64,000 nt of DNA from Alphaproteobacteria bacterium (GTDB lineage: Bacteria > Pseudomonadota > Alphaproteobacteria > RF32 > CAG-239), in the NCBI GenBank assembly GCA_017937705.1, contig JAGBDC010000029.1, forward strand, positions 27 to 64,026. Direction: 5' to 3'. Of this stretch, positions 1 to 64,000 are shown one piece after another. Every line of letters starts with the position of its first letter. Positions within the stretch are counted from its first letter, which is position 1. Both the position numbers and the translations under genes were made by a program. The notes under the pieces are model-generated. The model saw only the letters and a program-made list of their open reading frames with translations. It did no database searches and had not been told where the DNA came from.

Positions 1-1011
1 GTAGAATGGCATGCCGTATCAAAAGATAAGGACGATGATGATTATTATTATTATGACGAAGAAGATGATGATTATGAAGATTTGCCTCTGCTGAATATTG
101 AATTTAACGGTAAAAATCTTGAAAATGGTGAATTTGATCACGAAAATCTTCAAGATGCAAATTTTTCAGCCGCAAATTTAACCGGAGTAAATTTTGAAGG
201 ATCAGATTTAAGAGGAGCTGATTTTTCGGGGGCGAACCTTACTAATACTAATTTATCCGGTGCAGATTTATCGGGAGCAACATTTGCCGGAGCCCAATTA
301 ATCGGAACAAATTTCACCGGCGCAAAGCTTAAAAATGTAATTTTCACCGATGCCTTTTTTCAAGATGCAATATTACTTGATATTGATATCGATACAATCA
401 GTCTTGAAGAATTACAGCAACTAATCGAATACGTTGCGAAATATTACCCTGAAAAGCTTAACTTAAATCGCATAAATTTGACAATGTTAGATTTGAAAAA
501 AATAGATTTAACAAAAGTCAATTTACGAGGAGTGGATTTTACCGGTTGCGATTTTACCGGAGTTAATATTTTAGAATTGGATTTGAGCGAATGTATAATT
601 ACTCCGGAACAAATTGCTCAGGCTTTGGGGCATCCTCCGACAGCAATGGAATTGAAACGTATATTGGCTCCAAAAGGGAAAAAAGCTAAAGGCGGACTCA
701 ATATTGACTTTACCGATTTATTTTTAAACGGTGGCAAACAATTTGGAGTTATTAATGTTGCCGGCTATAAAGGAATGGATGTTGATAAGTTGGTAAAAAT
801 GGGTAAAAAAATGTATAAAGCAATAGAAGGCAAGGATAAAGCTCCTGTTCAAGATAAAGATACGTTAGAATATATACGTCAACAAAATAAAGCAAACAAA
901 GAAGAATTGCGTCAAGTTATAGAAGAGCGTAAAAAGAGAGAACTGGCTAATCGTCGCCGAGAAAAACAAGGAAGACGTATTCAGCGAGAAAACGGTGGTT
1001 ACGGAAGGTAA
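1..1011 (+). CDS. Pentapeptide-repeat protein (5' end lies outside the window)
   Basis: Frame 1 is open from position 1. Long run of pentapeptide repeats (NFSAANLTGVNFEGSDLRGADFSGANLTNTNLSGADLSGATFAGAQLIGTNF) and a second block (VNLRGVDFTGCDFTGVNIL). Asp/Tyr-rich stretch upstream and a Lys/Arg-rich tail. Confidence 0.8.
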   Translation, partial: VEWHAVSKDKDDDDYYYYDEEDDDYEDLPLLNIEFNGKNLENGEFDHENLQDANFSAANLTGVNFEGSDLRGADFSGANLTNTNLSGADLSGATFAGAQLIGTNFTGAKLKNVIFTDAFFQDAILLDIDIDTISLEELQQLIEYVAKYYPEKLNLNRINLTMLDLKKIDLTKVNLRGVDFTGCDFTGVNILELDLSECIITPEQIAQALGHPPTAMELKRILAPKGKKAKGGLNIDFTDLFLNGGKQFGVINVAGYKGMDVDKLVKMGKKMYKAIEGKDKAPVQDKDTLEYIRQQNKANKEELRQVIEERKKRELANRRREKQGRRIQRENGGYGR

Positions 1012-1016
1012 TATAT

Positions 1017-2333
1017 ATGGAAGATACCCTATTTTCGCAACAAGTAAAACGTCCGCTTGCCGATAGATTGCGTCCGCAAAAATTGTCGGAAGTAGTCGGT
1101 CAGAACCATATTGTCGGAGATGATTCTCCTTTAGGAAGAATGGTTAAGTCCGGAAAAATCACCTCGTTTATTTTATGGGGACCTCCCGGATGCGGAAAAA
1201 CAACAATAGCTCGTTTGATTGCGGAACATACAAATTTGTACTTTGAGCAAATATCTGCGGTTTTTTCCGGCGTTGCCGACTTGAAAAGAGTTTTCCAATA
1301 TGCCATTGACCGCAGAAATACGCAAGGGAAAGGAACGTTACTGTTTGTTGATGAAATTCATCGTTTTAACAAATCGCAACAAGATGGTTTTTTACCTTAT
1401 GTAGAAGACGGTACCATAATTTTAGTCGGAGCAACTACCGAAAACCCGTCTTTTGAGTTGAATGCTGCGTTGCTTTCTCGCTGTCAAGTTTTTGTACTCA
1501 ATCGATTGAATTCCGACGATTTCGAAATTCTTTTACAAAGGGCTGAAAAAGAGGAAGGAAAAACCTTACCGCTAGATGAAGAAGCCCGAGAAATAATGAA
1601 GACCATAGCTGATGGTGATGGGCGTTATATTCTTAATTTGGCCGAAAATGTATTTAATTATGCTAAATCCGGAGAAATATTTAACAAGGATAATATCATA
1701 AATATAGTTCGCTCCAGAGCTCCGGTATATGATAAAGGCAGAGACGGACATTATAATCTTATTTCCGCCGTCCATAAGTCTTTAAGAGGTTCAGATGTAG
1801 ATGCGGCTCTTTATTGGACAGCACGAATGATAACGTCGGGAGAAGATGCTAAATATATTTTGCGCAGATTGACACGCTTTGCTGTCGAAGATGTATCTTT
1901 AGCTGATCCGAATGCGGTTAATCAAGCGATTTCTTGTTGGGAAACATACGAAAGATTAGGTTCCCCTGAGGGTGATTTGGCTATTATGCAGTTGGTTGCA
2001 TATTTAGCAACGGCGCCAAAATCGGCAGGAGTATATAAGGCTATGCACAAAGCATTTGATTTAGCTAAAAAGACCGGTTCATTAATGCCGCCTAAACATA
2101 TATTGAATGCTCCGACCAAATTGATGAAAGAGCTGGGTTACAAAGAAGGATATATATATGATCAAGATTTGGAAGACGGATTTTCCGGTCAAAATTATTT
2201 TCCTGAAGGAATGAAACGGGTGAAGTTATATTATCCGGTTGAACGAGGGTTTGAGCGTGAAATAAAAAAACGGATTGAATATTTTGATAAGCTTCGTTAT
2301 GAAAAAAATAAAAACAAATCGGAGAATGAATAA
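1017..2333 (+). CDS. rarA: Replication-associated recombination protein A (RarA/MgsA AAA+ ATPase)
   Basis: Walker A GPPGCGKTT, FVDEIHRFNK (Walker B/sensor region), and the conserved MgsA C-terminal domain (YDKGRDGHYNLISAVHKSLRGSDVDAALYW). Confidence 0.93.
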   Translation: MEDTLFSQQVKRPLADRLRPQKLSEVVGQNHIVGDDSPLGRMVKSGKITSFILWGPPGCGKTTIARLIAEHTNLYFEQISAVFSGVADLKRVFQYAIDRRNTQGKGTLLFVDEIHRFNKSQQDGFLPYVEDGTIILVGATTENPSFELNAALLSRCQVFVLNRLNSDDFEILLQRAEKEEGKTLPLDEEAREIMKTIADGDGRYILNLAENVFNYAKSGEIFNKDNIINIVRSRAPVYDKGRDGHYNLISAVHKSLRGSDVDAALYWTARMITSGEDAKYILRRLTRFAVEDVSLADPNAVNQAISCWETYERLGSPEGDLAIMQLVAYLATAPKSAGVYKAMHKAFDLAKKTGSLMPPKHILNAPTKLMKELGYKEGYIYDQDLEDGFSGQNYFPEGMKRVKLYYPVERGFEREIKKRIEYFDKLRYEKNKNKSENE

Positions 2334-3140
2334 ATGTTAGAATTAGCAGAAGATGAATGTCAAATTTTTATTGAAAATATGACGGAAAAAGCTTTTACCG
2401 GAAAAACTCCGGTTGAGAAACCTGTTTATACGGCATTGATAGGAGCTCCGGGAACCGGTAAATCTCATCTTGCAAGGAAAATTAAGAACAGTGTTGTTAT
2501 TTCTTCAGACAACATCATAGCCGAATATATGAAAACAGTCGGTATTGATCCCCGAGATTGTGAAGTAGATGAAGAAATAAGTCGATTCGCAACGATGGTT
2601 AATAACCATATCGTTAAGAAAGCGGTTAGAGAGCGTTACAATATTACATACGATACATCTGCTTTGCTAAATTCTCTGAATATGGGAACCCGTTTGAAAA
2701 AATATGGTTATAAAGCAGAGTTTAAGATAATGCTTGTTGATGAATATCAGGCCGCAATGAATGTTGTTGAGCGAAAACTTGATTTTGATGATGAATATAC
2801 AAAATATACATATAATCGTATTGACGGAGCAAAATATCCGAAAGGAAATCCTTTAGAAGTAATGCCTTTAGTATCCGAAAATGTTTCGGCAGCAGTATGT
2901 GAATTCATCCCCAAGGCCGTAGAGGACGGACTAAATGTTGAAATTTATGAATTTGGAAAAGACAAACCATCGTTTAAGACCGGAGACGATTTTGATAAAT
3001 TTATGGAAAATATAGAATTAATTCCTATGGAACAGCATATTGAGCGGTGTAAAAAATTAAGAAACAGAGCTGATATGATGGGTAAAGAAGATTATTTCTT
3101 GCAGCTTAAAATGTTAGAAAAAAATATGCAAAAAGGATAA
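2334..3140 (+). CDS. P-loop kinase of the zeta-toxin/AAA_33 type (function unknown)
   Basis: Walker A GAPGTGKSH near the N-terminus. Overall layout resembles zeta-toxin-like kinases. ATG abuts the rarA stop (TAAATG). Confidence 0.5.
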   Translation: MLELAEDECQIFIENMTEKAFTGKTPVEKPVYTALIGAPGTGKSHLARKIKNSVVISSDNIIAEYMKTVGIDPRDCEVDEEISRFATMVNNHIVKKAVRERYNITYDTSALLNSLNMGTRLKKYGYKAEFKIMLVDEYQAAMNVVERKLDFDDEYTKYTYNRIDGAKYPKGNPLEVMPLVSENVSAAVCEFIPKAVEDGLNVEIYEFGKDKPSFKTGDDFDKFMENIELIPMEQHIERCKKLRNRADMMGKEDYFLQLKMLEKNMQKG

Positions 3141-3148
3141 AATAAAAA

Positions 3149-4081
3149 ATGTCTGTTGAAATGATAAAAGTTAAAGATATCGATGATGGAATGCGCCTTA
3201 ATCGTTGGTTTTTAAAATATTATCCTAATATAACGATGGGGAGATTACAAAAATTATTAAGAACAAAGCAAATAAAAGTTGATGGTAGTCGAGCGGAAAC
3301 ATCACTAAAATTAGCAGCCGGACAAATAATTCGTATTCCACCGCTTAAAAATGATGAAGCAGAACCGGAAAAAAGCAAAATCTTACTTTCTAAAGAAATA
3401 GAATTTATGCAAAGTTTGGTTATATTCAAAGACGATAATATTATTGCAATTAATAAGCCATCAGGTTTAGCTGTACAAGGCGGAACAAATACTCGATTTC
3501 ATGTTGACGGATTGCTCGATGCATTGATTTTTGAAAAAGAGGAGCGTCCGAGACTGGTACACAGAATAGATAAGGATACCAGCGGAATTTTATTGTTGGC
3601 ACGCAATCGCAAAACTGCAGATTTATTGACCAAAGCATTTAGGGAACATAAATTACCAAAGACATATTTAGCGCTTGTAAAAGGATGCCCTAAACAAGAA
3701 GAAGGAGAGATAAAAGCTTCTTTAGAAAAAATAGGTGAAAGAATGCAAGCTGTTACAAACGGACAAAGTGCTAAAACTTTATATAAAGTACTGGATAGTG
3801 TCGGGCAAAAATTTGCACTTGTCGAAGCCAGTCCTTTAACCGGCAGAACGCACCAGATAAGAGTTCATTTGGAACATATCGGATGCCCGATTATCGGTGA
3901 TGACAAATATTATGGTGGAGGAGAACGTATAAAATGTGAGTTGTTTGCCGATAAATTACACCTTCACGCCTACAAAATAGATTTGTCGACAATATATAAT
4001 AAAAAAGTGGTAATTAAAGCGGCTTTACCACAACATTTTTGTGATAGTTTATCTGCGACAGGCATAAGTTTTAAGGAGTAG
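3149..4081 (+). CDS. RluA-family (RluC/RluD-type) rRNA pseudouridine synthase
   Basis: N-terminal S4-like segment and the catalytic motif HRIDKDTSGILLLA. C-terminal TGRTHQIRVHL motif. Confidence 0.9.
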   Translation: MSVEMIKVKDIDDGMRLNRWFLKYYPNITMGRLQKLLRTKQIKVDGSRAETSLKLAAGQIIRIPPLKNDEAEPEKSKILLSKEIEFMQSLVIFKDDNIIAINKPSGLAVQGGTNTRFHVDGLLDALIFEKEERPRLVHRIDKDTSGILLLARNRKTADLLTKAFREHKLPKTYLALVKGCPKQEEGEIKASLEKIGERMQAVTNGQSAKTLYKVLDSVGQKFALVEASPLTGRTHQIRVHLEHIGCPIIGDDKYYGGGERIKCELFADKLHLHAYKIDLSTIYNKKVVIKAALPQHFCDSLSATGISFKE

Positions 4082-4084
4082 AAA

Positions 4085-6205
4085 ATGAAGTTTTTAAAAT
4101 GGTTTTTCGGTATACTTTTCGTTTTAATAATTGCAGTTGTTACTGCAGGATATGTCTTTTTACGTAATTTTGATTTAAATGAATATAAAGATTATGCTGA
4201 AAAAATCGTTTATGAACAAACCGGACGTAAATTATCTATCAACGGCAATGCGGAGTTAGGCATATCTTTGGTTCCCACCTTAATCATCAACGATATTACT
4301 TTTGCCAATCCGTCTTGGGCAAAAAATCCGCAAATGGCCAAAGTAGCCTCTCTCGAACTTCGTTTTTCCATTTTGCCATTGCTGTCAAAACAAATTGTCA
4401 TAAATAAGGCACTGTTAAATAATCCGCAAATTTTCTTAGAAACCGACAAAAAAGGGCAAAACAGTTGGGACTTTGAAAGAGTTAAGTCGGTTGCCTCAAA
4501 TAATAACGGATGGCTTATAAGAAATGCTAATGCCTCCGAAACTTCTAATGTATTAGAGATGTTTTCTGATATTGTTGCAAAAGAAGTTGCAATTAAATCG
4601 GGTGATTTTAACTATTTAAAACATTCCGATAATTCATTAATGACATTAAAAATAAAAAATCTCGATTTTAGCACAGAGGGAATGAATAGCCCGATGAATG
4701 TAAGTTGGGATATTGTTTTTAATGAAATGGATATTAGCGGAAAAGGTGTGCTAGGATCAATATCTGCGCTGTTTTCCGCTACCGGAGAATATCCGATTAA
4801 GCTTGATGTGAAAGCCTTGGGGATAAAGGCATTAGTCGATGCAAAAATTAAAAATATGCTAAATGACAAACTCAGCGCAACATTTAATTATAACATGTAT
4901 AATGCAGCCGGAAATATGAATATACCGGAAACAACTTTGATTGGTAGTGGAAATGCAACATTAAAAAAAGTCGCACTTAATATTGATAAGCTAGAAATTG
5001 TAAATAATATCATCAAAGGAAAAATTAATGCCGATATATCAAAAAGTATTCCGTATGCTGAAGCCGATTTGTCTTCTGATTTGTTGGATTTAACTAATTT
5101 AAATCGTTCCAAACCGACAGCGTTAAATTTTGAAATTATAAAATCAGCACATGCCAGCTCATTAGTTCCAAACGAGATGATTCCTTTTGAGTTGTTAAAA
5201 ATTGCTAATGGAAAGGCAAGTTTATCAATAAATAAACTGATAGTAAATTCGGATATAGCATTGGATAATTTTGTAATGAACGCAAATTTATCAAACGGTT
5301 TATTAAATTTAAGCAAGCTTGATTTTAATATCGGAAGCGGTAGCGCAAGTATGAGCGCCGTTGTCAATTCTGCAAACAAGTCGTTAGTTGCAGAGGGAAC
5401 AACAAAAAATATTTTGCTGACTGAACTTCACGAAGAATTTAAGATTGACGGAAGTTATGATTTTGGTTTTACATCCGGCGGTGGTACACAAACATCGTTT
5501 AATTTAAACGGGCATGGTTCAACATATCGTTCTTTGGTTGATAGTCTGAGCGGACAGATTATTGCAATAGTAGAACCGGCTGAAATACAGACGGGACATT
5601 TTAAATTTATGACCAGCAATTTTTTAAAACAATTAGCTGAAATATTAAAAATTAAGGCTGAGGGTAAAGAAAATATAAGTTTGAAATGTGCTGTCGTTAG
5701 AGCAGATTTAAAAGATGGAGTTATAAATTTTCCTAAAGGAATAGTCATAAATTCAGATAAGCTTGATTTGGTAGGAGACGGCTCGCTTACACTTAAAAAT
5801 GATAAATTAGACGTTCGTGTAAATGCTTATAGGAGCGGTGTAACCGATATGAGTATTATGCAAGCACTTTCTAATTTGATAAAAGTAAAAGGAACAATTC
5901 AAGATCCTAAAATTGCTATTGATAGAGATGGAACAATAAAAACCATAGCAGGTATTGCAATGACAGGAGGAGCCCTAAACGGAGCACAGTTATTGCTTGA
6001 TAAGGATACAGCACCATGCTATACAGCCTTAAAAGGAACAATATATAGTGATAAATTTGAAAAGCCTTCTGCAGCATCAAGTGCAACTCAAGGTGTTTAT
6101 CAAGGTGCAAGTCAAGCTGTAAATACAGGTATAGATAGGGTAAAAACAAGCACTAAAGACATAACTGATAAGGCTAAAAGCTTTCTTAACAACATTTTAA
6201 AATAA
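4085..6205 (+). CDS. AsmA-family outer-membrane biogenesis protein
   Basis: 706 aa with a single N-terminal TM helix followed by a long beta-rich periplasmic region, the typical AsmA architecture. The antisense ORFs inside it look spurious. Confidence 0.7.
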   Translation: MKFLKWFFGILFVLIIAVVTAGYVFLRNFDLNEYKDYAEKIVYEQTGRKLSINGNAELGISLVPTLIINDITFANPSWAKNPQMAKVASLELRFSILPLLSKQIVINKALLNNPQIFLETDKKGQNSWDFERVKSVASNNNGWLIRNANASETSNVLEMFSDIVAKEVAIKSGDFNYLKHSDNSLMTLKIKNLDFSTEGMNSPMNVSWDIVFNEMDISGKGVLGSISALFSATGEYPIKLDVKALGIKALVDAKIKNMLNDKLSATFNYNMYNAAGNMNIPETTLIGSGNATLKKVALNIDKLEIVNNIIKGKINADISKSIPYAEADLSSDLLDLTNLNRSKPTALNFEIIKSAHASSLVPNEMIPFELLKIANGKASLSINKLIVNSDIALDNFVMNANLSNGLLNLSKLDFNIGSGSASMSAVVNSANKSLVAEGTTKNILLTELHEEFKIDGSYDFGFTSGGGTQTSFNLNGHGSTYRSLVDSLSGQIIAIVEPAEIQTGHFKFMTSNFLKQLAEILKIKAEGKENISLKCAVVRADLKDGVINFPKGIVINSDKLDLVGDGSLTLKNDKLDVRVNAYRSGVTDMSIMQALSNLIKVKGTIQDPKIAIDRDGTIKTIAGIAMTGGALNGAQLLLDKDTAPCYTALKGTIYSDKFEKPSAASSATQGVYQGASQAVNTGIDRVKTSTKDITDKAKSFLNNILK

Positions 6206-6244
6206 TTAAAATAAATTCTTTTCGAATATTAAAAGGATAAAAAA

Positions 6245-6742
6245 ATGACTAAAGAAAAACTGGAACAAGCTATAGCAGAAATTAAAAATCATCGTGAAGA
6301 AATTATTACTCGATTGGTACAATTTTCAAAAACCGATTCATTGTTGTTTTGGGATAAAGAAGTATCATTATACGAAAAGCAAGAAGAATTGTGGGGACCT
6401 ATTTTGAAATGGGCTCATCATAATCTCAATGCTAAGTATATGACTACGGATAAAATGGAAGTTGTTGAACAAAAAAAGAATACCTTACAAGGTTTGAAAA
6501 AATTTTTAGAAACAATGACCGATAAGGAGTTAGCCGCTTTTTATTTGGCTTCCATAAATATGAAATCGGAGTTATTGGCTGCAGCTTTAGTCAGAGGTTT
6601 TATCAATGCGGAAACGGCGTATAATGCGGCATATCTTGAAGAAATCAGCCAAGCAGAACGTTGGGGTAAAGATGAAAATGCCGAACAAAAACGTCAAGCT
6701 TTGAAAAAAGAATTAGTCGATATAGAGAACTTCTTAAAATAA
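6245..6742 (+). CDS. ATP12-like F1-ATPase assembly chaperone (short form)
   Basis: The C-terminal two-thirds resembles the ATP12 family (TDSLLFWDKE...LWGPILKW...ERWGKDE). At 165 aa it appears to lack the usual N-terminal beta domain. Confidence 0.55.
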   Translation: MTKEKLEQAIAEIKNHREEIITRLVQFSKTDSLLFWDKEVSLYEKQEELWGPILKWAHHNLNAKYMTTDKMEVVEQKKNTLQGLKKFLETMTDKELAAFYLASINMKSELLAAALVRGFINAETAYNAAYLEEISQAERWGKDENAEQKRQALKKELVDIENFLK

Positions 6743-7029
6743 TGAAAGAGGTTTACATAAAAATAAAAGGTCGTGTCCAAGGGATAGGATTCCGTTGGTT
6801 CGCCGTGCACGAAGCTAAGCGAATAGGCGGAATCTCCGGTTGGGTTCGCAATGAAGCTGACGGAAGTGTAGAAATTTTAATGCGTGGTGAAGAAGAAAAA
6901 ATAGAAGAGATGCTGATTTCATGCCACAAAGGACCGGCACTATCCAGAGTGGATAGTGTCGATTTTATTGTCGGTCGCAGGAGTTGTTTTTTACCACCGA
7001 TAGAAGATGGCGTATTCAAAAGAGCTTAG
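6742..7029 (+). CDS. acyP: Acylphosphatase
   Basis: Signature GRVQGIGFR and GWVRNEADGSVE. 95 aa. Confidence 0.9.
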   Translation: MKEVYIKIKGRVQGIGFRWFAVHEAKRIGGISGWVRNEADGSVEILMRGEEEKIEEMLISCHKGPALSRVDSVDFIVGRRSCFLPPIEDGVFKRA

Positions 7030-8432
7030 TCTTTAGCCTTTGATTGTTGGCAAATAATTTCAAACTCTTCTTTTTTATGATTTAACATTTCACCGTTTTC
7101 TCCTTTTAACGGCATAAACTTGCGAGCGATGGTATATTGCGGTAACAGTTTTTTGATTTCTTCAATAGGCATATTCCATGCTTGCGGATGAATACGAATT
7201 TTCTTTCCCTGTCCTGCAGAAACTTTTGGTGTTATTTCTCCGCTTGTTGCGTCTTCAAATTCGCTCATTTTAAGTTTGATAACATCTAAGCTGTTCGGAA
7301 TTAAAAATTCAAATTCTTCATCAGAATCAATATAATTTCTAATTTCGAATATAGCATCATCGCCATCCCATTTGACTATAGAACCGGCAAATAGCCAATC
7401 ACCTAAAGTGCGAGTATATTCATAGTTTTGACTGATATTGGTGAGATGTCCGTCATAAAATCCTAAACAATAACCGCGATTTTGCAAAGTATACAACTCA
7501 TTCATATATTTTTGAGCATTCCAATTTTCAGGATTTTTCCGATAGTCATCGATAGCTTGACGATAAGCACGGGCGGTAATAGCAGCATAATATTCGGTTT
7601 TATTTCTTCCTTCAATCTTTAGCGAGTGTAACCCTAATTCTAAAATTTTATCAAGACGGGGCATCATACACAAATCTTTTGAGTTCATTATATAAGCACC
7701 ATGTTCATCTTCTACAATTTCAAACAATTCACCCGGGCGAAATTCTTCTTGAACTAAAAATTCGAAAGCATCTTTATTATTTTCATTAATTTCAATATCT
7801 TTTATTGTGCCATCTTTCAAACGTAAGTGTAATTTATAATGCCAACGACAGCAATGAGCACATTTTCCTTGGTTAGCACTTCTGTCTGCCAAAAAGTTTG
7901 AGATTAAACATCTTCCGGAATAAGACATGCACATAGCTCCGTGAACAAACGTTTCTAACGGCATATCCGGACATTGACGTCGGATTTCAGCCATTTCTTC
8001 ATAAGAAACTTCTCTTCCCAAAACACATAGGTCAGCTCCCAAATCTTGCCAAAATTTAACAGTTTGATATGAACAGATGTTGGCTTGTGTAGAAACAAAA
8101 CGTTTCAATTCCGGGGCATTTTCTTTCAAATACAAAAATACTCCGGGGTCAGCAATCAAAACACCATCCGGTTTTAATTGACGAAGAGTATTAACGAAGT
8201 GAGGCAATTTGGCAACATCGTTGTTGTGAGTATATAAGTTCAAAGTCAGATATATTTTTTTCCCGTGTTGATGAACAAAATCAATACCTTCTTTGATATC
8301 ATCCAGCGAAAATTTAGACTGTGTTCGCAAACTCATATCAGGGGTTCCTGCATAAACGGCATCTGCACCGTATAAAATTGCAGTTTTAAGTTTTACTAAA
8401 GAGCCTGCCGGCAATAACAATTCTGATTTCAT
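7026..8432 (-). CDS. Peptidase U32 family protein
   Basis: N-terminus ELLLPAGSLVKLKTAILYGADAVYAG and the U32 signature ETFVHGAMCMSYSGRC. Confidence 0.9.
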   Translation of the reverse strand: MKSELLLPAGSLVKLKTAILYGADAVYAGTPDMSLRTQSKFSLDDIKEGIDFVHQHGKKIYLTLNLYTHNNDVAKLPHFVNTLRQLKPDGVLIADPGVFLYLKENAPELKRFVSTQANICSYQTVKFWQDLGADLCVLGREVSYEEMAEIRRQCPDMPLETFVHGAMCMSYSGRCLISNFLADRSANQGKCAHCCRWHYKLHLRLKDGTIKDIEINENNKDAFEFLVQEEFRPGELFEIVEDEHGAYIMNSKDLCMMPRLDKILELGLHSLKIEGRNKTEYYAAITARAYRQAIDDYRKNPENWNAQKYMNELYTLQNRGYCLGFYDGHLTNISQNYEYTRTLGDWLFAGSIVKWDGDDAIFEIRNYIDSDEEFEFLIPNSLDVIKLKMSEFEDATSGEITPKVSAGQGKKIRIHPQAWNMPIEEIKKLLPQYTIARKFMPLKGENGEMLNHKKEEFEIICQQSKAKD

Positions 8433-9232
8433 TTTGTTACCTCAATATTTGTAGTATAAACATTCATTTCACCAAGCGGAGTATCTTCCACATTAATTTT
8501 TGCAATAAACGGAGCTTGAGTATTTTTATCTTTCATGATCCAAAAATATATGGGGCTGTCTGAAGTCAGTTGCCACAACATATCATCTCCGTCTTCTTTC
8601 AATTTATCTATATACATAGAACATTTTGTTGCTTCTCCGTAAAAAGGAGAATTTTCATCTTTTTTAATATTATCCGTTCCTAAATCTTCAAATATAACAT
8701 CAAATCTTCTTTTACCGTCAAATATACGCATTTTGGCATTACAATTTTTAACCTTATTATATTGATTGGCAATAGCTGCAACAACAGTTTGTAAATCTGT
8801 CGTATCATCGATATTTTCTGTTGTATTTACTTTTTTAATTTTTTCTCTACCGTTTTTTGAACTGATTATTTGCAATGGTATACCTTGACTGCTATATATT
8901 ACATCTTTCGTTCTTTTAGAAAAACGAGATTGTGACTGATATTTATAAGTATCGGTTTGCATTTTGTTTTTTTTCAAAAATCCGGTTGTGGAATATATAG
9001 CCTCGAACGGATATAAAGTATCAAAAAGCCCGTGTGTTTTGATTTTTGATTTTACGGCATATTTTTTATTATCAAGTTGATATTCAAAATCGGCGATACT
9101 TGCATTAAAAGGTCCGATGAAAGCATTAAAATTATGCTTCACCGACAGGGCATTTACCGGTAAAGAGAAAAACAATGTTGCAAAGAGCGACAAATATGTT
9201 GTTTTTTTTGTTAAAATATCTTTCATTATCAA
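8429..9232 (-). CDS. Exported hypothetical protein (possibly DUF3108-like)
   Basis: N-terminal signal peptide (LSLFATLFFSLPVNALS). Overlaps the downstream U32 start by 4 nt. The family call is tentative. Confidence 0.5.
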   Translation of the reverse strand: MIMKDILTKKTTYLSLFATLFFSLPVNALSVKHNFNAFIGPFNASIADFEYQLDNKKYAVKSKIKTHGLFDTLYPFEAIYSTTGFLKKNKMQTDTYKYQSQSRFSKRTKDVIYSSQGIPLQIISSKNGREKIKKVNTTENIDDTTDLQTVVAAIANQYNKVKNCNAKMRIFDGKRRFDVIFEDLGTDNIKKDENSPFYGEATKCSMYIDKLKEDGDDMLWQLTSDSPIYFWIMKDKNTQAPFIAKINVEDTPLGEMNVYTTNIEVTK

Positions 9233-9286
9233 AAAAAATTTGCTAAATTACCATCTGTTTTTAGTTATTATAAGGAATTTAGTTAA

Positions 9287-10195
9287 ATGTCAAAGAAAGT
9301 TTTGGTTGTTATGGGAGGTTTTTCTGCTGAAAGGGACGTAAGTTTAGTTAGCGGAAAAGGGATTATTGACGCTCTAAAACAAGAAGGTTTCGAAACTGTA
9401 GCTCATGATTTGACGTCAACATCAGAATTTTTAGATGTTTTGAAAAAAGAAAAACCGGATGTTGTTTTTAATGCTCTTCACGGAAATTGGGGCGAAGACG
9501 GAGAAATACAAGGATTGCTTGATATGTTGCAGATTCCGTATACTCATTCAGGATTAAAAGCTTCGGCAGCAGGAATGGATAAAAATTTAACCAAGCTTAT
9601 ATGTAATTCTATCGGAATTAAGGTCCCGATGGGAGAAAAAATGACATTTAAACAATTTGTTGAAGAAGGAACGGTTGTAGCCATGCCCTATGTTGTTAAG
9701 CCGGTTAGTGATGGTTCAAGTGTCGGTGTTTATATCATCAATTCCGAAAAAGATTTAGAGCAAATCAGATATGATGATGAAAATTGTGAGATTTTGATAG
9801 AAAAATATATTGCCGGCCAAGAATTAACAGTTTCAGTCATAAACGGAAAAGCATTAACCGTTACCGAAATGCGCCCAAAGGTTAAATTTTATGACTATGA
9901 AGCCAAATATACTGACGGAATGACCGAACACATTATTCCTGCCCCAATCCCTGAAATTGCATTTAATACCGCCTTGCGTTATGCTGAAAAAATACATAAA
10001 GCTTTAGGCTGCAATACTGTTTCTCGTAGTGATTTACGTTACAATGAAGAAGATGGGGTTGTTTTGTTGGAAATTAATACTAACCCCGGTATGACTCCGC
10101 TATCATTGGTGCCGGAGCAATATATTCACCTCGGAGGAAGTTATCCTAAACTGTGTCGACTTTTGGTAGAGGGTGCTAAGTGCCGAAAAATGTAA
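9287..10195 (+). CDS. ddl: D-alanine--D-alanine ligase
   Basis: GGFSAERDVSLVSG, ALHGNWGEDGEIQG, and ATP-grasp C-terminus LLEINTNPGMTPLSL. Confidence 0.93.
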   Translation: MSKKVLVVMGGFSAERDVSLVSGKGIIDALKQEGFETVAHDLTSTSEFLDVLKKEKPDVVFNALHGNWGEDGEIQGLLDMLQIPYTHSGLKASAAGMDKNLTKLICNSIGIKVPMGEKMTFKQFVEEGTVVAMPYVVKPVSDGSSVGVYIINSEKDLEQIRYDDENCEILIEKYIAGQELTVSVINGKALTVTEMRPKVKFYDYEAKYTDGMTEHIIPAPIPEIAFNTALRYAEKIHKALGCNTVSRSDLRYNEEDGVVLLEINTNPGMTPLSLVPEQYIHLGGSYPKLCRLLVEGAKCRKM

Positions 10196-11106
10196 TTGTT
10201 ATTGCCGGTCCTACTGCTTCGGGAAAATCTCGTTTAGCTATTGATTTAGCTAAGGAGTTAGACGGCATTATTGTTAATGCCGATGCAAGTCAAGTTTATA
10301 GCGGAATACCGATAATTGCCGCTTCTCCATCAATCAAGGACAAACAAGAGGCAGAACATCGCTTATATGAATATTTAGATGTTTCCGCTAACGGAAATGT
10401 TTATGATTGGTTGGATAAAGCAGTATCTGAAATTCGCTCAATTTGGCGTGATGGGAAATTGCCGATAGTTGTCGGAGGCGGGGGACTGTATCTTGATAAT
10501 TTGATTAACGGAACAACACCGATTCCGAATGTTAAACCGGAAATTCGTGAAGAAATAATGTCTTTTTTAGAACAAAACGGGGTTGAAAGTTTGTATGAAA
10601 GACTAAAACAAGAAGATGCAGAAGCGGCAAAAATGTTAAAGCCTAATGACACAACTCGTGTTAGGAGGGCATTAGAGATTTTTTATTCTACCGGAATCTC
10701 GATATCAGAATGGTACAAGAAACCGATGGTTCAAAAAATACCCGAAGCCGAGTTTTTAACAATAGCACTTTTGCCGGATAAAAAATTTTTGGACGAGAGA
10801 TGTGACACACGTTTTGAAAAAATGCTTAATTTAGGAGCTGTTGATGAAGTTAAGTATTTAATAAGTCGCAATCTTTCATCTGATTTACCTGCAATGCGAG
10901 CTAAAGGTGTGCCGGAGTTAATAGAAGCAATACAAGGAAAAATTACTTTTGATGAAGCTGTCGATTTGGCAAAAATTCACACCCGACAATATGCTAAACG
11001 ACAGTTAACATGGTTTAGAAATAAACTGAAAGCGGATATTGTTTTCAAAGATTGTTATATCGGTCAAAAAGATTTTATAAATGATGTTAAAAAACAATAT
11101 AAATGA
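10180..11106 (+). CDS. miaA: tRNA dimethylallyltransferase
   Basis: P-loop GPTASGKS, VGGGGLY, and YAKRQLTWFRN. Confidence 0.93.
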   Translation: MPKNVIVIAGPTASGKSRLAIDLAKELDGIIVNADASQVYSGIPIIAASPSIKDKQEAEHRLYEYLDVSANGNVYDWLDKAVSEIRSIWRDGKLPIVVGGGGLYLDNLINGTTPIPNVKPEIREEIMSFLEQNGVESLYERLKQEDAEAAKMLKPNDTTRVRRALEIFYSTGISISEWYKKPMVQKIPEAEFLTIALLPDKKFLDERCDTRFEKMLNLGAVDEVKYLISRNLSSDLPAMRAKGVPELIEAIQGKITFDEAVDLAKIHTRQYAKRQLTWFRNKLKADIVFKDCYIGQKDFINDVKKQYK

Positions 11107-11178
11107 TTGCACAAATTGATGTAATGTTATAAAAAGTAACTAAATTTATAATAAAAATATAATTCGGAGAAGATGTAA

Positions 11179-12222
<1,044 letters not shown>

Positions 12223-12225
12223 ATA

Positions 12226-12252
12226 AAAAACTCTCCTTTGGGAGAGTTTTTT
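12226..12252. terminator. Bidirectional hairpin terminator between mreB and the convergent gene
   Basis: aaaaa-CTCTCC-tttg-GGAGAG-tttttt. Confidence 0.7.
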
Positions 12253-12253
12253 A

Positions 12254-12787
12254 TTATTCAACTCTAAATGACAAGCTGTCGGACATTTTTTGCAAATCAA
12301 TTTCTAACTGCTCATTTTTCGGTAAATTTCCGGTTTGTGATAGAACTTGTAAATCTTTTTCATAAGCTTTTTCTTTGGCGAGGTACTGTTCATTTTTTGA
12401 CAGCTCATCTCCTAATCCGTCTTGCAAAGAATATTCGGTTTCAATTTTCGGAGCTTTTTTCTTTTTGATATTTTCCTCGTCAGGTAAAGCAAATGCAACA
12501 ACCGGTTTTTTTATTATCAAGGGCATTATAACTTCTTTTACTCTTGGTTGTTTTTCTTCATCTTCTGCATCGTTTTCTTCAAATGTTTTTACCATAACAC
12601 GACCTTTGCTTACTTTAATAGCTCCACTCTCAATTGCCGGAAAACTGGGGAGTTTTTCTTGAGGATTTAACTCTTTTGTCGGAATAAAAAAATCCGGTTG
12701 CACTTGTTTGCGAACATATTGTTGCGCATTTACATTTAAAGATGTAAAAACGAAAACACCTGACAATAAAATAACAAATTTATTCAT
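12254..12787 (-). CDS. Exported hypothetical protein
   Basis: Signal peptide MNKFVILLSGVFVFTSLNVNA. Low-complexity Lys/Glu-rich mature part. Confidence 0.6.
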   Translation of the reverse strand: MNKFVILLSGVFVFTSLNVNAQQYVRKQVQPDFFIPTKELNPQEKLPSFPAIESGAIKVSKGRVMVKTFEENDAEDEEKQPRVKEVIMPLIIKKPVVAFALPDEENIKKKKAPKIETEYSLQDGLGDELSKNEQYLAKEKAYEKDLQVLSQTGNLPKNEQLEIDLQKMSDSLSFRVE

Positions 12788-12836
12788 TTTTTTCTCTTAA
12801 ACTTAATATTAACGAATATTATGTAAGATAGCATAC

Positions 12837-13562
12837 ATGAAAAATTTAGTTTTGACATCAATAATTTGCATTTTTTCGATAATAAACGGTGTAAACGCAT
12901 CAGAAACCGTTGAAGATGCTATTGTAGAAGAGGAAAAAACAGTTCCTGAAGAAAAAGTTGTAGATCCTTGTGAACGTTTTTATGTTATAAAACCACAACT
13001 CAATTTTCGTAGTTCATACGGAGAACTTACATATAATCACGATTATGACCAAGAAAACTTGGACATTCTGTCTGAGCAAGGAATAACAAAGGAAGAGGGA
13101 ATGTTTACAGCAGGACTTTCACTTTTAGATGTTGATTGGTCCGTATCTCTAAACACCATAACAAGAGATGTAGGAGAGCATACTTGCGTAATTCCTGCCA
13201 GTTTAGATGTTTTTGTCGGTTACCGTAATCCGGTTATATATATAAGTAGCGATATCGAAGAGGATACTTGCGAATATAAACTGATAAAACGTCACGAACA
13301 ACAACATCAACAAATAAATGTTTCGGTTTTAGAACATTATCTTCCAACAATAAAAAAAGCTTTCGAAAATGAACTCTCTGTTTTGAAGGCAAAAGTTGTC
13401 GAAGATGATAAAACATCTGACGATATAACCGACGAAATGAATTCCGAATATGTATTTGCGGTTCGCCCAATAGTTAATCGTTTTCAAATAACATTACAAT
13501 TAGAACATGAACATTTAGATACTCGTGAAAACTATGAATATGAAAGTAATTTATGCAAATAA
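12837..13562 (+). CDS. Exported hypothetical protein with an HExxH motif
   Basis: Signal peptide (SIINGVNASE) and HEQQH in KRHEQQHQQINV. Possibly a DUF922-like metallopeptidase fold; not verified. Confidence 0.6.
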   Translation: MKNLVLTSIICIFSIINGVNASETVEDAIVEEEKTVPEEKVVDPCERFYVIKPQLNFRSSYGELTYNHDYDQENLDILSEQGITKEEGMFTAGLSLLDVDWSVSLNTITRDVGEHTCVIPASLDVFVGYRNPVIYISSDIEEDTCEYKLIKRHEQQHQQINVSVLEHYLPTIKKAFENELSVLKAKVVEDDKTSDDITDEMNSEYVFAVRPIVNRFQITLQLEHEHLDTRENYEYESNLCK

Positions 13563-13563
13563 A

Positions 13564-15294
13564 TTACAAATTATAAGAAGCCTCTATCATTTTCATTCTT
13601 TTATCATCTATATCATAATTTGCCCTAAGATTTAATTGCGGAGCTATTGTTGCGATAATCTCTCCGGCAGTAGGAACAGCATTCCAGCCGGATGTTGCAA
13701 ACCATTTAGTTTCTTCACTGGCCTTTGGTTCGTCTATAACAACCAACAATGCGTACTTAGGATTAGAAGCCGGAAAAGTTGCTAAAAATGAATTGCAATT
13801 GACTCCGCTGGCATATTTACCATTAATTATCTTTGTCGCGGTACCTGTTTTTCCGGCAACTTCATAACCGATGACATTGGCGTTTTTACCCGAACCTTTG
13901 GTGACAACCGCTCGCAAAAGCTTTCTCATTTTTTCTGAAGTTTCAGTAGTCAATATTTTTCGGCCTTGCGGTTGTCTTTGTTGTTTAATCAGTGTCGGAT
14001 TATAATATGTTCCACCATTTACAACAGCAGAGAAAGCTGAAACTAAGTGTAACGGAGTGACTGAAATACCGTGTCCGTATCCGACTGTTGCAACAGTCCC
14101 GTCTTGCCATTTTCCTTGAGGAAACAAAGGCTTTTCTTTTTCCGCAATTTCAAAATTTTCGATTTTTTCAGAGAAACCGAAGTTTTTCAAGTAAGTTTTT
14201 TGAATATCTCTTCCTATGCGCAAGGCAACACGAGCCGAACCAATGTTAGAAGAATGTACCAAAATTTCTTGCAAATCCAACCAACGATTTTCGCCTCTAT
14301 AATCTTTGATAGTGTCATATTTGCTGACAACAAAAGGTTTGGTGGCATCAAATTTTTCTTTTAAATTTACTTTGCCGCTTTCTAATCCGATTGCGGTATT
14401 AAAAACTTTCATTACAGAACCGGGTTCATAAACTTTTTGAGTTGCAATATTTGAATTTGGAGCTTCATTATTGGGATTAAAGTCAGGCAAAGAGACCATT
14501 GAAATAATTTCACCTGTATTTACATCCATTAAAATAGCAGTAGCACCGATTGCTTGATATTTTTTCATTGCATTGTACAGTTTTCCGCGGACAGTATCTT
14601 GTATTCCTGTATCTACACTTAGCTGTAAGGGAATTTCAGAAGTTGTTAAACGTTTATTTAATCCTCGTTCAATTCCTGATTGCGCATTATTATCAACACT
14701 AACTTTTCCCAATACATGAGCAAATAGGTTTTCATGCGGATATATTCTTTTTTCATTATCATCGAAATTCAATCCGGTTATTCCTAAAGCATATATATCA
14801 TACTTTTGAGCTAAAGATATATTTCTTTTTATATAAACAAATTTTGCATCTTTGGAAAGTTTTGACAAGATATCTTCGTAAGATAAATCGCTGAAATATT
14901 CGCTGAGACGTAGTGCAACTTCTTCTTTGTTTTTTATTTGATGAGGGTGTGCACCCAAATGAATTGTAGGTATAGATGTAGCAATTATAGTGTTATTTCT
15001 ATCAGTTACATCAGCTCTTTTTAAATTGGTTTTTATCTCTACCTGTGGCAAAGGTTTAATTTCTTCCGTTTCTGATTTCGGCTCATAGCCGCTTATACAT
15101 AACAGAAAAGTTCTCACGGTAATTGTAAAAAATAAAGCAATCATAGTTGTTATGGCTAACAACATACGAAATCTGCACTTTATCATAGGATCATTTTCTT
15201 CAATACATCCTTTGGAGTAAGCAGATTTATTTACTTTAATTTCTTCTCCGGGTAAGTAAAATTTTTCTTTTTTTCGAAACAGAATGCTCATCAT
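13564..15294 (-). CDS. ftsI: Penicillin-binding protein (FtsI/PBP3-type transpeptidase)
   Basis: SxxK (GSVMK), SxN (HSSNIG) and KTG (AGKTGTA) motifs. N-terminal TM helix. Sits after ftsL in the dcw cluster. Confidence 0.9.
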   Translation of the reverse strand: MMSILFRKKEKFYLPGEEIKVNKSAYSKGCIEENDPMIKCRFRMLLAITTMIALFFTITVRTFLLCISGYEPKSETEEIKPLPQVEIKTNLKRADVTDRNNTIIATSIPTIHLGAHPHQIKNKEEVALRLSEYFSDLSYEDILSKLSKDAKFVYIKRNISLAQKYDIYALGITGLNFDDNEKRIYPHENLFAHVLGKVSVDNNAQSGIERGLNKRLTTSEIPLQLSVDTGIQDTVRGKLYNAMKKYQAIGATAILMDVNTGEIISMVSLPDFNPNNEAPNSNIATQKVYEPGSVMKVFNTAIGLESGKVNLKEKFDATKPFVVSKYDTIKDYRGENRWLDLQEILVHSSNIGSARVALRIGRDIQKTYLKNFGFSEKIENFEIAEKEKPLFPQGKWQDGTVATVGYGHGISVTPLHLVSAFSAVVNGGTYYNPTLIKQQRQPQGRKILTTETSEKMRKLLRAVVTKGSGKNANVIGYEVAGKTGTATKIINGKYASGVNCNSFLATFPASNPKYALLVVIDEPKASEETKWFATSGWNAVPTAGEIIATIAPQLNLRANYDIDDKRMKMIEASYNL

Positions 15295-15299
15295 TTCCT

Positions 15300-15695
15300 C
15301 TATCTTTGAGCTTTAGCAAGTCTTCTTAGTTCTCTGTTTTCGTTGGCGATATTGCTTATATTTCGACGAGCGGTTGCTTTTCGAGGATCGGCATTATCTT
15401 CATATTCAAAAGGTAATGCGGCATAATTTATAATTTGCTCTGCCTTCGCCGGCTCCAATTCGATATGCTTTGCCGCAAGTCTGCGCAATCTTTCTGGACT
15501 ATTTAAATGACTCCATTCCGCCTTAAGAATATGAATGGATTTCACATCGTTATTAATGCTTTCATTAATACTTTTTAACTCTTTTTCCAAACTTTCTACG
15601 CTGTTTTTGATAATAAAATTACCAAACATTGCAAATGCAACAAATATAACCAATATTACATTTACACACAAACCTGCTGATTTTATATTATTCAT
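15300..15695 (-). CDS. ftsL: Cell division protein FtsL-like
   Basis: 131 aa, one TM helix, LKAEWSHLNSPERLRRLA motif. Lies between rsmH and ftsI. Confidence 0.7.
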   Translation of the reverse strand: MNNIKSAGLCVNVILVIFVAFAMFGNFIIKNSVESLEKELKSINESINNDVKSIHILKAEWSHLNSPERLRRLAAKHIELEPAKAEQIINYAALPFEYEDNADPRKATARRNISNIANENRELRRLAKAQR

Positions 15696-15696
15696 T

Positions 15697-16611
15697 TTAG
15701 GCCTCCGTAGTTTTGGTTGCGTATCGCATTTTAGCAGAATGAGCTCTGGAATTGTTTTCTACTTCTTCTTTAGACGGCAAAATTGCCTTTGAACAATTCT
15801 CAAGTTCTGCTTTAACAGATACATTAACAGCAGGCATATAACGAGAAACATTTGCCTGTTTACCTGCTTTTTTGTTAAAAAAGTTTTTTACAATTCTGTC
15901 CTCAAGCGAATGAAAAGTAACAACGACAATTTTACCGCCGGATTTCAAAATAGAAAGTCCTTGAGAAAGACCTCTTTCCAATTCTCCGAGTTCATCGTTA
16001 ACTGCAATTCTTAATGCTTGAAATGTTCTGGTCGCCGGATCCGGTTGTCCGGGCTTTTTATAAATTACCTGATAGATTACTTCTGCCAATTCTTTTGTTG
16101 TTTTAATTGGTGCTTTTTGGCGTTCGACACATATTTTGGCTGCAATCTGACGAGATTTTCGCTCTTCTCCATATTGATAAATTATATCAGCCAATTCTTT
16201 TTCAGCTGTGTTATTTACAATATCGTACGCACTAATTCCTTCGCATGACATTCTCATATCAAGAGCAGCATCTTTAGAATAAGAAAATCCTCTTTCAGCT
16301 TCATCTAACTGCATAGAAGAAACACCGATATCAAATACGATGCCGTCAATTTTTTCTTCTACTAAATCAGCAACATTGCCAAAGCAACCGGATCTGAAAT
16401 CAAATCTGTCACCATAGACGTTCTTCAATTCTTTTGCTCTGTTGACAACATTAGGATCTCTGTCAATGGATATAACCTTGCAATTGGCACTTTTTAATAT
16501 TGCTTCCGTATATCCGCCATTACCAAACGTTGCATCAACATATACCTTTCCGTCGGTCGGATTTAAGGCTTGTAAAACTTCATCTAACATAACAGGTATA
16601 TGTTTTGCCAT
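15697..16611 (-). CDS. rsmH: 16S rRNA (cytosine1402-N4)-methyltransferase
   Basis: HIPVMLDEVL, DATFGNGGYT, and FHSLEDRIVK. Confidence 0.95.
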   Translation of the reverse strand: MAKHIPVMLDEVLQALNPTDGKVYVDATFGNGGYTEAILKSANCKVISIDRDPNVVNRAKELKNVYGDRFDFRSGCFGNVADLVEEKIDGIVFDIGVSSMQLDEAERGFSYSKDAALDMRMSCEGISAYDIVNNTAEKELADIIYQYGEERKSRQIAAKICVERQKAPIKTTKELAEVIYQVIYKKPGQPDPATRTFQALRIAVNDELGELERGLSQGLSILKSGGKIVVVTFHSLEDRIVKNFFNKKAGKQANVSRYMPAVNVSVKAELENCSKAILPSKEEVENNSRAHSAKMRYATKTTEA

Positions 16612-16614
16612 TGA

Positions 16615-17079
16615 TCACATTCCTCCTTTATTGCCGAGGGAGGGACGATTTTTGAAAATTTCAGCTCTTATGCGAGCTTCTTCTTTTTCCCAATTTTCAG
16701 GGTTCCAAATTTGAAATTTGCGGCCTTTGCCAACAAATACGGCAGTATCGGTAATTTGGGCATGTTTTAAAAGTTTTTCTGTTAGTAAGATTCGTCCGGT
16801 ACTGTCAAAACTGAAACGACGGGCATCTCCGAAAATGAGGTTCGTTAATTCGTCTTGTGTTTGAGAAAAGAAGTCGAGAGATGTTTCCATGTCCGAAGCG
16901 ATTTTTTCTAACAATTCTTCGGCACATCCTTCAATACAAGGGGAATTAAGACTACGATAACAAACAATTTCCGTTGATAATTCTTTAACTATTGCTCGAT
17001 AGTCTGAAGGGAGTGAAACACGACCTTTGGTGTCCACTTTGTTTATTATTGTGTCCATAAAGAGAAAAGTTTTTCTCAC
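16615..17079 (-). CDS. mraZ: Transcriptional regulator MraZ
   Basis: Two DxxGR repeats (VDTKGRVSLP and DSTGRILL). First gene of the dcw cluster. Confidence 0.9.
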   Translation of the reverse strand: MRKTFLFMDTIINKVDTKGRVSLPSDYRAIVKELSTEIVCYRSLNSPCIEGCAEELLEKIASDMETSLDFFSQTQDELTNLIFGDARRFSFDSTGRILLTEKLLKHAQITDTAVFVGKGRKFQIWNPENWEKEEARIRAEIFKNRPSLGNKGGM

Positions 17080-17124
17080 TTTTTTACCCTTTTAAAATAT
17101 TACCCTTCTTTGCATGGTATATCA

Positions 17125-17149
17125 TGGGATTTTTTGGGAATCAATGGGA
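17125..17149. promoter_or_regulatory. Three TGGGA direct repeats at 10-bp spacing upstream of mraZ (candidate MraZ operator)
   Basis: TGGGA at 17125, 17135 and 17145, about 46-70 nt upstream of the mraZ start. The repeats read on the strand opposite to mraZ. Confidence 0.45.
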
Positions 17150-17310
17150 AATTTTAGTATTTTATGTGGTGTTCGTGTTTTGTTCGTAGTTTGTTGTTTT
17201 TTTTGTGCTTTGTAATCGTTGAAAATTAATGGTTCGATAAAATTTTGGATATAATTAAAAAAAATAAAAAATATCTTGCTTTTAATGGGGAATATATTAA
17301 TTTTATACAC

Positions 17311-17693
17311 AGGCAGCCGGATAGCTGCATTGCAGAATGTAAAATCTGTTAATGAGGAAAGTCCGGGCTTCATGGAAACAAAGCACCAGATAATGTCTGG
17401 CTGGAGAAATCCAAGGGAAAGTGCCACAGAAAGTTACCGCCAAGCAAGTTTTGGTAAGGTTGAAAAGGCGAGGTAAGAGCTCACCGCAGAAACAGCAATG
17501 TTTCTGGCAAGGTAAACCCTGTTTGAAGCAAGACCAAATTAGGAGAGCCGTTATGGTTAAGGATAGTTTCCAATCCGCTCCAGAGGTAGGTCGCGTTGAG
17601 CATTACAGCGATGTGATGCCAAGATGAATAGCTATCATTTCAAACTTTTCGCAAGAATGGTTAGAAATACAGAACCCGGCTTATAGGCTGCCT
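17311..17693 (+). ncRNA. rnpB: RNase P RNA, bacterial type A
   Basis: Conserved GAGGAAAGTCCGGGC and ACAGAACCCGGCTTA. P1 pairing AGGCAGCC (17311-17318) with GGCTGCCT (17686-17693). The ORFs called here are spurious. Confidence 0.9.
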
Positions 17694-17728
17694 AATTTTA
17701 TTTATCTTTGACAAACGGGAGTTTAATA

Positions 17729-18583
17729 ATGTTTCAAACTACATTTGCCATTTCAGCAGAAATTAAAGGTGTCGGTCTGCACTCGGGATTGGAATCTAAA
17801 ATGACGTTTTATCCGGCAGAGCCCGATAGTGGAATAGTTTTTGTTCGTTCGGATTTGCCTGATAAACCCAAAATTCCGGCATTATATTCAAATGTAGTTG
17901 ATACTCGTAATTGCACATGTTTAGGTGATAAAAACAAAAATATAGTTAGCACGATAGAACATTTAATGAGTGTCCTTTACATCATGGGTGTTGATAATGC
18001 GATTATTGAAGTTTCAAATCCCGAATTGCCGATTATGGACGGAAGCGCGGAGGAGATATATAACAGGTTAAAAGAAGTTCCGTTGAGAGAACAGCGTGTT
18101 AAAAAGAAGTTCCTTAAAGTTCTGAAAGAGGTTAGTTACACTGATGATAAAGGTAATACTATATCTTTAGCTCCTTCTTCTCACGGCTTGAGAATAAATT
18201 TTGAAATCGAGTTTCCTTCACCGATTGTCGGGCATCAAGAATTTCATGGTAGAATTGAAGAAAATATTTATGCCTTAGAGATAGCTCCATGCCGTACTTT
18301 TTGTGAAAAAAGTCAAGTTGATTACTTAAAGTCAATAGGCTTGATAAAAGGAGGAAATTTAGGAAATGCCTTGGTATTAGATGGTGATACCGTATTAAAT
18401 AGCGGAGGAATGAAACATCCGAATGAATGTGTAAATCATAAGGTTTTAGATGCAATCGGAGATATGTATACTTCCGGATATAGTATTATCGGCGAATTAA
18501 CGGCATCGAAAACTGGACATTTTCATAATAACGAAGTATTAAAAGTATTGTTTAGTGATGAATCAAATTATGAGTTGGTATAA
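17729..18583 (+). CDS. lpxC: UDP-3-O-acyl-GlcNAc deacetylase
   Basis: GVGLHSG, TIEHLMSVL, and HKVLDAIGDM. I prefer the ATG at 17729, preceded by GGGAG, over the upstream TTG at 17708. Confidence 0.93.
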   Translation: MFQTTFAISAEIKGVGLHSGLESKMTFYPAEPDSGIVFVRSDLPDKPKIPALYSNVVDTRNCTCLGDKNKNIVSTIEHLMSVLYIMGVDNAIIEVSNPELPIMDGSAEEIYNRLKEVPLREQRVKKKFLKVLKEVSYTDDKGNTISLAPSSHGLRINFEIEFPSPIVGHQEFHGRIEENIYALEIAPCRTFCEKSQVDYLKSIGLIKGGNLGNALVLDGDTVLNSGGMKHPNECVNHKVLDAIGDMYTSGYSIIGELTASKTGHFHNNEVLKVLFSDESNYELV

Positions 18584-18585
18584 AA

Positions 18586-19329
18586 ATGTTGAAAATTAAA
18601 TTGTTTTTATTGGCTTTTTTATCAGTTGCTTTGTTAAACGGTTGTGCTTCAACCTCAAACGAAGATGAACATTTGTCCGTTGAACAACTTTATAATCGCG
18701 GACACGATTTGTTGGCGAAAACAAAATATAAAAAAGCGGCAGAAACCTTTGAACAAGTAGAGCTGGAATATCCTTATTCTCGTTGGGCAACGGAGTCAAA
18801 ATTAATGAGCGCTTATGCTTATTATAAAAATGAAAATTATGATGAAGCAATAATGGCACTTGATCGCTTTATCCGTTTTCATCCCGGTAATGAAAATATT
18901 GCCTATGCATACTATTTGAAAGCAATCAGCTATTTTGACCAAATTTCTGATGTAAACAGAGACCAAGGGGAAACAACAAATGCTCTTGATGCAATGAATC
19001 AGTTAACTATGCGTTTCCCAACGACAAAATATGCTGAAGATGTTAAGCAAAAAATTATTTTTGCAACAGATAATCTGGCCGGTCAGGAAATGGAAGTAGG
19101 GCGCTACTATTTGAAACATCACAATTATTTGTCAGCCCTTAATCGTTTTTCAAATGTTGTTACAAAATATCAAACAACCAATTATATTGAAGAAGCTCTT
19201 TATCGACAAATTGAAATTTATACGATTTTAGGATTACCTCAAGAAGCTACGGCAGCATATCAGGTGTTGAAATACAATCATCCTAAAAGTAAATGGACAA
19301 GAAAAGCTTCTAAAATTATAAAAGGCTAA
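18586..19329 (+). CDS. bamD: Outer membrane protein assembly factor BamD
   Basis: Lipobox LLNGC and TPR-like repeats. YfiO-type layout next to lpxC. Confidence 0.8.
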   Translation: MLKIKLFLLAFLSVALLNGCASTSNEDEHLSVEQLYNRGHDLLAKTKYKKAAETFEQVELEYPYSRWATESKLMSAYAYYKNENYDEAIMALDRFIRFHPGNENIAYAYYLKAISYFDQISDVNRDQGETTNALDAMNQLTMRFPTTKYAEDVKQKIIFATDNLAGQEMEVGRYYLKHHNYLSALNRFSNVVTKYQTTNYIEEALYRQIEIYTILGLPQEATAAYQVLKYNHPKSKWTRKASKIIKG

Positions 19330-19335
19330 GAATAA

Positions 19336-21000
19336 ATGCTTGAGAGCTTGTCTATTCGCAACGTTGTATTGATTGACAAACTTGATTTAGAGTTTGCGAA
19401 TGGTTTGACGATATTAAGCGGAGAAACCGGAGCCGGAAAATCAATTCTTTTGGATTCTTTAGGGTTGGTTTTAGGACAGAGAGCTGATACCTCCCTAATT
19501 AGGCAGGGAGAAGAAAAACTTTCCGTTTCTGCAATATTCTCACTACCTCACCAAGATAGTAAGTTATATTCTATAATGAATGATAATGATATAGATATTG
19601 AAGAAGCAATCGTTATCAAACGCAGTTTAACGATTGATGGAAAAAGTAAAATTTTTATCAATGACCAGCCTGTTTCCTTAAAATTGTTAAAAGAAATAGG
19701 AAATGAGTTGGTGGAAGTTCATGGGCAGTTTGATAATCACGGATTGTTAAATCAATCTAATCATTTATTCATACTTGACAATTATGGAAAATATTCAAAT
19801 TTGCTCAATGAAGTTGCGGAAGCGTTTACACAATATAAACAAACGGTGAAAGAACGCAAATCTGCAGAAAATCAACTTCAAAACAGTAAAACAGAAGAAG
19901 ATAATCTTCGTCATTGGATTGATGAGCTACAAAAGCTTAATCCGTATGAGGGGGAAGAAGAAGAATTAAGTAAAAGAAGAACAGAAATTATTAATTCTGA
20001 AAAATTGGTCGAAAGTCTCAATTATGCCTATGGAAGCATTACGCAAGAAACTGATATAATTTCGGCAATAAGACATGCTCAATCTGCAATAGACAGAGCA
20101 AATTCCATTGTTGACGGTAAATATCAGGACATTGTTGATACTTTAGAGCAAACTCTTATCAATGCCGAAGAAGCAATACGACAAATAGAAGATATCAGTT
20201 CTTCACTTAATTATAATCAAAATGAAGCGGATAGTATCGAACAACGGTTATACGCATTACGAGGAGCTGCTCGCAAACATCAGGTTTTAATTGATGAGTT
20301 GCCTCAAAAACTTGAGGAAATGAAAAAACAGATTGCATCAATTGAATTGGGTGAAGAAGGATTGTTTGACATAATAAAAAAAGAAGAGCAATTACGCCGC
20401 TTATATCTGGAAAAGTCAAAAGAGTTGAGTAAATGCCGAAGAGATACGGCTGTACAGTTGGATAAAAAAGTAATGAATGAACTTGCTCCGCTAAAAATGG
20501 AAAAAGCAAAATTTGTTACTCAAATTGAAGAATTGGAAGAGAATAATTGGAATATAAAAGGTATTGACGATGTTCGATTTTCCGTATCTACTAACCCTAA
20601 TTCTCCGCAAGGTCCGTTAAATAAAATTGCGTCCGGAGGTGAATTGGCCAGATTTATGTTGGCTCTTAAAGTAAATTTAGTTAATTCGGACGACAATATG
20701 ACGATGATTTTTGATGAGGTCGATTCGGGAGTAGGAGGAGCTACAGCTCAAGCCGTAGGGGAAAGATTAGCATGTCTGTCAAAAAAAGTTCAAATTCTGT
20801 TAGTTACCCACTCTCCACAAGTAGCCGCTTGCGGTAAAAATCATTTTAAAGTTGAAAAGAAAACTCAAAATAATATAACTACTACTAATGTATATCAGTT
20901 ATCTCAAAAAGAGAAAGAAGAAGAAATTGCTCGTATGCTTGCCGGTGAACAAATAACCGATGAGGCAAGAGCTGCGGCAAAAGTTTTAATGAAATCATAA
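19336..21000 (+). CDS. recN: DNA repair protein RecN
   Basis: GETGAGKSIL Walker A, long coiled coil, and C-terminal SGGELARFMLAL / IFDEVDSGVGG. Confidence 0.95.
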   Translation: MLESLSIRNVVLIDKLDLEFANGLTILSGETGAGKSILLDSLGLVLGQRADTSLIRQGEEKLSVSAIFSLPHQDSKLYSIMNDNDIDIEEAIVIKRSLTIDGKSKIFINDQPVSLKLLKEIGNELVEVHGQFDNHGLLNQSNHLFILDNYGKYSNLLNEVAEAFTQYKQTVKERKSAENQLQNSKTEEDNLRHWIDELQKLNPYEGEEEELSKRRTEIINSEKLVESLNYAYGSITQETDIISAIRHAQSAIDRANSIVDGKYQDIVDTLEQTLINAEEAIRQIEDISSSLNYNQNEADSIEQRLYALRGAARKHQVLIDELPQKLEEMKKQIASIELGEEGLFDIIKKEEQLRRLYLEKSKELSKCRRDTAVQLDKKVMNELAPLKMEKAKFVTQIEELEENNWNIKGIDDVRFSVSTNPNSPQGPLNKIASGGELARFMLALKVNLVNSDDNMTMIFDEVDSGVGGATAQAVGERLACLSKKVQILLVTHSPQVAACGKNHFKVEKKTQNNITTTNVYQLSQKEKEEEIARMLAGEQITDEARAAAKVLMKS

Positions 21001-21016
21001 AAAAGAGGATAAAAAA

Positions 21017-22447
21017 ATGAAAGTAAGAACTCGTTTTGCACCATCACCGACCGGATATATGCACATTGGAAATTTGCGTACGGCACTATATGAATATCTT
21101 ATAGCAAAGTCTTGCGGTGGTGATTTTTTGCTTCGTATTGAAGATACAGATCAAAAACGTTATGTAGAAGGTTCTACCGACATTATATATAATACCCTCA
21201 AAACCGTTAATATGAATTGGGATGAAGGTCCTGATATTGGCGGAAACTATGGCCCCTATGTTCAATCAGAACGCAAATCAATATATAAAGAATATGCCGA
21301 AAAATTAGTAGAACTCGGCGGAGCACATTATTGTTTCTGCGGTGCAAGAGAAGAAGAAAGCGAAGAAGATGATAAAGTGCCGACAAAATTTAAGGACCCG
21401 TGTAAAAATATTTCGTTAGAAGAAGCGAAAGCCAGAGTTGCAGCCGGAGAACCTTATACAATTCGTCAAACAATTAATAAAAAAGGTATTTCTCATTTTC
21501 ATGATGAAGTGTATGGAGATATCGAAATTGATTATGATGAATTGGATGAAGGTGTTTTGTTAAAAACAGATGGTTTGCCTACCTATAATTTTGCTAATGT
21601 GGTTGATGATCATTTGATGGAAATAAGTCATGTTGTCAGAGGAAATGAATATATTTCATCTACTCCTAAATATAATCTTATATATGAAACATTCGGCTGG
21701 ACACCTCCGGTATATGTTCATGTCCCTCAAGTTATGAAAGATGCTCAGCACAAGTTAAGCAAAAGAAATGGTGATGCTTCTTTCCAAGATTTGGTAGCCA
21801 AAGGATATTTACCCGAAGCAATTTTGAACTATATCGCATTACTCGGATGGAATCCTGGAACTGATAAAGAAATTTTCTCTTTGGAAGAGTTGAAACAATG
21901 TTTTACGGTTGAGCGTCTGAATAAATCTCCGGCAATATTTGATATTGTAAAACTTACTTGGATGAACGGTTGCTACATCAGAGAATTGTCTGCAGAAAAA
22001 TTTCATGAATTGGCAATGCCTTATTATGAACAACATTTGACACGCAGATTGAATTTACAATTGTTGAGCAGTGTTTTACAACCTCGAATTGAAACATTAA
22101 AAGACATTATTTCTCAAACAGATTTCTTTGAAAATTTGCCGGAATACAATCTGGATCTTTATGTAAACAAAAAAATGAAAACAGATACGGAAGTTGCTAA
22201 AAAAACATTGGTCTTGTCGCTTGATATATTAAAAACAGTTGATGACTGGAAAAATGAAGTATTATTTGAACAGCTGAAAAACTTGGCAGTTGCCAATGAA
22301 CTTAAAAACGGGCAAGTTTTATATCCTTTGCGTATAGCTTTAAGCGGAAAAGAAACAACTTCCGGGGGAGCAACGGAGATTGCCGCAATTTTGGGCAAAG
22401 ATGAAACTCTTAATCGTATAGAACAAGCATTGCAAAAATTAGGATAA
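21017..22447 (+). CDS. gltX: Glutamate--tRNA ligase
   Basis: Class I motifs PSPTGYMHIGN (HIGH) and KLSKR (KMSKS). Confidence 0.95.
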   Translation: MKVRTRFAPSPTGYMHIGNLRTALYEYLIAKSCGGDFLLRIEDTDQKRYVEGSTDIIYNTLKTVNMNWDEGPDIGGNYGPYVQSERKSIYKEYAEKLVELGGAHYCFCGAREEESEEDDKVPTKFKDPCKNISLEEAKARVAAGEPYTIRQTINKKGISHFHDEVYGDIEIDYDELDEGVLLKTDGLPTYNFANVVDDHLMEISHVVRGNEYISSTPKYNLIYETFGWTPPVYVHVPQVMKDAQHKLSKRNGDASFQDLVAKGYLPEAILNYIALLGWNPGTDKEIFSLEELKQCFTVERLNKSPAIFDIVKLTWMNGCYIRELSAEKFHELAMPYYEQHLTRRLNLQLLSSVLQPRIETLKDIISQTDFFENLPEYNLDLYVNKKMKTDTEVAKKTLVLSLDILKTVDDWKNEVLFEQLKNLAVANELKNGQVLYPLRIALSGKETTSGGATEIAAILGKDETLNRIEQALQKLG

Positions 22448-22450
22448 AAA

Positions 22451-22840
22451 ATGAAAGAAGTCGGAACCGGCATAATTGTTCGTAACGGAAAAGTTTTAAT
22501 TGCTCAGCGTCCCCAAGGTAAGCCTTTAGCCGGATTATGGGAATTTCCTGGAGGAAAGCAGGAAGTAGGGGAAACAATTGAACAATGCTTAAAAAGAGAG
22601 TTGAAAGAGGAACTTGATATAGAGTCTGAAGTAGGGCAATTTATAATGGAAGCGGTTTATAATGGTCCTAATTGTGATTTTAGGCTGAAAGTTTTCTTTG
22701 TTCATATTTCTGAAAATGCAGAATTGACATTAAATGTTCATGATGATGCTAAATGGGTATCTCCATCAGAAATGTCAAATTTTGAATTTCCTCCGGCGGA
22801 TATTGCAATCGTAAAAAAATTGCAAACGATGAAGATATAA
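22451..22840 (+). CDS. NUDIX hydrolase (MutT-like)
   Basis: Nudix box GGKQEVGETIEQCLKRELKEELDI. Confidence 0.85.
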   Translation: MKEVGTGIIVRNGKVLIAQRPQGKPLAGLWEFPGGKQEVGETIEQCLKRELKEELDIESEVGQFIMEAVYNGPNCDFRLKVFFVHISENAELTLNVHDDAKWVSPSEMSNFEFPPADIAIVKKLQTMKI

Positions 22841-22912
22841 AATTGACAACAAAAAGAACAGAATGTATTATTGCGGTAATTGTAAATTATTTACCCTAAA
22901 TACTATTCTGTT

Positions 22913-23401
22913 ATGTTTGTAAATGTGTTCATTGCGGTACTGTTTACCGTGTTTATGGTACTGATGATTGCTTGCGCCAGCTCAAGTTTTTTGTTCAAAG
23001 ACAATAAAGAGACGTTTCTTGGAGAAAGCTGTTTGGATGAAGCAATCAAAGCTGAAGAGGTTCCCATGATACGCAAATGGTTTGCGGATATTGTGGCTGA
23101 CCGTGCTCTATCCGATGAAGACCAAAGCAAAATCCGAAAAAGTCTGGATAAACTTCGTCCCGGCAAAACTTACGGAACTGTTGCTTGTTGGTTTATCTTG
23201 TTGCTCAAACATTATCCTTCAACAAATTGGAGCATAATATCTTTTAGAGCATACAACTCTCAAATTTCGCTGATGGCAATAAAAAATCAAGCGAGATTAT
23301 CCGATGAAGTAAAAAACAACACAGGCATTTGTTTGAAAATGTGTGATTGTTTTTTGTACAACATGCGTAGGTACGACTTGTTAACAGAAAGCTACTGTTA
23401 A
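22913..23401 (+). CDS. Hypothetical protein with N-terminal TM helix
   Basis: 162-aa ORF followed by a clean terminator. No recognisable motif and no obvious RBS. A competing 87-aa antisense ORF exists. Confidence 0.35.
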   Translation: MFVNVFIAVLFTVFMVLMIACASSSFLFKDNKETFLGESCLDEAIKAEEVPMIRKWFADIVADRALSDEDQSKIRKSLDKLRPGKTYGTVACWFILLLKHYPSTNWSIISFRAYNSQISLMAIKNQARLSDEVKNNTGICLKMCDCFLYNMRRYDLLTESYC

Positions 23402-23425
23402 TTATCTCTCTTCTACCAATTTATT

Positions 23426-23456
23426 AATCCCGAAAATTTAATTTTCGGGATTTTTT
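23426..23456 (+). terminator. Rho-independent terminator
   Basis: AATCCCGAAAAT-tta-ATTTTCGGGATT followed by a T-run. Confidence 0.6.
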
Positions 23457-23495
23457 GTGGTTGACGATTATCAGTAGAGATAATACATTTATATT

Positions 23496-24611
23496 ATGAA
23501 AAAAATAACATTTAACATAGAGAATAATAGCTTAATTTTATCAATCAATGGCGACATATTGCTTTATGATGATGATGAAAAGAAACAAAAGTTATATGAT
23601 GCAGCCAAAAATGATAAAATAACAAAGATAGTTATTGATGCCACACAATTGCAACAATGGGATTCCTCATTAGTTGCGATAATATTTGAATTGGCTAAGA
23701 TTACATTAAAAAGAAAAATAAAATTAGATAAGATAAATTTTCCTAACGGGCTGGATAGATTATTAAATCTGGCTTTATCCGTAGATAGAAAGCCTGCTCA
23801 AATTATCGAAAATAAAAAATCTTTTTTGGAATGTATAGGAGACTGGGGAATAAATGTTTATACCGGTTTTAACAAAGGAACAGATTTCTTAAAACAATCA
23901 TGGCAAGCACTCAAAAGATTACTTTCCGGCAAATCGGTTATGCGGGGTATAGATTTATCATTTGCTTTGGAAGATTGCGGATATAAGGCAATACCGATAG
24001 TGACCTTAATCAGCTTTATGGTAGGGCTGATTTTGGCGTTTGTCGGTGCTGTTCAGTTAAAAACTTTTGGGGCTCAAATATATGTGGCAAGTTTGGTTAC
24101 AATAGGTATGACCAGAATTATGGGAGCGATTATGACCGGAATAATCATGGCCGGCCGTACCGGTGCTTCTTATGCTGCAACGATAGGAACAATGCAAGTA
24201 AATGAAGAAGTTGATGCCCTCAAAACCATGGGAATAAATCCGGTTGATTTTTTGGTATTGCCCAGAATGGTGGCTTTAACCGTTACTATGCCTATCCTCA
24301 CGATGTGGGCAGATTTTATGGGAATGCTCGGCGGTGGTTTTGTTGGAGTGACAATGCTTGGTATTCCGATGCAAAAATATTGGGATATGTCTATTTCAGC
24401 AATAAGTTTGGATAATTTTTTAGTGGGTATATTCCACGGTCTTGTTTTTGGAATTGTAACGGCAATTTGCGGATGTTATTATGGTGTTCACTGTGGCAGA
24501 AATGCGGATAGTGTAGGATTGGCAACAACTAAGGCCGTCGTTGCTGCTATTGTATGGATGATTGTTATGACCGGAATTATAACCGTAGTTTGTGAGGTAA
24601 TAGGGATATGA
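23496..24611 (+). CDS. MlaE-family ABC permease with N-terminal STAS-like domain
   Basis: The first ~100 aa look STAS/MlaB-like. The C-terminal part has the MlaE signature region AGRTGASYAATIGTMQVNEEVDALKTMG. Confidence 0.85.
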   Translation: MKKITFNIENNSLILSINGDILLYDDDEKKQKLYDAAKNDKITKIVIDATQLQQWDSSLVAIIFELAKITLKRKIKLDKINFPNGLDRLLNLALSVDRKPAQIIENKKSFLECIGDWGINVYTGFNKGTDFLKQSWQALKRLLSGKSVMRGIDLSFALEDCGYKAIPIVTLISFMVGLILAFVGAVQLKTFGAQIYVASLVTIGMTRIMGAIMTGIIMAGRTGASYAATIGTMQVNEEVDALKTMGINPVDFLVLPRMVALTVTMPILTMWADFMGMLGGGFVGVTMLGIPMQKYWDMSISAISLDNFLVGIFHGLVFGIVTAICGCYYGVHCGRNADSVGLATTKAVVAAIVWMIVMTGIITVVCEVIGI

Positions 24612-25372
24612 CAGAATCACAAGCGAAAATAGTGGCCAAGGATTTAACTATCGGTTATGGAGATTTCATTTTATTAAAAGATGCAAATTTTCAAATTAAT
24701 AAACATGACATATTTATCATAATGGGAGGGTCCGGTTGTGGTAAAAGCAGTATGTTAAGAGTGCTTACAGGACTTGTAAAACCATTGAGCGGAAAAGTTT
24801 TTGCAGATGGAGTTGATTTTACATCGGCATCAGCAAAAACAAAAAATAAAATAATGCAGGGAAACGGAATTTTATATCAAAGCGGTGCTTTGTTCAGTTC
24901 GATGACTTTAGCCGAAAATATTGCTCTGCCGATGCAATTGTATACTGAATATTCAACTTCACAAATAAAAGAACTGGCTTCATTAAAACTTGCCTTAGTC
25001 GGACTGGCCGGTTTTGAAGACTATTACCCGTCAGAGATAAGCGGAGGTATGAAAAAAAGAGCCGGTTTGGCCAGAGCTTTAGCACTTGATCCGGAAATAG
25101 TATATTTTGATGAACCATCTGCCGGTCTTGATCCGGTCAGTTCTAAACTTTTAGATGATTTGATCATTGATATAAACCAAACACTTGGAACAACAATAGT
25201 TATTGTAACCCACGAATTGAGTTCCATATTTGCGGTCGGTAATAATTCAATTTTTCTTGATGGAGAAACAAAATCTATTTTGGCTAAAGGAAATCCTAAC
25301 GAGCTATTAAAAAATCCGCCTAATAAAAAAGTATTACAATTCTTAACCCGAGGAGAGGGAAAAAATGCGTAA
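24608..25372 (+). CDS. MlaF-type ABC transporter ATP-binding protein
   Basis: Walker A GGSGCGKSS, signature SGGMKKRAGLA, Walker B IVYFDEPSAGLD. Confidence 0.9.
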   Translation: MTESQAKIVAKDLTIGYGDFILLKDANFQINKHDIFIIMGGSGCGKSSMLRVLTGLVKPLSGKVFADGVDFTSASAKTKNKIMQGNGILYQSGALFSSMTLAENIALPMQLYTEYSTSQIKELASLKLALVGLAGFEDYYPSEISGGMKKRAGLARALALDPEIVYFDEPSAGLDPVSSKLLDDLIIDINQTLGTTIVIVTHELSSIFAVGNNSIFLDGETKSILAKGNPNELLKNPPNKKVLQFLTRGEGKNA

Positions 25373-26132
25373 AAAACCTAATAATAAAATGATAGGACTA
25401 TTTATAATATGCGGAATAGCATTGTTTTTCGCTATTATCGGAATGTTTATTTCCGATAAAATCTTACAAGGTTCAAATCGTATGGTAGTAATGTATTTTT
25501 CAGAGTCAATAAAAGGGCTGGATGTTGGTTCTCCCGTTGTTTTCAAAGGAGTTGCTATCGGAAAAGTATCAAAAATTGATATCGTAGCTGATTTAAATAA
25601 TCTAAATTTCAGTATTCCTGTTTATGTTACTTTTAGAGAAAATAAATTAAGCTCGCACCAACCGAGAGAAGGAACACGCCAAATTTTAAAAGAATTGGTT
25701 GAAAACGGTTTGCGGGCTCGTTTAGCTACCCAAAATTATTTAACCGGACAGTTGATGATTGAACTTGAATTTGTAAAAGGAGCAGAAGCCGTTTATCGTT
25801 CTCGACCGGAAAGTAAAATTCCGGAAATACCGACGGTTCTTTCACAATTAGCTGAATTATCTCGAGGAATACAGGAGCTTCCTTTACGCGAAACATTCAA
25901 GAAAATCGGCAAATTTTTTGATAGCTTAAACGATGAAATTATTCCGCAGATGAACGGATTAATGAAGGAGTTTTCTACAATACCTGATGGAGCAAAAGGA
26001 GTTCCTCAAACTATCAATAACTTTAACAAGGCTATGCAAAATATATCAAATGCAGCAAAATCATTAGGTAATTTTGCTGATTATATCGAAAGACATCCCG
26101 AAGCATTATTGCGAGGAAAAGGAGGATATTAG
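25365..26132 (+). CDS. MCE/MlaD-family substrate-binding protein
   Basis: N-terminal TM helix followed by an MCE domain (GLDVGSPVVFKGVAIGKVSKI). Confidence 0.8.
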   Translation: MRKKPNNKMIGLFIICGIALFFAIIGMFISDKILQGSNRMVVMYFSESIKGLDVGSPVVFKGVAIGKVSKIDIVADLNNLNFSIPVYVTFRENKLSSHQPREGTRQILKELVENGLRARLATQNYLTGQLMIELEFVKGAEAVYRSRPESKIPEIPTVLSQLAELSRGIQELPLRETFKKIGKFFDSLNDEIIPQMNGLMKEFSTIPDGAKGVPQTINNFNKAMQNISNAAKSLGNFADYIERHPEALLRGKGGY

Positions 26133-26690
26133 ATGAAAAAATATGTAGTTGTATTTACTTTGTTGTTGAGTGCTTGTGCAATGAGCCCAAATTCGCATTT
26201 TTACCAATTACAAGCACAAAAAAATGATATTGCAATAAGCAATCGTTCAATAAGTGTAGGGATTGAAGAAGTTGATGTCCCTCAATATATTGACAGACCT
26301 CAAATTGTTTTGATTAAGAAAAATAGTAGCGAATTAAGTGTGTCCGAATTTCATCGTTGGGCGGAACCGCTTACTTCTTCTGTCACTCGTATCTTAGCCG
26401 ATGATTTATCGTCGTTTATGCCAAAGTCTGTTGTAAAACCTCAAAGCTATACAATGGAACAGTTCAATTTTACGATTAATGTTGAAATAAACAAGTTTGA
26501 TGCAGAATTAAACGATAAAGTAACTCTTGATGCTTGGTGGACAATTTATCGTAACGGTAAAAATGTTGCTCGAGGCAGAAGCACATTAGATGCACCGGCC
26601 GGAGATACTTATGACAGCATTGTTAATGCACAAAGCAATTTAATAAATGAAATGGCCAAACAAATAGCTCAAAAACTTTCCAAACTATAG
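26133..26690 (+). CDS. PqiC/YmbA-like ABC-transport auxiliary lipoprotein
   Basis: Lipobox LLSAC and an early HFYQL motif. Last gene of the Mla/Pqi-type operon. Confidence 0.7.
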   Translation: MKKYVVVFTLLLSACAMSPNSHFYQLQAQKNDIAISNRSISVGIEEVDVPQYIDRPQIVLIKKNSSELSVSEFHRWAEPLTSSVTRILADDLSSFMPKSVVKPQSYTMEQFNFTINVEINKFDAELNDKVTLDAWWTIYRNGKNVARGRSTLDAPAGDTYDSIVNAQSNLINEMAKQIAQKLSKL

Positions 26691-26698
26691 AGGATAAA

Positions 26699-27919
26699 AT
26701 GCAGAACTTGACTGAAATACTTGCTCATTACGGAGTAAAAGGCGAAGTTACCGGAATTAATGTCGGTCCGATGGTAAAACAAATAGAATTTCTACCGGAA
26801 GCGGGAACGAAAATAAAAACTATAACGACATCACTTGAAGATATAGCACGAGAAATGGGAGAAACATCTTTACGTGTTGAACCCATTGCCGGAACGTCGA
26901 AATTAGGATTTGAATTTCCTGCTGATGAAATGCAAACAGTCAGCTTTCCTGATATTATAGAAAGTGAAGAATTTAAAAATGTAAAAGGGAAGTTGCCTAT
27001 TTGTTTGGGAGTTGATATTGCCGGAAAACCTGTTTATGCCGATTTGGCAAAAATGCCCCATTTGTTAATTGCCGGCACAACAGGTTCAGGGAAATCGGTA
27101 GGTTTAAATACGTTTATGCTTTCGCTGATTGCTAACAAAAAGCCTAATGACATAAAATTTGTTTTAATAGACCCGAAACGTATAGAATTTTCTATATATA
27201 ACAATCAACGATATCTTCTTGCTCCGGTTGTAACCGATAATGCATTGGCTTCGGCAACATTATGCTATTTGGTTGATGAAATGGAAAAACGTTATGCAAT
27301 GTTTGAGAAAGAGTTGGTAAGAAATATTGAAGAATACCATGAACGTTGTGGAGCTTTGCCATATATAGTTTGTGTTATTGACGAGTTTGCAGATTTGATG
27401 GCAGCAGATAAAAAAGTTGAAGATTCCGTACAAAGATTAGCTCAAAAAGCCAGAGCAGCAGGAATACATTTAATGCTTGCAACTCAGCGTCCGTCTGTTG
27501 ATGTGGTTACAGGTGTGTTAAAAGCAAACTTTCCGACACGTTTATCCTATAAAGTTGCATCTCAGGCAGATTCGAGAACTATATTGGATATGGCCGGAGC
27601 CGAAGATTTATTAGGTAGAGGCGATGCTTTGTTTTTGCCTCAAAACGGCGAATTAAAAAGAATACACGGAGCCTATGTGACAGATGCAGAAATTGCTAAA
27701 ATTTTAGAACCGTATAAATGTGAAATAAAACCATTGCCGCTAAAAACAGAAGAAGAAAACAGTAAGGAAAATAAATCCGTAAAAGAGAAAAAGAAAGAAG
27801 GATTTTTCCGCAGATGTTTGAACTGGTGGAGTTCTTTGCGCGTAAGAGAACGTAAAGTAATTATAAACGGTTTCAAATATTGTATAACCATGTTCTTGGG
27901 AACTAAAAAAAGGAGATAA
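26699..27919 (+). CDS. FtsK/SpoIIIE-family DNA translocase, motor domain only
   Basis: Walker A GTTGSGKSV, Walker B VCVIDEFADL, and LATQRPSVDV. No N-terminal membrane domain and no recognisable gamma domain. Basic C-terminal tail. Confidence 0.8.
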   Translation: MQNLTEILAHYGVKGEVTGINVGPMVKQIEFLPEAGTKIKTITTSLEDIAREMGETSLRVEPIAGTSKLGFEFPADEMQTVSFPDIIESEEFKNVKGKLPICLGVDIAGKPVYADLAKMPHLLIAGTTGSGKSVGLNTFMLSLIANKKPNDIKFVLIDPKRIEFSIYNNQRYLLAPVVTDNALASATLCYLVDEMEKRYAMFEKELVRNIEEYHERCGALPYIVCVIDEFADLMAADKKVEDSVQRLAQKARAAGIHLMLATQRPSVDVVTGVLKANFPTRLSYKVASQADSRTILDMAGAEDLLGRGDALFLPQNGELKRIHGAYVTDAEIAKILEPYKCEIKPLPLKTEEENSKENKSVKEKKKEGFFRRCLNWWSSLRVRERKVIINGFKYCITMFLGTKKRR

Positions 27920-27922
27920 AAA

Positions 27923-28558
27923 ATGAAGGTATTATTGATTAATGGTTCGCCAAATGAAAAAGGTTGCACTTATACAGCATTGAAAGAAATTGCCACCGAA
28001 CTAGAAAAAGAAGGTATCGGTTCGGAAATCTATTATATCGGAACAGATGCTATTGCTCCTTGTCATGCTTGCCGAGCTTGTAGGCAATTAGGCAAATGTA
28101 TAATCAATGACAAAGTAAACGATTTTGTCGCAAAAGCCAAAGATTTTGACGGATTTGTGATTGGTTCGCCAGTGCATTATGCTTCAGCAAGCGGTTGTTT
28201 AGTGCCATTTATGGACAGAGCATTCTTTTCTGCTTCTATGGGCGGAAATGGCGATGTTTTTCGCTTAAAACCAGCCACAGCTATTGTCAGTGCCCGTCGT
28301 GCCGGAACAACAGCAACTCTTGACCAACTTAACAAATATTTTCAAATTACTCAAATGCCGGTAATTTCCGGACGTTATTGGAATATGGTGCACGGTTCAA
28401 ATCCTCAGGAAGTTTTGCAAGATGAGGAAGGTATGCAAAATATGAGAATATTGGCTCGCAATATGGCTTATCACTTAAAATGCAAAGAAGCTGCAACCAA
28501 AGCCGGCATTAAAGAACCCGAAAATGAACCCCCAACATTTACAAACTTTATAAGATAA
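27923..28558 (+). CDS. Flavodoxin-like NAD(P)H-dependent FMN reductase / iron-sulfur flavoprotein family
   Basis: MKVLLINGSPNEKGCT start, Cys cluster CHACRACRQLGKC, and GSPVHYASASG. Confidence 0.75.
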   Translation: MKVLLINGSPNEKGCTYTALKEIATELEKEGIGSEIYYIGTDAIAPCHACRACRQLGKCIINDKVNDFVAKAKDFDGFVIGSPVHYASASGCLVPFMDRAFFSASMGGNGDVFRLKPATAIVSARRAGTTATLDQLNKYFQITQMPVISGRYWNMVHGSNPQEVLQDEEGMQNMRILARNMAYHLKCKEAATKAGIKEPENEPPTFTNFIR

Positions 28559-28721
28559 AAACAATATTTTCAAATAGTTATTGCCTTTATGATAAAACTC
28601 GACAGGGTGTAGTATATTAAAATATCATGTTTTATCAATAATGATTATAGCATTGACTTTATGGACAAAAAATGTTAACATTAAAATGCTTAAAAAATTA
28701 TTCTAATAACACTATACTATT

Positions 28722-29372
28722 ATGAAAAAGGCGTTTTTCAAAATTTTAGTTTGTTTGGCGCTAGGCGTTATTACAACTTCTTGCGTTTTGTCCGATGATG
28801 AGATACTTAATGTTTCTCCGGACACCGAAATGATATGTGCTCCTGCAACGGATACACATTATTCGGTTTACTGTGTCGGATCTCACGGCTCAAAACTTTC
28901 TACATTAGCTCCGTACATCTACATTGATGAGGCTAGTGAGGAAAGCAATATCGTAGATGCCTATTGTGTAGGTGATTATCTTGAAATGAGTGTCGTACCG
29001 CTATCTGCAAATTATTACACGGAAAACGGTATCAACTTTGTTCGAGAAACCTACAAAGTGGCTTTATTTTTCGACACGTATGTCGTGCGTTATTATTTTG
29101 TCGTTGTGCTTCCACGAGTTTATTCTTCAGAGTGCAAGCACTATAACCCATCTTTTGAATTGATTGATTATCAAACCAAAGAATTAGGAGATGAAGAGGA
29201 TGGTGACAAACTATATTTTTGCACGGAAGCGACTATTACCCTTAGGGCACATCAAGGTGAGAAAACCTTTGATTTTGTCAAAACGGTAAAACTCAGACAG
29301 GAGTATGTCGACGTCATTATCAATATCGGAATCAATCCCGGTTTTGATGGTGAGAATAATACCGAAGTCTAG
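28722..29372 (+). CDS. Hypothetical lipoprotein
   Basis: Lipobox ITTSC followed by VLSDDE. Has its own terminator. Looks less AT-rich than its neighbours (by eye, not computed). Confidence 0.6.
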   Translation: MKKAFFKILVCLALGVITTSCVLSDDEILNVSPDTEMICAPATDTHYSVYCVGSHGSKLSTLAPYIYIDEASEESNIVDAYCVGDYLEMSVVPLSANYYTENGINFVRETYKVALFFDTYVVRYYFVVVLPRVYSSECKHYNPSFELIDYQTKELGDEEDGDKLYFCTEATITLRAHQGEKTFDFVKTVKLRQEYVDVIINIGINPGFDGENNTEV

Positions 29373-29406
29373 AGGTTACGATGTCGAGTGTTTGACGCTA
29401 AAAATT

Positions 29407-29432
29407 ACACCGCTAATCGGCGGTGTTTTTTT
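29407..29432 (+). terminator. Rho-independent terminator
   Basis: ACACCGC-taatcg-GCGGTGT followed by tttttt. Confidence 0.65.
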
Positions 29433-29565
29433 GTGGCATACAAGAGAGGAATGTTAAATTTTTTAATATATCTGATGGGGACTAGAATATATGTCAGTAA
29501 TTGATATAAAATTTAATGTTGAAAATTAAAGGTCATTATTATAATGTGATGGTAAGGAGAAAGCC

Positions 29566-30618
29566 ATGCAGATAAATCAGTTTTTAAAAAAAATAAATCA
29601 ATATTTGTTTTCGGGTAATATTTTTAAACTCTTTTTTTCTTATAAAGGTGTAATTGCTCGTACACCGTACATAATAGCTGTTTTTTTACTTTTGATGATG
29701 ACAAGATTATGTATATTGGGTTTCATATCATATATTATAGTATTTTTCCTGTTAATATATTGTTTGACTGCTTTGGTGCAAAAACGTGCAAGATCGTTTA
29801 GAAGTTCGGGGACAGGATATATTTTAACAAATATTGCATTGCTTTACACCGGTGCCTTGACTTATGATATAGATGTATCTTTTTTCCCTACAATCAAATG
29901 GGGCATATATGCAGTTATTACTATTGCCATATTAGCTAATTTGCTTCTTGTCATACGTCCTTCAAAACAAAATATTGACGAACAAAAGAGAAGTTTTTTA
30001 ACTCGTTTTCCTATTGTTTTTACAATCATAACCATTATCGGAATTTTTGGTATGTTTGAATTAAAAGACAAATACATGCCTGATACTAATCGACCGGCTT
30101 TTCATTTGGGACTTGCCGTAGGAGAGATATATCGGCATACGTATGCTTATCCGGAATTTTGTATGGCGCAAGGATATGAAATGATTAATTATCCGAACAA
30201 GGTAAGAGAAAAATTCAAAAAAGAAATAGAAATAGCAGAAAATGATCAAATGGCACTGTTAAAGAAAAATTTTGAATTGGGAAATTTAACGGAAAATTAT
30301 AATAATATAAATGAGTTTTATAATGGAAGAGATTGGGGCACTAAAGAAGAGAGATTCAGCGGAGTGTCGAGTTTTTTTGAAGCATTAAGAGAGCAATTAA
30401 TTGTTATAGACATTGCAAAAGAACAAAACATTGAACCGGATGAAGTAAAATTGACGAAAGAGGATAATAAACGAGTTAGTTTGAAAGAAGTCTGTAAAGT
30501 TATTGACGATGATGCAGAGTATTTTGTATCTGTGGATTGTCCTTTTAATTATATTTTGAGTTATGCAGGTACATATTCAAATTGCGGAACATATTTTAAT
30601 ACTAAAGAGCCACAATAA
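29566..30618 (+). CDS. Hypothetical membrane protein (DUF805-like N-terminus plus soluble C-terminal domain)
   Basis: About 5 TM helices in the first 170 aa (FSYKGVIARTPY resembles the DUF805 start). The C-terminal ~180 aa have no recognised motif. Confidence 0.6.
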   Translation: MQINQFLKKINQYLFSGNIFKLFFSYKGVIARTPYIIAVFLLLMMTRLCILGFISYIIVFFLLIYCLTALVQKRARSFRSSGTGYILTNIALLYTGALTYDIDVSFFPTIKWGIYAVITIAILANLLLVIRPSKQNIDEQKRSFLTRFPIVFTIITIIGIFGMFELKDKYMPDTNRPAFHLGLAVGEIYRHTYAYPEFCMAQGYEMINYPNKVREKFKKEIEIAENDQMALLKKNFELGNLTENYNNINEFYNGRDWGTKEERFSGVSSFFEALREQLIVIDIAKEQNIEPDEVKLTKEDNKRVSLKEVCKVIDDDAEYFVSVDCPFNYILSYAGTYSNCGTYFNTKEPQ

Positions 30619-30686
30619 AAATTTATTAAAACAAAACTCCGCATTTTACCAAACAAAATGCGGAGTTTTGCCGAATATGAAAAGGT

Positions 30687-31949
30687 TTAGAAATTATATT
30701 GAAAACCTAATCCAAACATATTGCTATGTGCTTTATATTGAGTGTCATGGTCTTTATTTACGCTATCTCTGATATAAGATTCTTTCATGAATAAATGAGC
30801 ATATCCTAAATCGAGTTGCATATTTTTATAATGATAGCTGAGACCTACGGAAGCCCATATTCTGTCAGAATCTGGTATTCTATGAGTGCGATGTTGATTA
30901 TCCGGAGTTGGTGATTGATCCCAAGCTGTTCCCAATCGCAAAGTCCAATTATCGTTAACGTAATAGTCTGTTCCGAGAGAGATTGTCCAAGTGTCTTTCC
31001 AAGAATAATCAACGGGTTTCAATCCTAATCCTTTGGTGAAGCTTGAAGTCATATCAAATTCTTCAAATGAATCTCCCCAACGAGTGAAGCGAACAGCTCC
31101 GGTAAACGCAACCTTTTCAAACGGTTTATGATAAGCTGATAATAAAACCGTTTCCGGCAAGTCGGGAGATGCTTTTCCATCGGTATAAACACCTGCATAT
31201 TTACCTAATACCGGATGCATATTATAGGGATATGCTAACGATACGGTATGGTCGCCTTTTACTCTTTGTACTGATTTTGGTTTATAAGACAATCCGAAAC
31301 GAGTATTTTCATTATGTTCGTACATTATGCCAAAAGTTCCGGTATATGTCCAACCGTCAAGTTCAAATTTGCTACGGCCAATATTGGTATCACCGGCACC
31401 GAAAGATGCCCCATTAATATTGTTAGTCATTTTGCCGTAGATATAACGTGCTATAAAGCTGGCACCAAAAGACCATTTAGAATTTAATTTATATGCAGCT
31501 GAAACATTATAATCAATTACTTCTAAAATAGACTCTTTGGCTTTGTCGGCAATAAAACTATTTGTTTTATATTTAGTTGCTAATCCGTAAGGAGCATAAA
31601 TACCGGCACCGACAAACCACTTGTCGCTAACTTGATATTGTCCATATACGGAAGGTAGAGGTACCCCAAAATCCATTTCTGTTTTTTTGCCTTGTTTGGC
31701 GTTTTGTCCCTTCATTTCAGATGCTATCTCTGCAATGGTAAAGTTTAGTTGTGTGCCGGATTTTTTTAAGGTCATGCCGGCAGGGTTATAAGCTATTGCA
31801 GAGTAGTCATCACCAACTATACCGGCACCGGCAAAAGAACGCCCGAGATTGGTAACAGAATATTCGTTAAGTTGGTATCCTGAAGCATAAGCAGAAATAC
31901 TAAACATACAAGTTGTACATAAAGCGGTTGTCGCTAAAAATTTTTTCAT
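30687..31949 (-). CDS. fadL: FadL/OmpP1/TodX-family outer-membrane hydrophobic-compound transporter
   Basis: Signal peptide, then SGYQLNEYSVTNLGRSFAGAG and NPAGMT. C-terminal ...GFQYNF. Confidence 0.85.
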   Translation of the reverse strand: MKKFLATTALCTTCMFSISAYASGYQLNEYSVTNLGRSFAGAGIVGDDYSAIAYNPAGMTLKKSGTQLNFTIAEIASEMKGQNAKQGKKTEMDFGVPLPSVYGQYQVSDKWFVGAGIYAPYGLATKYKTNSFIADKAKESILEVIDYNVSAAYKLNSKWSFGASFIARYIYGKMTNNINGASFGAGDTNIGRSKFELDGWTYTGTFGIMYEHNENTRFGLSYKPKSVQRVKGDHTVSLAYPYNMHPVLGKYAGVYTDGKASPDLPETVLLSAYHKPFEKVAFTGAVRFTRWGDSFEEFDMTSSFTKGLGLKPVDYSWKDTWTISLGTDYYVNDNWTLRLGTAWDQSPTPDNQHRTHRIPDSDRIWASVGLSYHYKNMQLDLGYAHLFMKESYIRDSVNKDHDTQYKAHSNMFGLGFQYNF

Positions 31950-32094
31950 AATCCATGTCCTTTATTTATTGAAGTTAAGGTTGTTATGAAATAATTGGTA
32001 GTATATCTGCAACAAAATGTAAAGTAAGCACCTGAAAGTACTATAGTTTCCTTTGAGATACTATTGATTGATACAATCACTTAGAGAACATTTT

Positions 32095-32113
32095 TACACA
32101 TTATTAATGTGTA
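32095..32113. promoter_or_regulatory. Perfect 19-bp palindrome in the fadL-nhaA divergent intergenic region
   Basis: TACACATTA-T-TAATGTGTA. Candidate operator; the binding factor is unknown. Confidence 0.3.
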
Positions 32114-32348
32114 CAAGATATATATAACCGAAGTTATAATAAATATTTCGGGTGAAAGATTGAAACTTTTAATCATTATTCTGTCATCTATAAGAAAATT
32201 CGATTTTAGTTAGTTTTTTATAGAAAGACAGTTTAAATATTGAAGGGCGAGTTTTAATTAGAATATGAATAAACCAACAAAATGCTTGAACAACCTATAA
32301 GCGTGGAGTAGTTTAGGCTTTAATTTTGCCATTATCAGGGGGAGAAAT

Positions 32349-33527
32349 ATGGATATTAAACAAAAAATCAGTAATTTTTTCAGCAGTGAAGTTTCCAGCG
32401 GAATTTTAATGATTTTGTCAATGTTTGCTTCGATCTGTTTAGCAAATAGCCCGTGGCGTGAACCAATATCTCATTTTTGGGAAACGCAATTGTTTTTAGG
32501 TTTGGCAGATATAAAATTTTCCCGCTCTCTGGAGTGGTGGATTAATGATGTTTTGATGGTGTTTTTCTTTTTGCAAATTGGCTTAGAACTAAAAAGAGAA
32601 ATGAAAGAGGGATTTTTGTCAGATGCAAAACAAATCATTGTTCCGGCATTAGCGGCACTCGGAGGGATTGTGTGTCCTGCAATCATTTATGCAATTTTAA
32701 ATAATAATTCTCCTCAGTATATGAATGGCTGGGCCATTCCGACCGCAACCGATATTGCTTTTGCTGTTTGTATTTTAATGTTGGTAGGCAAAAGTGTTCC
32801 GCAGGCTGTAAAAATATTTCTGTTGGCAATTGCAATATTTGATGATTTAGGCGCTATTTTAATTATTGCCTTATTCTATAATCAAGGTGTTTCCGTTGAT
32901 TTGTTAGGCTACGCAAGTTTAACTTGTATTGCATTATATTTCTTGAATAAAATGGAAATAACGAATTTTATTCCCTATTTTATATTAGGAGTTGTTTTGT
33001 GGTATTGTTTCCTAAACGGTGGTATTCATACAACAATATCGGGTGTTGTTGTCGCTATGGCCTATCCGATGAGAGTCCATTTAAGAAAAAGTTCTCCCTT
33101 AGAAGCTTTGTCTCATAAATTAAAACCTTGGGTTGATTTTGTTATTTTACCGGTTTTTGCTTTTGCATCTGCGGGGTTATATTTAGGAGGAATAACATTA
33201 GAAACATTTACTCATACATTGACTTTAGGGATTATATTCGGTTTATTTTTTGGAAAGCAAATAGGTATATTTATGAGTACATGGATGCTTATCAAAATAG
33301 GAATTGCTTCGTTTCCCAAAGATGTTAAATTGGCGGACTTATATGGAGTTTCAGCTATTGCCGGTATAGGTTTTACAATGGCCTTGTTTGTGGGCAAATT
33401 GTCTTTGCCGGAATATATGCAAGGAGAAGTGAGATTAGGAATTTTATGTGGCTCATTACTATCGGCATTATGGGGAGCAGCCATTTTCCAATGGCAAGAA
33501 CATATCAAAAAAAGTCGTCAACAATGA
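32349..33527 (+). CDS. nhaA: Na+/H+ antiporter NhaA
   Basis: WAIPTATDIAFAV and LLAIAIFDDLGAI (the conserved Asp pair). About 12 TM helices. Confidence 0.95.
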   Translation: MDIKQKISNFFSSEVSSGILMILSMFASICLANSPWREPISHFWETQLFLGLADIKFSRSLEWWINDVLMVFFFLQIGLELKREMKEGFLSDAKQIIVPALAALGGIVCPAIIYAILNNNSPQYMNGWAIPTATDIAFAVCILMLVGKSVPQAVKIFLLAIAIFDDLGAILIIALFYNQGVSVDLLGYASLTCIALYFLNKMEITNFIPYFILGVVLWYCFLNGGIHTTISGVVVAMAYPMRVHLRKSSPLEALSHKLKPWVDFVILPVFAFASAGLYLGGITLETFTHTLTLGIIFGLFFGKQIGIFMSTWMLIKIGIASFPKDVKLADLYGVSAIAGIGFTMALFVGKLSLPEYMQGEVRLGILCGSLLSALWGAAIFQWQEHIKKSRQQ

Positions 33528-33569
33528 CGACTTTTGAACTGTGGCTGGAGATGACTTGCAATCCTCGAG
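33525..33569. repeat. att-like direct repeat 1 (distal island border): terminator arm, tRNA-Gln 3' core and a conserved tail
   Basis: TGACGACTTTTGAACTGTGGCTGG matches 42538-42561 except for one base. It is followed by AGATGACTTGCAATCCTCGAG. The hairpin at 33513-33532 doubles as the nhaA terminator. Confidence 0.8.
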
Positions 33570-33603
33570 TAATAGAAGAGACTTTTTTGTTAATTTTATT
33601 ACG

Positions 33604-34278
33604 TTAAAAATAATCAGCCTTTGTCATCGTTGGGTCTTTTTCTACTGTTTTAATGTATTGTTTCATTTCTTTAGAAATAGGAATTTTTAGATTTTTAAGC
33701 TTACGATAAAGCACAGTACCGTGCTTGCAAATATAATATGTTAATTCAATAGTATCATAGTAATAACCAACTTTCTTTACATTCATAATGGCATCAAGTA
33801 ATAATTCTTGAACAAGAGAAATCTGATTTAATGATTGTTTCCTATTAATGTCTAGAGGATTGCAAATTCGTATATTTCCTCTATTTGATTTTCTCACTCC
33901 AACATAAATTGAATCTTCTTTTTTTGTATTATATTCTTTATCTAAAATATGCTTATATCTTAATTCTGTTTCTTTTGAACCACAATAAACAAAGTCATCA
34001 ATCGCATTTTGTTGCTTAAATATATGTGAATTAATATTATTAAGTTTACTTTCAAATTCATAATTACATGTATTAGTATTATTAATTATTTCTCCATAAA
34101 AGGCGTGCTCATTTAATAGCTGCATTTTGCCAAATTCTTCTAATGCAACAACAGAAATATAATAAGCTGTTGAATACGATTTGTTTCTATATAATATCCA
34201 AGAATCATTGTGTAGTTTTATAGCATTTTGGAACGAGAGAATAGCCATCTCTGCTTTTGTTTTATAAGATAATTGCAT
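33604..34278 (-). CDS. AbiV-like abortive-infection protein (tentative)
   Basis: The N-terminal helix pair AILSFQNAIKLHNDSWILYRNKSYSTAYYISVVALEEFGKMQLL matches my recollection of the AbiV family pattern. 224 aa. Confidence 0.55.
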   Translation of the reverse strand: MQLSYKTKAEMAILSFQNAIKLHNDSWILYRNKSYSTAYYISVVALEEFGKMQLLNEHAFYGEIINNTNTCNYEFESKLNNINSHIFKQQNAIDDFVYCGSKETELRYKHILDKEYNTKKEDSIYVGVRKSNRGNIRICNPLDINRKQSLNQISLVQELLLDAIMNVKKVGYYYDTIELTYYICKHGTVLYRKLKNLKIPISKEMKQYIKTVEKDPTMTKADYF

Positions 34279-34287
34279 TAGACACCT

Positions 34288-34461
34288 TTAATTTATGAGA
34301 GAGACGTCAATCAAATGTAAATAACATATATTATAATCATTAGTGTTTAAGGAATACCTAATATTCTCTTTTTTAAAAAACTGTCTCACCCATGAGGGTA
34401 TTCTGTACCTAAAATAATAGGTATGATTTCTGCGTTTTAAATGGTTATATTTTAATGTCAT
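34288..34461 (-). pseudogene. Truncated tyrosine-integrase N-terminus (arm-binding/DUF6538-like segment only)
   Basis: MTLKYNHLKRRNHTYYFRYRIPSWVRQFFKKENIRYSLNTND fits the integrase N-terminal pattern (RR..YYFR.R.P......I..SL.T.D). It then stops after ~57 codons, with no catalytic domain. Lies just inside att-like repeat 2. Confidence 0.55.
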
Positions 34462-34569
34462 TGTGTCACACCTTTGTGTCTCACTTGTGTAACATACCAA
34501 AAAAGTGCTATTTTGAGGTGGTAAAAATAAAAAAAAGTCGTTGAGAAATCAATGACTTATTCAATTTCT

Positions 34570-34597
34570 TGGCTGGAGACGACTTGCAATCCTCGAG
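34570..34597. repeat. att-like direct repeat 2 (pseudo tRNA 3' core plus conserved tail)
   Basis: TGGCTGGAGACGACTTGCAATCCTCGAG, preceded by its own hairpin and T-run (34535-34558). Confidence 0.7.
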
Positions 34598-34614
34598 ATG
34601 AACTCTTGGTGATT

Positions 34615-35070
34615 TTATGATTTCATTATTTCATCCCAAGTATAGGTATTTACTTTCTGTTTTTTAACTTTATGCAACTTTCGAATACCGTAATTTGCAT
34701 TGAGAAGGGCAACATCTAAAGCTACAAGACATTTACGATACATAGGTATAGCACTATCAAAAGAGGGATTATTTTTATATAATTGTTCTAAAAGTGCTTC
34801 AAAAATATCAAGATGGTGTAAGTCTTTTTCATTTAACAAATACATAAATTGAGATTTGTTTTTATTAAACCAATCAACAATTTTTCTAACGCTTTCTTTG
34901 TCAAATTTATAAATAATACAAGCTTCATCCATCTGATGAGCAAGGTCAAATCTTCTAAAACGTAATTCTTGTTTGAATTGAGAATGACTGATTAAGCACT
35001 GTGCGGCAGTAAATATAACGATTGCAATGGCACATATCCATTCAGCATTTTGTTGTAAAAATTGTAACAT
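34615..35070 (-). CDS. Hypothetical single-pass membrane protein
   Basis: 151 aa. TM helix WICAIAIVIFTAAQCLI, then a helical soluble part. 23 nt downstream of the lipoprotein gene on the same strand. Confidence 0.55.
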   Translation of the reverse strand: MLQFLQQNAEWICAIAIVIFTAAQCLISHSQFKQELRFRRFDLAHQMDEACIIYKFDKESVRKIVDWFNKNKSQFMYLLNEKDLHHLDIFEALLEQLYKNNPSFDSAIPMYRKCLVALDVALLNANYGIRKLHKVKKQKVNTYTWDEIMKS

Positions 35071-35093
35071 ATTATTTTCTCTACAGTATGGTT

Positions 35094-35678
35094 TTAAGAT
35101 TCCATAAATTTAGGTAATTTACCGCAATTCTTCTTCAAATTTTTATTGAAATTATCTTCATCATAGACATCTTCACCTTTATGAGCTTTTATTAAAGCTG
35201 TTTTAGCTTCTTGAGCATAGCATTTACAGAATTTTTTATCTTCTTTTACATTAGATGCACGATAATCACTTAAACAGGTATCATATATAACATCTTCAAA
35301 TTCAATTGCTCTTTCATAAAACTCTTCTTCTGTTTTGGGTGAATTTTTATATTCAAAACGTATTACAGGAACAGTTTTTCTAATATCTTCTCTCGTTGTA
35401 TATGTATAAACACCATCAATAACAGCACATTTTTTATTTGGTGATTTAACAATCATGCCATCATAATAGTCAATATTAAGTTGTTTTTCTAGAAAAACAA
35501 TTTGATTCCATACAGAGCACCCTTCACTAAAAGTACATTCATAAGCCAATGCACCTCTATCTAATGCTTGTAAAATTTTAAATTCATTTGTTGATATACA
35601 ATTTTCATTATCACTGAATAAAGTGATGCTAGCACACCCTGATAGAATAAAAGATAAACAGATGATAAATTTTTTCAT
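35094..35678 (-). CDS. Hypothetical Cys-rich lipoprotein
   Basis: Lipobox FILSGC. 194 aa with many Cys residues. RBS AGGAG upstream. Confidence 0.65.
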   Translation of the reverse strand: MKKFIICLSFILSGCASITLFSDNENCISTNEFKILQALDRGALAYECTFSEGCSVWNQIVFLEKQLNIDYYDGMIVKSPNKKCAVIDGVYTYTTREDIRKTVPVIRFEYKNSPKTEEEFYERAIEFEDVIYDTCLSDYRASNVKEDKKFCKCYAQEAKTALIKAHKGEDVYDEDNFNKNLKKNCGKLPKFMES

Positions 35679-35919
35679 TTCAAAACTCCTTTAAATTACT
35701 AATAGTTTATGATGTTAAATTTTTTATTTCAACATAAATTTTTATTCATCTACCAACCTTTCACATAGCTATGTTACAAGTCCAACCACTGCAAATTTTT
35801 ACATAGGTTCATTTTTATGCTCAAAAAGGCTAAAATTTGATAAGTTATTGAAAAATATAGAAGTGAGTTCAAAGATACTGCAAAACTAGCCTTCAAAATA
35901 TATTCATCTTCGAACTAGC

Positions 35920-36001
35920 TTAAGTGCTTGAAAATAAAAGAAAAAGTCGCCATTTCTGACGACTTTTGAACTCTGGCTGGAGTGAGCTTGCGGTTTTCGA
36001 G
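35920..36001. repeat. att-like direct repeat 3 (tRNA-proximal flank, terminator, pseudo 3' core and tail)
   Basis: 35920-35983 aligns with 42501-42564 at 57 of 64 positions by manual alignment. The tail is GAGTGAGCTTGCGGTTTTCGAG. Confidence 0.8.
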
Positions 36002-36022
36002 ATAAAATTTTGGATTTTTATA

Positions 36023-36595
36023 TTAAATTTGATTCTGTTCTATTTTTTGATTTTGTTCCGTAAAATTTATTATTTGTTTTATTATTTTGGCATTGTGTAT
36101 GTTATCCATAACATAAGGAATTTGTACTAATCCACCAATAGCGTAGAAATTTAGCGTGCAATACCCGCATAGTTTTCCTCCTAAAGACCTATATAGTTCG
36201 ATGTTATTAATATCCTTTATATATAATTTATCATAGCTACGATAAAAAAGGCCTTTTTTAACAGTTATATATTCTTCGCAATAAATAGCTTCAGCAAAAC
36301 AAGCATCGAATATATTATTGAAATCTTTAATATATAGAAATAATGGTATTAAAAATATGCTATACATATATTGTTTATCAAATATGCTATCTGTAAGTTT
36401 TTCTCCAAGCCAATTACAACAGTAATAGCAAATCACTAATATAAATAAAAATAATAAAAAATGAGCAATTCTTTCAATACATTGAAGTTTATTTAATTGT
36501 ATGGTCTGTCCCTTGTTTGTTTCAAAAAAGCAATCAAGTTTTTTAGGTTTGTTCAAATTTTTTATTTTAGATACATATTCAGAAATCATAGACAT
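36023..36595 (-). CDS. Membrane protein with bacterial PH (bPH_2/YdbS-like) domain
   Basis: Two TM helices, then ITVKKGLFYRSYDKLYIKDINNIELYRSLGGKLCGYCTLNFYAIGG, typical of membrane-flanked PH domains. Confidence 0.65.
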   Translation of the reverse strand: MSMISEYVSKIKNLNKPKKLDCFFETNKGQTIQLNKLQCIERIAHFLLFLFILVICYYCCNWLGEKLTDSIFDKQYMYSIFLIPLFLYIKDFNNIFDACFAEAIYCEEYITVKKGLFYRSYDKLYIKDINNIELYRSLGGKLCGYCTLNFYAIGGLVQIPYVMDNIHNAKIIKQIINFTEQNQKIEQNQI

Positions 36596-36681
36596 TTTCT
36601 TACCTTTATTGTTAACTACACTGATTATTTAGGTAAAAAACTTATAAAGCGCAAGAGATTTGTATAAAAATAAATTTTAAC

Positions 36682-36708
36682 TTTTGGGTGTTAGGAATCC
36701 GAGGTTAA
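36682..36708. repeat. Conserved intergenic box 1, copy A
   Basis: TTTTGGGTGTTAGGAATCCGAGGTTAA. Near-identical to 40118-40145. Confidence 0.7.
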
Positions 36709-36742
36709 AGTAACTTTTATTTTTAAATAACAAAAGTTTTTC

Positions 36743-36790
36743 TGCTCTATATGAGCAATTTTGGTTTTGATATATGTTTGATTATAAAAA
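36743..36790. repeat. Conserved intergenic box 2, copy A
   Basis: TGCTCTATATGAGCAATTTTGGTTTTGATATATGTTTGATTATAAAAA. About 80% identical to 41277-41325 by eye. Confidence 0.65.
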
Positions 36791-36929
36791 TTAAAATCCA
36801 ACATTATGGGTGTTTTATAATTAATTAAAAAAATATAAATTGTGTATAATTAAAAATTTTTTATTAACTTTACACATCTGTGTAATATTATCTTCTCAAA
36901 AGTGTAAAATATTTGAAGGAAAGATTAAT

Positions 36930-38747
36930 ATGGATAACATAGATAAAAAAATATTAAAGATTCATAATTATATATACGCCAATGATGGACTAAGTAATGC
37001 AGAAACGCTAACCGAATTTCTAAAAATATTTTATTGTAAGATATTAGATGAAAATGATGGTAATATGTTTTTATTACTAACAAATGAAGCTGATATTCTA
37101 AGACGAGTTAACAATTTATATAAATCTTTCCAAACTAAGCTAAATAATGTTGTGAAAACGAGTGAAAAAATAAATTTAAAAGATAGAACAATAATCTTTA
37201 TAATATCTGAACTGAGAGATATAAATATAAAAAACATATCCTCAGATATAAAAGGACATATAATGCAAAAGATTATTGATCGTTCTTATAGAGAAAGTAG
37301 AGGACAATTTTTCACACCAGCACCAGTGGTTGATTTTATAGTTAAAATGATCGCCCCTAAAAAGAATGAACTTGGCTCAGATCCTGCTTCTGGAACAGGT
37401 GGATTTTTATTTGCTGCTTTGGATTATATATCAAATACGAAGAAAATAACGATTGAAGATATAAAAAACATGTATTTTTCTGATATTAGTAAAAATTTGA
37501 TACAATTAATCCTTATGAGAATGATGTTTGAATACTCTATTGATGATTTCAACTATTATACTGAAGATAGTATAGCTAAAGACGTAACACCTAAATATGA
37601 TTTTGTAATCACAAATCCTCCTTTTGGCACACAAGGAAAAGTTGATGATCCTAAAATACTAAGTAAATATGATCTTTCATATGATGGAAAAAAATACTTA
37701 TCATCTCAAGTACCTGATATTTTATTTGTTGAACAAATCATTAAAAGCTTGAAATATGGTGGACGAGCAGCTGTTGTATTACCTGATGGAGATTTTGAAA
37801 ATCCATCCTTACAGTATTTTAGAGAATTTCTTGTTAATAATGTAAAAATAGATGCTATTGTGTCGCTACCGGATGGAACATTTATTCCATATGGTACAGG
37901 TGTAAAATCTAGCATAATATTTTTCACAAAGCAAAATAGTACTTATTTGAACAAAATAAAAAATGAAAATTATTCAATTTTTTATGCACGTATACATAAA
38001 TTAGGTTATACCTTTTCCAAACACTCTAAAAGTGTATATACCAAAGAAGGAGCGATAGATGAAGATTATTCTCAGGTTTTAGATGCTTATAAAAAAGGTA
38101 ATTATAATGAGAATAGTTATCTTGTTTCTATAAATGAAATTGAAAGAAATAATTATATATTAGCAGAACATTTTTATTCCCCTGTTTATAGTCAATTAAT
38201 TAATTCTATTAAACAAAATAAATATGCCATGTTAAAAGATTTAGTATCTTTCCGCAACTCAAAGGAAAAAATTAATATTGACGAAAAGTATACATACATA
38301 GAGATAGGAGATGTTAGCCCATATATTAATGAAATCACAAATAGTACTAGCTTATTAGGGGATGAATTACCTAGCAGAGCGAGTTATATCGTGCACACAG
38401 GAGATGTTATTGTGGCCGTAGCAGGAAATGCTATAGGTACAGAAAAACATGCTAAAGCAATTGTATCAGATAAGTATGATGGGTGTATATGTACTAATGG
38501 ATTTATAGTATTGTCGCCTATTAAAGTTTCAGCATATTTTATATTATCTTTTCTTAATAGTGAGTATTTTCTGAAACAAGTCTTGAAATACAAATACGGT
38601 ACAGCAATCCCTTGTATATCAAAAGAAGATTTAGGCAATGTTGTTGTTCCAATACCTGATGATGAAAAAATGAGAGAAATAGAAAATAGAATAAAGAGAG
38701 CTTATAATCTTAGAAAAGAGGCTAATGAACTCTTATATGCAGTTTAG
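36930..38747 (+). CDS. N6-adenine DNA methyltransferase fused to an HsdS-like target-recognition domain
   Basis: Motif I DPASGTGGFL and motif IV NPPFG. The C-terminal ~200 aa resemble one type I S-subunit TRD (LKDLVSFRNSKEKIN...YIEIGDV...). ATG at 36930 with GAAGGA upstream. Confidence 0.85.
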   Translation: MDNIDKKILKIHNYIYANDGLSNAETLTEFLKIFYCKILDENDGNMFLLLTNEADILRRVNNLYKSFQTKLNNVVKTSEKINLKDRTIIFIISELRDINIKNISSDIKGHIMQKIIDRSYRESRGQFFTPAPVVDFIVKMIAPKKNELGSDPASGTGGFLFAALDYISNTKKITIEDIKNMYFSDISKNLIQLILMRMMFEYSIDDFNYYTEDSIAKDVTPKYDFVITNPPFGTQGKVDDPKILSKYDLSYDGKKYLSSQVPDILFVEQIIKSLKYGGRAAVVLPDGDFENPSLQYFREFLVNNVKIDAIVSLPDGTFIPYGTGVKSSIIFFTKQNSTYLNKIKNENYSIFYARIHKLGYTFSKHSKSVYTKEGAIDEDYSQVLDAYKKGNYNENSYLVSINEIERNNYILAEHFYSPVYSQLINSIKQNKYAMLKDLVSFRNSKEKINIDEKYTYIEIGDVSPYINEITNSTSLLGDELPSRASYIVHTGDVIVAVAGNAIGTEKHAKAIVSDKYDGCICTNGFIVLSPIKVSAYFILSFLNSEYFLKQVLKYKYGTAIPCISKEDLGNVVVPIPDDEKMREIENRIKRAYNLRKEANELLYAV

Positions 38748-39718
38748 CCTTCTCTATAATCAATTTGACTTTCATCATATTCTACAGTTTTAGGATGAGT
38801 TTCTTCTATACACTCATTTAGATCAAGATACCATGGATGTCTTATAGATAAATTATCTTTTATTCCTGGAATTATAATATCAATAGTGTAATTCTGATAT
38901 AAATGATTAGGTGAAGTTGGGGAATGAGAGATTATATCAGGATTGACAAAGACAAATAAATGTTCTCCTAGTCTTTGGTACAAATCAACAGCTAGAATAG
39001 AAAAATCAGAGGATATGGGAGCAGCTTGTTTAATACCAGTGGCGGTATCAGTACGATTACTTGGTTTATGTGTTTGTAATATTTTATATAATCCCGTTCC
39101 ATTTCTAAAAGCGGTTTCTGTTAGTAGATTTTCGTCACAGTTATATACAAATTTTTTGAGTTCACTTACTGAATGAAAAAATGGCGACAAATCAACATAA
39201 TCAGGACCAGGAAAATCTGTGTTCCAATTAAAGTCAGGAAAAGTTTTCTGAGGATTATTCTTTTCCCATTTAGCTTTTGCTGTTAAGTATGTAGATTTAC
39301 CCTTATTATATATCTTTTGTTTATCAATATCGATGAATTTCTTTAGAGTATTGAAGGCTTGATCTTTAGATAGTTTTTTAAGGTGTGTATCTTCTGTTTT
39401 AGCTCCTCTGAATTCAGAATTAGTTTTTAACCCTTTGCACTCTACAACCCAATAAGTTGTATCTCCTTTTTTGTTTATTAGAAAATCGCCTTTATACCCT
39501 ATTTTCTTCTCGTCAAATCCACCAGCTGGTTTTTCCTTTATTCGCATTACCTCATAGCCTTTTTGTGTTAAATATTTGACTAATAATAATTCAGAAATTG
39601 CTCCATGAATGTACCCTAAAGCACTGGGGCTCATTTTTAGAGCATTAAAAAACATTTTTTCATCAACAGCAAAGTGTTTTTTCAACCACAAAGATAAATT
39701 TTCATTCCCGTTTTGCAT
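38744..39718 (-). CDS. Putative PD-(D/E)xK restriction endonuclease partner of the methyltransferase
   Basis: GYKGDFLINKKGDTTYWVVECKGLK gives a D...E-x-K motif. Convergent with the MTase, with stop codons overlapping by 4 nt. Start chosen at MQNGNE, preceded by AAGGAGA. Confidence 0.6.
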   Translation of the reverse strand: MQNGNENLSLWLKKHFAVDEKMFFNALKMSPSALGYIHGAISELLLVKYLTQKGYEVMRIKEKPAGGFDEKKIGYKGDFLINKKGDTTYWVVECKGLKTNSEFRGAKTEDTHLKKLSKDQAFNTLKKFIDIDKQKIYNKGKSTYLTAKAKWEKNNPQKTFPDFNWNTDFPGPDYVDLSPFFHSVSELKKFVYNCDENLLTETAFRNGTGLYKILQTHKPSNRTDTATGIKQAAPISSDFSILAVDLYQRLGEHLFVFVNPDIISHSPTSPNHLYQNYTIDIIIPGIKDNLSIRHPWYLDLNECIEETHPKTVEYDESQIDYREG

Positions 39719-39952
39719 GCTATTCTCCTTAAACGTCATTTTAAATACAGAGATAAGTAGAGTAAGAAGTTTTTTCATGAAAGAAAAATCCTTTTGTTAC
39801 AAAATCTTCATTATGATATAATAATGTATTTAATAAATCGTAAAATGACTCTTCAATATCTAAACTTCAAAAAATCTCTCCTCTCTTCAATAGCATAAAA
39901 AACAGGATCAAACTTCTTAACTCATTGATTGTGTTAGATTCTTGATAAAATA

Positions 39953-40003
39953 AGTTCGAAGATTGTCCCGTTTTATGCTTTTTTCATATCAAACATTCGA
40001 ACT
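39953..40003. repeat. Copy of the tRNA-proximal flank (GTTCGAA...TTCGAAC inverted-repeat segment)
   Basis: AGTTCGAAGATTGTCCCGT...AACATTCGAAC aligns with 42447-42496 at roughly three-quarters identity by eye. Confidence 0.6.
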
Positions 40004-40061
40004 CGCCGAAAGCCTTGGAAACAAAAGAAAAAAGCCACCTCAAAAGGTGGCTTATCTGCTC

Positions 40062-40089
40062 TGGCTGGAGTGAGCTTGCAATTCTCGAG
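40062..40089. repeat. att-like direct repeat 4 (pseudo tRNA 3' core plus tail)
   Basis: TGGCTGGAGTGAGCTTGCAATTCTCGAG, preceded by the hairpin AAGCCACC-tcaaaa-GGTGGCTT. The tail continues ATAAAATTTTGG as at 36002. Confidence 0.75.
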
Positions 40090-40117
40090 ATAAAATTTTG
40101 GTTTTTGAGCCTGCTAA

Positions 40118-40145
40118 CTTTGGGGTGCTAGGAATCCGAGGTTAA
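40118..40145. repeat. Conserved intergenic box 1, copy B
   Basis: CTTTGGGGTGCTAGGAATCCGAGGTTAA. Confidence 0.7.
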
Positions 40146-40230
40146 TTTAAAATCAGTTAAACACTTGCGTTTAAAGAAATGAATCCCTAAATAGATTATA
40201 TACTTTATGAACTTTTTGAAAGAATAAAAA

Positions 40231-41268
40231 ATGACACAAAATACCAGTGCAAAAACATCTGATGAAATCTATATAAAAACAAATAAAAACAATGGGTTAA
40301 CATTAAAATCCGCTGCTGTTGAAATCACCCCATCCCAACTATCATTATCTGGAATTACAGAAGTTGATGCATACAAAGAAATTGATGGAATTGAAATGGG
40401 GGTTCTTGATGATGGAACGGCCTTTCTTGGTCAAAGAGGTTTGGCCGCTTTCTGTGATTTAGAAAACAATGGAGCACTCTCTATACTATCTAAGGAATGG
40501 GAAGAAGAACGCGATACAACCACAAAAGAACGTTTAATATTTATCAGAAATTACTTGTATGATAAAGGATATAAGCAAAATTCATTATTTATTGAGTTAA
40601 AGAAGAATAATACAATTATATATGCTTATCCTGATATCGTTTGCATGGCAATTTTGGAATATTATGCTTTTGAAACTAAGGAACCGAAGGAAAGAGCCAA
40701 GAAAAACTTCAGACTTCTTGCAAGAAATAGCTTTAGAGAATTTATTTATCAGGCAGTTGGATACAATCCAGAGGAAAGAGAATTAAATCGTTGGAAATAC
40801 TTTTTAGATAGAATTGATGCCAATTATGACAATCCACCTTCTGGATATTTCAGCATATTTCAAGAAATGGTAAAATATACACATTTCCTTATAAAAAATA
40901 GATTTACTGTTAATGATAAAACAATTCCGGATTTAAGTGTAGGAAAATTTTGGGGAACGTATTGGACAGACAATAAATTAAATGCAAAATTTGGTGAAAG
41001 GGTTCCATATATGCATAATTACCCTAATTATTATCCGCAGTCATCTTCTAACCCTCAACATCCTTGGGCATATCCAAATGAATCTCTAGCAGAGTTTAGA
41101 AAATGGCTAGAAAATACTTATTTTGTCTCTAAATTTCCAAATTATCTAAAGGAAAAGGCTAAAAAAGAGCAGATTAGTGTTCAGACTAAAGAAAAGATTT
41201 TGATGGCACTAAATAATATGATTGATATAGAAAATAAAACAAAACTGTTGCCTTCTAAAGATAAGTAA
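40231..41268 (+). CDS. Hypothetical protein, 345 aa (N-terminal segment weakly reminiscent of phage P63C/antirepressor-type proteins)
   Basis: Clean ORF. GVLDDGTAFLGQRGLAAFCD resembles the P63C-type N-terminal motif from memory. No catalytic motif recognised. Confidence 0.65.
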   Translation: MTQNTSAKTSDEIYIKTNKNNGLTLKSAAVEITPSQLSLSGITEVDAYKEIDGIEMGVLDDGTAFLGQRGLAAFCDLENNGALSILSKEWEEERDTTTKERLIFIRNYLYDKGYKQNSLFIELKKNNTIIYAYPDIVCMAILEYYAFETKEPKERAKKNFRLLARNSFREFIYQAVGYNPEERELNRWKYFLDRIDANYDNPPSGYFSIFQEMVKYTHFLIKNRFTVNDKTIPDLSVGKFWGTYWTDNKLNAKFGERVPYMHNYPNYYPQSSSNPQHPWAYPNESLAEFRKWLENTYFVSKFPNYLKEKAKKEQISVQTKEKILMALNNMIDIENKTKLLPSKDK

Positions 41269-41276
41269 TTTTATTT

Positions 41277-41325
41277 TGCTCTATACATATGAATTTGGTT
41301 TTGATATAGGTTTTATTAGAAAAAA
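41277..41325. repeat. Conserved intergenic box 2, copy B
   Basis: TGCTCTATACATATGAATTTGGTTTTGATATAGGTTTTATTAGAAAAA. Confidence 0.65.
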
Positions 41326-41442
41326 TAGATTTGGCTATTATAGGGTAATTTTTGATAAGTTAATAATCTTATCAAATTTATTGTTTTTAAACCATTGATG
41401 TTTTATTCTGCCACTGGGTTTATTTTAAGAGAGTAGGTTGTC

Positions 41443-42369
41443 ATGGCACTTAATTTAAGTAAAACAGTTGTAGATATATTAAAACATAATCCTGATAAGT
41501 ATTTTACTGCAAGGCAATTAGCAGAATGGGTTTGGAATAATAAAAAAGATGAATGTTTAGCCAAGATGGAAAGAAGTAAAGCTACTGTTGTACCTATAGA
41601 TACAGAAGATGCTTTACTTAATCAACTAGTAGCTGAAATTGGTGCATATAAGAGGCGTATTTTGGCATTATCATCTAATGTGAAAATTACAGCAGAACGC
41701 CCGAGAAAGTATTATTATTCTGAAAAGACAGAGGCTCAAGAAATAAAAGATGCAGAGAAAAGCTCGAGAACAAACGGACAACCAGAACACGATTCTTATC
41801 CTCGTTTATGTGAATACCTATACAATGAACTAAATATATATCCTAAAAGAATTGATGAGAGAAAATCCTCAAATTCAAAAGGAAGTAACGGTAATAAATG
41901 GTTGCACCCTGATATTGTAGGCTTAAAAAATCTTTCAGATGGTTGGGATAATGATGTTATTTCTTGCGCAGGTAAACATGCTTTTAACAAGACTTCACTG
42001 TGGTCATTTGAAGTGAAAATAAAAATTAATTTATCAAATGTTAGAGAATATTTTTTCCAAACTGTTTCAAATTCTAGTTGGGCGAATTTTTCCTATCTTG
42101 TGGCTCAAACAATTGATGAAAAAGCGATGGATGAGCTACGTATATTATGTGGTGGTCATAATATAGGTTTAATCCAGCTAAATTGTGAAAATCCAACAGA
42201 AAGTCAAATATTAATTCCTGCAATAGAGAAAAAAGAACTTGATTGGGATATGATTGACCGTATTACTAAAGAAAATCCTGATTTTAAGGATTTTGTAAAT
42301 TTAATTACAGAATTTTATCAAACAGGAAAAATCAAACCGAGAGATTGGGATATTCCAGAAGAAAGATAA
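41443..42369 (+). CDS. Hypothetical wHTH (HARE-HTH/Mrr_N-like) protein with a PD-(D/E)xK-like C-terminal domain
   Basis: The N-terminus VVDILKHNPDKYFTARQLAEWVW looks like a winged helix. The C-terminus KWLHPDIVG...SLWSFEVKIK...FFQTVSNSSWANFSYLV gives a D...E-x-K...Q pattern. Confidence 0.65.
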   Translation: MALNLSKTVVDILKHNPDKYFTARQLAEWVWNNKKDECLAKMERSKATVVPIDTEDALLNQLVAEIGAYKRRILALSSNVKITAERPRKYYYSEKTEAQEIKDAEKSSRTNGQPEHDSYPRLCEYLYNELNIYPKRIDERKSSNSKGSNGNKWLHPDIVGLKNLSDGWDNDVISCAGKHAFNKTSLWSFEVKIKINLSNVREYFFQTVSNSSWANFSYLVAQTIDEKAMDELRILCGGHNIGLIQLNCENPTESQILIPAIEKKELDWDMIDRITKENPDFKDFVNLITEFYQTGKIKPRDWDIPEER

Positions 42370-42446
42370 TTTTATTAAATTTTCTCCTATGTTATGGATA
42401 TCGAAAATTCCTAATACCTTGATTTTTTTATCTTCTCTATAAAATT

Positions 42447-42496
42447 AGTTCGAAGATTATCCGGTGTAAGGCATATTTCATACCGAACATTCGAAC
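42447..42496. repeat. tRNA-proximal flank, reference copy (GTTCGAA...TTCGAAC inverted repeat)
   Basis: AGTTCGAAGATTATCCGGTGTAAGGCATATTTCATACCGAACATTCGAAC. Partly repeated at 39953-40003 and 35905-35920. Confidence 0.6.
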
Positions 42497-42500
42497 CAAA

Positions 42501-42561
42501 TTAAGTGCTTGATATAAAAAGAAAAAATCGCCATTTCTGACGATTTTTGAACTGTGGCTGG
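42501..42561. repeat. att-like direct repeat 5 (authentic: terminator plus 3' end of the intact tRNA-Gln)
   Basis: TTAAGTGCTTGATATAAAAAGAAAAAATCGCCATTTCTGACGATTTTTGAACTGTGGCTGG. The hairpin and T-run read on the minus strand directly after the tRNA. Confidence 0.85.
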
Positions 42562-42629
42562 GGTGGCTGGATTCGAACCAACGAATGACGATACCAAAAA
42601 CCGTTGCCTTACCACTTGGCGACACCCCA
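42555..42629 (-). tRNA. tRNA-Gln (anticodon UUG), CCA encoded
   Basis: The reverse complement TGGGGTGTCGCCAAGTGGTAAGGCAACGGTTTTTGGTATCGTCATTCGTTGGTTCGAATCCAGCCACCCCAGCCA folds as a cloverleaf. Acceptor is TGGGGTG/CACCCCA, the anticodon stem is ACGGT/ATCGT with loop TTTTGGT, and the T-arm is GTTGG-TTCGAAT-CCAGC. Confidence 0.9.
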
Positions 42630-42767
42630 TTAGTTTGTGTGCAGACATATATTTAGAATAAAAAAATAATAAATGCAAGCTTTTTTTTATAATATTTTGT
42701 TTTTCTCTTGTTTGAGACATTTTTGAGACTACATCTATAGTATAAAAATTTCCTGATAGGAGGCAAA

Positions 42768-43610
42768 ATGAAGTTATATCAACTGGTTGCATTAATGTCG
42801 ATTTATCCTGTTATGGTACAAGCTTATGACACTTCGGGGCTGTATATAAATTTCAAACGTGTCGGTTTTGACCTCGGGACGGCCAAAGTTAGCAATTATC
42901 GAGAATATGAAGGTTCGCCGAATACCGAAATTAACCAAAACACGCAGGGCGTTTTGAAGGGCGTTTTTGATTTTGCTTTTGAGTATGAGCAACCTAAATA
43001 TCGTTGGGATAATAGTGTTTATGCCGAATATGGAAAGAGCAAAATTCATGGCAATCCCGGACGTAAATCACATACGGAAAATGCGGATAAATTGTTGTTG
43101 GCTACGGATTACACTTATAAAATTTGGCATTTTAACAACAATTCGGACATGGGACCCTATGCCAATTTAGCGTATCAAACCGAATTTACGAGCGATTCCG
43201 GAGCAAAAAGACAAAAAATTGCACGTTCTTTTCAAGGTATAAAACTTATTAACGGCACTAAAAATATTACTGATTTTCATTTAGCGATGGTAGAAGAGGT
43301 TGATTTTACATATAAAGATTCTAATACAAAAACCGCGTGGGAAATAGGATTTACATATAAATATCCGTTTAATGATACATATCGTTTTGAATTTGAAACA
43401 TATTATCGTGATTATTTATCATATTCCAGAGATAATAATTCTGATTTTCGCTATGAAGTTTTTGCAACAGCAAAGCTCAATATCAAAACCGGAAAAGATT
43501 TTTTCGTAGAACCATATATGTCATATTTTAGGGCCAAAGATCGAGAAAACAAAAAGGCCGGTTCTAATGTCGTTTTCGGTATTGCAGTTGCATACAGCGA
43601 AATATTTTAA
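42768..43610 (+). CDS. Outer-membrane beta-barrel protein (family uncertain)
   Basis: Signal peptide (ALMSIYPVMVQA), alternating aromatic beta-strand pattern, and C-terminal ...AYSEIF. Confidence 0.7.
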   Translation: MKLYQLVALMSIYPVMVQAYDTSGLYINFKRVGFDLGTAKVSNYREYEGSPNTEINQNTQGVLKGVFDFAFEYEQPKYRWDNSVYAEYGKSKIHGNPGRKSHTENADKLLLATDYTYKIWHFNNNSDMGPYANLAYQTEFTSDSGAKRQKIARSFQGIKLINGTKNITDFHLAMVEEVDFTYKDSNTKTAWEIGFTYKYPFNDTYRFEFETYYRDYLSYSRDNNSDFRYEVFATAKLNIKTGKDFFVEPYMSYFRAKDRENKKAGSNVVFGIAVAYSEIF

Positions 43611-43667
43611 TTGGACAATTTCATAATTTAGAACTATCCTTACATTGTTACAGATAAGGAGAGAGCA

Positions 43668-44432
43668 ATGAAAGTTACTGTTTTAGGTTCGGGTTCGGCT
43701 TATGGTTGTCCTATGGTATTTAATAAATGGCGAAATGCAAATCCGTCTAATCCTAAAAATATTCGCAGTCGTGCATCTGTTCTTATTGAAACGCAGGGCA
43801 AATATTTTTTGATAGACGCCGGTCCGGAGTTTAGGCAACAAATCAATGATAATAATATACCGGATATAAATGCTGTTTTTATAACTCACGGACACTACGA
43901 CCATATTGCCGGTATTCCCGAATTGCCGAGAGCATCGAAAAACATAGGACACCCGATAGAAATATGGGCAAGCCAAGAAACAATGAACGAATTGAAATCA
44001 ACATTTTATTATTTATTTAATGGAGAAGAACCAGAAGGTGTCGGATTGCAGTGGAAAATATTGCCTAATGACGGAGTTTTTGAAAGTTGCGGAGTTAGAT
44101 TTGAAACATTTCAAGTTCCTCACCATAGTTTAAGATGTTCCGCTTTTCGTTGTGAAGATTTTGTGTATGTTGCTGATTGGCAAGATTTGCCCGAACAGGC
44201 TTTGGGGCATTTGCAAGATTTAGACGTTTTATTAATTGAGTGTAATAATGGTCTTTATCCCGAAGTGAACGGACATGGCGATTTAGAAAAAATCAAACAT
44301 TTTACTTCAATTATAAAACCTCAAAAAACTATTTTAACTCATTTGTCAGCTCGTGTCGATTTCGAAGAAACAAAACAGGAGCTTCCCACATCATTTGAAT
44401 TAGCATTCGACGGCATGATAGTAAATGTTTAG
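43668..44432 (+). CDS. MBL-fold metallo-hydrolase (PhnP/RNase Z-like)
   Basis: ITHGHYDH (the HxHxDH motif). 254 aa. Confidence 0.8.
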   Translation: MKVTVLGSGSAYGCPMVFNKWRNANPSNPKNIRSRASVLIETQGKYFLIDAGPEFRQQINDNNIPDINAVFITHGHYDHIAGIPELPRASKNIGHPIEIWASQETMNELKSTFYYLFNGEEPEGVGLQWKILPNDGVFESCGVRFETFQVPHHSLRCSAFRCEDFVYVADWQDLPEQALGHLQDLDVLLIECNNGLYPEVNGHGDLEKIKHFTSIIKPQKTILTHLSARVDFEETKQELPTSFELAFDGMIVNV

Positions 44433-44450
44433 TTCGTTATGTCAATTCAA

Positions 44451-44813
44451 CTAAAAAAATATTCCGCCAAATTTTACAGCTAAAAACTCTAATATAATCG
44501 GGGATATAATCCACCAATAAGCCCATTTAGATTTTTTATATAAACACCAAAAAGTTACAAATAAGGATATTAGATAAATTGTTATACATATATGACATAA
44601 AAAAATAAAAGTTTCTTTTGAGTGAAGATACCATTCCGGAGCATCAGGTTCTATAATTTTAACATAATTTCCGAGCTTTATTTGTTCTATAACATTAAAT
44701 TCATATTTAATAAAATAAAAATATAGAGCAATAAATGAGGTAAAAAATACATATTTTATTATGACTGTCTTTTTGTTCCAAAGAAACATAAAAATCTTTT
44801 TTACGTTGTTCAT
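44451..44813 (-). CDS. Small 3-TM membrane protein, paralog 1 (candidate immunity)
   Basis: Start taken at MNNVKKIFMFLWNKKT, preceded by GGAGG. Near-identical central region to the next gene. Confidence 0.6.
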   Translation of the reverse strand: MNNVKKIFMFLWNKKTVIIKYVFFTSFIALYFYFIKYEFNVIEQIKLGNYVKIIEPDAPEWYLHSKETFIFLCHICITIYLISLFVTFWCLYKKSKWAYWWIISPIILEFLAVKFGGIFF

Positions 44814-45223
44814 ATAAAATCCTCCAACGTGTTTAGATGATATATTTAAAACAAATTTAGGAATATATTTCCAAATTTTACGACTAAATATTTTATTAAG
44901 AATGGAGATATAATCCACCAATAAGCCCATTTAGATTTTTTGTACAAACACCAAAAAGTTACAAATAAGGATATTAGATAAATTGTTATACATATATGAC
45001 ATAAAAAAATAAAAGTTTCTTTTGAGTGAAGGTACCATTCTGGAGCGTCAGGTTCTATAATTTTAACATAATTTCCGAGTTTTGTTTGTTCTATAACATT
45101 AAAATTGTGTCTGATTAAAGCCATAAATAGAGCGATGAATAGAGCAAAAAATACATATTTTATTATGGTAGTCTTTTTGTTCCAAAGAAACATAAAAATC
45201 TTTTTTACGTTGTTCATATAAAA
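44503..45223. repeat. Tandem duplication, period about 403 bp (units 44503-44819 and 44906-45223)
   Basis: Long stretches are identical between the two units, e.g. GATATAATCCACCAATAAGCCCATTTAGATTTTTT and AAAAAGTTACAAATAAGGATATTAGATAAATTGTTATACATATATGACATAAAAAAATAAAAGTTTCTTTTGAGTGAAG. Confidence 0.85.
44846..45217 (-). CDS. Small 3-TM membrane protein, paralog 2 (candidate immunity)
   Basis: Same MNNVKKIFMFLWNKKT start, preceded by AGAGG. Immediately downstream of the Tlde1-like gene. Confidence 0.6.
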   Translation of the reverse strand: MNNVKKIFMFLWNKKTTIIKYVFFALFIALFMALIRHNFNVIEQTKLGNYVKIIEPDAPEWYLHSKETFIFLCHICITIYLISLFVTFWCLYKKSKWAYWWIISPFLIKYLVVKFGNIFLNLF

Positions 45224-45312
45224 CCTCTGGTTGTTTTTTCTGTTGTTATAATTACATAAAATAGAATATAAAAAAGAACTTGGCAAGAAAAATTTGCCAA
45301 GTTCTTATTTTT

Positions 45313-46017
45313 TTACCAACCTTTAGGATATTTTACTTTCAATGGTAAATCAGTATTATAATTTTTGAAATCATTATAAAAACTATCGTTGCCGGAAGTT
45401 AAATCAATGCAACCGCCAGAACCTAAAGTTGTTCCTCCATGAACATACATACTGTCACGACCATAAGTATTTGTGTTAGGCAAAGGTTGAATCGGAACTC
45501 TACTTTTTCCCCAACTGTTAGGTTTTTCAAACCAATAGTTGTCAGTTTTTATTGGAGCATTCAATCTTTGTATTAAAGGAATATTATCATAATCCTGTCC
45601 GCTGTCTTTCTTTAAAACATAATCGCCTTCCGGTATTGGTCCTGCATCTTTCACATTTGTATGTTGTGATCCTTGTAATTTAGGGTGTCCTGACATAGCT
45701 TTCCAATATTTAACCGGCTTTCCGTTTTGTTGCCAACTTAGATTTTGACCATCAAATAACAGTTCTCCCGGTTGTGAATAATCCGGTTTGGTAGAAGTAA
45801 CATTTTTCTGTTGGTTTATTCTATTATGAGCATTAAAACGATCATAGTAACTATATTTATTAGAAGCCGGATTTAAGCTTTGTTGTCTCTCCTTTTCTCT
45901 GGCTCGCATCATGTTATATTCAATTTCATCTCGAAGAGAGAATTTTGAATGATCAATTCCAAATTCATCAATTTGAGAATTTTCTTTTAATTTGTATAAT
46001 GTCATTTTTTTCTCCAT
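45313..46017 (-). CDS. Tlde1/DUF2778-like L,D-transpeptidase-fold toxin (tentative)
   Basis: WKAMSGHP, GPIPEGDYVL and MYVHGGTTLGSGGCIDL match the Tlde1 pattern (A.SG, GPIP.G.Y, H...GS.GCI). Confidence 0.65.
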   Translation of the reverse strand: MEKKMTLYKLKENSQIDEFGIDHSKFSLRDEIEYNMMRAREKERQQSLNPASNKYSYYDRFNAHNRINQQKNVTSTKPDYSQPGELLFDGQNLSWQQNGKPVKYWKAMSGHPKLQGSQHTNVKDAGPIPEGDYVLKKDSGQDYDNIPLIQRLNAPIKTDNYWFEKPNSWGKSRVPIQPLPNTNTYGRDSMYVHGGTTLGSGGCIDLTSGNDSFYNDFKNYNTDLPLKVKYPKGW

Positions 46018-46047
46018 AAAAAAAAGACTGCATTCGAAAATGCAGTC
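46018..46047 (-). terminator. Rho-independent terminator after the RTX-like fragment
   Basis: The minus strand reads GACTGCAT-tttcga-ATGCAGTC followed by tttttttt. Confidence 0.6.
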
Positions 46048-46307
46048 ATAAATTGATGTAAAAAAAAGAACTAATAACGTTCTTCATAAAATAAATAGGG
46101 AATTGATGCACCAATTCCCTATTATAGATTTTTCTAGCATATTTTTTGTCGGATGTAAATACATTTTATGTAACTCTGTGGATAATGTTTCTCAAATATA
46201 AAAAATCTTGAAGACTGTAATAACAATTTGGGGAATAAATTTTTATATTTTAATCAGACGAGGACGAGATATTATTGAAACATCATATAGTTATTTGGTG
46301 GTAATGA

Positions 46308-47276
46308 TTAGGAAGTAACATCTTGTTCGTTATATGATAAATTGATAGCATTAATATTAGCATTTTCTAATGTAATTAATTCTCCTTCATTAACAGTCGC
46401 ATCGGAATTGCTGTCTTTCCAAACTTTTACCTCATTCCAAGCTGTATCTGAACTATTGAAAACACCATCTTTATTGCTGTCTAAATCAGCTAATGCATCA
46501 AAACCGTTTTGAGCATTTTGACCTGATGATAAAATCGTATTGTTTCCGAATAATTCTGTTCCGTTGTCTATTGAACCATTATTATTAGTATCTCGTACCA
46601 ATAAACCATCGTCAGCGCCAGCCCAACCGGTGTTTTCGGCAAAACCGTTATTGTCGTGATCAAAATATATTCCGTTGTTTGTACCGATGGTTTCAACTCC
46701 GTCGCCATCTATGTCCAACACCAATGGTGAACGTGTGCTTTGAGCTACGTCAAATAAGTTTTGAGTTCGTCCTTCTAATTCGGCAGTCATTCTATCAACT
46801 ATATCGTAATATTTTTTTTGCTGTTCATCTACTCGTTTTGCCATATCCCACCAATCAAATATATCACTTATTTCAAGTACGGCCTTTGTAATCGGAGAGT
46901 TTACAATGGTTGTTAATGTAGAACTAATAATAGCGGTTATACGCATTATCTTACTTTTTATATTTCTAGTGTTTTCATCTGGAAATATTATTTCTTTCCA
47001 ATAATCCTTTATATAAAAAAATACATTACTAGCATATATATCTCCTGATAATACTGTCCTAATTATTTTTTCAAATTCAAGTATTGTATTCAAATTTTGG
47101 TTATTAGAAAAATTTTGAATAAATGTGGTCAGGGATGTATATTCCGATGTTCTATCAAATTCTAATAAACCACTAACAAATTCATCAGATATTATTTCAT
47201 TTATGAAAGTATCTGTTAAGCCGCTATTTTGTAATGTGGTTATTAAATTTGTTTTTAAAGTATTAAAATTATTCAT
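46308..47276 (-). CDS. RTX-toxin-type N-terminal calcium-binding module, apparently truncated
   Basis: PLVLDIDGDGVETIG...FDHDNNGFAENTGWAGADDGLLVRDTNNNGSIDNGTELFGNNT...DLDSNKDGVF is typical of the N-terminal region of large RTX/polymorphic toxins. The ORF stops and is followed by ~260 nt full of stops. Confidence 0.6.
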   Translation of the reverse strand: MNNFNTLKTNLITTLQNSGLTDTFINEIISDEFVSGLLEFDRTSEYTSLTTFIQNFSNNQNLNTILEFEKIIRTVLSGDIYASNVFFYIKDYWKEIIFPDENTRNIKSKIMRITAIISSTLTTIVNSPITKAVLEISDIFDWWDMAKRVDEQQKKYYDIVDRMTAELEGRTQNLFDVAQSTRSPLVLDIDGDGVETIGTNNGIYFDHDNNGFAENTGWAGADDGLLVRDTNNNGSIDNGTELFGNNTILSSGQNAQNGFDALADLDSNKDGVFNSSDTAWNEVKVWKDSNSDATVNEGELITLENANINAINLSYNEQDVTS

Positions 47277-47341
47277 TTCTGTGTTTCCTTTCGTATAAAA
47301 AATATAATTTTTTACAAATCCAGTTTACAAAGAACGAATAT

Positions 47342-48202
47342 TTAGTTACCTTTTTCCGATTCTGTATATGTCAATCCTTTGTTATTACGTAATGTTTCAT
47401 CTGCACCATAAAGCTTTAAAAGTTTAATGGTATCAGTGTTATTTGAAAAATTTGCAACAAACAAAGGTGTACTGCCTTTGTAATCTCTGATATTTGGGTT
47501 TGCTCCTTTTTCTAATAATTTTTTTAATAAAAACAAAGACTCATTTGGATATGCCATAGCGGTAATATGTAAAGGAGTAATTCCACCTGTTTTTTTATTA
47601 ATATCAGCACCATTTTGAAGTAAAATATCAATTATTCTTGCATAATATGTTTCTAATATTTTTTCTTCTTTTTCTATATCTGATATTACTTTTTCTTTCA
47701 TCCTATTCCGTTCTTCTGGGGATGTTTCTTTACACTTTTTACTTATTCCATCAATGTTACATATATTGTCAGAATCGTCTAATTGGTAATCTATTTCATC
47801 TGCAAGTAGCATTTTAAATTCGTTCATTTTTCTGGGGAGTAAAACAACAGTAGTAAGCGGTGATATTCTACATGTAGTTAAATTGACATCAGCTCCTGCT
47901 TCTATTAACAAATTTATCTTTTTTATGGTGTTTTCAGGGGGGACACCTTTATTTATTATAAGACCATTAATAGATGCAGTTAAAAGAGTGGCGCAGCCGT
48001 AATCAGCATTAACATCAACTCCGATTTTTTTTACTAAAAAGTCTAATTCTTCAGGTGTGCCATGCAATGCAATTTTTTTTATATAACTATCATCTGTCAT
48101 TTTATTATAAAGAAAAAATCCCTCTGCATAATTCTTAAACATGATATAAAATAAACCACTAATGATTATTAACCATATAATTATATGTTTTTTTATCATC
48201 AT
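47342..48202 (-). CDS. Ankyrin-repeat protein with N-terminal TM/signal anchor
   Basis: ANK repeats (GITPLHITAMAY...LLEKGANPNIRDYKGSTPLFVA...LLKLYGAD) and N-terminal HIIIWLIIISGLFYIMF. Confidence 0.8.
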   Translation of the reverse strand: MMIKKHIIIWLIIISGLFYIMFKNYAEGFFLYNKMTDDSYIKKIALHGTPEELDFLVKKIGVDVNADYGCATLLTASINGLIINKGVPPENTIKKINLLIEAGADVNLTTCRISPLTTVVLLPRKMNEFKMLLADEIDYQLDDSDNICNIDGISKKCKETSPEERNRMKEKVISDIEKEEKILETYYARIIDILLQNGADINKKTGGITPLHITAMAYPNESLFLLKKLLEKGANPNIRDYKGSTPLFVANFSNNTDTIKLLKLYGADETLRNNKGLTYTESEKGN

Positions 48203-48207
48203 TACCT

Positions 48208-48352
48208 CCTGTTGTTACATAATTACATATAATGTATTTTTATTTAAAATGCAACCATAAATTTACATCTTGTGTATAACTCTATTAATAATGTATTATA
48301 AATTACAAAAAAGGAGTTATCAATAAATAACTCCTTTTTGTAATGTTTTTTT
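48208..48352. repeat. 145-bp terminator-promoter-RBS cassette, copy 1 (upstream of the ankyrin gene)
   Basis: Identical to 49295-49440 apart from a few bases near CCTTTTTGTAATG / CCTTTGGGTAATG. Contains the hairpin AAGGAGTTAT-caataa-ATAACTCCTT. Confidence 0.9.
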
Positions 48353-48517
48353 AAATTCTTAGCTAGTATATATTTTATTACTTGTTGTACTCTGAATTTA
48401 TATTCACCTATTTTATTAAGGGTCATTTCTCCAGATATTGAAAAATTATTTTTAAATTTATCAAAAAAATCATCTAAAAAATCTTTATCTTCTTGAGATA
48501 ATTGTGTTGTAATATTA

Positions 48518-49285
48518 TTATCCTTTCGTTAATTGTTTTTTTGCTTTATTAAATATTCTTATGTATCTTTTACACAACAATGTGCGATAAACATAAGGAG
48601 TAGCATATGAAACATGGGTTAAAGATAAAAGTTTTAGTTTTTTATTGAAAGCATCAGAATCTTCATTAAATGCTATATACAAAGCAAAAGGTATAGAGAT
48701 AACAACAAGTATTGAAAAAAAATAATCAAAATTTATTGTACTTTCTAAAGTTCTATTAAGTTTATTCTTCCTTTGAAAATCACAGAAATAGTTATATATT
48801 TCCGAAATCGAATTATTATAACAATATGAGATACCCAATAGAAAAAATAATAAAAATGTCAGGGCTATATATGATTTTGAATTAATCTCCAAAAAAATAA
48901 ATGTTTTTATTAAATCATACATTGATATATTTCCCTTATCAGCAAGACCAATGAGAATAGATATAAAACAAGCTATAACAAACCTAAATAAAAATGCTAA
49001 ATTACAATGCATAAGAATTAAATGCTTTTTTTTATATGTAAAAAATAAAGTAATAATTACATATAGCATTGAAACAGTAGCTATACTATAACCATAAATT
49101 TTATTAAAAAATAAAATGCCCCAGAATACCCAACAATAAGCCAATAAAGAAAACACTAAAGTTGAATAAATGGGGTTTTTCTCTTTGGGAGTTTCCATAG
49201 CGATTAGTTTTTTCTTATATGGGTTATCATCAGCTAATTGCTCACTTAATTTGTTTTCATGTATATCACATTTATTAAAGAACAT
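48518..49285 (-). CDS. Hypothetical polytopic membrane protein
   Basis: 255 aa, about 6 TM helices, no recognised motif. Flanked on both sides by the 145-bp cassette. Confidence 0.6.
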   Translation of the reverse strand: MFFNKCDIHENKLSEQLADDNPYKKKLIAMETPKEKNPIYSTLVFSLLAYCWVFWGILFFNKIYGYSIATVSMLYVIITLFFTYKKKHLILMHCNLAFLFRFVIACFISILIGLADKGNISMYDLIKTFIFLEINSKSYIALTFLLFFLLGISYCYNNSISEIYNYFCDFQRKNKLNRTLESTINFDYFFSILVVISIPFALYIAFNEDSDAFNKKLKLLSLTHVSYATPYVYRTLLCKRYIRIFNKAKKQLTKG

Positions 49286-49294
49286 CTCTCTCCC

Positions 49295-49440
49295 CCTGTT
49301 GTTACATAATTACATATAATGTATTTTTATTTAAAATGCAACCATAAATTTACATCTTGTGTATAACTCTATTAATAATGTATTATAAATTACAAAAAAG
49401 GAGTTATCAATAAATAACTCCTTTGGGTAATGTTTTTTTT
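49295..49440. repeat. 145-bp terminator-promoter-RBS cassette, copy 2 (upstream of the membrane gene)
   Basis: See copy 1. Lies directly 5' of the 48518-49285 gene on the minus strand. Confidence 0.9.
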
Positions 49441-49485
49441 AACGTCAGACTACAAAAAGGTCGCTTATTTTGCGACCTTTTCGGA

Positions 49486-50346
49486 TTATTTTTCTCTCGG
49501 AAGTTTTTTCTTATCTTCTTTTTCTTGCAGTTCTTGCAAATCACGCTCAGTTGCCAATTTTACTAAAATTGTTTTTACAACCGTGTCAATATCGTGGTCT
49601 TCCGAATAGTCTGCAGGTAATGCAAAATTTACACGTCCGTCTGTTAACAATTTAATTGCTTTAGATTTTTTAGTGCTTTTAGGTTTGTATACCGCAATTG
49701 AATATCCGCCGTTTTTCTTAACTAAACGCATAGACGGAATGTCGGTATCACCATCTCCGAAATATACCATACGTGTAAACGGTATCGGACGTTCATTATC
49801 CGGCATAAACTCATTAACCGCTCTATCTTCCAGTTTGCCGAGACCTTTATTTATTTTGGAAAGATATTGAGTTTTTGTAGAATAGTTTACAACTCTTGCC
49901 GGCCAAATCGGGTGTCCTTCTTCGTCATAGGCATAAGCACATCCGAACACTTCTTTAAAGTGTTTGCGAATTGACGTTCCGTCAATAATTTCTTCGTATC
50001 CGGAAGAAATAACATAGTGTTCAATATCTAAATCGAGCATATCGCCATAGTGATTAATGCGAGCAAACCAATCTTCTACTCCGGCAAAATATTCAATATC
50101 TTTTCCGCATTCGGCAAAAATTTCTTTTGTTAAAGGTACTTTCTTTTCGTGAGACATTTTCACAAAATAGTACATAGAACTGGTTATTTGGTCTGCATCG
50201 TTTTCTATCCACCAAGTATTTGCTTCGTGCCAAAACTTTTTAGCATCCATACCAAACTTTGGAATCAGGCAATAATCTTGCATATTGGTTGTGCTTAATG
50301 TGCCGTCAAAATCGTAAATTAGGGCAACTTTTACTTTTTTTACCAT
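49486..50346 (-). CDS. HAD-superfamily hydrolase
   Basis: Motif I LIYDFDGTL and YFGDGDTDIP (motif IV). Start taken at MVKKVKVA. Confidence 0.8.
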   Translation of the reverse strand: MVKKVKVALIYDFDGTLSTTNMQDYCLIPKFGMDAKKFWHEANTWWIENDADQITSSMYYFVKMSHEKKVPLTKEIFAECGKDIEYFAGVEDWFARINHYGDMLDLDIEHYVISSGYEEIIDGTSIRKHFKEVFGCAYAYDEEGHPIWPARVVNYSTKTQYLSKINKGLGKLEDRAVNEFMPDNERPIPFTRMVYFGDGDTDIPSMRLVKKNGGYSIAVYKPKSTKKSKAIKLLTDGRVNFALPADYSEDHDIDTVVKTILVKLATERDLQELQEKEDKKKLPREK

Positions 50347-50452
50347 CTTTTTTATTATCTCCACTTGATATTTTTTAATAGATACCTTATAAAGCAAAGA
50401 AGTTAAGAAATCAACAATATTAAGAATATAAGATATATAAAGGACTAAAACA

Positions 50453-51811
50453 ATGCCTGCAAAAACTATGGATCAACTCGTATCTTTGTGTAAACGCCGC
50501 GGTTTTATTTTTCAAAATGCCGATATTTATGGCGGACTACAAGGGGTTTATGACTATGGCCCGCTTGGTGTGGAATTGAAAAATAATTTAAAAGCTGCTT
50601 GGTGGCGTTCAATGGTGTATGAACGTGATGACGTTGAAGGACTTGATTCTGCTATTTTGACCAATCAAAAGGTTTTACACTATTCCGGTCACGAAGATAC
50701 TTTCTCTGATCCGATGGTTGACTGCAAAAAATGTAAATCACGTTTTAGAGCAGACCACATTGACGGAAAATGCCCAAACTGCGGCTCTACCGAATTGACA
50801 GAACCGCGTCCGTTTAATTTGATGTTCAAAACCGCAATAGGTCCGGTTGATGACGGTTCTTCTTATGGTTATTTGCGTCCGGAAACAGCACAAGCTATTT
50901 TTACACAATTCAAAAATGTTGTCGATTCAACATCTCGCAAACTTCCGTTCGGTATTGCTCAAATCGGAAAATCTTTCCGTAACGAAATTACTCCGCGTAA
51001 TTTTATTTTCCGTGTTCGCGAATTTGAACAAGCCGAGTTGGAATATTTCGTAGAACCCGGCGAAGATGAAAAATGGCACGAAACTTGGAAAGAAGAGCGT
51101 ATTAAATGGTGGGAAGAACAAGGTCTTAAACGTGAAAATATCAACATTTATACCACTCCGAAAGAAGATTTAGCTCACTATGCAAAAGCTTGTTATGATA
51201 TCGAATATCAATTTCCTCACGGAATGGAAGAATTGGAAGGTATTGCTAACCGTACAGACTATGATTTAGGAAATCATACCAAAGCTCAAGATGAGATGAA
51301 TTTGACTTCTAGCTGTCATAAGAACAATGAATCTACACAAAAATTGTGCATTATGGATGACAAAAATAAATGGGTTGTTCCTTTTGTTATTGAGCCATCT
51401 ATGGGCGTTGACAGAGGGGTATTAGCAGTTATGACCGAAGCTTATACCGAAGAGGATTTAGGCGAAGGTAACAGCCGTATTGTGTTAAAACTTAAAAAAC
51501 ACTTGGCTCCGATTAAGGTTGCCGTAATTCCTCTCAAAAAGAACAACGAACAGATTATGGCAAAATGTCATGAAATTAAAAAGAATTTACTCAAATTAGG
51601 TATTGGTCGTGTAGCTTTGGAAAATACCGGTAACATCGGTAAAGCATATCGTCGCCATGACGAAATAGGGACTCCGTTATGTCTTACGGTTGATTTTGAA
51701 ACCATTGAACAACAACCGGAATCCGTAACGGTAAGAGATAGAGATACAATGGAACAACATCGTGTCAATATTGCGGATTTACCGAACTATTTGAGAGAAT
51801 ATTTCTTATAA
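50453..51811 (+). CDS. glyQS: Glycine--tRNA ligase (dimeric GlyQS type)
   Basis: [25 protein letters not shown] and [25 protein letters not shown] (class II motifs). Confidence 0.95.
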
Positions 51812-51815
51812 GAAT

Positions 51816-51850
51816 AAAAACTCGGGAGCTGACAAACTCCCGAGTTTTTT
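51816..51850. terminator. Bidirectional terminator
   Basis: aaaaa-CTCGGGAG-ctgacaaa-CTCCCGAG-tttttt. Confidence 0.75.
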
Positions 51851-51852
51851 GA

Positions 51853-52515
51853 TTAGAATTGATAACGTAAACCTAGATAAAATTCATTTGCGGTTATATC
51901 AAATTCGTTCGTTTCATCAAATCCCGGACCATTATAATTTTGTGTTTCAGATAAATCTCCAAAATCAATATATCTGTATCCGGCATCAACTACAAAGTTA
52001 TCATTGATTGAGTATGAAATACCTGCACCGATTTGCCAAGAGAAGTTGGTGTCTTTTATGTCACCGTAATATTCAGACCAATATTGGTCTTGAGCTTTAA
52101 TTTGTGCATAACCGAGTCCTATACCGATATATGGGGTGAATTTTGTTCCAGTATTAATGTCATAATATGCATTGAGCATAAAAGACTGGGTTTCAATTTT
52201 TGTTTTATATGTATATCCCCAATCTACATAAGAACTTTCTGTATCTGCTTTTTTATTATATTCTAATTCAGCTCTGATATTACCATAAGGCGCTTGAAAA
52301 GCAGAACCGAAAGCAATCGCACCGCCTAAGTCTTTATCACCGATGTCATAGGATTGACTTTCTGTTTCAAAAGACCAAGTGCTTTTATAATTTAAATCAG
52401 CTTTTAAATCGGTATAAGTAGCTTTTACTGAAACGTACGGATTAAAATCAAGAGCATTTGCATTAAATGCAAACAATGATGTGGCAATACCTGCCATTAA
52501 TATAGTCTTTTTCAT
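51853..52515 (-). CDS. Small outer-membrane beta-barrel protein (OmpA-barrel/Omp25-like)
   Basis: Start at MKKTILMAGIATSLFAFNANA. Ends ...YLGLRYQF. Confidence 0.75.
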   Translation of the reverse strand: MKKTILMAGIATSLFAFNANALDFNPYVSVKATYTDLKADLNYKSTWSFETESQSYDIGDKDLGGAIAFGSAFQAPYGNIRAELEYNKKADTESSYVDWGYTYKTKIETQSFMLNAYYDINTGTKFTPYIGIGLGYAQIKAQDQYWSEYYGDIKDTNFSWQIGAGISYSINDNFVVDAGYRYIDFGDLSETQNYNGPGFDETNEFDITANEFYLGLRYQF

Positions 52516-52614
52516 ATGTATATTCCTTTTATTTGATTTTGGGTTTTCGAAGCCCAAGATTAGTACATACCAATCCAAACAAAATATAACATATAATTTA
52601 TAATAAGCAATACC

Positions 52615-53631
52615 TTATTTTCCGAAGACGGCGTTTCGTAAACGTTCCAAAGTTTGGGCGGCATGCGGACGAGCTTTTGCTGCACCTTCTTCCAACATTG
52701 CCTCGACCTCTTCAAAATGTTCCATATAATATTGATATTTTTCTCTAGATTCTTTCACTAAATCAATTATGGCATCAAGCAACATATTTTTAATATGTCC
52801 ATATCCTAACTTGCCATTTTCTAATCCATAAGCCATTTCTGCTACCTTATCGGCAGAAGCAACGGACTTATAAACTTGATAAACTAAAATTTCTTCAGGG
52901 TTTTTAGGCTCTTCCATCGGGCGAGAGTCTGTCTTAATAGAGAATACGGCTTTTTTTATCTCTTTGTCATCGGCAAAAATAGGAATGACATTACCATAGC
53001 TTTTGCTCATTTTTCGACCGTCAATTCCGGGAACAACCGCAACATTTTGATCAAGGTAATATTCCGGTAAATGTAAAAGTTTTTGATTGTAGTGAGCATT
53101 AATAATTCCGGCAATATCCCGAGCGATTTCAACGTGTTGAACTTGGTCCTTTCCTACCGGAACAATATCGGTATCAAATGTCAAAATATCTGCTGCCATC
53201 AAAGTAGGGTAGGTATAAAGCCCCATATTGATACCGTCGTCATCGGGTTTTCCGGCTTCACGATTTTTATCTAAACAAGCTTTGTATGCGTGAGCTTTGT
53301 TCATAAATCCTTTCGGAGTATAGGCGTATAAAATTGTTGTAATTTCCGGAATTTGATAAATGTCAGATTGACGATAAAAAATCGTTCTGTTCGGGTCTAA
53401 GCCGAATGCCAAATATACACAAGCAATTTCTTTAAGTTTTTGATTTAGAACTTGCGGGTCTTTTTCTGCATTAATTGCGTGATAATCGGCAATAAACATA
53501 TAGTGCTTTCCTCCGGCATCCAAAACTTGGTGTCCAAGTTGTAAAGCAGGGCGAATTGCTCCCAAAAAATTACCGATATGAGGAGTGCCGGTTGGCTTAA
53601 CTCCGGTCAAAACAATTTTATTTTCAAACAT
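52615..53631 (-). CDS. trpS: Tryptophan--tRNA ligase
   Basis: GVKPTGTPHIGN (HIGH) and KMSKS. Confidence 0.95.
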   Translation of the reverse strand: MFENKIVLTGVKPTGTPHIGNFLGAIRPALQLGHQVLDAGGKHYMFIADYHAINAEKDPQVLNQKLKEIACVYLAFGLDPNRTIFYRQSDIYQIPEITTILYAYTPKGFMNKAHAYKACLDKNREAGKPDDDGINMGLYTYPTLMAADILTFDTDIVPVGKDQVQHVEIARDIAGIINAHYNQKLLHLPEYYLDQNVAVVPGIDGRKMSKSYGNVIPIFADDKEIKKAVFSIKTDSRPMEEPKNPEEILVYQVYKSVASADKVAEMAYGLENGKLGYGHIKNMLLDAIIDLVKESREKYQYYMEHFEEVEAMLEEGAAKARPHAAQTLERLRNAVFGK

Positions 53632-53729
53632 TTTAGTGCCTTTTTATCATTTTTTGATTGTAATTATCTATAAAATTGTTACTCTATCTGCGTTTATAAA
53701 TCAATTAAAAAAATTAAGGACGCTAAAAA

Positions 53730-55007
53730 ATGTTAGATATTAAATATATTGTAGAAAACCCCGAAGTTGTAAAAGAGGGTTTTGCCAAAAAAGGCTGTAC
53801 TATAAATGTAGATGAATTAATTAATCTTTATCTTGAGGTCAATAAGCTTAAAACTTCTTCTCAAGCTTTAGCCGAAGAAAAAAATCGTTTGAGTAACTCC
53901 ATAAAGTCTGCTTCATCGGAAGAGCGTCCGTCCATTATTGCAAAAAGTAAGGCTATCGGAGAACAATTTAAAGCAGAACAAGAAAAATTGGCTGCCGAAC
54001 AGGCTAAATTAGATGAAATTATGTGGAGAGTTCCAAACTTGCCCAGTCCGGAAACGCCGGTCGGTGTCGATGACAGTCAAAATGTGGTATGTCGTAAAGT
54101 TGGCGAAATTCCGAGTTTTAGTTTTGAACCGAAAGACCATGTTGAAATTATGGAAATGAACGGTTGGGGCGAGTTGGAGCGTATTGCAAAAGTTTGCGGT
54201 TCTCGTACTTATGCGATTTGTGATGAATTGGCTCGTTTAGAATTGGCTATTCATCTTTTGGTTATGGATAAACTTGCCGGTTATGGTTTCAAAGTAATTA
54301 CCGTGCCATCTATTTCTAAAGAAAAACCTCTTTACGGCCAAGGATATTTGCCGTTTGCGAAGGACGAAATTTATTATATGCCGGAAGACGATGTTTATTT
54401 ATCCGGAACAGCAGAGTTGATTTTGAACTCTTTGCGTGCAGATGAAATTTTGACTGAAAACGAATTGCCTATTCTGTATGCCGGATTTTCTCCTTGTTTT
54501 CGTCGTGAGGCAGGAGCAGCCGGAAAAGATACTCGCGGCTTGACCCGTGTTCACCAATTTATGAAAACAGAACAATTTGTTATTTGTAAAAATGATGTTG
54601 CCGAGAGTGAAAAGTGGCATAAAAAATTGTTGCAAATTTCAGAAGAAGTTTTGCAAGATTTAGAATTGCCGTATCAGGTATTAGAAGTTTGTACCGGTGA
54701 TATGGGCGCCCCAAAATATCGTCAATATGATTTAGAAGCGTGGGTTCCGAGCCAAAATTGTTACAGAGAAACTCACAGTTGTTCAAATATTACCGAATGG
54801 CAAGCACGTCGCACCAACTTACGCTATCGTGACAATGCCGAAGGTAAAGTCAGATTTGTTCATACATTGAACAATACCGGTATTGCAACTCCGAGAGCGT
54901 TGGTTCCGTTTTTGGAAAATCATCAACAAGCAGACGGTTCGGTTCGTATTCCCGAAAAATTGCAGCCGTATATGATGGGCAAGAAGTTCATCGGTGGCAA
55001 AAAATAA
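53730..55007 (+). CDS. serS: Serine--tRNA ligase
   Basis: N-terminal coiled coil. Class II motifs FSPCFRREAGAAGKDTRGLTRVHQF and TLNNTGIATPR. Confidence 0.95.
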   Translation: MLDIKYIVENPEVVKEGFAKKGCTINVDELINLYLEVNKLKTSSQALAEEKNRLSNSIKSASSEERPSIIAKSKAIGEQFKAEQEKLAAEQAKLDEIMWRVPNLPSPETPVGVDDSQNVVCRKVGEIPSFSFEPKDHVEIMEMNGWGELERIAKVCGSRTYAICDELARLELAIHLLVMDKLAGYGFKVITVPSISKEKPLYGQGYLPFAKDEIYYMPEDDVYLSGTAELILNSLRADEILTENELPILYAGFSPCFRREAGAAGKDTRGLTRVHQFMKTEQFVICKNDVAESEKWHKKLLQISEEVLQDLELPYQVLEVCTGDMGAPKYRQYDLEAWVPSQNCYRETHSCSNITEWQARRTNLRYRDNAEGKVRFVHTLNNTGIATPRALVPFLENHQQADGSVRIPEKLQPYMMGKKFIGGKK

Positions 55008-55011
55008 ATTC

Positions 55012-55039
55012 AAATCCCCGAAAAATCGGGGATTTTTTT
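55012..55039 (+). terminator. Rho-independent terminator after serS
   Basis: TCCCCGA-aaaa-TCGGGGA followed by ttttttt. Confidence 0.75.
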
Positions 55040-55149
55040 GTAACAAACAGAAATAAAAGTTTTTTGTTTTAGTCGGTTTTCGAGGTTGTAAAAAAATACA
55101 AAAAAACTATTATTTCTCCGAATTAAATAATATTGATTTGGAGTATGTA

Positions 55150-57795
55150 ATGGAAAAAAATATAAAAAATTCAGAAGAAATTTCAGGGGAAATTATAAAT
55201 TCTCCGGAAGCTTTAGAAGAATTGATTGCTAAAGTTAAAAGAGCACAAAAAGAATATGCAACTTTTTCACAAGAACAGGTTAATGCTATCTTTAAGGCCG
55301 CTGCTGCGGCTGCCGATAAAGCCAGAATACCTTTGGCTCGTATGGCTGTTGAAGATACCGGAATGGGAGTTATGGAAGATAAAATAATTAAAAATCATTT
55401 TGCTTCCGAATATATATACAATAAGTATAAAAATGCAAAAACTTGCGGCGTTATTAAAAATGACAAGACCAACGGTACTAAAATTGTGGCTGAGCCTTTA
55501 GGCGTTATTGCCGGAATTATTCCGACAACAAATCCAACCTCTACGGCAATATTTAAGTCGTTAATTTCGCTAAAAACTCGTAATGCAATTATTTTTTCTC
55601 CACACCCGAGAGCAAAAAAATCTACAATAGCTGCAGCAAAATTGATTTTAGATGCTGCAGTTGCTGCCGGTGCTCCGAAAAATATTATTGCTTGGATTGA
55701 CGAACCGAGTTTAGATTTGACTCACCAACTCATAACCCATCCTTTGGTAGATACAATTTTGGCAACCGGTGGTCCGAGTATGGTAAAAGCTGCTTATTCT
55801 AGCGGTAAACCTGCATTAGGTGTCGGTGCCGGCAATACTCCGGCAGTAATTGATGAAACAGCTGATATTCAAATGGCGGTTTCATATATTTTGATGTCCA
55901 AAACTTTTGACAATGGTATGATTTGTGCTTCTGAGCAGTCTATTGTCGCTGTTGATGATGTATACGAAGATGTAAAAAAAGAACTGATATATCGTGGTGC
56001 ATATCTTTTGAATAAGAAAGAATCTGAACAGTTAAGCAAGATTATTTTGAACGAAAATATGACCGTAAATGCTGCTATTGTCGGACAAAGTGCTGCAACC
56101 ATTGCTAAATTGGCAGGTTTTGAAGTTCCTGCACATGCAAAAGTATTGGTTAGTGAAGAAACATCAACAGCTCGTGAAAATCCTTTTGCTCACGAAAAAC
56201 TTTCTCCTATTTTAGCTTTGTATAAGGCTACTGATTTTAACCAAGCTACAGATATGGCTTTAGAATTGGTAAATTTAGGCGGCGTCGGACATACATCGGT
56301 TCTTTACACCGACAGCCGTTCTCAAGACAGAATTAACTATTTTGCCACCAAACTTCCTACCGGTCGTTTATTGATTAACTCTCCGTCATCTCAAGGCGGT
56401 ATCGGTGATTTATTTAACTTCAAACTTGAACCATCGTTGACTTTAGGTTGCGGTTCTTGGGGAGGAAATGCCGTTAGTGAAAACGTCGGAGTTAAACATT
56501 TGTTGAATTATAAAACAGTTGCCGAAAGGAGAGAAAATATGTTGTGGTTTAGAGTTCCGCCGAAAATCTATTTCAAGAGAGGAGCTGTTGATTGCGCATT
56601 GCGTGAATTAGAAGGTAAAAAAAGAGCTTTTATTGTTACCGACAGATTTTTATTTGATTCCGGTGCGGTAAATAATGTTACTAATGTTTTGGAAGAAATG
56701 GATATTGATTATCAAATCTTTTTTGATGTAAAGCCGGACCCGACTTTGTCAACCATTGATGAAGCTTTGGCAATGATTCGTCCGTATCAACCGGATGTAA
56801 TTATTGCGTTGGGCGGTGGTTCTCCGATGGATGCTGCTAAAATTATTTGGTTGATGTACGAACATCCCGAAGTTAATTTCGAAGATATTTCTATGCGTTT
56901 CATGGATATTCGCAAACGTATTTGTTCTATTCCGGAATTAGGTAAAAAGGCACAAATGGTTGCAATTCCTACAACATCGGGAACAGGTTCCGAAGTTACT
57001 CCTTTTGCGGTTATTACCGATGATAAAACTCATGTAAAATATGCTATTGCCGATTATGCTTTGACACCTAATATGGCAATTATTGATGCTAACTTTGTTG
57101 ATAGTATGCCTAAAGGTTTGACGGCAGCTTCGGGTTTTGATGCTTTGGTTCACGCAGTTGAGGCTTATGTTTCTACAATGGCAACCAACTTTACAAATTC
57201 GACGGCATTAGAGGCCATTAAACAAATTTTCCGCTATTTGCCGCGTTCATACCAAAATGGTGCGAATGATCCGGTTGCTCGAGAAAAAGTTCACCATGCC
57301 GCAACTATAGCCGGTATGGCATTTGCAAACTCTTTCTTGGGCTTGTGTCACTCTATGGCCCACAAACTTGGAGGTGCTTTCAATATTCCTCACGGAATTG
57401 CGAATGCCTTGTTGTTTAATCAGGTTATTCGTTATAATGCGACAGATTGCCCTCGTAAACAGGCAATTTTTCCGCAATATAAATTCCCAAGCGCAAAGCT
57501 TCGATATGGTCAAATTGCAAATAATTTGCAATTAGATGGAGCAAATGATGATGAAAAGTTAGAAAACTTGCTCAAAGCAATCAGCAAGCTGAAAGATGAT
57601 ATTGAAATTCCACATTCAATAAAAGAATGGGGGATTAAGGAAGAAGATTTCTACGCAAAGCTTGATGATATTGTCGAAAAAGCATTTGATGACCAATGTA
57701 CGGGAGCAAATCCGGTATATCCTTTGATGGAGGACATTCGTCAAATTTATATTGATGCTTATAACGGTGTCGATTATAGCGGTCATAATAAATAG
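55150..57795 (+). CDS. adhE: Bifunctional acetaldehyde-CoA/alcohol dehydrogenase
   Basis: About 880 aa with an ALDH domain (FDNGMICASEQS) plus an Fe-ADH domain (ALGGGSPMDAAK, HSMAHKLGG). ATG at 55150 after GGAG. Confidence 0.95.
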   Translation: MEKNIKNSEEISGEIINSPEALEELIAKVKRAQKEYATFSQEQVNAIFKAAAAAADKARIPLARMAVEDTGMGVMEDKIIKNHFASEYIYNKYKNAKTCGVIKNDKTNGTKIVAEPLGVIAGIIPTTNPTSTAIFKSLISLKTRNAIIFSPHPRAKKSTIAAAKLILDAAVAAGAPKNIIAWIDEPSLDLTHQLITHPLVDTILATGGPSMVKAAYSSGKPALGVGAGNTPAVIDETADIQMAVSYILMSKTFDNGMICASEQSIVAVDDVYEDVKKELIYRGAYLLNKKESEQLSKIILNENMTVNAAIVGQSAATIAKLAGFEVPAHAKVLVSEETSTARENPFAHEKLSPILALYKATDFNQATDMALELVNLGGVGHTSVLYTDSRSQDRINYFATKLPTGRLLINSPSSQGGIGDLFNFKLEPSLTLGCGSWGGNAVSENVGVKHLLNYKTVAERRENMLWFRVPPKIYFKRGAVDCALRELEGKKRAFIVTDRFLFDSGAVNNVTNVLEEMDIDYQIFFDVKPDPTLSTIDEALAMIRPYQPDVIIALGGGSPMDAAKIIWLMYEHPEVNFEDISMRFMDIRKRICSIPELGKKAQMVAIPTTSGTGSEVTPFAVITDDKTHVKYAIADYALTPNMAIIDANFVDSMPKGLTAASGFDALVHAVEAYVSTMATNFTNSTALEAIKQIFRYLPRSYQNGANDPVAREKVHHAATIAGMAFANSFLGLCHSMAHKLGGAFNIPHGIANALLFNQVIRYNATDCPRKQAIFPQYKFPSAKLRYGQIANNLQLDGANDDEKLENLLKAISKLKDDIEIPHSIKEWGIKEEDFYAKLDDIVEKAFDDQCTGANPVYPLMEDIRQIYIDAYNGVDYSGHNK

Positions 57796-57806
57796 CTTAT
57801 AAAACA

Positions 57807-57830
57807 AAGGGAGGCAATTTTGCCTCCCTT
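57807..57830. terminator. Hairpin between convergent adhE and the spy-like gene
   Basis: AAGGGAGGCA-attt-TGCCTCCCTT. Confidence 0.55.
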
Positions 57831-57853
57831 ATCTTTGAGGGGAATATTAAAGA

Positions 57854-58357
57854 TTACTTAGCTTCAGTTTTCTGTTCTCCTAATGTTTTTTCCGGTTGCT
57901 TATCCTTATTATGGCGAGGACCTCTATCTTCGTGATGTTCTTTTCCTTTATGATGTCTGCCTTTTTTGAAGTTTTTCATTTTTTCCTTATGTTTAGCTTT
58001 GATTTCTTCAAATTTGGCTTTTTGTTCCGGTGTTAAAATGGCTTCAAAAGACTTCATATTTTCCTTGCGCATCTCATCCATTTTTTCGCGTAATTTTTTC
58101 ATTTCTTCCATCAAAGGTTTCATTTTTTCAAAATCTGCTTTGCGTATTTCTTCAGCTTTCTTTTGTTGTTCAGCTGTCAAACCTAATTTTTCCGCTAATT
58201 TTTTGCCGTGCATTCCCTTTTTATGATGTTTAGGCATTTCCATTTCTTGAGCAGGTTGCATTTGTGGACCTTTTACCGGCGGTTCAATAGCAAAACCGTT
58301 ATTAGCGCCTAAAAATAAAACGGAAGCACAAGTTAAAATCATAAGTTTTTTATTCAT
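57854..58357 (-). CDS. Spy/CpxP-family periplasmic protein (LTxxQ repeats)
   Basis: Signal peptide; LTAEQQKK and LTPEQKAKF motifs; His/Lys-rich ends. Confidence 0.7.
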   Translation of the reverse strand: MNKKLMILTCASVLFLGANNGFAIEPPVKGPQMQPAQEMEMPKHHKKGMHGKKLAEKLGLTAEQQKKAEEIRKADFEKMKPLMEEMKKLREKMDEMRKENMKSFEAILTPEQKAKFEEIKAKHKEKMKNFKKGRHHKGKEHHEDRGPRHNKDKQPEKTLGEQKTEAK

Positions 58358-58854
58358 ATCTGTTCTCCTTTTAAAAAAGCAAGTTTTTCTTTTAATATCT
58401 GTCGGGCATTGAATAGTCTGGATTTGACCGTACCTTCGGGAATGTTCATTTTTTTAGCAATAATTTCTATAGAAATGTCTTCAAATTCGTGCAAAATAAT
58501 TACTTTTCTCATTTTTGCCGGCAATTCATCAACTGCTTTTAATATCAATTTTTGTCTTGTTTTAGCTTCAAGAGCTTTTTCTTGTGAGTGCTCATCGGCT
58601 ATACTTGTCATCATTTCCTCATCACAAACTTCTCTAGAGCGCTCATGATAAAGTTTTGAACGAAAATAGTCTCGACAAACATTGGCAGTTAAAGCTCCCA
58701 GCCATTGTCTGAACTTTCCTTGTTCTTGATAATTTTGCATATTGTTCCAAGTTTTTATATATACTTCTTGTTCAATATCCTCATCATAAGAACCGGTCAA
58801 TTTTCTGATTATAGAGCGAATAAACCCCTTGTTTTGCTGAATTATATCTTTCAT
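58354..58854 (-). CDS. ECF-type RNA polymerase sigma-70 factor
   Basis: Region 2 (QEVYIKTWNNMQNY...FRQWLGALTANVCRDYFR) and region 4 (IAKKMNIPEGTVKSRLFNAR). Confidence 0.85.
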   Translation of the reverse strand: MKDIIQQNKGFIRSIIRKLTGSYDEDIEQEVYIKTWNNMQNYQEQGKFRQWLGALTANVCRDYFRSKLYHERSREVCDEEMMTSIADEHSQEKALEAKTRQKLILKAVDELPAKMRKVIILHEFEDISIEIIAKKMNIPEGTVKSRLFNARQILKEKLAFLKGEQI

Positions 58855-59105
58855 TATCCTACCATTAAAAGTCCAAATTCATCAACCGGTAATCCCATTT
58901 CTTCAATTGGTGATACCTGTGAAATATATTGCTCATAATCAACCCATTCACCATTATCAATATAAGATGATTTTTGCGGTACAAAAAGGCTCAGCATCAC
59001 AACCCCGACTAAAGTACAGATACCTACTTTAATACGATTACGTTGTCGTTTTCTGGAAAAATACAGGGGCTTGGCCTCTTGCAACAATTTTGAAATATCA
59101 TCCAT
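58854..59105 (-). CDS. Small single-pass membrane protein upstream of the ECF sigma gene
   Basis: 83 aa. TM helix VGICTLVGVVMLSLFV. Its stop overlaps the sigma-factor start. Confidence 0.5.
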   Translation of the reverse strand: MDDISKLLQEAKPLYFSRKRQRNRIKVGICTLVGVVMLSLFVPQKSSYIDNGEWVDYEQYISQVSPIEEMGLPVDEFGLLMVG

Positions 59106-59177
59106 TTTAACCTCCTTACACAGGCTATAACGAAGTAGCTTCGCCCCCGGTTCATTTTTTTTTATAAATTTTTTAAA

Positions 59178-60338
59178 TTATTTTCCAAATGCGGTTTTAT
59201 ACACTTCTAATATTTGCTCTCTACTGCAAGGACGTGGATTACCGCCGGTGCATACATCAGCCATTGCAGCATCGGTTAAAGCTTCTAAATCTTCTTCTTT
59301 AACTCCGATTTCTTTTAATGTCTCAGGAATGCCGACATCTTTTTTGAGGGTTTTTACTGCCTCAACAGCAGCTTGACGATATTCTTCTGCACTCATATTA
59401 TCTACGTTTTTAATACCCATAACTCTGGCAATTTCACGAAATTTTTCGCCGGTAAACGGAGCATTAAATTCCATAACATAGGGCAATAATACTGCATTTG
59501 CAATCCCGTGTGGTGTATCATAAAAAGCGCTCAACGGGTGAGCCATACCATGAACTACACCTAATCCGACATTGGAAAAAGCCATGCCGGTTACATATTG
59601 CGCCAAAGCCATATCTTCCATGGCTTTTTCATCTTTAGCAACTGCTCCTCGCAACGAACGAGCGATAATTTCTATAGCTTTAAGGTTTAGTGTGTCTGCC
59701 AATTCCCAAGCTGCCAAAGTGGTGTAGCCTTCAATTGCGTGTGTCAATGCATCCATTCCGGTAGCTGCAGCTAAAGATTTTGGCATTGATGCCATCATAT
59801 CAGGATCAACAACTGCAACAACGGGGATATCATGAGGATCTACACAAACAAACTTACGCTTTTTTTCTTCATCGGTAATTACATAGTTGATGGTCGTTTC
59901 GGCAGCTGTTCCGGCAGTTGTGGCAACAGCAATAATAGGAACACTTTTGTTTTTGGTAGGGGCAACGCCTTCTAACGAAACAACATCGGCAAATTCCGGA
60001 TTATTGATTATGATACCGATACCTTTTGCTGTATCTTGAGGAGAACCTCCTCCAATGGCAATCATATAGTCGGCATTTGCGTTTTTAAAAGCTTCAACTC
60101 CGTCTTGTACCATTTTTACACTTGGATTTGCTTTTACTTTGTCATAAATTTCATAGGCTAAATCGGCATCATCTAATAAGTCTGTAACTTTTTTTACAAC
60201 ATTGAATTTTATCAAATCGGCATCGGTTACAATTAATGCTTTTTTGAAACCGCGGTTTTTAACTTCGGGAACAATAGCTTCAATAGCACCTTTGCCGTGA
60301 TAACTTGTTTCGTTAAGAATAAAACGTTTTATAGCCAT
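59178..60338 (-). CDS. fucO: Iron-containing alcohol dehydrogenase (lactaldehyde reductase-like)
   Basis: The N-terminus RFILNETSYHGKGAIEAIVPEVKNRGFKKALIVTD closely parallels E. coli FucO. Also GGGSPQDTAK. Confidence 0.85.
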   Translation of the reverse strand: MAIKRFILNETSYHGKGAIEAIVPEVKNRGFKKALIVTDADLIKFNVVKKVTDLLDDADLAYEIYDKVKANPSVKMVQDGVEAFKNANADYMIAIGGGSPQDTAKGIGIIINNPEFADVVSLEGVAPTKNKSVPIIAVATTAGTAAETTINYVITDEEKKRKFVCVDPHDIPVVAVVDPDMMASMPKSLAAATGMDALTHAIEGYTTLAAWELADTLNLKAIEIIARSLRGAVAKDEKAMEDMALAQYVTGMAFSNVGLGVVHGMAHPLSAFYDTPHGIANAVLLPYVMEFNAPFTGEKFREIARVMGIKNVDNMSAEEYRQAAVEAVKTLKKDVGIPETLKEIGVKEEDLEALTDAAMADVCTGGNPRPCSREQILEVYKTAFGK

Positions 60339-60482
60339 AATATTACCTCCTTAAAATAATAAACTAAACATAGAGTAGTATTTTGATATGACAATTTCAA
60401 CAAAAATATGTTTATTTGTTGTCTTAATAAAAAAAATATTTTATATTGAGTTGTAAGTTGAAAAAATAAGGGAGCTGACGAT

Positions 60483-61280
60483 ATGTCTCTTGAATTAAGA
60501 CCTAATGAATATGTGCTGATAGAAGTTCATTACAGTTATAAAGTATTCGTATTTCCTATGTTATTGATGTGTATAGGTATTTTGATGTTTATAGCCGTAT
60601 GGTCAGGTGTTTTTGAAGGGGTAGATGTCCATTGGTTGAGACGAGGATTTAAAATGTCATCGTTAATGGCAGGTCTTTCTTGTGTACTATTTGTTCCTTA
60701 TATATTCAAACGACTTGATAATAAACTCAAAATTTATGCCGTAACTAATCAGAGGGTGTATATCCGTAAGGGGATTATTAATATTCATGAAAAAGACATA
60801 CCTTTGGCAAAAATAAACGACGTGCAAGTTGTTCAGACATTAGGGCAACGTATGTTTGGAGCCGGTAATATTGTAATTCAGGTTGGTAACGATAAAAGTA
60901 ATATTAGTGTTCAAGATGTGAATCGTCCCCGTGAATTTAGAGATACGATTATTTCAGCTATTTATGAATGGGAAAAAGAAGAAGAGAGCCGTCAAAGGGA
61001 ATACCAACAATCTCAATATGATAATGGTTATAATGATGGTGGGTATAATCAAGGCGGATATAATCAAGGTGGTTATGGTCAAGGCTATAATCAAGGCAGC
61101 TATAATCAGGGGGGCTATGGTCAAGGCTATAATCAAGGCGGCTATAATCAGGGGGGCTATGGTCAGGGCTATAATCAAGGCGGATACAACCAAGGTGGTT
61201 ATGGGCAAGGAGGATATAACCAAGGCGGGTATAACGATGACTACAACAACTCCGGCGGATATAATCCCAATCGTTTTTAA
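60483..61280 (+). CDS. Membrane bPH-domain protein with a C-terminal G/Y/N/Q-rich repeat tail
   Basis: Two TM helices; bPH_2-like YAVTNQRVYIRKGIINIHEKDIPLAKINDVQVVQTLGQRMFGAGNIVIQ; then about 90 aa of GGYNQGGYGQGYNQ repeats. Confidence 0.7.
   Translation: MSLELRPNEYVLIEVHYSYKVFVFPMLLMCIGILMFIAVWSGVFEGVDVHWLRRGFKMSSLMAGLSCVLFVPYIFKRLDNKLKIYAVTNQRVYIRKGIINIHEKDIPLAKINDVQVVQTLGQRMFGAGNIVIQVGNDKSNISVQDVNRPREFRDTIISAIYEWEKEEESRQREYQQSQYDNGYNDGGYNQGGYNQGGYGQGYNQGSYNQGGYGQGYNQGGYNQGGYGQGYNQGGYNQGGYGQGGYNQGGYNDDYNNSGGYNPNRF
61026..61266 (+). repeat. Imperfect in-frame tandem DNA repeats encoding (GGYNQ/GGYGQ/GYNQ)n
   Basis: The unit GGCTATAATCAAGGCGGCTATAATCAGGGGGGCTATGGTCA(A/G) recurs about 3 times, flanked by more diverged copies. 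Confidence 0.85.
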
Positions 61281-61693
61281 ATTTTAAGTATCCAAGTTAT
61301 AACATCCAACAAATTATTTGATTGGATTCTTTCTTCAAAGTCAGACTTATCGATTATTCGATAAGTTTTTCTTGTATAATCGTAGATAAGATAAAAATTT
61401 TCATCTTGACCTAAAACAATGTTTAAAGTTTTTTCATCTTCAAACAAACTTATATTAAAATCGACTAAATCGGGGAAAAATATTGTTCCGGTAGCAACTC
61501 CGAAAATAGTATTTCCATCACAAGAAAGTCCGTTATATTTTTTTAGCAGTTCTGCAAAATCGTTTGGAATATTCGGAATATTATTTTTTCGCAGTTTGAC
61601 ATTAGCAACGGTTATTTGCATATCAGTACAAGGCGAATTTTTACCAACCTCTTCATTTTCTGCTAAAATATTAATCAGTTTATCAAAACTCAT
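61277..61693 (-). CDS. SMI1/KNR4 (SUKH-1) family immunity protein
   Basis: IPNDFAELLKKYNGLSCDGNTIFG and ...FYLIYDYTRKTYRIID fit the SUKH pattern. The start overlaps the upstream toxin stop by 4 nt. Confidence 0.65.
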   Translation of the reverse strand: MSFDKLINILAENEEVGKNSPCTDMQITVANVKLRKNNIPNIPNDFAELLKKYNGLSCDGNTIFGVATGTIFFPDLVDFNISLFEDEKTLNIVLGQDENFYLIYDYTRKTYRIIDKSDFEERIQSNNLLDVITWILKI

Positions 61694-63027
61694 TTTTCAA
61701 TAATTCCTTCTTTAACTTGTACTATAGGAGTATTCCTTTCAACTTTTACATAACCTTTCTGGCGTTCTAAATCCTGTTCTTTACGTTGTTCATCAACAAT
61801 CATAAAATCTTTACCAAACGCCATCATGCAACAAACTCCCGGACCGGGTTCCATACGAGCAATAACATCATCTCCGCTTGGAGGTGTGTATTCTCCCCAT
61901 TTATGACGATATTGCATAGAGTTGCGAAAAGTAGTGTCGTAATTATGCATAGCACCATGAGCTCCTTCTAATTTTTGGTGCTTAACCGGTTTTGTTGTTT
62001 TTTTCTGCATAACTTCTTCAAGTGTTCCGCACCCCATAATACACATATTATCATATTCATTAATATTGCTTAGCGGTTTTCCTTGTTCAGTTAGAACACG
62101 GCAATCTTTTACATTTATGATATGGTGTAAATTAATTGCAGTCTGGTCTTTCCATTCAGGATGTTTAGCTAAAAATCCCGTCATATCCGTATTTCCGCGT
62201 TTCATTTGACCGATTAATTCTTGCACATAATCTTTGCGAGCACCGGGAATTTTCATCATCATATTATAAAATTCCGGATGTTCATTAATAAAACGCATGG
62301 TATTTCTTTGTTTAGCACTTGTAGTCAAAGGTTTTTGAGTGCGAAAATCTCTAATTATGTTTCCGTTTGCATCTAATTGCGGAAAAATCTTGGCAAAAGA
62401 TGTTGATTGTCCGGCACTGCAATGATTGAACAACAAATGTCTGAAGTCGTTTAAATTCATTTCCGGTAATATTTCAGGAGGCACACCGGCTTGAGCCATC
62501 CCTTTGATAATTCTTTTTTCAATGGAAGCAAATTCCGGAAATTGTTTCATAACATTCCATAAAGTTGAATGTTCTAAATTATACTCATCGGTAGTTCTGG
62601 GGTTTTTACCATATTCCGACGGGTTATTAACAATTTTACCATAGTTTTCCGAATAACCGCCTCGTGGACGTTCAACACTTCCGTTAAAAGCAATTCGAGC
62701 AATTTCACTACGTTCATCTTTAGCAACTTCGTGATATATAGCCAAAGACATACCGTTTTCTTCGGCATACGTTCTTAGCTTATCTTCGTCTTCTTTGCTA
62801 TAAGATGCTCTATATGCTGCCCATAGTTTGCTCAAATTTTGAGAAACTTCATCTTGTTTTGAAGTGAAATCTTCTTTACTGATTTTAGGAGTTTGCGATT
62901 GTTCTTTATTTGCTAAGTTTTTTCGCATTGAATTGATGCGATTTCCCATAAAATGACGTTTCCCATCGCCACGTCCCATCCCGCTGCGATTAGGCATTTT
63001 GTCATATTTATCTACATTCGCATCCAT
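61690..63027 (-). CDS. Putative polymorphic toxin with a C-terminal HNH/EndoVII-fold (LHH-like) nuclease domain
   Basis: AINLHHIINVKD...NEYDNMCIMG...EGAHGAMHNYD resembles LHH/AHH-type HNH toxin modules. Followed by a SUKH immunity gene. No recognised trafficking domain in the N-terminal ~300 aa. Confidence 0.55.
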   Translation of the reverse strand: MDANVDKYDKMPNRSGMGRGDGKRHFMGNRINSMRKNLANKEQSQTPKISKEDFTSKQDEVSQNLSKLWAAYRASYSKEDEDKLRTYAEENGMSLAIYHEVAKDERSEIARIAFNGSVERPRGGYSENYGKIVNNPSEYGKNPRTTDEYNLEHSTLWNVMKQFPEFASIEKRIIKGMAQAGVPPEILPEMNLNDFRHLLFNHCSAGQSTSFAKIFPQLDANGNIIRDFRTQKPLTTSAKQRNTMRFINEHPEFYNMMMKIPGARKDYVQELIGQMKRGNTDMTGFLAKHPEWKDQTAINLHHIINVKDCRVLTEQGKPLSNINEYDNMCIMGCGTLEEVMQKKTTKPVKHQKLEGAHGAMHNYDTTFRNSMQYRHKWGEYTPPSGDDVIARMEPGPGVCCMMAFGKDFMIVDEQRKEQDLERQKGYVKVERNTPIVQVKEGIIEK

Positions 63028-63150
63028 TATACTTCACCTCACTATATATTATACACTCTTTTTTTGTCTAATTACAACAAAAAAACACACTTTAAATCAA
63101 ATTTATTAAATCTTATATCTATATATGAAGTTCAAATAAGGAGAAGTGGT

Positions 63151-63672
63151 ATGGAAGAGCAAAATGTTTGGAAAAAAGTTGCGTTTTGGCGCTTATGTAT
63201 CGGGATTATAATGATAATAGTGGGTTTTGCAGTTTGGATGAATCCGATTGCAAGCTTAATTGCGTTAGCGATATATGCCGGAATTGCGTTTATAATTGCC
63301 GGAGTAGGGTATATTGTCAGTTCATTTTCTTTTCAGTCCGGTTGGGAACTGTTAGTAGGATTGTTAGACGTTTTTGTAGGAATTATTCTTGTTTCCAATC
63401 TTGGAGTAACAATTGTAAGTTTGCCGATAATATTTGCTCTATGGTGTTTAGCGGTCGGCATAATTCAAATGGTTACATCGTTTAAGATTAAAAAAATCGG
63501 TTTACCGTGGGGATGGAGCTTCTTAATGGGATTATTAGGAATTATATTCTCATTTATGATTTTAGGACATCCTATTGTCGGTGCATTAACCATAACTACA
63601 ATTATAGGCCTTTATATTGTTGTTTATGGTGCAATTTCTGTTGCCGAATATTTTTCTTTACCTAAAGATTAG
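63151..63672 (+). CDS. hdeD: HdeD/DUF308-family membrane protein
   Basis: Start at MEEQNVWKK after AAGGAGA. Six TM helices with the repeated DUF308 pattern. Confidence 0.8.
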   Translation: MEEQNVWKKVAFWRLCIGIIMIIVGFAVWMNPIASLIALAIYAGIAFIIAGVGYIVSSFSFQSGWELLVGLLDVFVGIILVSNLGVTIVSLPIIFALWCLAVGIIQMVTSFKIKKIGLPWGWSFLMGLLGIIFSFMILGHPIVGALTITTIIGLYIVVYGAISVAEYFSLPKD

Positions 63673-63680
63673 AAGTAATA

Positions 63681-63711
63681 AAAAAAGGCGGGGAAAATCC
63701 CCGCCTTTTTT
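63681..63711. terminator. Bidirectional terminator
   Basis: aaaaaa-GGCGGGG-aaaa-TCCCCGCC-tttttt. Confidence 0.75.
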
Positions 63712-63729
63712 GTGATAATGAGGAGTTCA

Positions 63730-64000
63730 TTACCAACTGTAGTTTACACCTGCACCGAGAGCTGTGGCGTCATAGCTTGAGCCGAAGGTATAGTTTGCCC
63801 AACCGTATACTGACCAGTTGTCATTGAAACCATAGTTGCCGCCGATTTCAATTCTGCCCAAGGTTTGGTCGTGGTAAGTATCAATTTCATTTAAGCCGGT
63901 AATTGATACTTCGTCATCTTCGGTTAAGGTTTGGATTACACTCGGTTTTATATAAGCTTTGCCGTTCTCAAAGTTTTTAGATAAGCTTAATCCTAACTCG
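63730..64000 (-). CDS. Outer-membrane beta-barrel protein, C-terminal part (5' end outside window)
   Basis: My manual minus-strand translation gives ...GNYGFNDNWSVYGWANYTFGSSYDATALGAGVNYSW*, open to the window edge. It is not in the ORF track because it has no start codon in the window. Confidence 0.6.
   Translation of the reverse strand, partial: ELGLSLSKNFENGKAYIKPSVIQTLTEDDEVSITGLNEIDTYHDQTLGRIEIGGNYGFNDNWSVYGWANYTFGSSYDATALGAGVNYSW

Follow-up and report, generated by a model that had tools for sequence, protein, structure and literature searches.

A probable accretion array of decayed integrative elements with mostly defence cargo at the tRNA-Gln gene of an uncultured gut alphaproteobacterium

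The 64-kb stretch of DNA analysed here (the window), from an uncultured gut alphaproteobacterium, contains an island of four small modules between the antiporter gene nhaA and an intact tRNA-Gln(UUG) gene. How did these modules come to be stacked at this tRNA? An earlier note on this DNA proposed repeated site-specific integration into the tRNA 3' end, and this proposal is borne out by variation among strains, by a pair of loci (L056 and L052) that differ by an insertion, and by integrases in relatives. In our view the stretch from 33.5 to 42.6 kb is an integration hotspot at which decayed integrative elements, mostly with defence cargo, have built up into an accretion array anchored at the tRNA; we put the probability of this reading at about three in four.

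Table 1. Positions in the window of the array, its junctions and its flanking genes.
Feature	Position	Strand	Details
nhaA (Na+/H+ antiporter)	32349-33527	+	Pfam Na_H_antiport_1
Bidirectional terminator hairpin ending nhaA	33510-33535	.	perfect 11-bp stem
Junction 1	core 33542-33548, whole 33542-33569	+	type-1 tail AGATGACTTGCAATCCTCGAG; distal, attR-like array end
Module 1	33549-34569	.	1,021 bp, GC 0.27; AbiV and integrase fragment
AbiV gene (Module 1)	33604-34278	-	HEPN_AbiV Pfam 5.4e-16, TIGR04498 6e-15, PADLOC AbiV
Truncated tyrosine-integrase N-terminus (Module 1)	34288-34461	-	reads away from Junction 2
Junction 2	34535-34597; hairpin 34535-34558, core 34570-34576	+	type-1 tail AGACGACTTGCAATCCTCGAG
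Module 2	34577-35973	.	1,397 bp; two ORFs without family match
151-aa membrane-anchored ORF (Module 2)	34615-35070	-	
194-aa lipoprotein-like ORF (Module 2)	35094-35678	-	
Module 2 right end	~35670-35973		hairpin 1 arms 35867-35876 and 35906-35915 (one mismatch); hairpin 2 35942-35967
Junction 3	35974-36013, core 35974-35980	+	type-2 tail AGTGAGCTTGCGGTTTTCGAGATAAAATTTTGG
Module 3	35981-40061	.	4,081 bp
bPH-domain membrane protein (Module 3)	36023-36595	-	
Left-end/promoter block (Module 3)	36674-36813		conserved
N6-adenine methylase fused to specificity domain (Module 3)	36930-38747	+	N6_Mtase 3.7e-37, Methylase_S 1.6e-7
344-aa ORF (Module 3)	38744-39778	-	
Module 3 right end	39910-40061		hairpin 1 39953-40003; hairpin 2 40032-40053
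Junction 4	40062-40101, core 40062-40068	+	type-2 tail AGTGAGCTTGCAATTCTCGAGATAAAATTTTGG
Module 4	40069-42554	.	2,486 bp; left-end block 40108-40234
BstA (Module 4)	40231-41268	+	PADLOC BstA 2.5e-109; Pfam BstA_C
308-aa ORF (Module 4)	41443-42369	+	PD-(D/E)xK-like motif HPDIVG...FEVK, by eye
Module 4 right end	42404-42554		hairpin 1 42447-42496; hairpin 2 42523-42548
tRNA-Gln(UUG), intact	42555-42629	-	ARAGORN; Rfam tRNA 56.7 bits
DUF3078-family gene	42768-43610	+	conserved chromosomal flank, 5' side of tRNA

The tRNA gene was found by both ARAGORN and Rfam where it had been placed before. Its last seven nucleotides, CCAGCCA, read TGGCTGG on the plus strand (42555-42561); they are the integration target and the fifth copy of the repeat core. 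The 3' half of this tRNA is present in identical form in 68 metagenome loci, followed by many and varied downstream flanks. On the opposite side of the island, the chromosomal boundary gene nhaA is kept in 43 related alphaproteobacterial MAG loci (62–99% identity). The DUF3078-family gene beside the tRNA served as the anchor for strain comparison. The GC content of the island is 0.288 (modules, 0.27–0.31) and that of both flanks 0.35, which agrees with the impression, first gained by eye, that the modules are richer in AT. The hairpin at 33510-33535, which overlaps the repeat at 33525-33548, does terminate nhaA; presumably it flanked the tRNA 3' end originally, as the B side of attB. The same hairpin-then-tRNA order occurs in L007, where nhaA abuts tRNA-Gln(CUG). 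L007 is the sole relative in which nhaA and a tRNA gene converge directly, and it matches the expected island-free arrangement in layout but not in the anticodon of the tRNA or in the far flank. Among the related loci compared, none was a true empty site for the entire island.

The repeats exceed chance. The core TGGCTGGAG occurs five times in the window, with 0.11 occurrences expected, and none of 100 shuffles reaches five. Four of these copies belong to the array (33542, 34570, 35974 and 40062); the copy at 17398 was rejected as a member, since it is part of the RNase P RNA gene (17309-17699). The tRNA end at 42555 (TGGCTGGGG) brings the number of TGGCTGG copies on the same strand to five. 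Three sites, 33525, 35957 and 42538, carry the 24-mer TGACGAyTTTTGAACTsTGGCTGG. Identity is 57 of 64 positions between 35920-35983 and 42501-42564, and 41 of 50 between 42447-42496 and 39953-40002. A repeat search returned matches of 76 nt at 87%, 48 nt at 92% and 93 nt at 77%. A conserved tail, of one of two subtypes (type 1 and type 2), follows four of the five TGGCTGG copies. A terminator-like hairpin lies directly before every core (the nhaA terminator, the Junction 2 hairpin and hairpin 2 of Modules 2–4), accounting for five of the eight terminator-like sites in the region (3.1 expected). The description of the repeats in the earlier note was confirmed, and its counts of matching positions proved exact. 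The identity that marks the junctions spans only 7–9 bp, which is short for an att site. Near Junction 3, the Logan contigs L002 and L062, both from one sample, break at 35970 and 35953.

The cargo had been described as defence-like throughout. This holds for AbiV, which scores above the TIGR04498 family cut-off, for the methylase/S-subunit fusion and for BstA, but it is only partly shown, because five ORFs have no family match: the Module 2 pair (searched in Pfam, PADLOC, NCBIfam and PHROGs) and three others. The fusion is classed by PADLOC with type I/II methylases; its matches to MADS2 and MADS5 are partial and below cut-offs. The 344-aa ORF of Module 3 is a candidate nuclease, judging by a GDF...ECK motif read by eye. 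In Module 1, the ORF at 34288-34500 matches DUF6538, a tyrosine-integrase N-terminal domain (E 1.8e-12), and the fragment is placed and oriented relative to the core as in the intact DUF6538 and Phage_integrase genes of L098 and L126. The left-end block of Module 3 is repeated in Module 4 and just past the first junction in L005. This recurrence suggests that an internal junction was lost from Module 3, which may be composite. The right ends of Modules 2 and 4 match the right-end profile with E values of 2e-35 and 5.8e-36, and 35667-35967 is 92% identical to L052 2039-2340, though the cargo of L052 differs.

Strains carry different stacks. An identical DUF3078 protein is encoded on 22 contigs, and the tRNA-adjacent modules on these differ, being of at least five kinds. 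Past nhaA, L005 (97.6% nucleotide identity in the flank) and L006 (88%) have wholly different cargo, with junctions alike in kind. The suggested comparison with relatives therefore did reveal module-level variation among conspecific strains, and since strains of one species bear different stacks, the site is an integration hotspot. In sample DRR768634, Modules 1 and 2 adjoin nhaA (L068) and another module lies at the tRNA (L055), a pattern that fits the newest arrival being closest to the tRNA.

One insertion is precise. Within a conspecific pair of empty and occupied sites, L052 equals L056 plus 5,651 bp (4135-9785) at the tRNA 3' end, with the 9-bp repeat TCTGGCTGG at both junctions and flanks that are 97.5–98.3% identical. 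The insert has a 5'-truncated large serine recombinase (LSR) gene at its tRNA-proximal end. Its start, comprising the left tail and a DUF234 ATPase gene, has three different left neighbours in L005, L006 and L052 and is 96.9–99.3% identical among them, although the chromosomal flank of L006 shares only ~88% identity with that of the window. There is also a junction type without a core (L056 ~359, L052 ~2341), the left homology breakpoint of L056 and L052 falls within hairpin 1, and the P and P' end types are shuffled across modules. These features show that homologous recombination, besides site-specific recombination, shapes the array, and recombination within the conserved ends adds to module shuffling. 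Neither a circular or excised form nor a precise gain or loss of a recombinase-less module was seen.

Relatives carry recombinases of two kinds at the tRNA end. Proteins with both DUF6538 and Phage_integrase domains are encoded next to tRNA-Gln in L098 (615 aa) and L126 (665 aa). L142, whose chromosomal flank is 86.8% identical to the window's, encodes a 548-aa protein with Resolvase and Recombinase domains, and open frames of 556–563 codons run into the tRNA in L115, L120 and L131. Serine recombinases are also found at tRNA-Gln(CUG) in L013, L019 and L021. In the window, no intact recombinase was found among the called and Pfam-annotated genes (~22–54 kb), and none among 18 further ORFs tested in the outer parts. 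None of ~140 loci has an intact LSR with a type-a end, and type-a ends and LSR-bearing type-b ends have dissimilar P half-sites. In the autonomous relatives at this site, neither conjugation nor mobilisation genes were seen.

Recombinase-less modules have right ends of ~165 nt that seem to be descended from the 3' end of an LSR gene. A profile of LSR 3' ends matches such right ends in L127 (1.9e-15), the L143 type (5e-8) and L125 (4e-5), the translations are colinear (ELVKPLEIKGFQEIES...LEPQNIIKKQEVGPQNLTSVQSGW versus ELVKLLKNKDS*ES...YEP*NILKKQEARPKNLTSTRLGW), and the window's copies fall within the continuum that the aligned right ends form. The profile does not match the right ends of the window directly (E > 10); these are joined to LSR genes via intermediates only, and LSR ancestry would thus extend to Modules 2–4 transitively. 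The integrase fragment of Module 1, once taken for the only recombinase trace, is indeed an integrase N-terminus, and these right ends are likely a second trace. The 7-bp stem of hairpin 1 is paired in 98% of cells across 21 distinct right ends. Double changes occupy 12 cells, with 2.7 expected from shuffling (none of 500 shuffles reaches 12); these counts are inflated by common ancestry of the sequences. The signal is lost once the partner column is shifted by one. The inverted repeat is maintained through compensatory changes, and it is absent from all five intact-LSR right ends examined. Modules with unrelated cargo share the conserved ends, which occur in at least three species clusters. 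The window and L078 have near-identical copies of hairpin 2, although the chromosomal flank of L078 gave no blastn match to the window's right flank. The type-a P side resembles the native nhaA flank (TTTTGAACTG + TGGCTGG).

We propose that small integrative elements would recombine serially at the tRNA-Gln 3' end. The target would be the final three nucleotides of the acceptor stem of tRNA-Gln(UUG) together with its discriminator base and encoded CCA, with identity extending to as much as 9 bp. Because each element would bring its own core and terminator hairpin, the tRNA would remain intact and terminated, and each new arrival would displace older modules toward nhaA; the order of integration events we infer. 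Two unrelated recombinase lineages would use the site in this clade. One comprises the 615–665-aa tyrosine integrases with a DUF6538 N-terminus, which adjoin the tRNA and read outward, with Module 1 as a decayed case. The other comprises LSRs of ~550 aa at the tRNA-proximal end that read into the tRNA, so that their ORFs end in ...SGWGGWIRTNE* on its antisense strand. Modules 2–4 would be a family that has lost its recombinase gene and retains ~165–300 nt of conserved right end, probably a derivative of the LSR 3' end that now has covarying hairpin 1 and terminator hairpin 2, and ~35–150 nt of conserved left end, a tail with a promoter-like block. Turnover would combine fresh integration at the tRNA, deletion, and homologous recombination between conserved ends.

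Modules 2–4 might instead be mini-elements with working ends, an active cassette system rather than dead remnants, mobilised in trans by the LSRs or tyrosine integrases of autonomous elements that reside elsewhere in the cell or population, much as CIMEs are with ICEs or cassettes with an integron integrase. Such enzymes would excise the modules and capture them at the tRNA. We hold this to be possible but doubtful. It would suit the sharing of conserved ends by unrelated cargo across species clusters, the L078 hairpin 2, the compensatory upkeep of a hairpin 1 that intact-LSR right ends do not have, the mimicry of the native nhaA flank by type-a P sides, and the autonomous LSR and tyrosine-integrase elements on the same core in sister genomes. 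However, intact LSRs with type-a ends were not encountered in the ~140 loci, and the observed LSRs may not recognise type-a ends, given the dissimilar P half-sites. Excised circles and precise gain or loss of recombinase-less modules were likewise not seen, and some boundaries lie off the core.

If homologous recombination after DNA uptake were the sole process, the junctions would be conserved terminators or regulatory DNA and their likeness to att sites incidental. The breakpoint within the conserved right end of L056 and L052, the coreless junctions, the assorted end types and a window without a found recombinase all agree with this, but the precise 5,651-bp insertion, whose 9-bp direct repeat coincides with the 3' end of the tRNA, does not. 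Nor do the integrase genes and fragments that abut the core in canonical orientation, or the use of the same 7-nt core to bound elements with unrelated flanks in many species, and we judge this explanation quite unlikely. An integron-like cassette array, in which folded single strands recombine at attC-like hairpins, recalls the small modules, the structured inverted repeat near one end of each and the chiefly defence cargo. It is disfavoured as highly improbable: intI and attI are absent, the hairpin has neither R''-L''/L'-R' architecture nor a GTTRRRY box, genes lie in both orientations with their own putative promoters, and the core is a tRNA 3' end at which relatives carry non-integron tyrosine and serine integrases.

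By analogy, the accretion array favoured here works like the Dehalococcoides ssrA islands, CIME accretion and tycheposon islands. The ssrA islands lie in tandem downstream of one small-RNA gene, whose 3' end is repeated directly, as a short stretch, at the bounds of each island; the gene of a ~540-aa serine recombinase adjoins attL, and about half of the islands lack an integration module and were proposed to be cis-mobilisable, with strain-specific content (McMurdie et al. 2011, PMC3146451). Tandem order, 3'-end direct repeats, a serine recombinase, recombinase-less members and strain-specific content recur here. The present array differs in its target (tRNA rather than tmRNA), repeat (7–9 versus 20 bp), module size (1–4 kb versus roughly 10–20 kb) and cargo (anti-phage defence versus dehalogenases), in the absence of the six-gene integration module, in a second (tyrosine) recombinase family on the same core, and in an LSR ORF that extends into the target gene; the systems are likened by organisation, not by DsiB homology. 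CIMEs are att-flanked elements without recombination or transfer genes, in tandem with or derived from autonomous same-site elements (PMC5704250). Elements of this kind, in tandem with or derived from autonomous same-site elements, recur here, but no conjugation or mobilisation genes were seen in the autonomous relatives, and uncultured gut Alphaproteobacteria take the place of streptococci as hosts.

Prochlorococcus tycheposon islands are tRNA-anchored arrays with partial tRNA copies between elements, older elements pushed inward, integrase fragments and degenerate elements (Hackl et al., 10.1101/2020.12.28.424599). The tycheposon-like layout noted earlier stands as a functional resemblance in tRNA anchoring, partial tRNA copies, the proposed displacement of older elements by new ones, a fragmented integrase and degenerate elements. 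Membership is not supported, because none of the hallmark genes (recombinase plus primase/helicase replication module) was seen; the repeat is the last 7 nt of the tRNA rather than ~40 nt, and host and ecology differ. In classical tRNA-targeting islands with the Islander signature, intact tDNA is regenerated and a displaced 3' fragment lies at the far end, and tandem arrays are known; Islander demands an integrase for each island and takes account of the tyrosine type alone (PMC4383910). Regenerated tDNA and a displaced fragment marking the far end are found here as well, whereas the serine recombinases at tRNA-Gln(UUG), and at tRNA-Gln(CUG) in the three loci named above, fall outside that scope. 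As a hotspot the array belongs to a known general type, with a few unusual features; new here are right ends that appear to be LSR-derived and an inverted repeat within them that is kept by compensatory changes.

The window encodes a single tRNA, tRNA-Gln(UUG), located by ARAGORN at 42555–42629 on the minus strand, with a concordant Rfam assignment. Read on the plus strand, its 3' end is TGGCTGG, which comprises the encoded CCA, the discriminator base, and the last three bases of the acceptor stem. Further copies of this core, with unchanged orientation, lie at 33542, 34570, 35974, and 40062, followed by AG in each case, and the tRNA end constitutes the fifth same-strand copy. The inserts are in this way delimited by same-orientation direct repeats of the 3' end of an intact target tRNA. 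Over the whole window, TGGCTGGAG occurs five times against 0.11 expected. Its sole copy outside the island, at 17398, lies within the RNase P RNA gene (bacterial class A, 276 bits, 17309–17699, between mraW and lpxC) and is unrelated to the island. The longer repeats (listed in the table) are real, and the manual counts of the earlier note, 57/64 and 41/50, were exact. Its observation of a hairpin preceding each core was likewise borne out: a terminator-like hairpin immediately precedes all core copies, and these hairpins make up five of the eight terminator-like sites of the region, compared with 3.1 expected. The island is, as had been judged by eye, more AT-rich than its surroundings (GC 0.288 versus 0.35 in each flank). 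An Rfam search of the island returned, besides the tRNA, only one sub-threshold ctRNA match, which falls on a terminator hairpin.

Four modules lie between nhaA and the tRNA. Family assignments per module bear out the earlier description of the cargo as defence-like for three of the four, the exception being module 2, neither ORF of which has a family match. A conserved block of ~140 nt, consisting of TAACTTTGGGGTGCTAGGAATCCGAGGTTAA... and then a promoter-like TTGATATA..., is found near module left ends upstream of rightward-reading cargo genes, both in the window and in related metagenome contigs (L005, 11231–11373; L091). The block usually lies ~50 nt past a junction; the copies at 40108 and in L005 are examples. 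Because of this usual position, its occurrence within module 3 (36674–36813) suggests that module 3 may be two modules that have lost their internal junction.

Modules, repeats, left-end blocks, and hairpin 1 arms of the tRNA-Gln island
Feature	Position in window	Description
Module 1	33549–34569	AbiV; 57-codon N-terminal fragment of DUF6538-type tyrosine integrase
Module 2	34577–35973	Two ORFs without family match: lipoprotein-like protein, membrane-anchored protein
Module 3	35981–40061	bPH-domain protein; N6-adenine methylase-specificity domain fusion; 344-aa ORF without match
Module 4	40069–42554	BstA (PADLOC 2.5e-109); 308-aa ORF without match
Repeat pair	35909 vs 42490	76 nt, 87% identity
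Repeat pair	35971 vs 40059	48 nt, 92% identity
Repeat pair	39910 vs 42404	93 nt, 77% identity
Left-end block	36674–36813	
Left-end block	40108–40234	
Left-end block	41274–41345	
Hairpin 1 arm pair		GTTCGAAGAT / ATCTTCGAAC
Hairpin 1 arm pair		GTTCGAAAAT / ATTTTCGAAC
Hairpin 1 arm pair		AGTCCGAA / TTCGGACT
Hairpin 1 arm pair		GTCCGTGTAA / TTACACGGAC
Hairpin 1 arm pair		GGTTCGTAT / ATACGAACC

The contigs that match the window come from metagenomes and belong to uncultured gut Alphaproteobacteria of low GC, and island content differs among those anchored by nhaA and those anchored by the DUF3078 gene, the conserved chromosomal flank on the tRNA 5' side. Such module-level variation was the check named beforehand. 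Two nhaA-anchored contigs illustrate it. L005 (97.6% nucleotide identity in the flank) has a different restriction-modification module and then a DUF234-ATPase element, and L006 (88% identical) has this DUF234 element as well, preceded by other genes and a type IIG-like enzyme and followed by the tRNA. The junctions of both are of the same kind as each other's and the window's. At least five different modules adjoin the tRNA in the set of contigs whose DUF3078 protein is 100% identical. Several short contigs start or stop exactly at junctions (L059 and L060 at 42558, L002 at 35970, and L062, which covers 35953–42547), as expected from strain mixtures branching there; the repeats of the window itself have no exact 31-mer in common that would account for these breaks. 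In sample DRR768634, modules 1 and 2 adjoin nhaA (L068) and a different module adjoins the tRNA (L055).

A precise insertion is seen in two contigs of the same species, L056 and L052, which share 98.3% identity as far as the core and 97.5% from there on. Relative to L056, L052 has an additional 5,651 bp (4135–9785) precisely at the tRNA 3' end, with the 9-bp repeat TCTGGCTGG at both junctions. The polymorphic insert is a related conspecific element and none of the window's four modules. Its tRNA-side end carries a 5'-truncated large serine recombinase (LSR) gene, whose frame enters the tRNA and ends ...SGWGGWIRTNE*. The start of the insert (left tail and DUF234 ATPase gene) is 96.9–99.3% identical between L005, L006, and L052, and has a different left neighbour in each of the three. 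The empty site that the earlier note envisaged, with nhaA directly convergent on tRNA-Gln, had a single candidate (L007), which we rejected because its tRNA is the CUG isoacceptor and its far flank differs.

Several features outside the island were also recorded. To the right of the tRNA, a second low-GC stretch (44451–49500; 0.276) encodes a Tlde1-domain protein that may be a type VI secretion effector, along with SPM-domain and ankyrin-repeat proteins and two paralogous small membrane ORFs (44451–44930 and 44846–45286); its gene content varies among conspecific contigs (L051, L052, L053, and L057). A metallo-beta-lactamase-fold protein with a precomputed Pfam match to the anti-Pycsar Apyc1 family is encoded at 43668–44432, adjoining the DUF3078 gene, and is probably a core gene because it is conserved in all strain variants. 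In the left part of the window, a Zeta-toxin/AAA_33-like ORF (2334–3140) is located amid housekeeping genes.

None of the window's elements was found to carry an intact recombinase gene. The integrase N-terminus noticed earlier in module 1 is indeed a DUF6538-type tyrosine-integrase fragment of 57 codons, and no recombinase was found among the called, Pfam-annotated genes of ~22–54 kb or among 18 further ORFs from the outer parts. A protein database search with the 57-aa fragment returned nothing because no shared words were available. The tRNA 3' half was instead used to scan metagenome contigs, and together with local phmmer this gave the full-length relatives. The scan yielded 68 loci, which form three main species-level clusters by tRNA-upstream flank and have a highly variable downstream flank inside each cluster.

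Intact recombinases were found in relatives only. In L098 (2340–4187) and L126, tyrosine integrases of 615 and 665 aa (DUF6538 and Phage_integrase domains) adjoin the core and read away from the tRNA, as does the window's fragment. A full-length LSR of 548 aa with Resolvase and Recombinase domains reads into the tRNA in L142, the chromosomal flank of which is 86.8% identical to the window's, and open LSR frames of 556–563 codons do the same in L115, L120, and L131. A second LSR type adjoins the core in L113 and L130. Resolvase-Recombinase proteins of ~450–700 aa are present by the att site in L142, L113, and L130, and the window has presumed 3' remnants only. The LSR 3' end that adjoins tRNA-Gln(UUG) was found next to tRNA-Gln(CUG) as well, in L013, L019, and L021.

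The LSR frames cross the att core into tRNA-Gln on its antisense strand (L142:1284–2930; L052:8739–9821; L115, L120, and L131; L019:7297–8268). All those at tRNA-Gln(UUG) share the ending of the L052 gene, and that of L019 is a related, probably truncated, ORF running through tRNA-Gln(CUG). In the attP reconstructed for the L052 element, 40 further codons (QEDAGIKEKSAQLYNVLVNHYSEILAMKDQVKLIKSLLDA*) would follow in frame, and integration would therefore swap the LSR C-terminus. A possibility linked to the cassette reading considered below is that the attP lies inside the LSR's own ORF, with ~40 C-terminal residues exchanged for eight encoded by the tRNA antisense strand; if so, the swap could serve as a directionality or dosage switch. 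A two-sequence test of the element left end as an alternative LSR C-terminus gave differences spread evenly over codon positions (15/13/18), and therefore no support for coding constraint.

Other recombination-related genes were encountered at these loci. A 194-aa protein consisting of a tyrosine-recombinase catalytic domain only (Phage_integrase, 1.5e-21), adjacent to a 126/127-aa ORF, recurs within island variants (L005:17419–18003; L141, oriented 2849–3433; truncated in L052, 7300–7527, and L055, 1183–1308). In L104 (oriented 4523–6336), a minimal tyrosine-integrase element of ~1.66 kb separates the tRNA from an older, recombinase-less (type-a) module. The element has ATTAGCA repeats, a distal junction core of TGGCTGA, and only one ORF, of 487 aa, which begins with a DUF6538 domain and for which no catalytic-domain match was returned. 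A tRNA-adjacent module of another species (L078, oriented 9363–10207; L086; L102) has a small ORF matching REP_ORF2-G2P, a rolling-circle replication protein family (2.5e-7), beside a type-a right end. A DUF6538 integrase ORF by tRNA-Ala in L044 belongs to a high-GC relative and is uninformative for the tRNA-Gln site. Viral contigs gave no match to the tail motif, five chance matches to the right-end motif (GC 0.42–0.57, each covering ~27 nt of the profile), and two matches to the tRNA half (GC 0.42), none of this family; L071, the one of these two that was examined, has a serine recombinase ORF overlapping its tRNA.

The ~165–300 nt preceding each core, which include hairpin 1 and the terminator (hairpin 2), are conserved across modules of unrelated cargo. 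In other species, recombinase-less right ends run colinearly with the 3'-terminal ~55 codons of intact LSRs, with stops interrupting the GWGGWIRTNE frame, and are matched by a DNA profile of the LSR 3' end (1.9e-15, 5e-8, and 4e-5). The profile has no direct match to the window's own right ends, for which we infer LSR ancestry through intermediates; tblastn for LSR remnants in the window matched only the tRNA-antisense tail. The DUF6538 fragment, which the earlier note took as the only recombinase trace, is therefore probably not the only one, since transitive homology would add presumed LSR 3' remnants in the right ends.

The two arms of hairpin 1 in recombinase-less ends form an inverted repeat with a 25–35-nt spacer. 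Across 21 distinct sequences, 98% of stem cells are paired, and 12 cells are changed on both sides, compared with 2.7 in shuffles (0/500 shuffles reach 12). This signal is lost on sliding partners by one column. The five intact-LSR right ends examined have no comparable inverted repeat, two of the best matches there being short and differently placed. The repeat could be a DNA hairpin, an RNA hairpin, or paired protein sites. In L103 (oriented 427–510) and L112 (oriented 196–283), an insert of ~85 nt (AACTTCTCTTAGCTTTGCGAGGGTTTACCCAAAGCAAAGGTTAG...) with its own inverted repeat lies between hairpins 1 and 2, and may be a miniature mobile element.

We consider it likely (probability ~0.75) that the island reflects serial integration, recombinase decay, and ongoing turnover. 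Elements would integrate serially at the tRNA 3' core through tyrosine or serine integrases, and the tRNA would stay functional because each element supplies the core and terminator. Recombinase genes would decay later, leaving 1–4-kb modules mostly with defence genes, and turnover would go on by new integration, deletion, and homologous recombination. Serial site-specific integration, as first proposed for this site, is supported with corrections, among them the lack of a true empty site and the contribution of homologous recombination. A junction type lacking the core occurs in L056 (~359) and L052 (~2341), the left homology breakpoint between these contigs is inside hairpin 1, and modules differ in how left-tail and right-end types are combined. 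For these reasons, the arrays are shaped also by homologous recombination between conserved ends and by deletions.

A different possibility is that recombinase-less modules have remained mobile in trans. Conserved ends present across species and the covarying hairpin argue for such mobility, but no intact LSR with a matching end type was found and no circle was observed, and we regard it as improbable. Equally doubtful is the broader proposal that the modules are a living system of 1–4-kb cassettes, mostly for anti-phage defence, whose conserved ends are a working recombination and expression platform. The ends would then combine a hairpin evolved from a serine-recombinase gene 3' end, a tRNA-completing terminator, and a left-end promoter block, and cassettes would be picked up, stacked, and swapped in trans at tRNA-Gln by recombinases from other parts of the population. 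If true, this would be an integron-like economy resting on the 3' end of a tRNA together with serine and tyrosine integrases, and mobilisable recombinase-less cassettes would constitute a new way to build cassette arrays.

An array built by serial integration has its closest working analogue in the ssrA islands of Dehalococcoides, which are arranged in tandem and have a short 3'-end repeat and a serine recombinase by attL, half of them without integration genes (PMC3146451). That family is defined by a DsiB/DsiA module and the ssrA target, whereas the target here is a tRNA. Also close are CIME/ICE accretion (PMC5704250) and tycheposon islands (10.1101/2020.12.28.424599). Modules 2–4, like CIMEs, are att-flanked without recombination or transfer genes. 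We rejected tycheposon and integron identities for lack of the genes and sites that define them. Neither the window nor the conspecific variants examined have the hallmark tycheposon recombinase and primase/helicase replication module by the tRNA, so the likeness to tycheposons drawn earlier does not extend to membership. No IntI was found, and the junctions are a tRNA 3' core plus terminator rather than attC. Integron attC has R''-L''/L'-R' boxes, unlike hairpin 1, which has a 7–12-bp stem, a 25–35-nt loop, and no GTTRRRY box. Islander-type tools would miss this array because they require an integrase per island and take tyrosine integrases only (PMC4383910). According to the same 2014 database paper, no serine integrases with tRNA genes as targets were known at the time (PMC4383910); relative to that statement, the present loci would add tRNA genes to the LSR targets.

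The loci provide concrete integrase/att pairs, with a serine and a tyrosine integrase using a common 7–9-bp core in the tRNA, as candidate genetic tools for these organisms. To our knowledge, this lineage of gut Alphaproteobacteria has not been cultured, and almost nothing has been described of its mobile elements or phage defences. The tRNA-Gln island shows how a streamlined low-GC genome can maintain a fast-changing defence repertoire at a single safe location, without every cell having to carry a recombinase.

Follow-up and report, generated by a model that had tools for sequence, protein, structure and literature searches.

A recombinase-less cassette at a tRNA-Gln hot spot of a gut alphaproteobacterium probably carries two independent defence-type genes, bstA and hrgA

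The segment at 40064-42477 of the window, by which we mean the whole 64,000-nucleotide stretch of DNA that was analysed, is probably a 2.4-kb mobile cassette that lacks a recombinase gene and carries two independent single-gene determinants of the defence type. A defence role for at least one of the two genes is very likely. A previous reading of the sequence alone had presented the segment as an undescribed two-gene defence system. This does not hold, because one gene encodes a catalogued abortive infection (Abi) system and the other belongs to a family with a fold prediction dating from 2010. Much of the description on which the proposal was built is accurate: both open reading frames, their strand, their motifs and the adjoining tRNA-Gln are as it gave them, and the RM and AbiV-like neighbours correspond to an N6_Mtase+S fusion and a HEPN_AbiV gene. 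The genes that define the locus are:

40231-41268, plus strand, bstA, open reading frame of 345 aa
41443-42369, plus strand, hrgA, open reading frame of 308 aa
42555-42629, minus strand, tRNA-Gln(UUG), predicted by ARAGORN (Rfam tRNA, 56.7 bits), with its 3' end facing the island
36840-38747, N6_Mtase+S fusion, the RM neighbour
33604-34278, HEPN_AbiV gene

Sequence comparison identifies the 345-aa product as a full-length BstA, a single-gene Abi system for which the one gene suffices (Owen 2021, PMC8585504). It matches the PADLOC BstA model (PDLC02356) with an E-value of 2.5e-109 over positions 12-289 of the 292-position profile, PHROG 6287 with an E-value of 4.5e-95, and the validated BstA of phage BTP1 with an E-value of 3e-60 and 39.5% identity across 86% of the length. 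Moreover, PF26567 (BstA_C) is recorded for the bstA product among precomputed Pfam hits. It was therefore incorrect to say that this gene matches no named defence system. Its divergence from the BTP1 protein is comparable to the spread among the three experimentally validated BstA homologues, which are 41.7-48.4% identical to BstA-BTP1 (Owen 2021, PMC8585504). The N-terminal segment GVLDDGTAFLGQRGLAAFCD (residues 57-76), which had been likened to phage P63C/antirepressor-type proteins, is real and is the most conserved N-terminal motif in the BstA family alignment, in which all 54 homologues share G57, G62 and G70 and nearly all share L59 and L66.

The protein also shares the two-part layout of the family, a beta-rich KilA-N-like N-domain at residues ~45-150 followed by the helical BstA_C. 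In the AF2 model (pLDDT 82) a beta-rich N-domain at 45-134 precedes a helical C-domain. An extra N-terminal tail of ~43 residues, modelled at low confidence, sets the protein apart from known BstA. The KilA-N Pfam model does not match the 345-aa protein; in the original work the KilA-N-like domain of BstA was detected only by remote-homology methods (Owen 2021, PMC8585504). When the model was compared with PDB folds nothing significant was found (best E 0.43), and no new mechanistic hint emerged. Local copies of Pfam and NCBIfam gave no match for either the BstA or the HrgA protein, and PDB searches with single sequences and profiles returned nothing meaningful for either. By homology, the bstA product would act through BstA-family abortive infection. 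Validated BstA is made constitutively, gathers at replicating phage DNA and blocks its replication; the infected cell is killed and no progeny is released (Owen 2021, PMC8585504).

No prophage surrounds bstA in the window, unlike the 79% of homologues that are prophage-located; the other 21% are prophage-independent (Owen 2021, PMC8585504). A prophage location is thus a frequent rather than a defining feature of BstA. Typical BstA genes lie in prophages, downstream of a phage repressor, whereas the gene described here lies in a chromosomal array of defence cassettes in an uncultured gut alphaproteobacterium. BstA therefore occurs outside prophages, in such an array. The locus further differs from known BstA loci in that no aba-like self-immunity element was recognised: terminal direct repeats at the start of bstA did not exceed chance in the window or in the loci L088 and L091. 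The best direct repeat between -60 and +60 was AATAAAAA, and 309 of 1000 shuffles gave one that was at least as good. Known aba elements are homologue-specific.

The 308-aa protein, which had been called uncharacterised, belongs by sequence to the large and named HrgA/COG2958/DUF511 family. It has 3872 homologues at E<=1e-3, which carry names such as "HrgA protein" or "COG2958 family protein" (NCBI/UniRef), and Helicobacter proteins annotated as HrgA align to residues 107-298 with 34% identity (E 2e-22). PF04373 (DUF511) did not match it at E<=1 in the Pfam copy used, and no PADLOC model does. The predicted winged-helix N-terminus and PD-(D/E)xK C-terminus are well supported. The HPD...FEVK...Q spacing is indeed present, and it is conserved, with P156, D157, E190, V191, K192 and Q206 invariant in 51 homologues. 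In the AF2 model (pLDDT 88) residues 114-225 follow the order alpha-beta-beta-beta-alpha-beta; Foldseek gave 3dnx as the best PDB match, then FokI, EcoT38I and NucC, as well as forkhead/winged-helix matches for the N-domain, and comparison with BFVD gave MmcB-like PD-(D/E)XK matches. The protein thus models as a nuclease fold. The same architecture, a winged helix plus PD-(D/E)xK, was predicted for HrgA in 2010, with 2krc as the closest N-domain match by HHsearch/COMA (Laganeckas 2010, PMC3045609), and family and fold are also supported elsewhere (PMC3424549). For our protein, hhalign against the verified N-terminal domain of the B. subtilis RNA polymerase delta subunit returned a probability of 0.3%, which is not significant.

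Compared with the HrgA/COG2958/DUF511 reference, the window protein has the same length of ~310 aa and the same two domains, including all three nuclease motifs. Like H. pylori hrgA, its gene sits in a variable, RM-rich locus where it is swapped against other genes. It differs from the reference in lacking an adjacent partner methyltransferase, in its linkage to bstA and to a tRNA-Gln hot spot, and in being only distantly related to the Helicobacter proteins. The comparison with Mrr that the sequence-only reading had drawn survives for the overall layout, since Mrr-type and HARE-HTH-REase type IV enzymes also place a winged helix, which reads DNA or its modification, before a PD-(D/E)xK nuclease, and are likewise single-gene and associated with defence islands. 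It does not extend to sequence: neither Mrr_N nor Mrr_cat gave a Pfam or NCBIfam match at E<=1, the N-domain has no HARE-HTH match in Pfam, and the catalytic motif is PD...ExK in HrgA versus D...QxK in Mrr.

The two genes are preceded by distinct upstream regions:

40115-40150, plus strand, conserved leader element 'D9', which has a counterpart of 89% identity at 36678-36713, within the neighbouring module
40151-40230, plus strand, bstA-specific upstream region and presumed promoter, belonging to the ~1.12-kb bstA insertion and not to the shared leader
41291-41442, plus strand, hrgA leader including the repeat 'D5' (TTTTGGTTTTGATATAGGTTT...TATAGGG), presumed to hold a promoter of hrgA's own

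D9 is contiguous with D5 both in the neighbouring module and in a bstA-less hrgA locus (L008), whereas in the bstA-hrgA module the bstA segment takes the place of ~25 nt of this otherwise contiguous leader. Moreover, homology with the bstA-less loci L006 and L008 begins 23 nt past the bstA stop codon, at 41291. The hrgA leader is kept in four hrgA loci and, at 36727-36810, upstream of the methyltransferase gene, and is conserved also where bstA is absent. As judged from these alignments, a discrete insert of ~1.1 kb, made up of bstA and the 80 nt upstream that belong to it, interrupts a conserved hrgA leader. The 40151-40230 region is also where an aba-like element would lie. A terminator scan predicted no intrinsic terminator between bstA and hrgA, and a scan for sigma-70-like promoters was uninformative (16 sites versus 15 expected in shuffled sequence, no enrichment), so read-through co-transcription of the two genes is possible.

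We then considered whether bstA and hrgA form a pair. Profile HMMs were run over 80 genome loci of HrgA and 80 of BstA, sampled at species level and extending 6 kb to either side; BstA was found in none of the HrgA loci and HrgA in none of the BstA loci. The idea of a sensor or partner protein coupled to a DNA-targeting effector fails because the homologues are not genomically linked, an observation that the sequence-only reading had itself named as counting against its proposal. It is accordingly very unlikely that BstA and HrgA constitute a genuine two-gene system in this lineage, in which, for example, BstA would sense or mark replicating phage DNA and HrgA would be the effector. Such a system would fit the retention of one block in two contexts, the shared strand, the lack of a predicted terminator between the genes, and a BstA that has a DNA-binding domain but neither a recognisable catalytic domain nor a significant PDB fold match. 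The 40064-42477 block indeed recurs in a different context (loci L088-L090) at 86% nucleotide identity, and in both contexts the genes lie on the same strand, 174-209 nt apart. However, the pair was seen only in the window's own gut alphaproteobacterial lineage, in these two contexts. Against a pair, an identical HrgA from another sample (L006) lies behind a SocA_Panacea gene instead of bstA, a BstA relative with 75% identity has no HrgA beside it, and hrgA retains its own conserved leader. Finally, three validated BstA homologues that are ~40% identical to the window's protein protect alone (PMC8585504). We therefore favour two independent single-gene determinants, which is the probable reading given at the outset; since the pair is kept on the same strand in two contexts of the lineage, there may be some local functional interplay between bstA and hrgA.

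For HrgA, fold, motifs and context point most likely to a Mg2+-dependent DNA endonuclease, whose N-terminal winged helix would bind or discriminate the target DNA. It would probably act as a restriction-type effector, either stand-alone or as a plug-in, and might possibly be sensitive to DNA modification. We surveyed 146 immediate neighbours of hrgA from 80 species. Most are not defence genes, but among them are six BrxL, with hrgA 22 nt downstream of brxL, six HsdM, three type I R/ResIII, and two each of KAP, SWI2/SNF2, NYN and HNH. On a conjugative plasmid from Vibrio, hrgA is followed after 17 nt by the gene for a type I R subunit. In BREX and Dnd loci, HARE-HTH-REase fusions have been described as auxiliary effectors (PMC12839542, PMC10853773). 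In the literature searched we found no validated defence phenotype for HrgA, DUF511 or COG2958.

An unlikely, though not negligible, alternative is that only bstA is defensive and that HrgA has no immune function, being a selfish or addictive nuclease, an MmcB-like enzyme of DNA repair or processing, or a hitch-hiking DNA-binding regulator. The best structural neighbours of HrgA, MmcB-like "DNA repair" proteins and 3dnx, which has no assigned function, would agree with this. So would the frequent housekeeping genes next to hrgA, e.g. for an aldehyde dehydrogenase or Pyr_redox, a phage-lysozyme gene that recurs beside it in at least eight species, and a ~97-aa protein encoded beside it in about a dozen loci. 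In H. pylori, hrgA and hpyIIIR are both non-essential and a restriction role for HrgA has not been demonstrated (PMC3045609); however, hrgA there replaces a restriction enzyme gene (PMC3045609). The strict conservation of the catalytic residues, the repeated tight adjacency to brxL, type I RM and other defence-type genes across genera, and the position of hrgA within a stack of AbiV, RM and BstA modules also argue for an immune role. It is possible, if somewhat short of an even bet, that defence catalogues have missed a genuine nuclease against phages or plasmids in HrgA/COG2958, one that is guided by its winged helix and works by itself or as a plug-in effector next to BREX, type I RM or, in this cassette, BstA. 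The cassette would then be a naturally packaged 2.4-kb dual-defence unit that moves between hot spots via tRNA-like sites. With thousands of members, attachment to BREX and type I RM, no PADLOC model and a function that is predicted, the family is a reasonable candidate for validation.

The sequence-only reading had also described a discrete cassette inside a defence-rich tRNA hot spot. Direct repeats and the block common to the second context bear this out, and the limits it gave (40090-42446) are close to those of the shared block. The following elements mark the boundaries:

39910-40002, no strand assigned, left copy of boundary repeat 'D4' (AGTTCGAAGATTGTCC...AACATTCGAAC), right-hand end of the preceding RM module
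40032-40053, minus strand, terminator-like hairpin with flanking A/T runs (terminator scan), counterpart of the tRNA-Gln terminator
40059-40106, plus strand, left boundary of the cassette, where 11 nt that copy the 3' end of tRNA-Gln (TGGCTGGAGTG) precede the conserved arm AGCTTGCAATTCTCGAGATAAAATTTTGG
42404-42496, no strand assigned, right copy of D4, right-hand end of the bstA-hrgA cassette
42523-42548, minus strand, terminator hairpin that separates hrgA from tRNA-Gln and belongs to the repeated core (direct repeats and terminator scan)

D4 is a direct repeat of 93 nt whose two copies are 77% identical and whose core, AGTTCGAAGATTRTCC, occurs within the window only there; the block shared with L088 ends at 42477, inside the right copy. 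The stack of modules lies between nhaA and tRNA-Gln, the bstA-hrgA cassette being one of several, and each module is bounded by a copy of the tRNA-Gln terminator and 3'-end core together with a conserved arm. Copies of the tRNA-3'-end repeat are found at 33539, 34567, 35971 and 40059, in addition to the genuine tRNA end at 42555. The left-boundary motif also delimits the block on its left side in L088, where the right-hand D4 repeat is found as well, and it occurs in about 13 species of gut alphaproteobacterial MAGs. We rejected the possibility that the copies are pseudo-tRNAs, since their match to the tRNA 3' end covers only ~11 nt and neither ARAGORN nor Rfam finds a tRNA there. On the island Rfam reported only the tRNA and a weak ctRNA_p42d match, below the gathering score, on the 40032-40053 hairpin; the boundary motif corresponds to no known RNA.

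No phage genes were found within the island. An island with its own integrase was likewise rejected, since the two large open reading frames at its far end encode FadL/Toluene_X and NhaA and no serine-recombinase homologue was found anywhere in the 64-kb window. In related genomes, large serine recombinases adjoin the boundary motif. Integrative elements can accrete in tandem at tRNA genes, as in arrays of cis-mobilisable elements or tycheposon-like arrays, where stacked modules are bounded by partial tRNA 3' ends and carry largely defence cargo, and where some modules lack a recombinase. The window shares all of these features; the recombinases near the boundary motif in its relatives are, however, of the large serine type, whereas the known arrays use tyrosine integrases. 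With its small recombinase-less modules and tRNA-3'-end-like bounds, the hot spot may be an example of the way in which individual defence genes become shuffled.

The module next to the tRNA carries two open reading frames (ORFs) in the same orientation:

40231-41268, + strand, bstA ORF, 345 aa, same strand as the hrgA ORF
41443-42369, + strand, hrgA ORF, 308 aa, same strand as the bstA ORF
42555-42629, - strand, tRNA-Gln(UUG), 3' end towards bstA and hrgA

The sequence-only reading had placed and sized both ORFs correctly, and the two motifs it quoted are genuine and conserved in their respective families. GVLDDGTAFLGQRGLAAFCD of the 345-aa protein spans the family-invariant G57, G62 and G70 and the near-invariant L59 and L66, and within HPD...FEVK...Q of the 308-aa protein P156, D157, E190, V191, K192 and Q206 are invariant (51 homologues). 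Its domain calls and the suggested link to defence also held up, while its description of the pair as undescribed, as matching no named system and as forming a two-gene system did not.

Homology searches identify the 345-aa protein as BstA. Positions 12-289 of the 292 in the PADLOC BstA profile align to it (E 2.5e-109), which is nearly the full length; PHROG 6287 ('BstA abortive infection system, replication inhibitor') matches it with E 4.5e-95, and PF26567 (BstA_C) is the precomputed Pfam assignment of exactly this product. In tblastn, BstA of Salmonella phage BTP1 shows 39.5% identity over 86% of the length (E 3e-60), a distance similar to that between BTP1 BstA and two other validated homologues (Klebsiella, E. 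coli). Because of these matches the absence of a named defence system, claimed earlier, does not apply to this protein. Owen et al. (2021; PMC8585504) described BstA as an abortive-infection system made up of one protein. This protein co-localises with phage DNA that is being replicated and stops that replication; its KilA-N-like N-domain is followed by a further domain at the C-terminus. Its self-immunity element aba, a 63-bp DNA element overlapping the 5' end of bstA, protects the carrier prophage, and 79% of the homologues are found in prophages and 21% outside (PMC8585504). The window BstA falls into the prophage-independent minority, and the island holding its gene contains no phage genes. 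At the window bstA no aba-like terminal direct repeat rises above chance, but aba elements differ from homologue to homologue, so one may still be present; for a bstA outside a prophage such immunity may be irrelevant. In the AF2 model (pLDDT 82) the N-domain is rich in beta structure and the C-domain is helical; the model has no significant PDB neighbours. By homology with the validated proteins, the window BstA would be produced constitutively and recruited to replicating phage DNA, whose replication would be blocked so that the infection aborts; sensitivity to it would be phage-specific. It probably acts like these homologues.

The 308-aa protein is assigned, by its sequence relatives, to the HrgA/COG2958 family. 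There are 3872 such relatives in the databases at E<=1e-3, which carry the source names 'HrgA protein' or 'COG2958 family protein', and Helicobacter plasmid genes annotated as HrgA align to residues 107-298 (34% identity, E 2e-22). For DUF511/PF04373/COG2958, an N-terminal winged helix and a canonical PD-(D/E)XK nuclease domain were predicted in 2010, with 3dnx as the best PDB relative, and the authors found no methyltransferase positionally conserved beside these genes (PMC3045609; PMC3424549). The protein is therefore not undescribed, since its family is named and its domains were predicted. Our modelling of the window HrgA agrees with that prediction. In the confident AF2 model (pLDDT 88, pTM 0.83), residues 114-225 follow the order alpha-beta-beta-beta-alpha-beta, with PD156-157 just ahead of the second strand, ExK190-192 inside the third and Q206 in the next helix. 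Foldseek returned 3dnx as the top match (E 8.8e-4), followed weakly by FokI, EcoT38I and NucC, as well as forkhead/winged-helix domains for the N-terminus and, in the viral library, MmcB-like PD-(D/E)XK proteins (E 3e-5 to 7e-4). The invariant motif residues, the fold and these matches bear out the earlier winged-helix and PD-(D/E)xK call; the likeness to Mrr extends to the overall layout and not beyond it, and the comparison of the N-domain with HARE-HTH was not significant. HrgA probably cleaves DNA as a metal-dependent endonuclease, with its winged helix choosing the target. No match to it was found in PADLOC, PHROGs, NCBIfam or the Pfam copy used, nor among 50,697 phage records; it occurs on 31 plasmids.

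Co-occurrence was surveyed in 80 species-representative HrgA loci and 80 BstA loci, each +-6 kb, by running profile HMMs of both families on all six-frame ORFs. BstA was found in none of the 80 HrgA loci, in agreement with tblastn, and HrgA in none of the 80 BstA loci, which speaks against the proposed two-gene system. By this test, which the sequence-only reading had itself named as refuting its proposal, bstA and hrgA are not one system. HrgA copies that are 79-96% identical occupy many contexts, some again abutting tRNA-Gln, and BstA accompanies none of them; one BstA relative (75% identical) lies near tRNA-Met without HrgA. In L006, a locus from another metagenome, the gene upstream of a protein-identical HrgA is not bstA but a SocA/Panacea antitoxin-domain gene (297-800), probably a toxin-antitoxin module. 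Thus, cassette content varies between strains. DNA homology of L006 to the window begins at 41291, 23 nt past the bstA stop codon, and the same breakpoint recurs in the related locus L008, where a homologue of the window 190-aa gene precedes hrgA. The hrgA leader of ~150 nt is conserved in loci without bstA, and a version of it also lies upstream of the methyltransferase (MTase) gene in the neighbouring module. D9 and D5, two elements of the leader, are contiguous both in that module and in L008; in the tRNA-proximal module about 25 nt between them give way to a ~1.12-kb segment made up of bstA with its own 80-nt upstream region. For this reason an hrgA cassette appears to have received bstA as an insertion the size of one gene.

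The contig collection has 57 blocks with the closest relative of the window BstA, which is 92% identical; its gene is followed by one for an HrgA 96% identical to that of the window. The shared DNA forms a single block (window 40064-42477, 86% identity), flanked in this second context by aminoglycoside-phosphotransferase and acetyltransferase genes on one side and by GmrSD_N and other ATPase genes on the other, with no tRNA beside it. In L088, a locus with this second context, the left motif of the block is the same but stands behind a different terminator hairpin, and the right end of the block lies inside the right-hand 93-nt element. The notion of a cassette is upheld for a discrete shared block, not for the pair as a system. 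The pair, once formed, has been kept together and is present in two contexts within the lineage; local functional interplay of BstA and HrgA is possible and required by nothing.

The island extends from nhaA (32349-33527) to tRNA-Gln. It contains no integrase, and no recombinase gene is present in it or anywhere in the 64-kb window. Its modules are stacked in tandem:

AbiV
two small genes without assigned function, 151 and 194 aa
190-aa bPH-domain protein
N6-MTase/S fusion and 344-aa gene
bstA-hrgA

The fused N6-adenine MTase and S (specificity) gene (36840-38747, +) overlaps the 344-aa gene (38744-39778, -) tail to tail by 4 nt; the latter has no family match and might encode a novel restriction endonuclease that partners the fusion.

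In the module boundary unit the tRNA-Gln terminator is joined by the first ~11 nt of the tRNA 3' end and by a conserved arm (TGGCTGGAGTG|AGCTTGCAATTCTCGAG...); the unit is repeated at 33.5, 34.6, 35.9 and 40.06 kb.

Positions of the module boundaries
33477-33586
34567-34614
35909-36018
39996-40106
42490-42565

The right ends of modules C and D, the latter being bstA-hrgA, share a 93-nt element. The arm motif was found in about 13 species-level gut alphaproteobacterial MAGs, beside cargo that includes DUF4238 and an MmeI-like methyltransferase. Large serine recombinases lie near it in several MAGs, in L007 ~2 kb from the 96% hrgA copy, which suggests that they drive cassette shuffling in these related genomes. 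We infer that each island module is a small defence cassette and that these cassettes are shuffled at a tRNA-Gln hot spot; a recombinase supplied in trans could do this, or else homologous recombination at the conserved boundaries. The motif-adjacent recombinases (Resolvase+Recombinase+Zn_ribbon) sometimes occur two in tandem (L188:4274-5923(-), L007:8915-11896, L181, L182, L193, L011).

In other genomes hrgA lies directly downstream of brxL (6 species, 22-nt gap) or adjoins type I hsdM or hsdR, and in H. pylori it is found in place of hpyIIIR (PMC3045609). This recurrent placement, also 17 nt upstream of a type I R-subunit gene on a Vibrio conjugative plasmid, supports HrgA as a restriction-type, possibly modification-discriminating, auxiliary effector. 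For the HARE-HTH-REase fusions of BREX and Dnd loci the same role has been put forward (PMC12839542, PMC10853773); the literature searched contained no experiment supporting a defence role for any HrgA/COG2958 member. BstA as an Abi system and HrgA/COG2958 as a family are already known, and the locus adds members of both. A tentative proposal, towards which we do not quite lean, is that HrgA/COG2958 is a defence nuclease missing from the catalogues and that the bstA-hrgA cassette is a natural dual-defence unit.

Several further features of hrgA neighbourhoods were observed. In several beta- and gammaproteobacterial genera (L058, L060, L070, L082, L084; brxL 3934-5979, hrgA from 6001) hrgA takes the position that a final gene of the BREX operon would have. 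On the conjugative (MOBH) Vibrio parahaemolyticus plasmid NZ_CP150859.1 (L195, 5980-10153) a lone type I R-subunit gene starts 17 nt after hrgA, and the pair adjoins qnrS and a NYN-domain gene. A Phage_lysozyme-family gene lies upstream of hrgA on the opposite strand in at least 8 diverse species (e.g. L030-L033, L036, L045, L046; neighbours at about 5480-5923(-) and 6951-7244(-)), and a conserved ~97-aa gene follows hrgA in about a dozen loci.

Just past the tRNA, 43668-44432 encodes a chromosomal metallo-beta-lactamase-fold protein with a precomputed Pfam match to Anti-Pycsar_Apyc1 (PF23023), which may simply be a housekeeping relative. At 44426-45129 a direct duplication of ~300 nt (start-to-start 404 nt, 84% identity) yields two paralogous genes for small hydrophobic, apparently membrane, proteins. 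Tlde1-domain, SPM and ankyrin-repeat genes follow downstream, and together with the duplication they possibly form an effector/immunity cluster.
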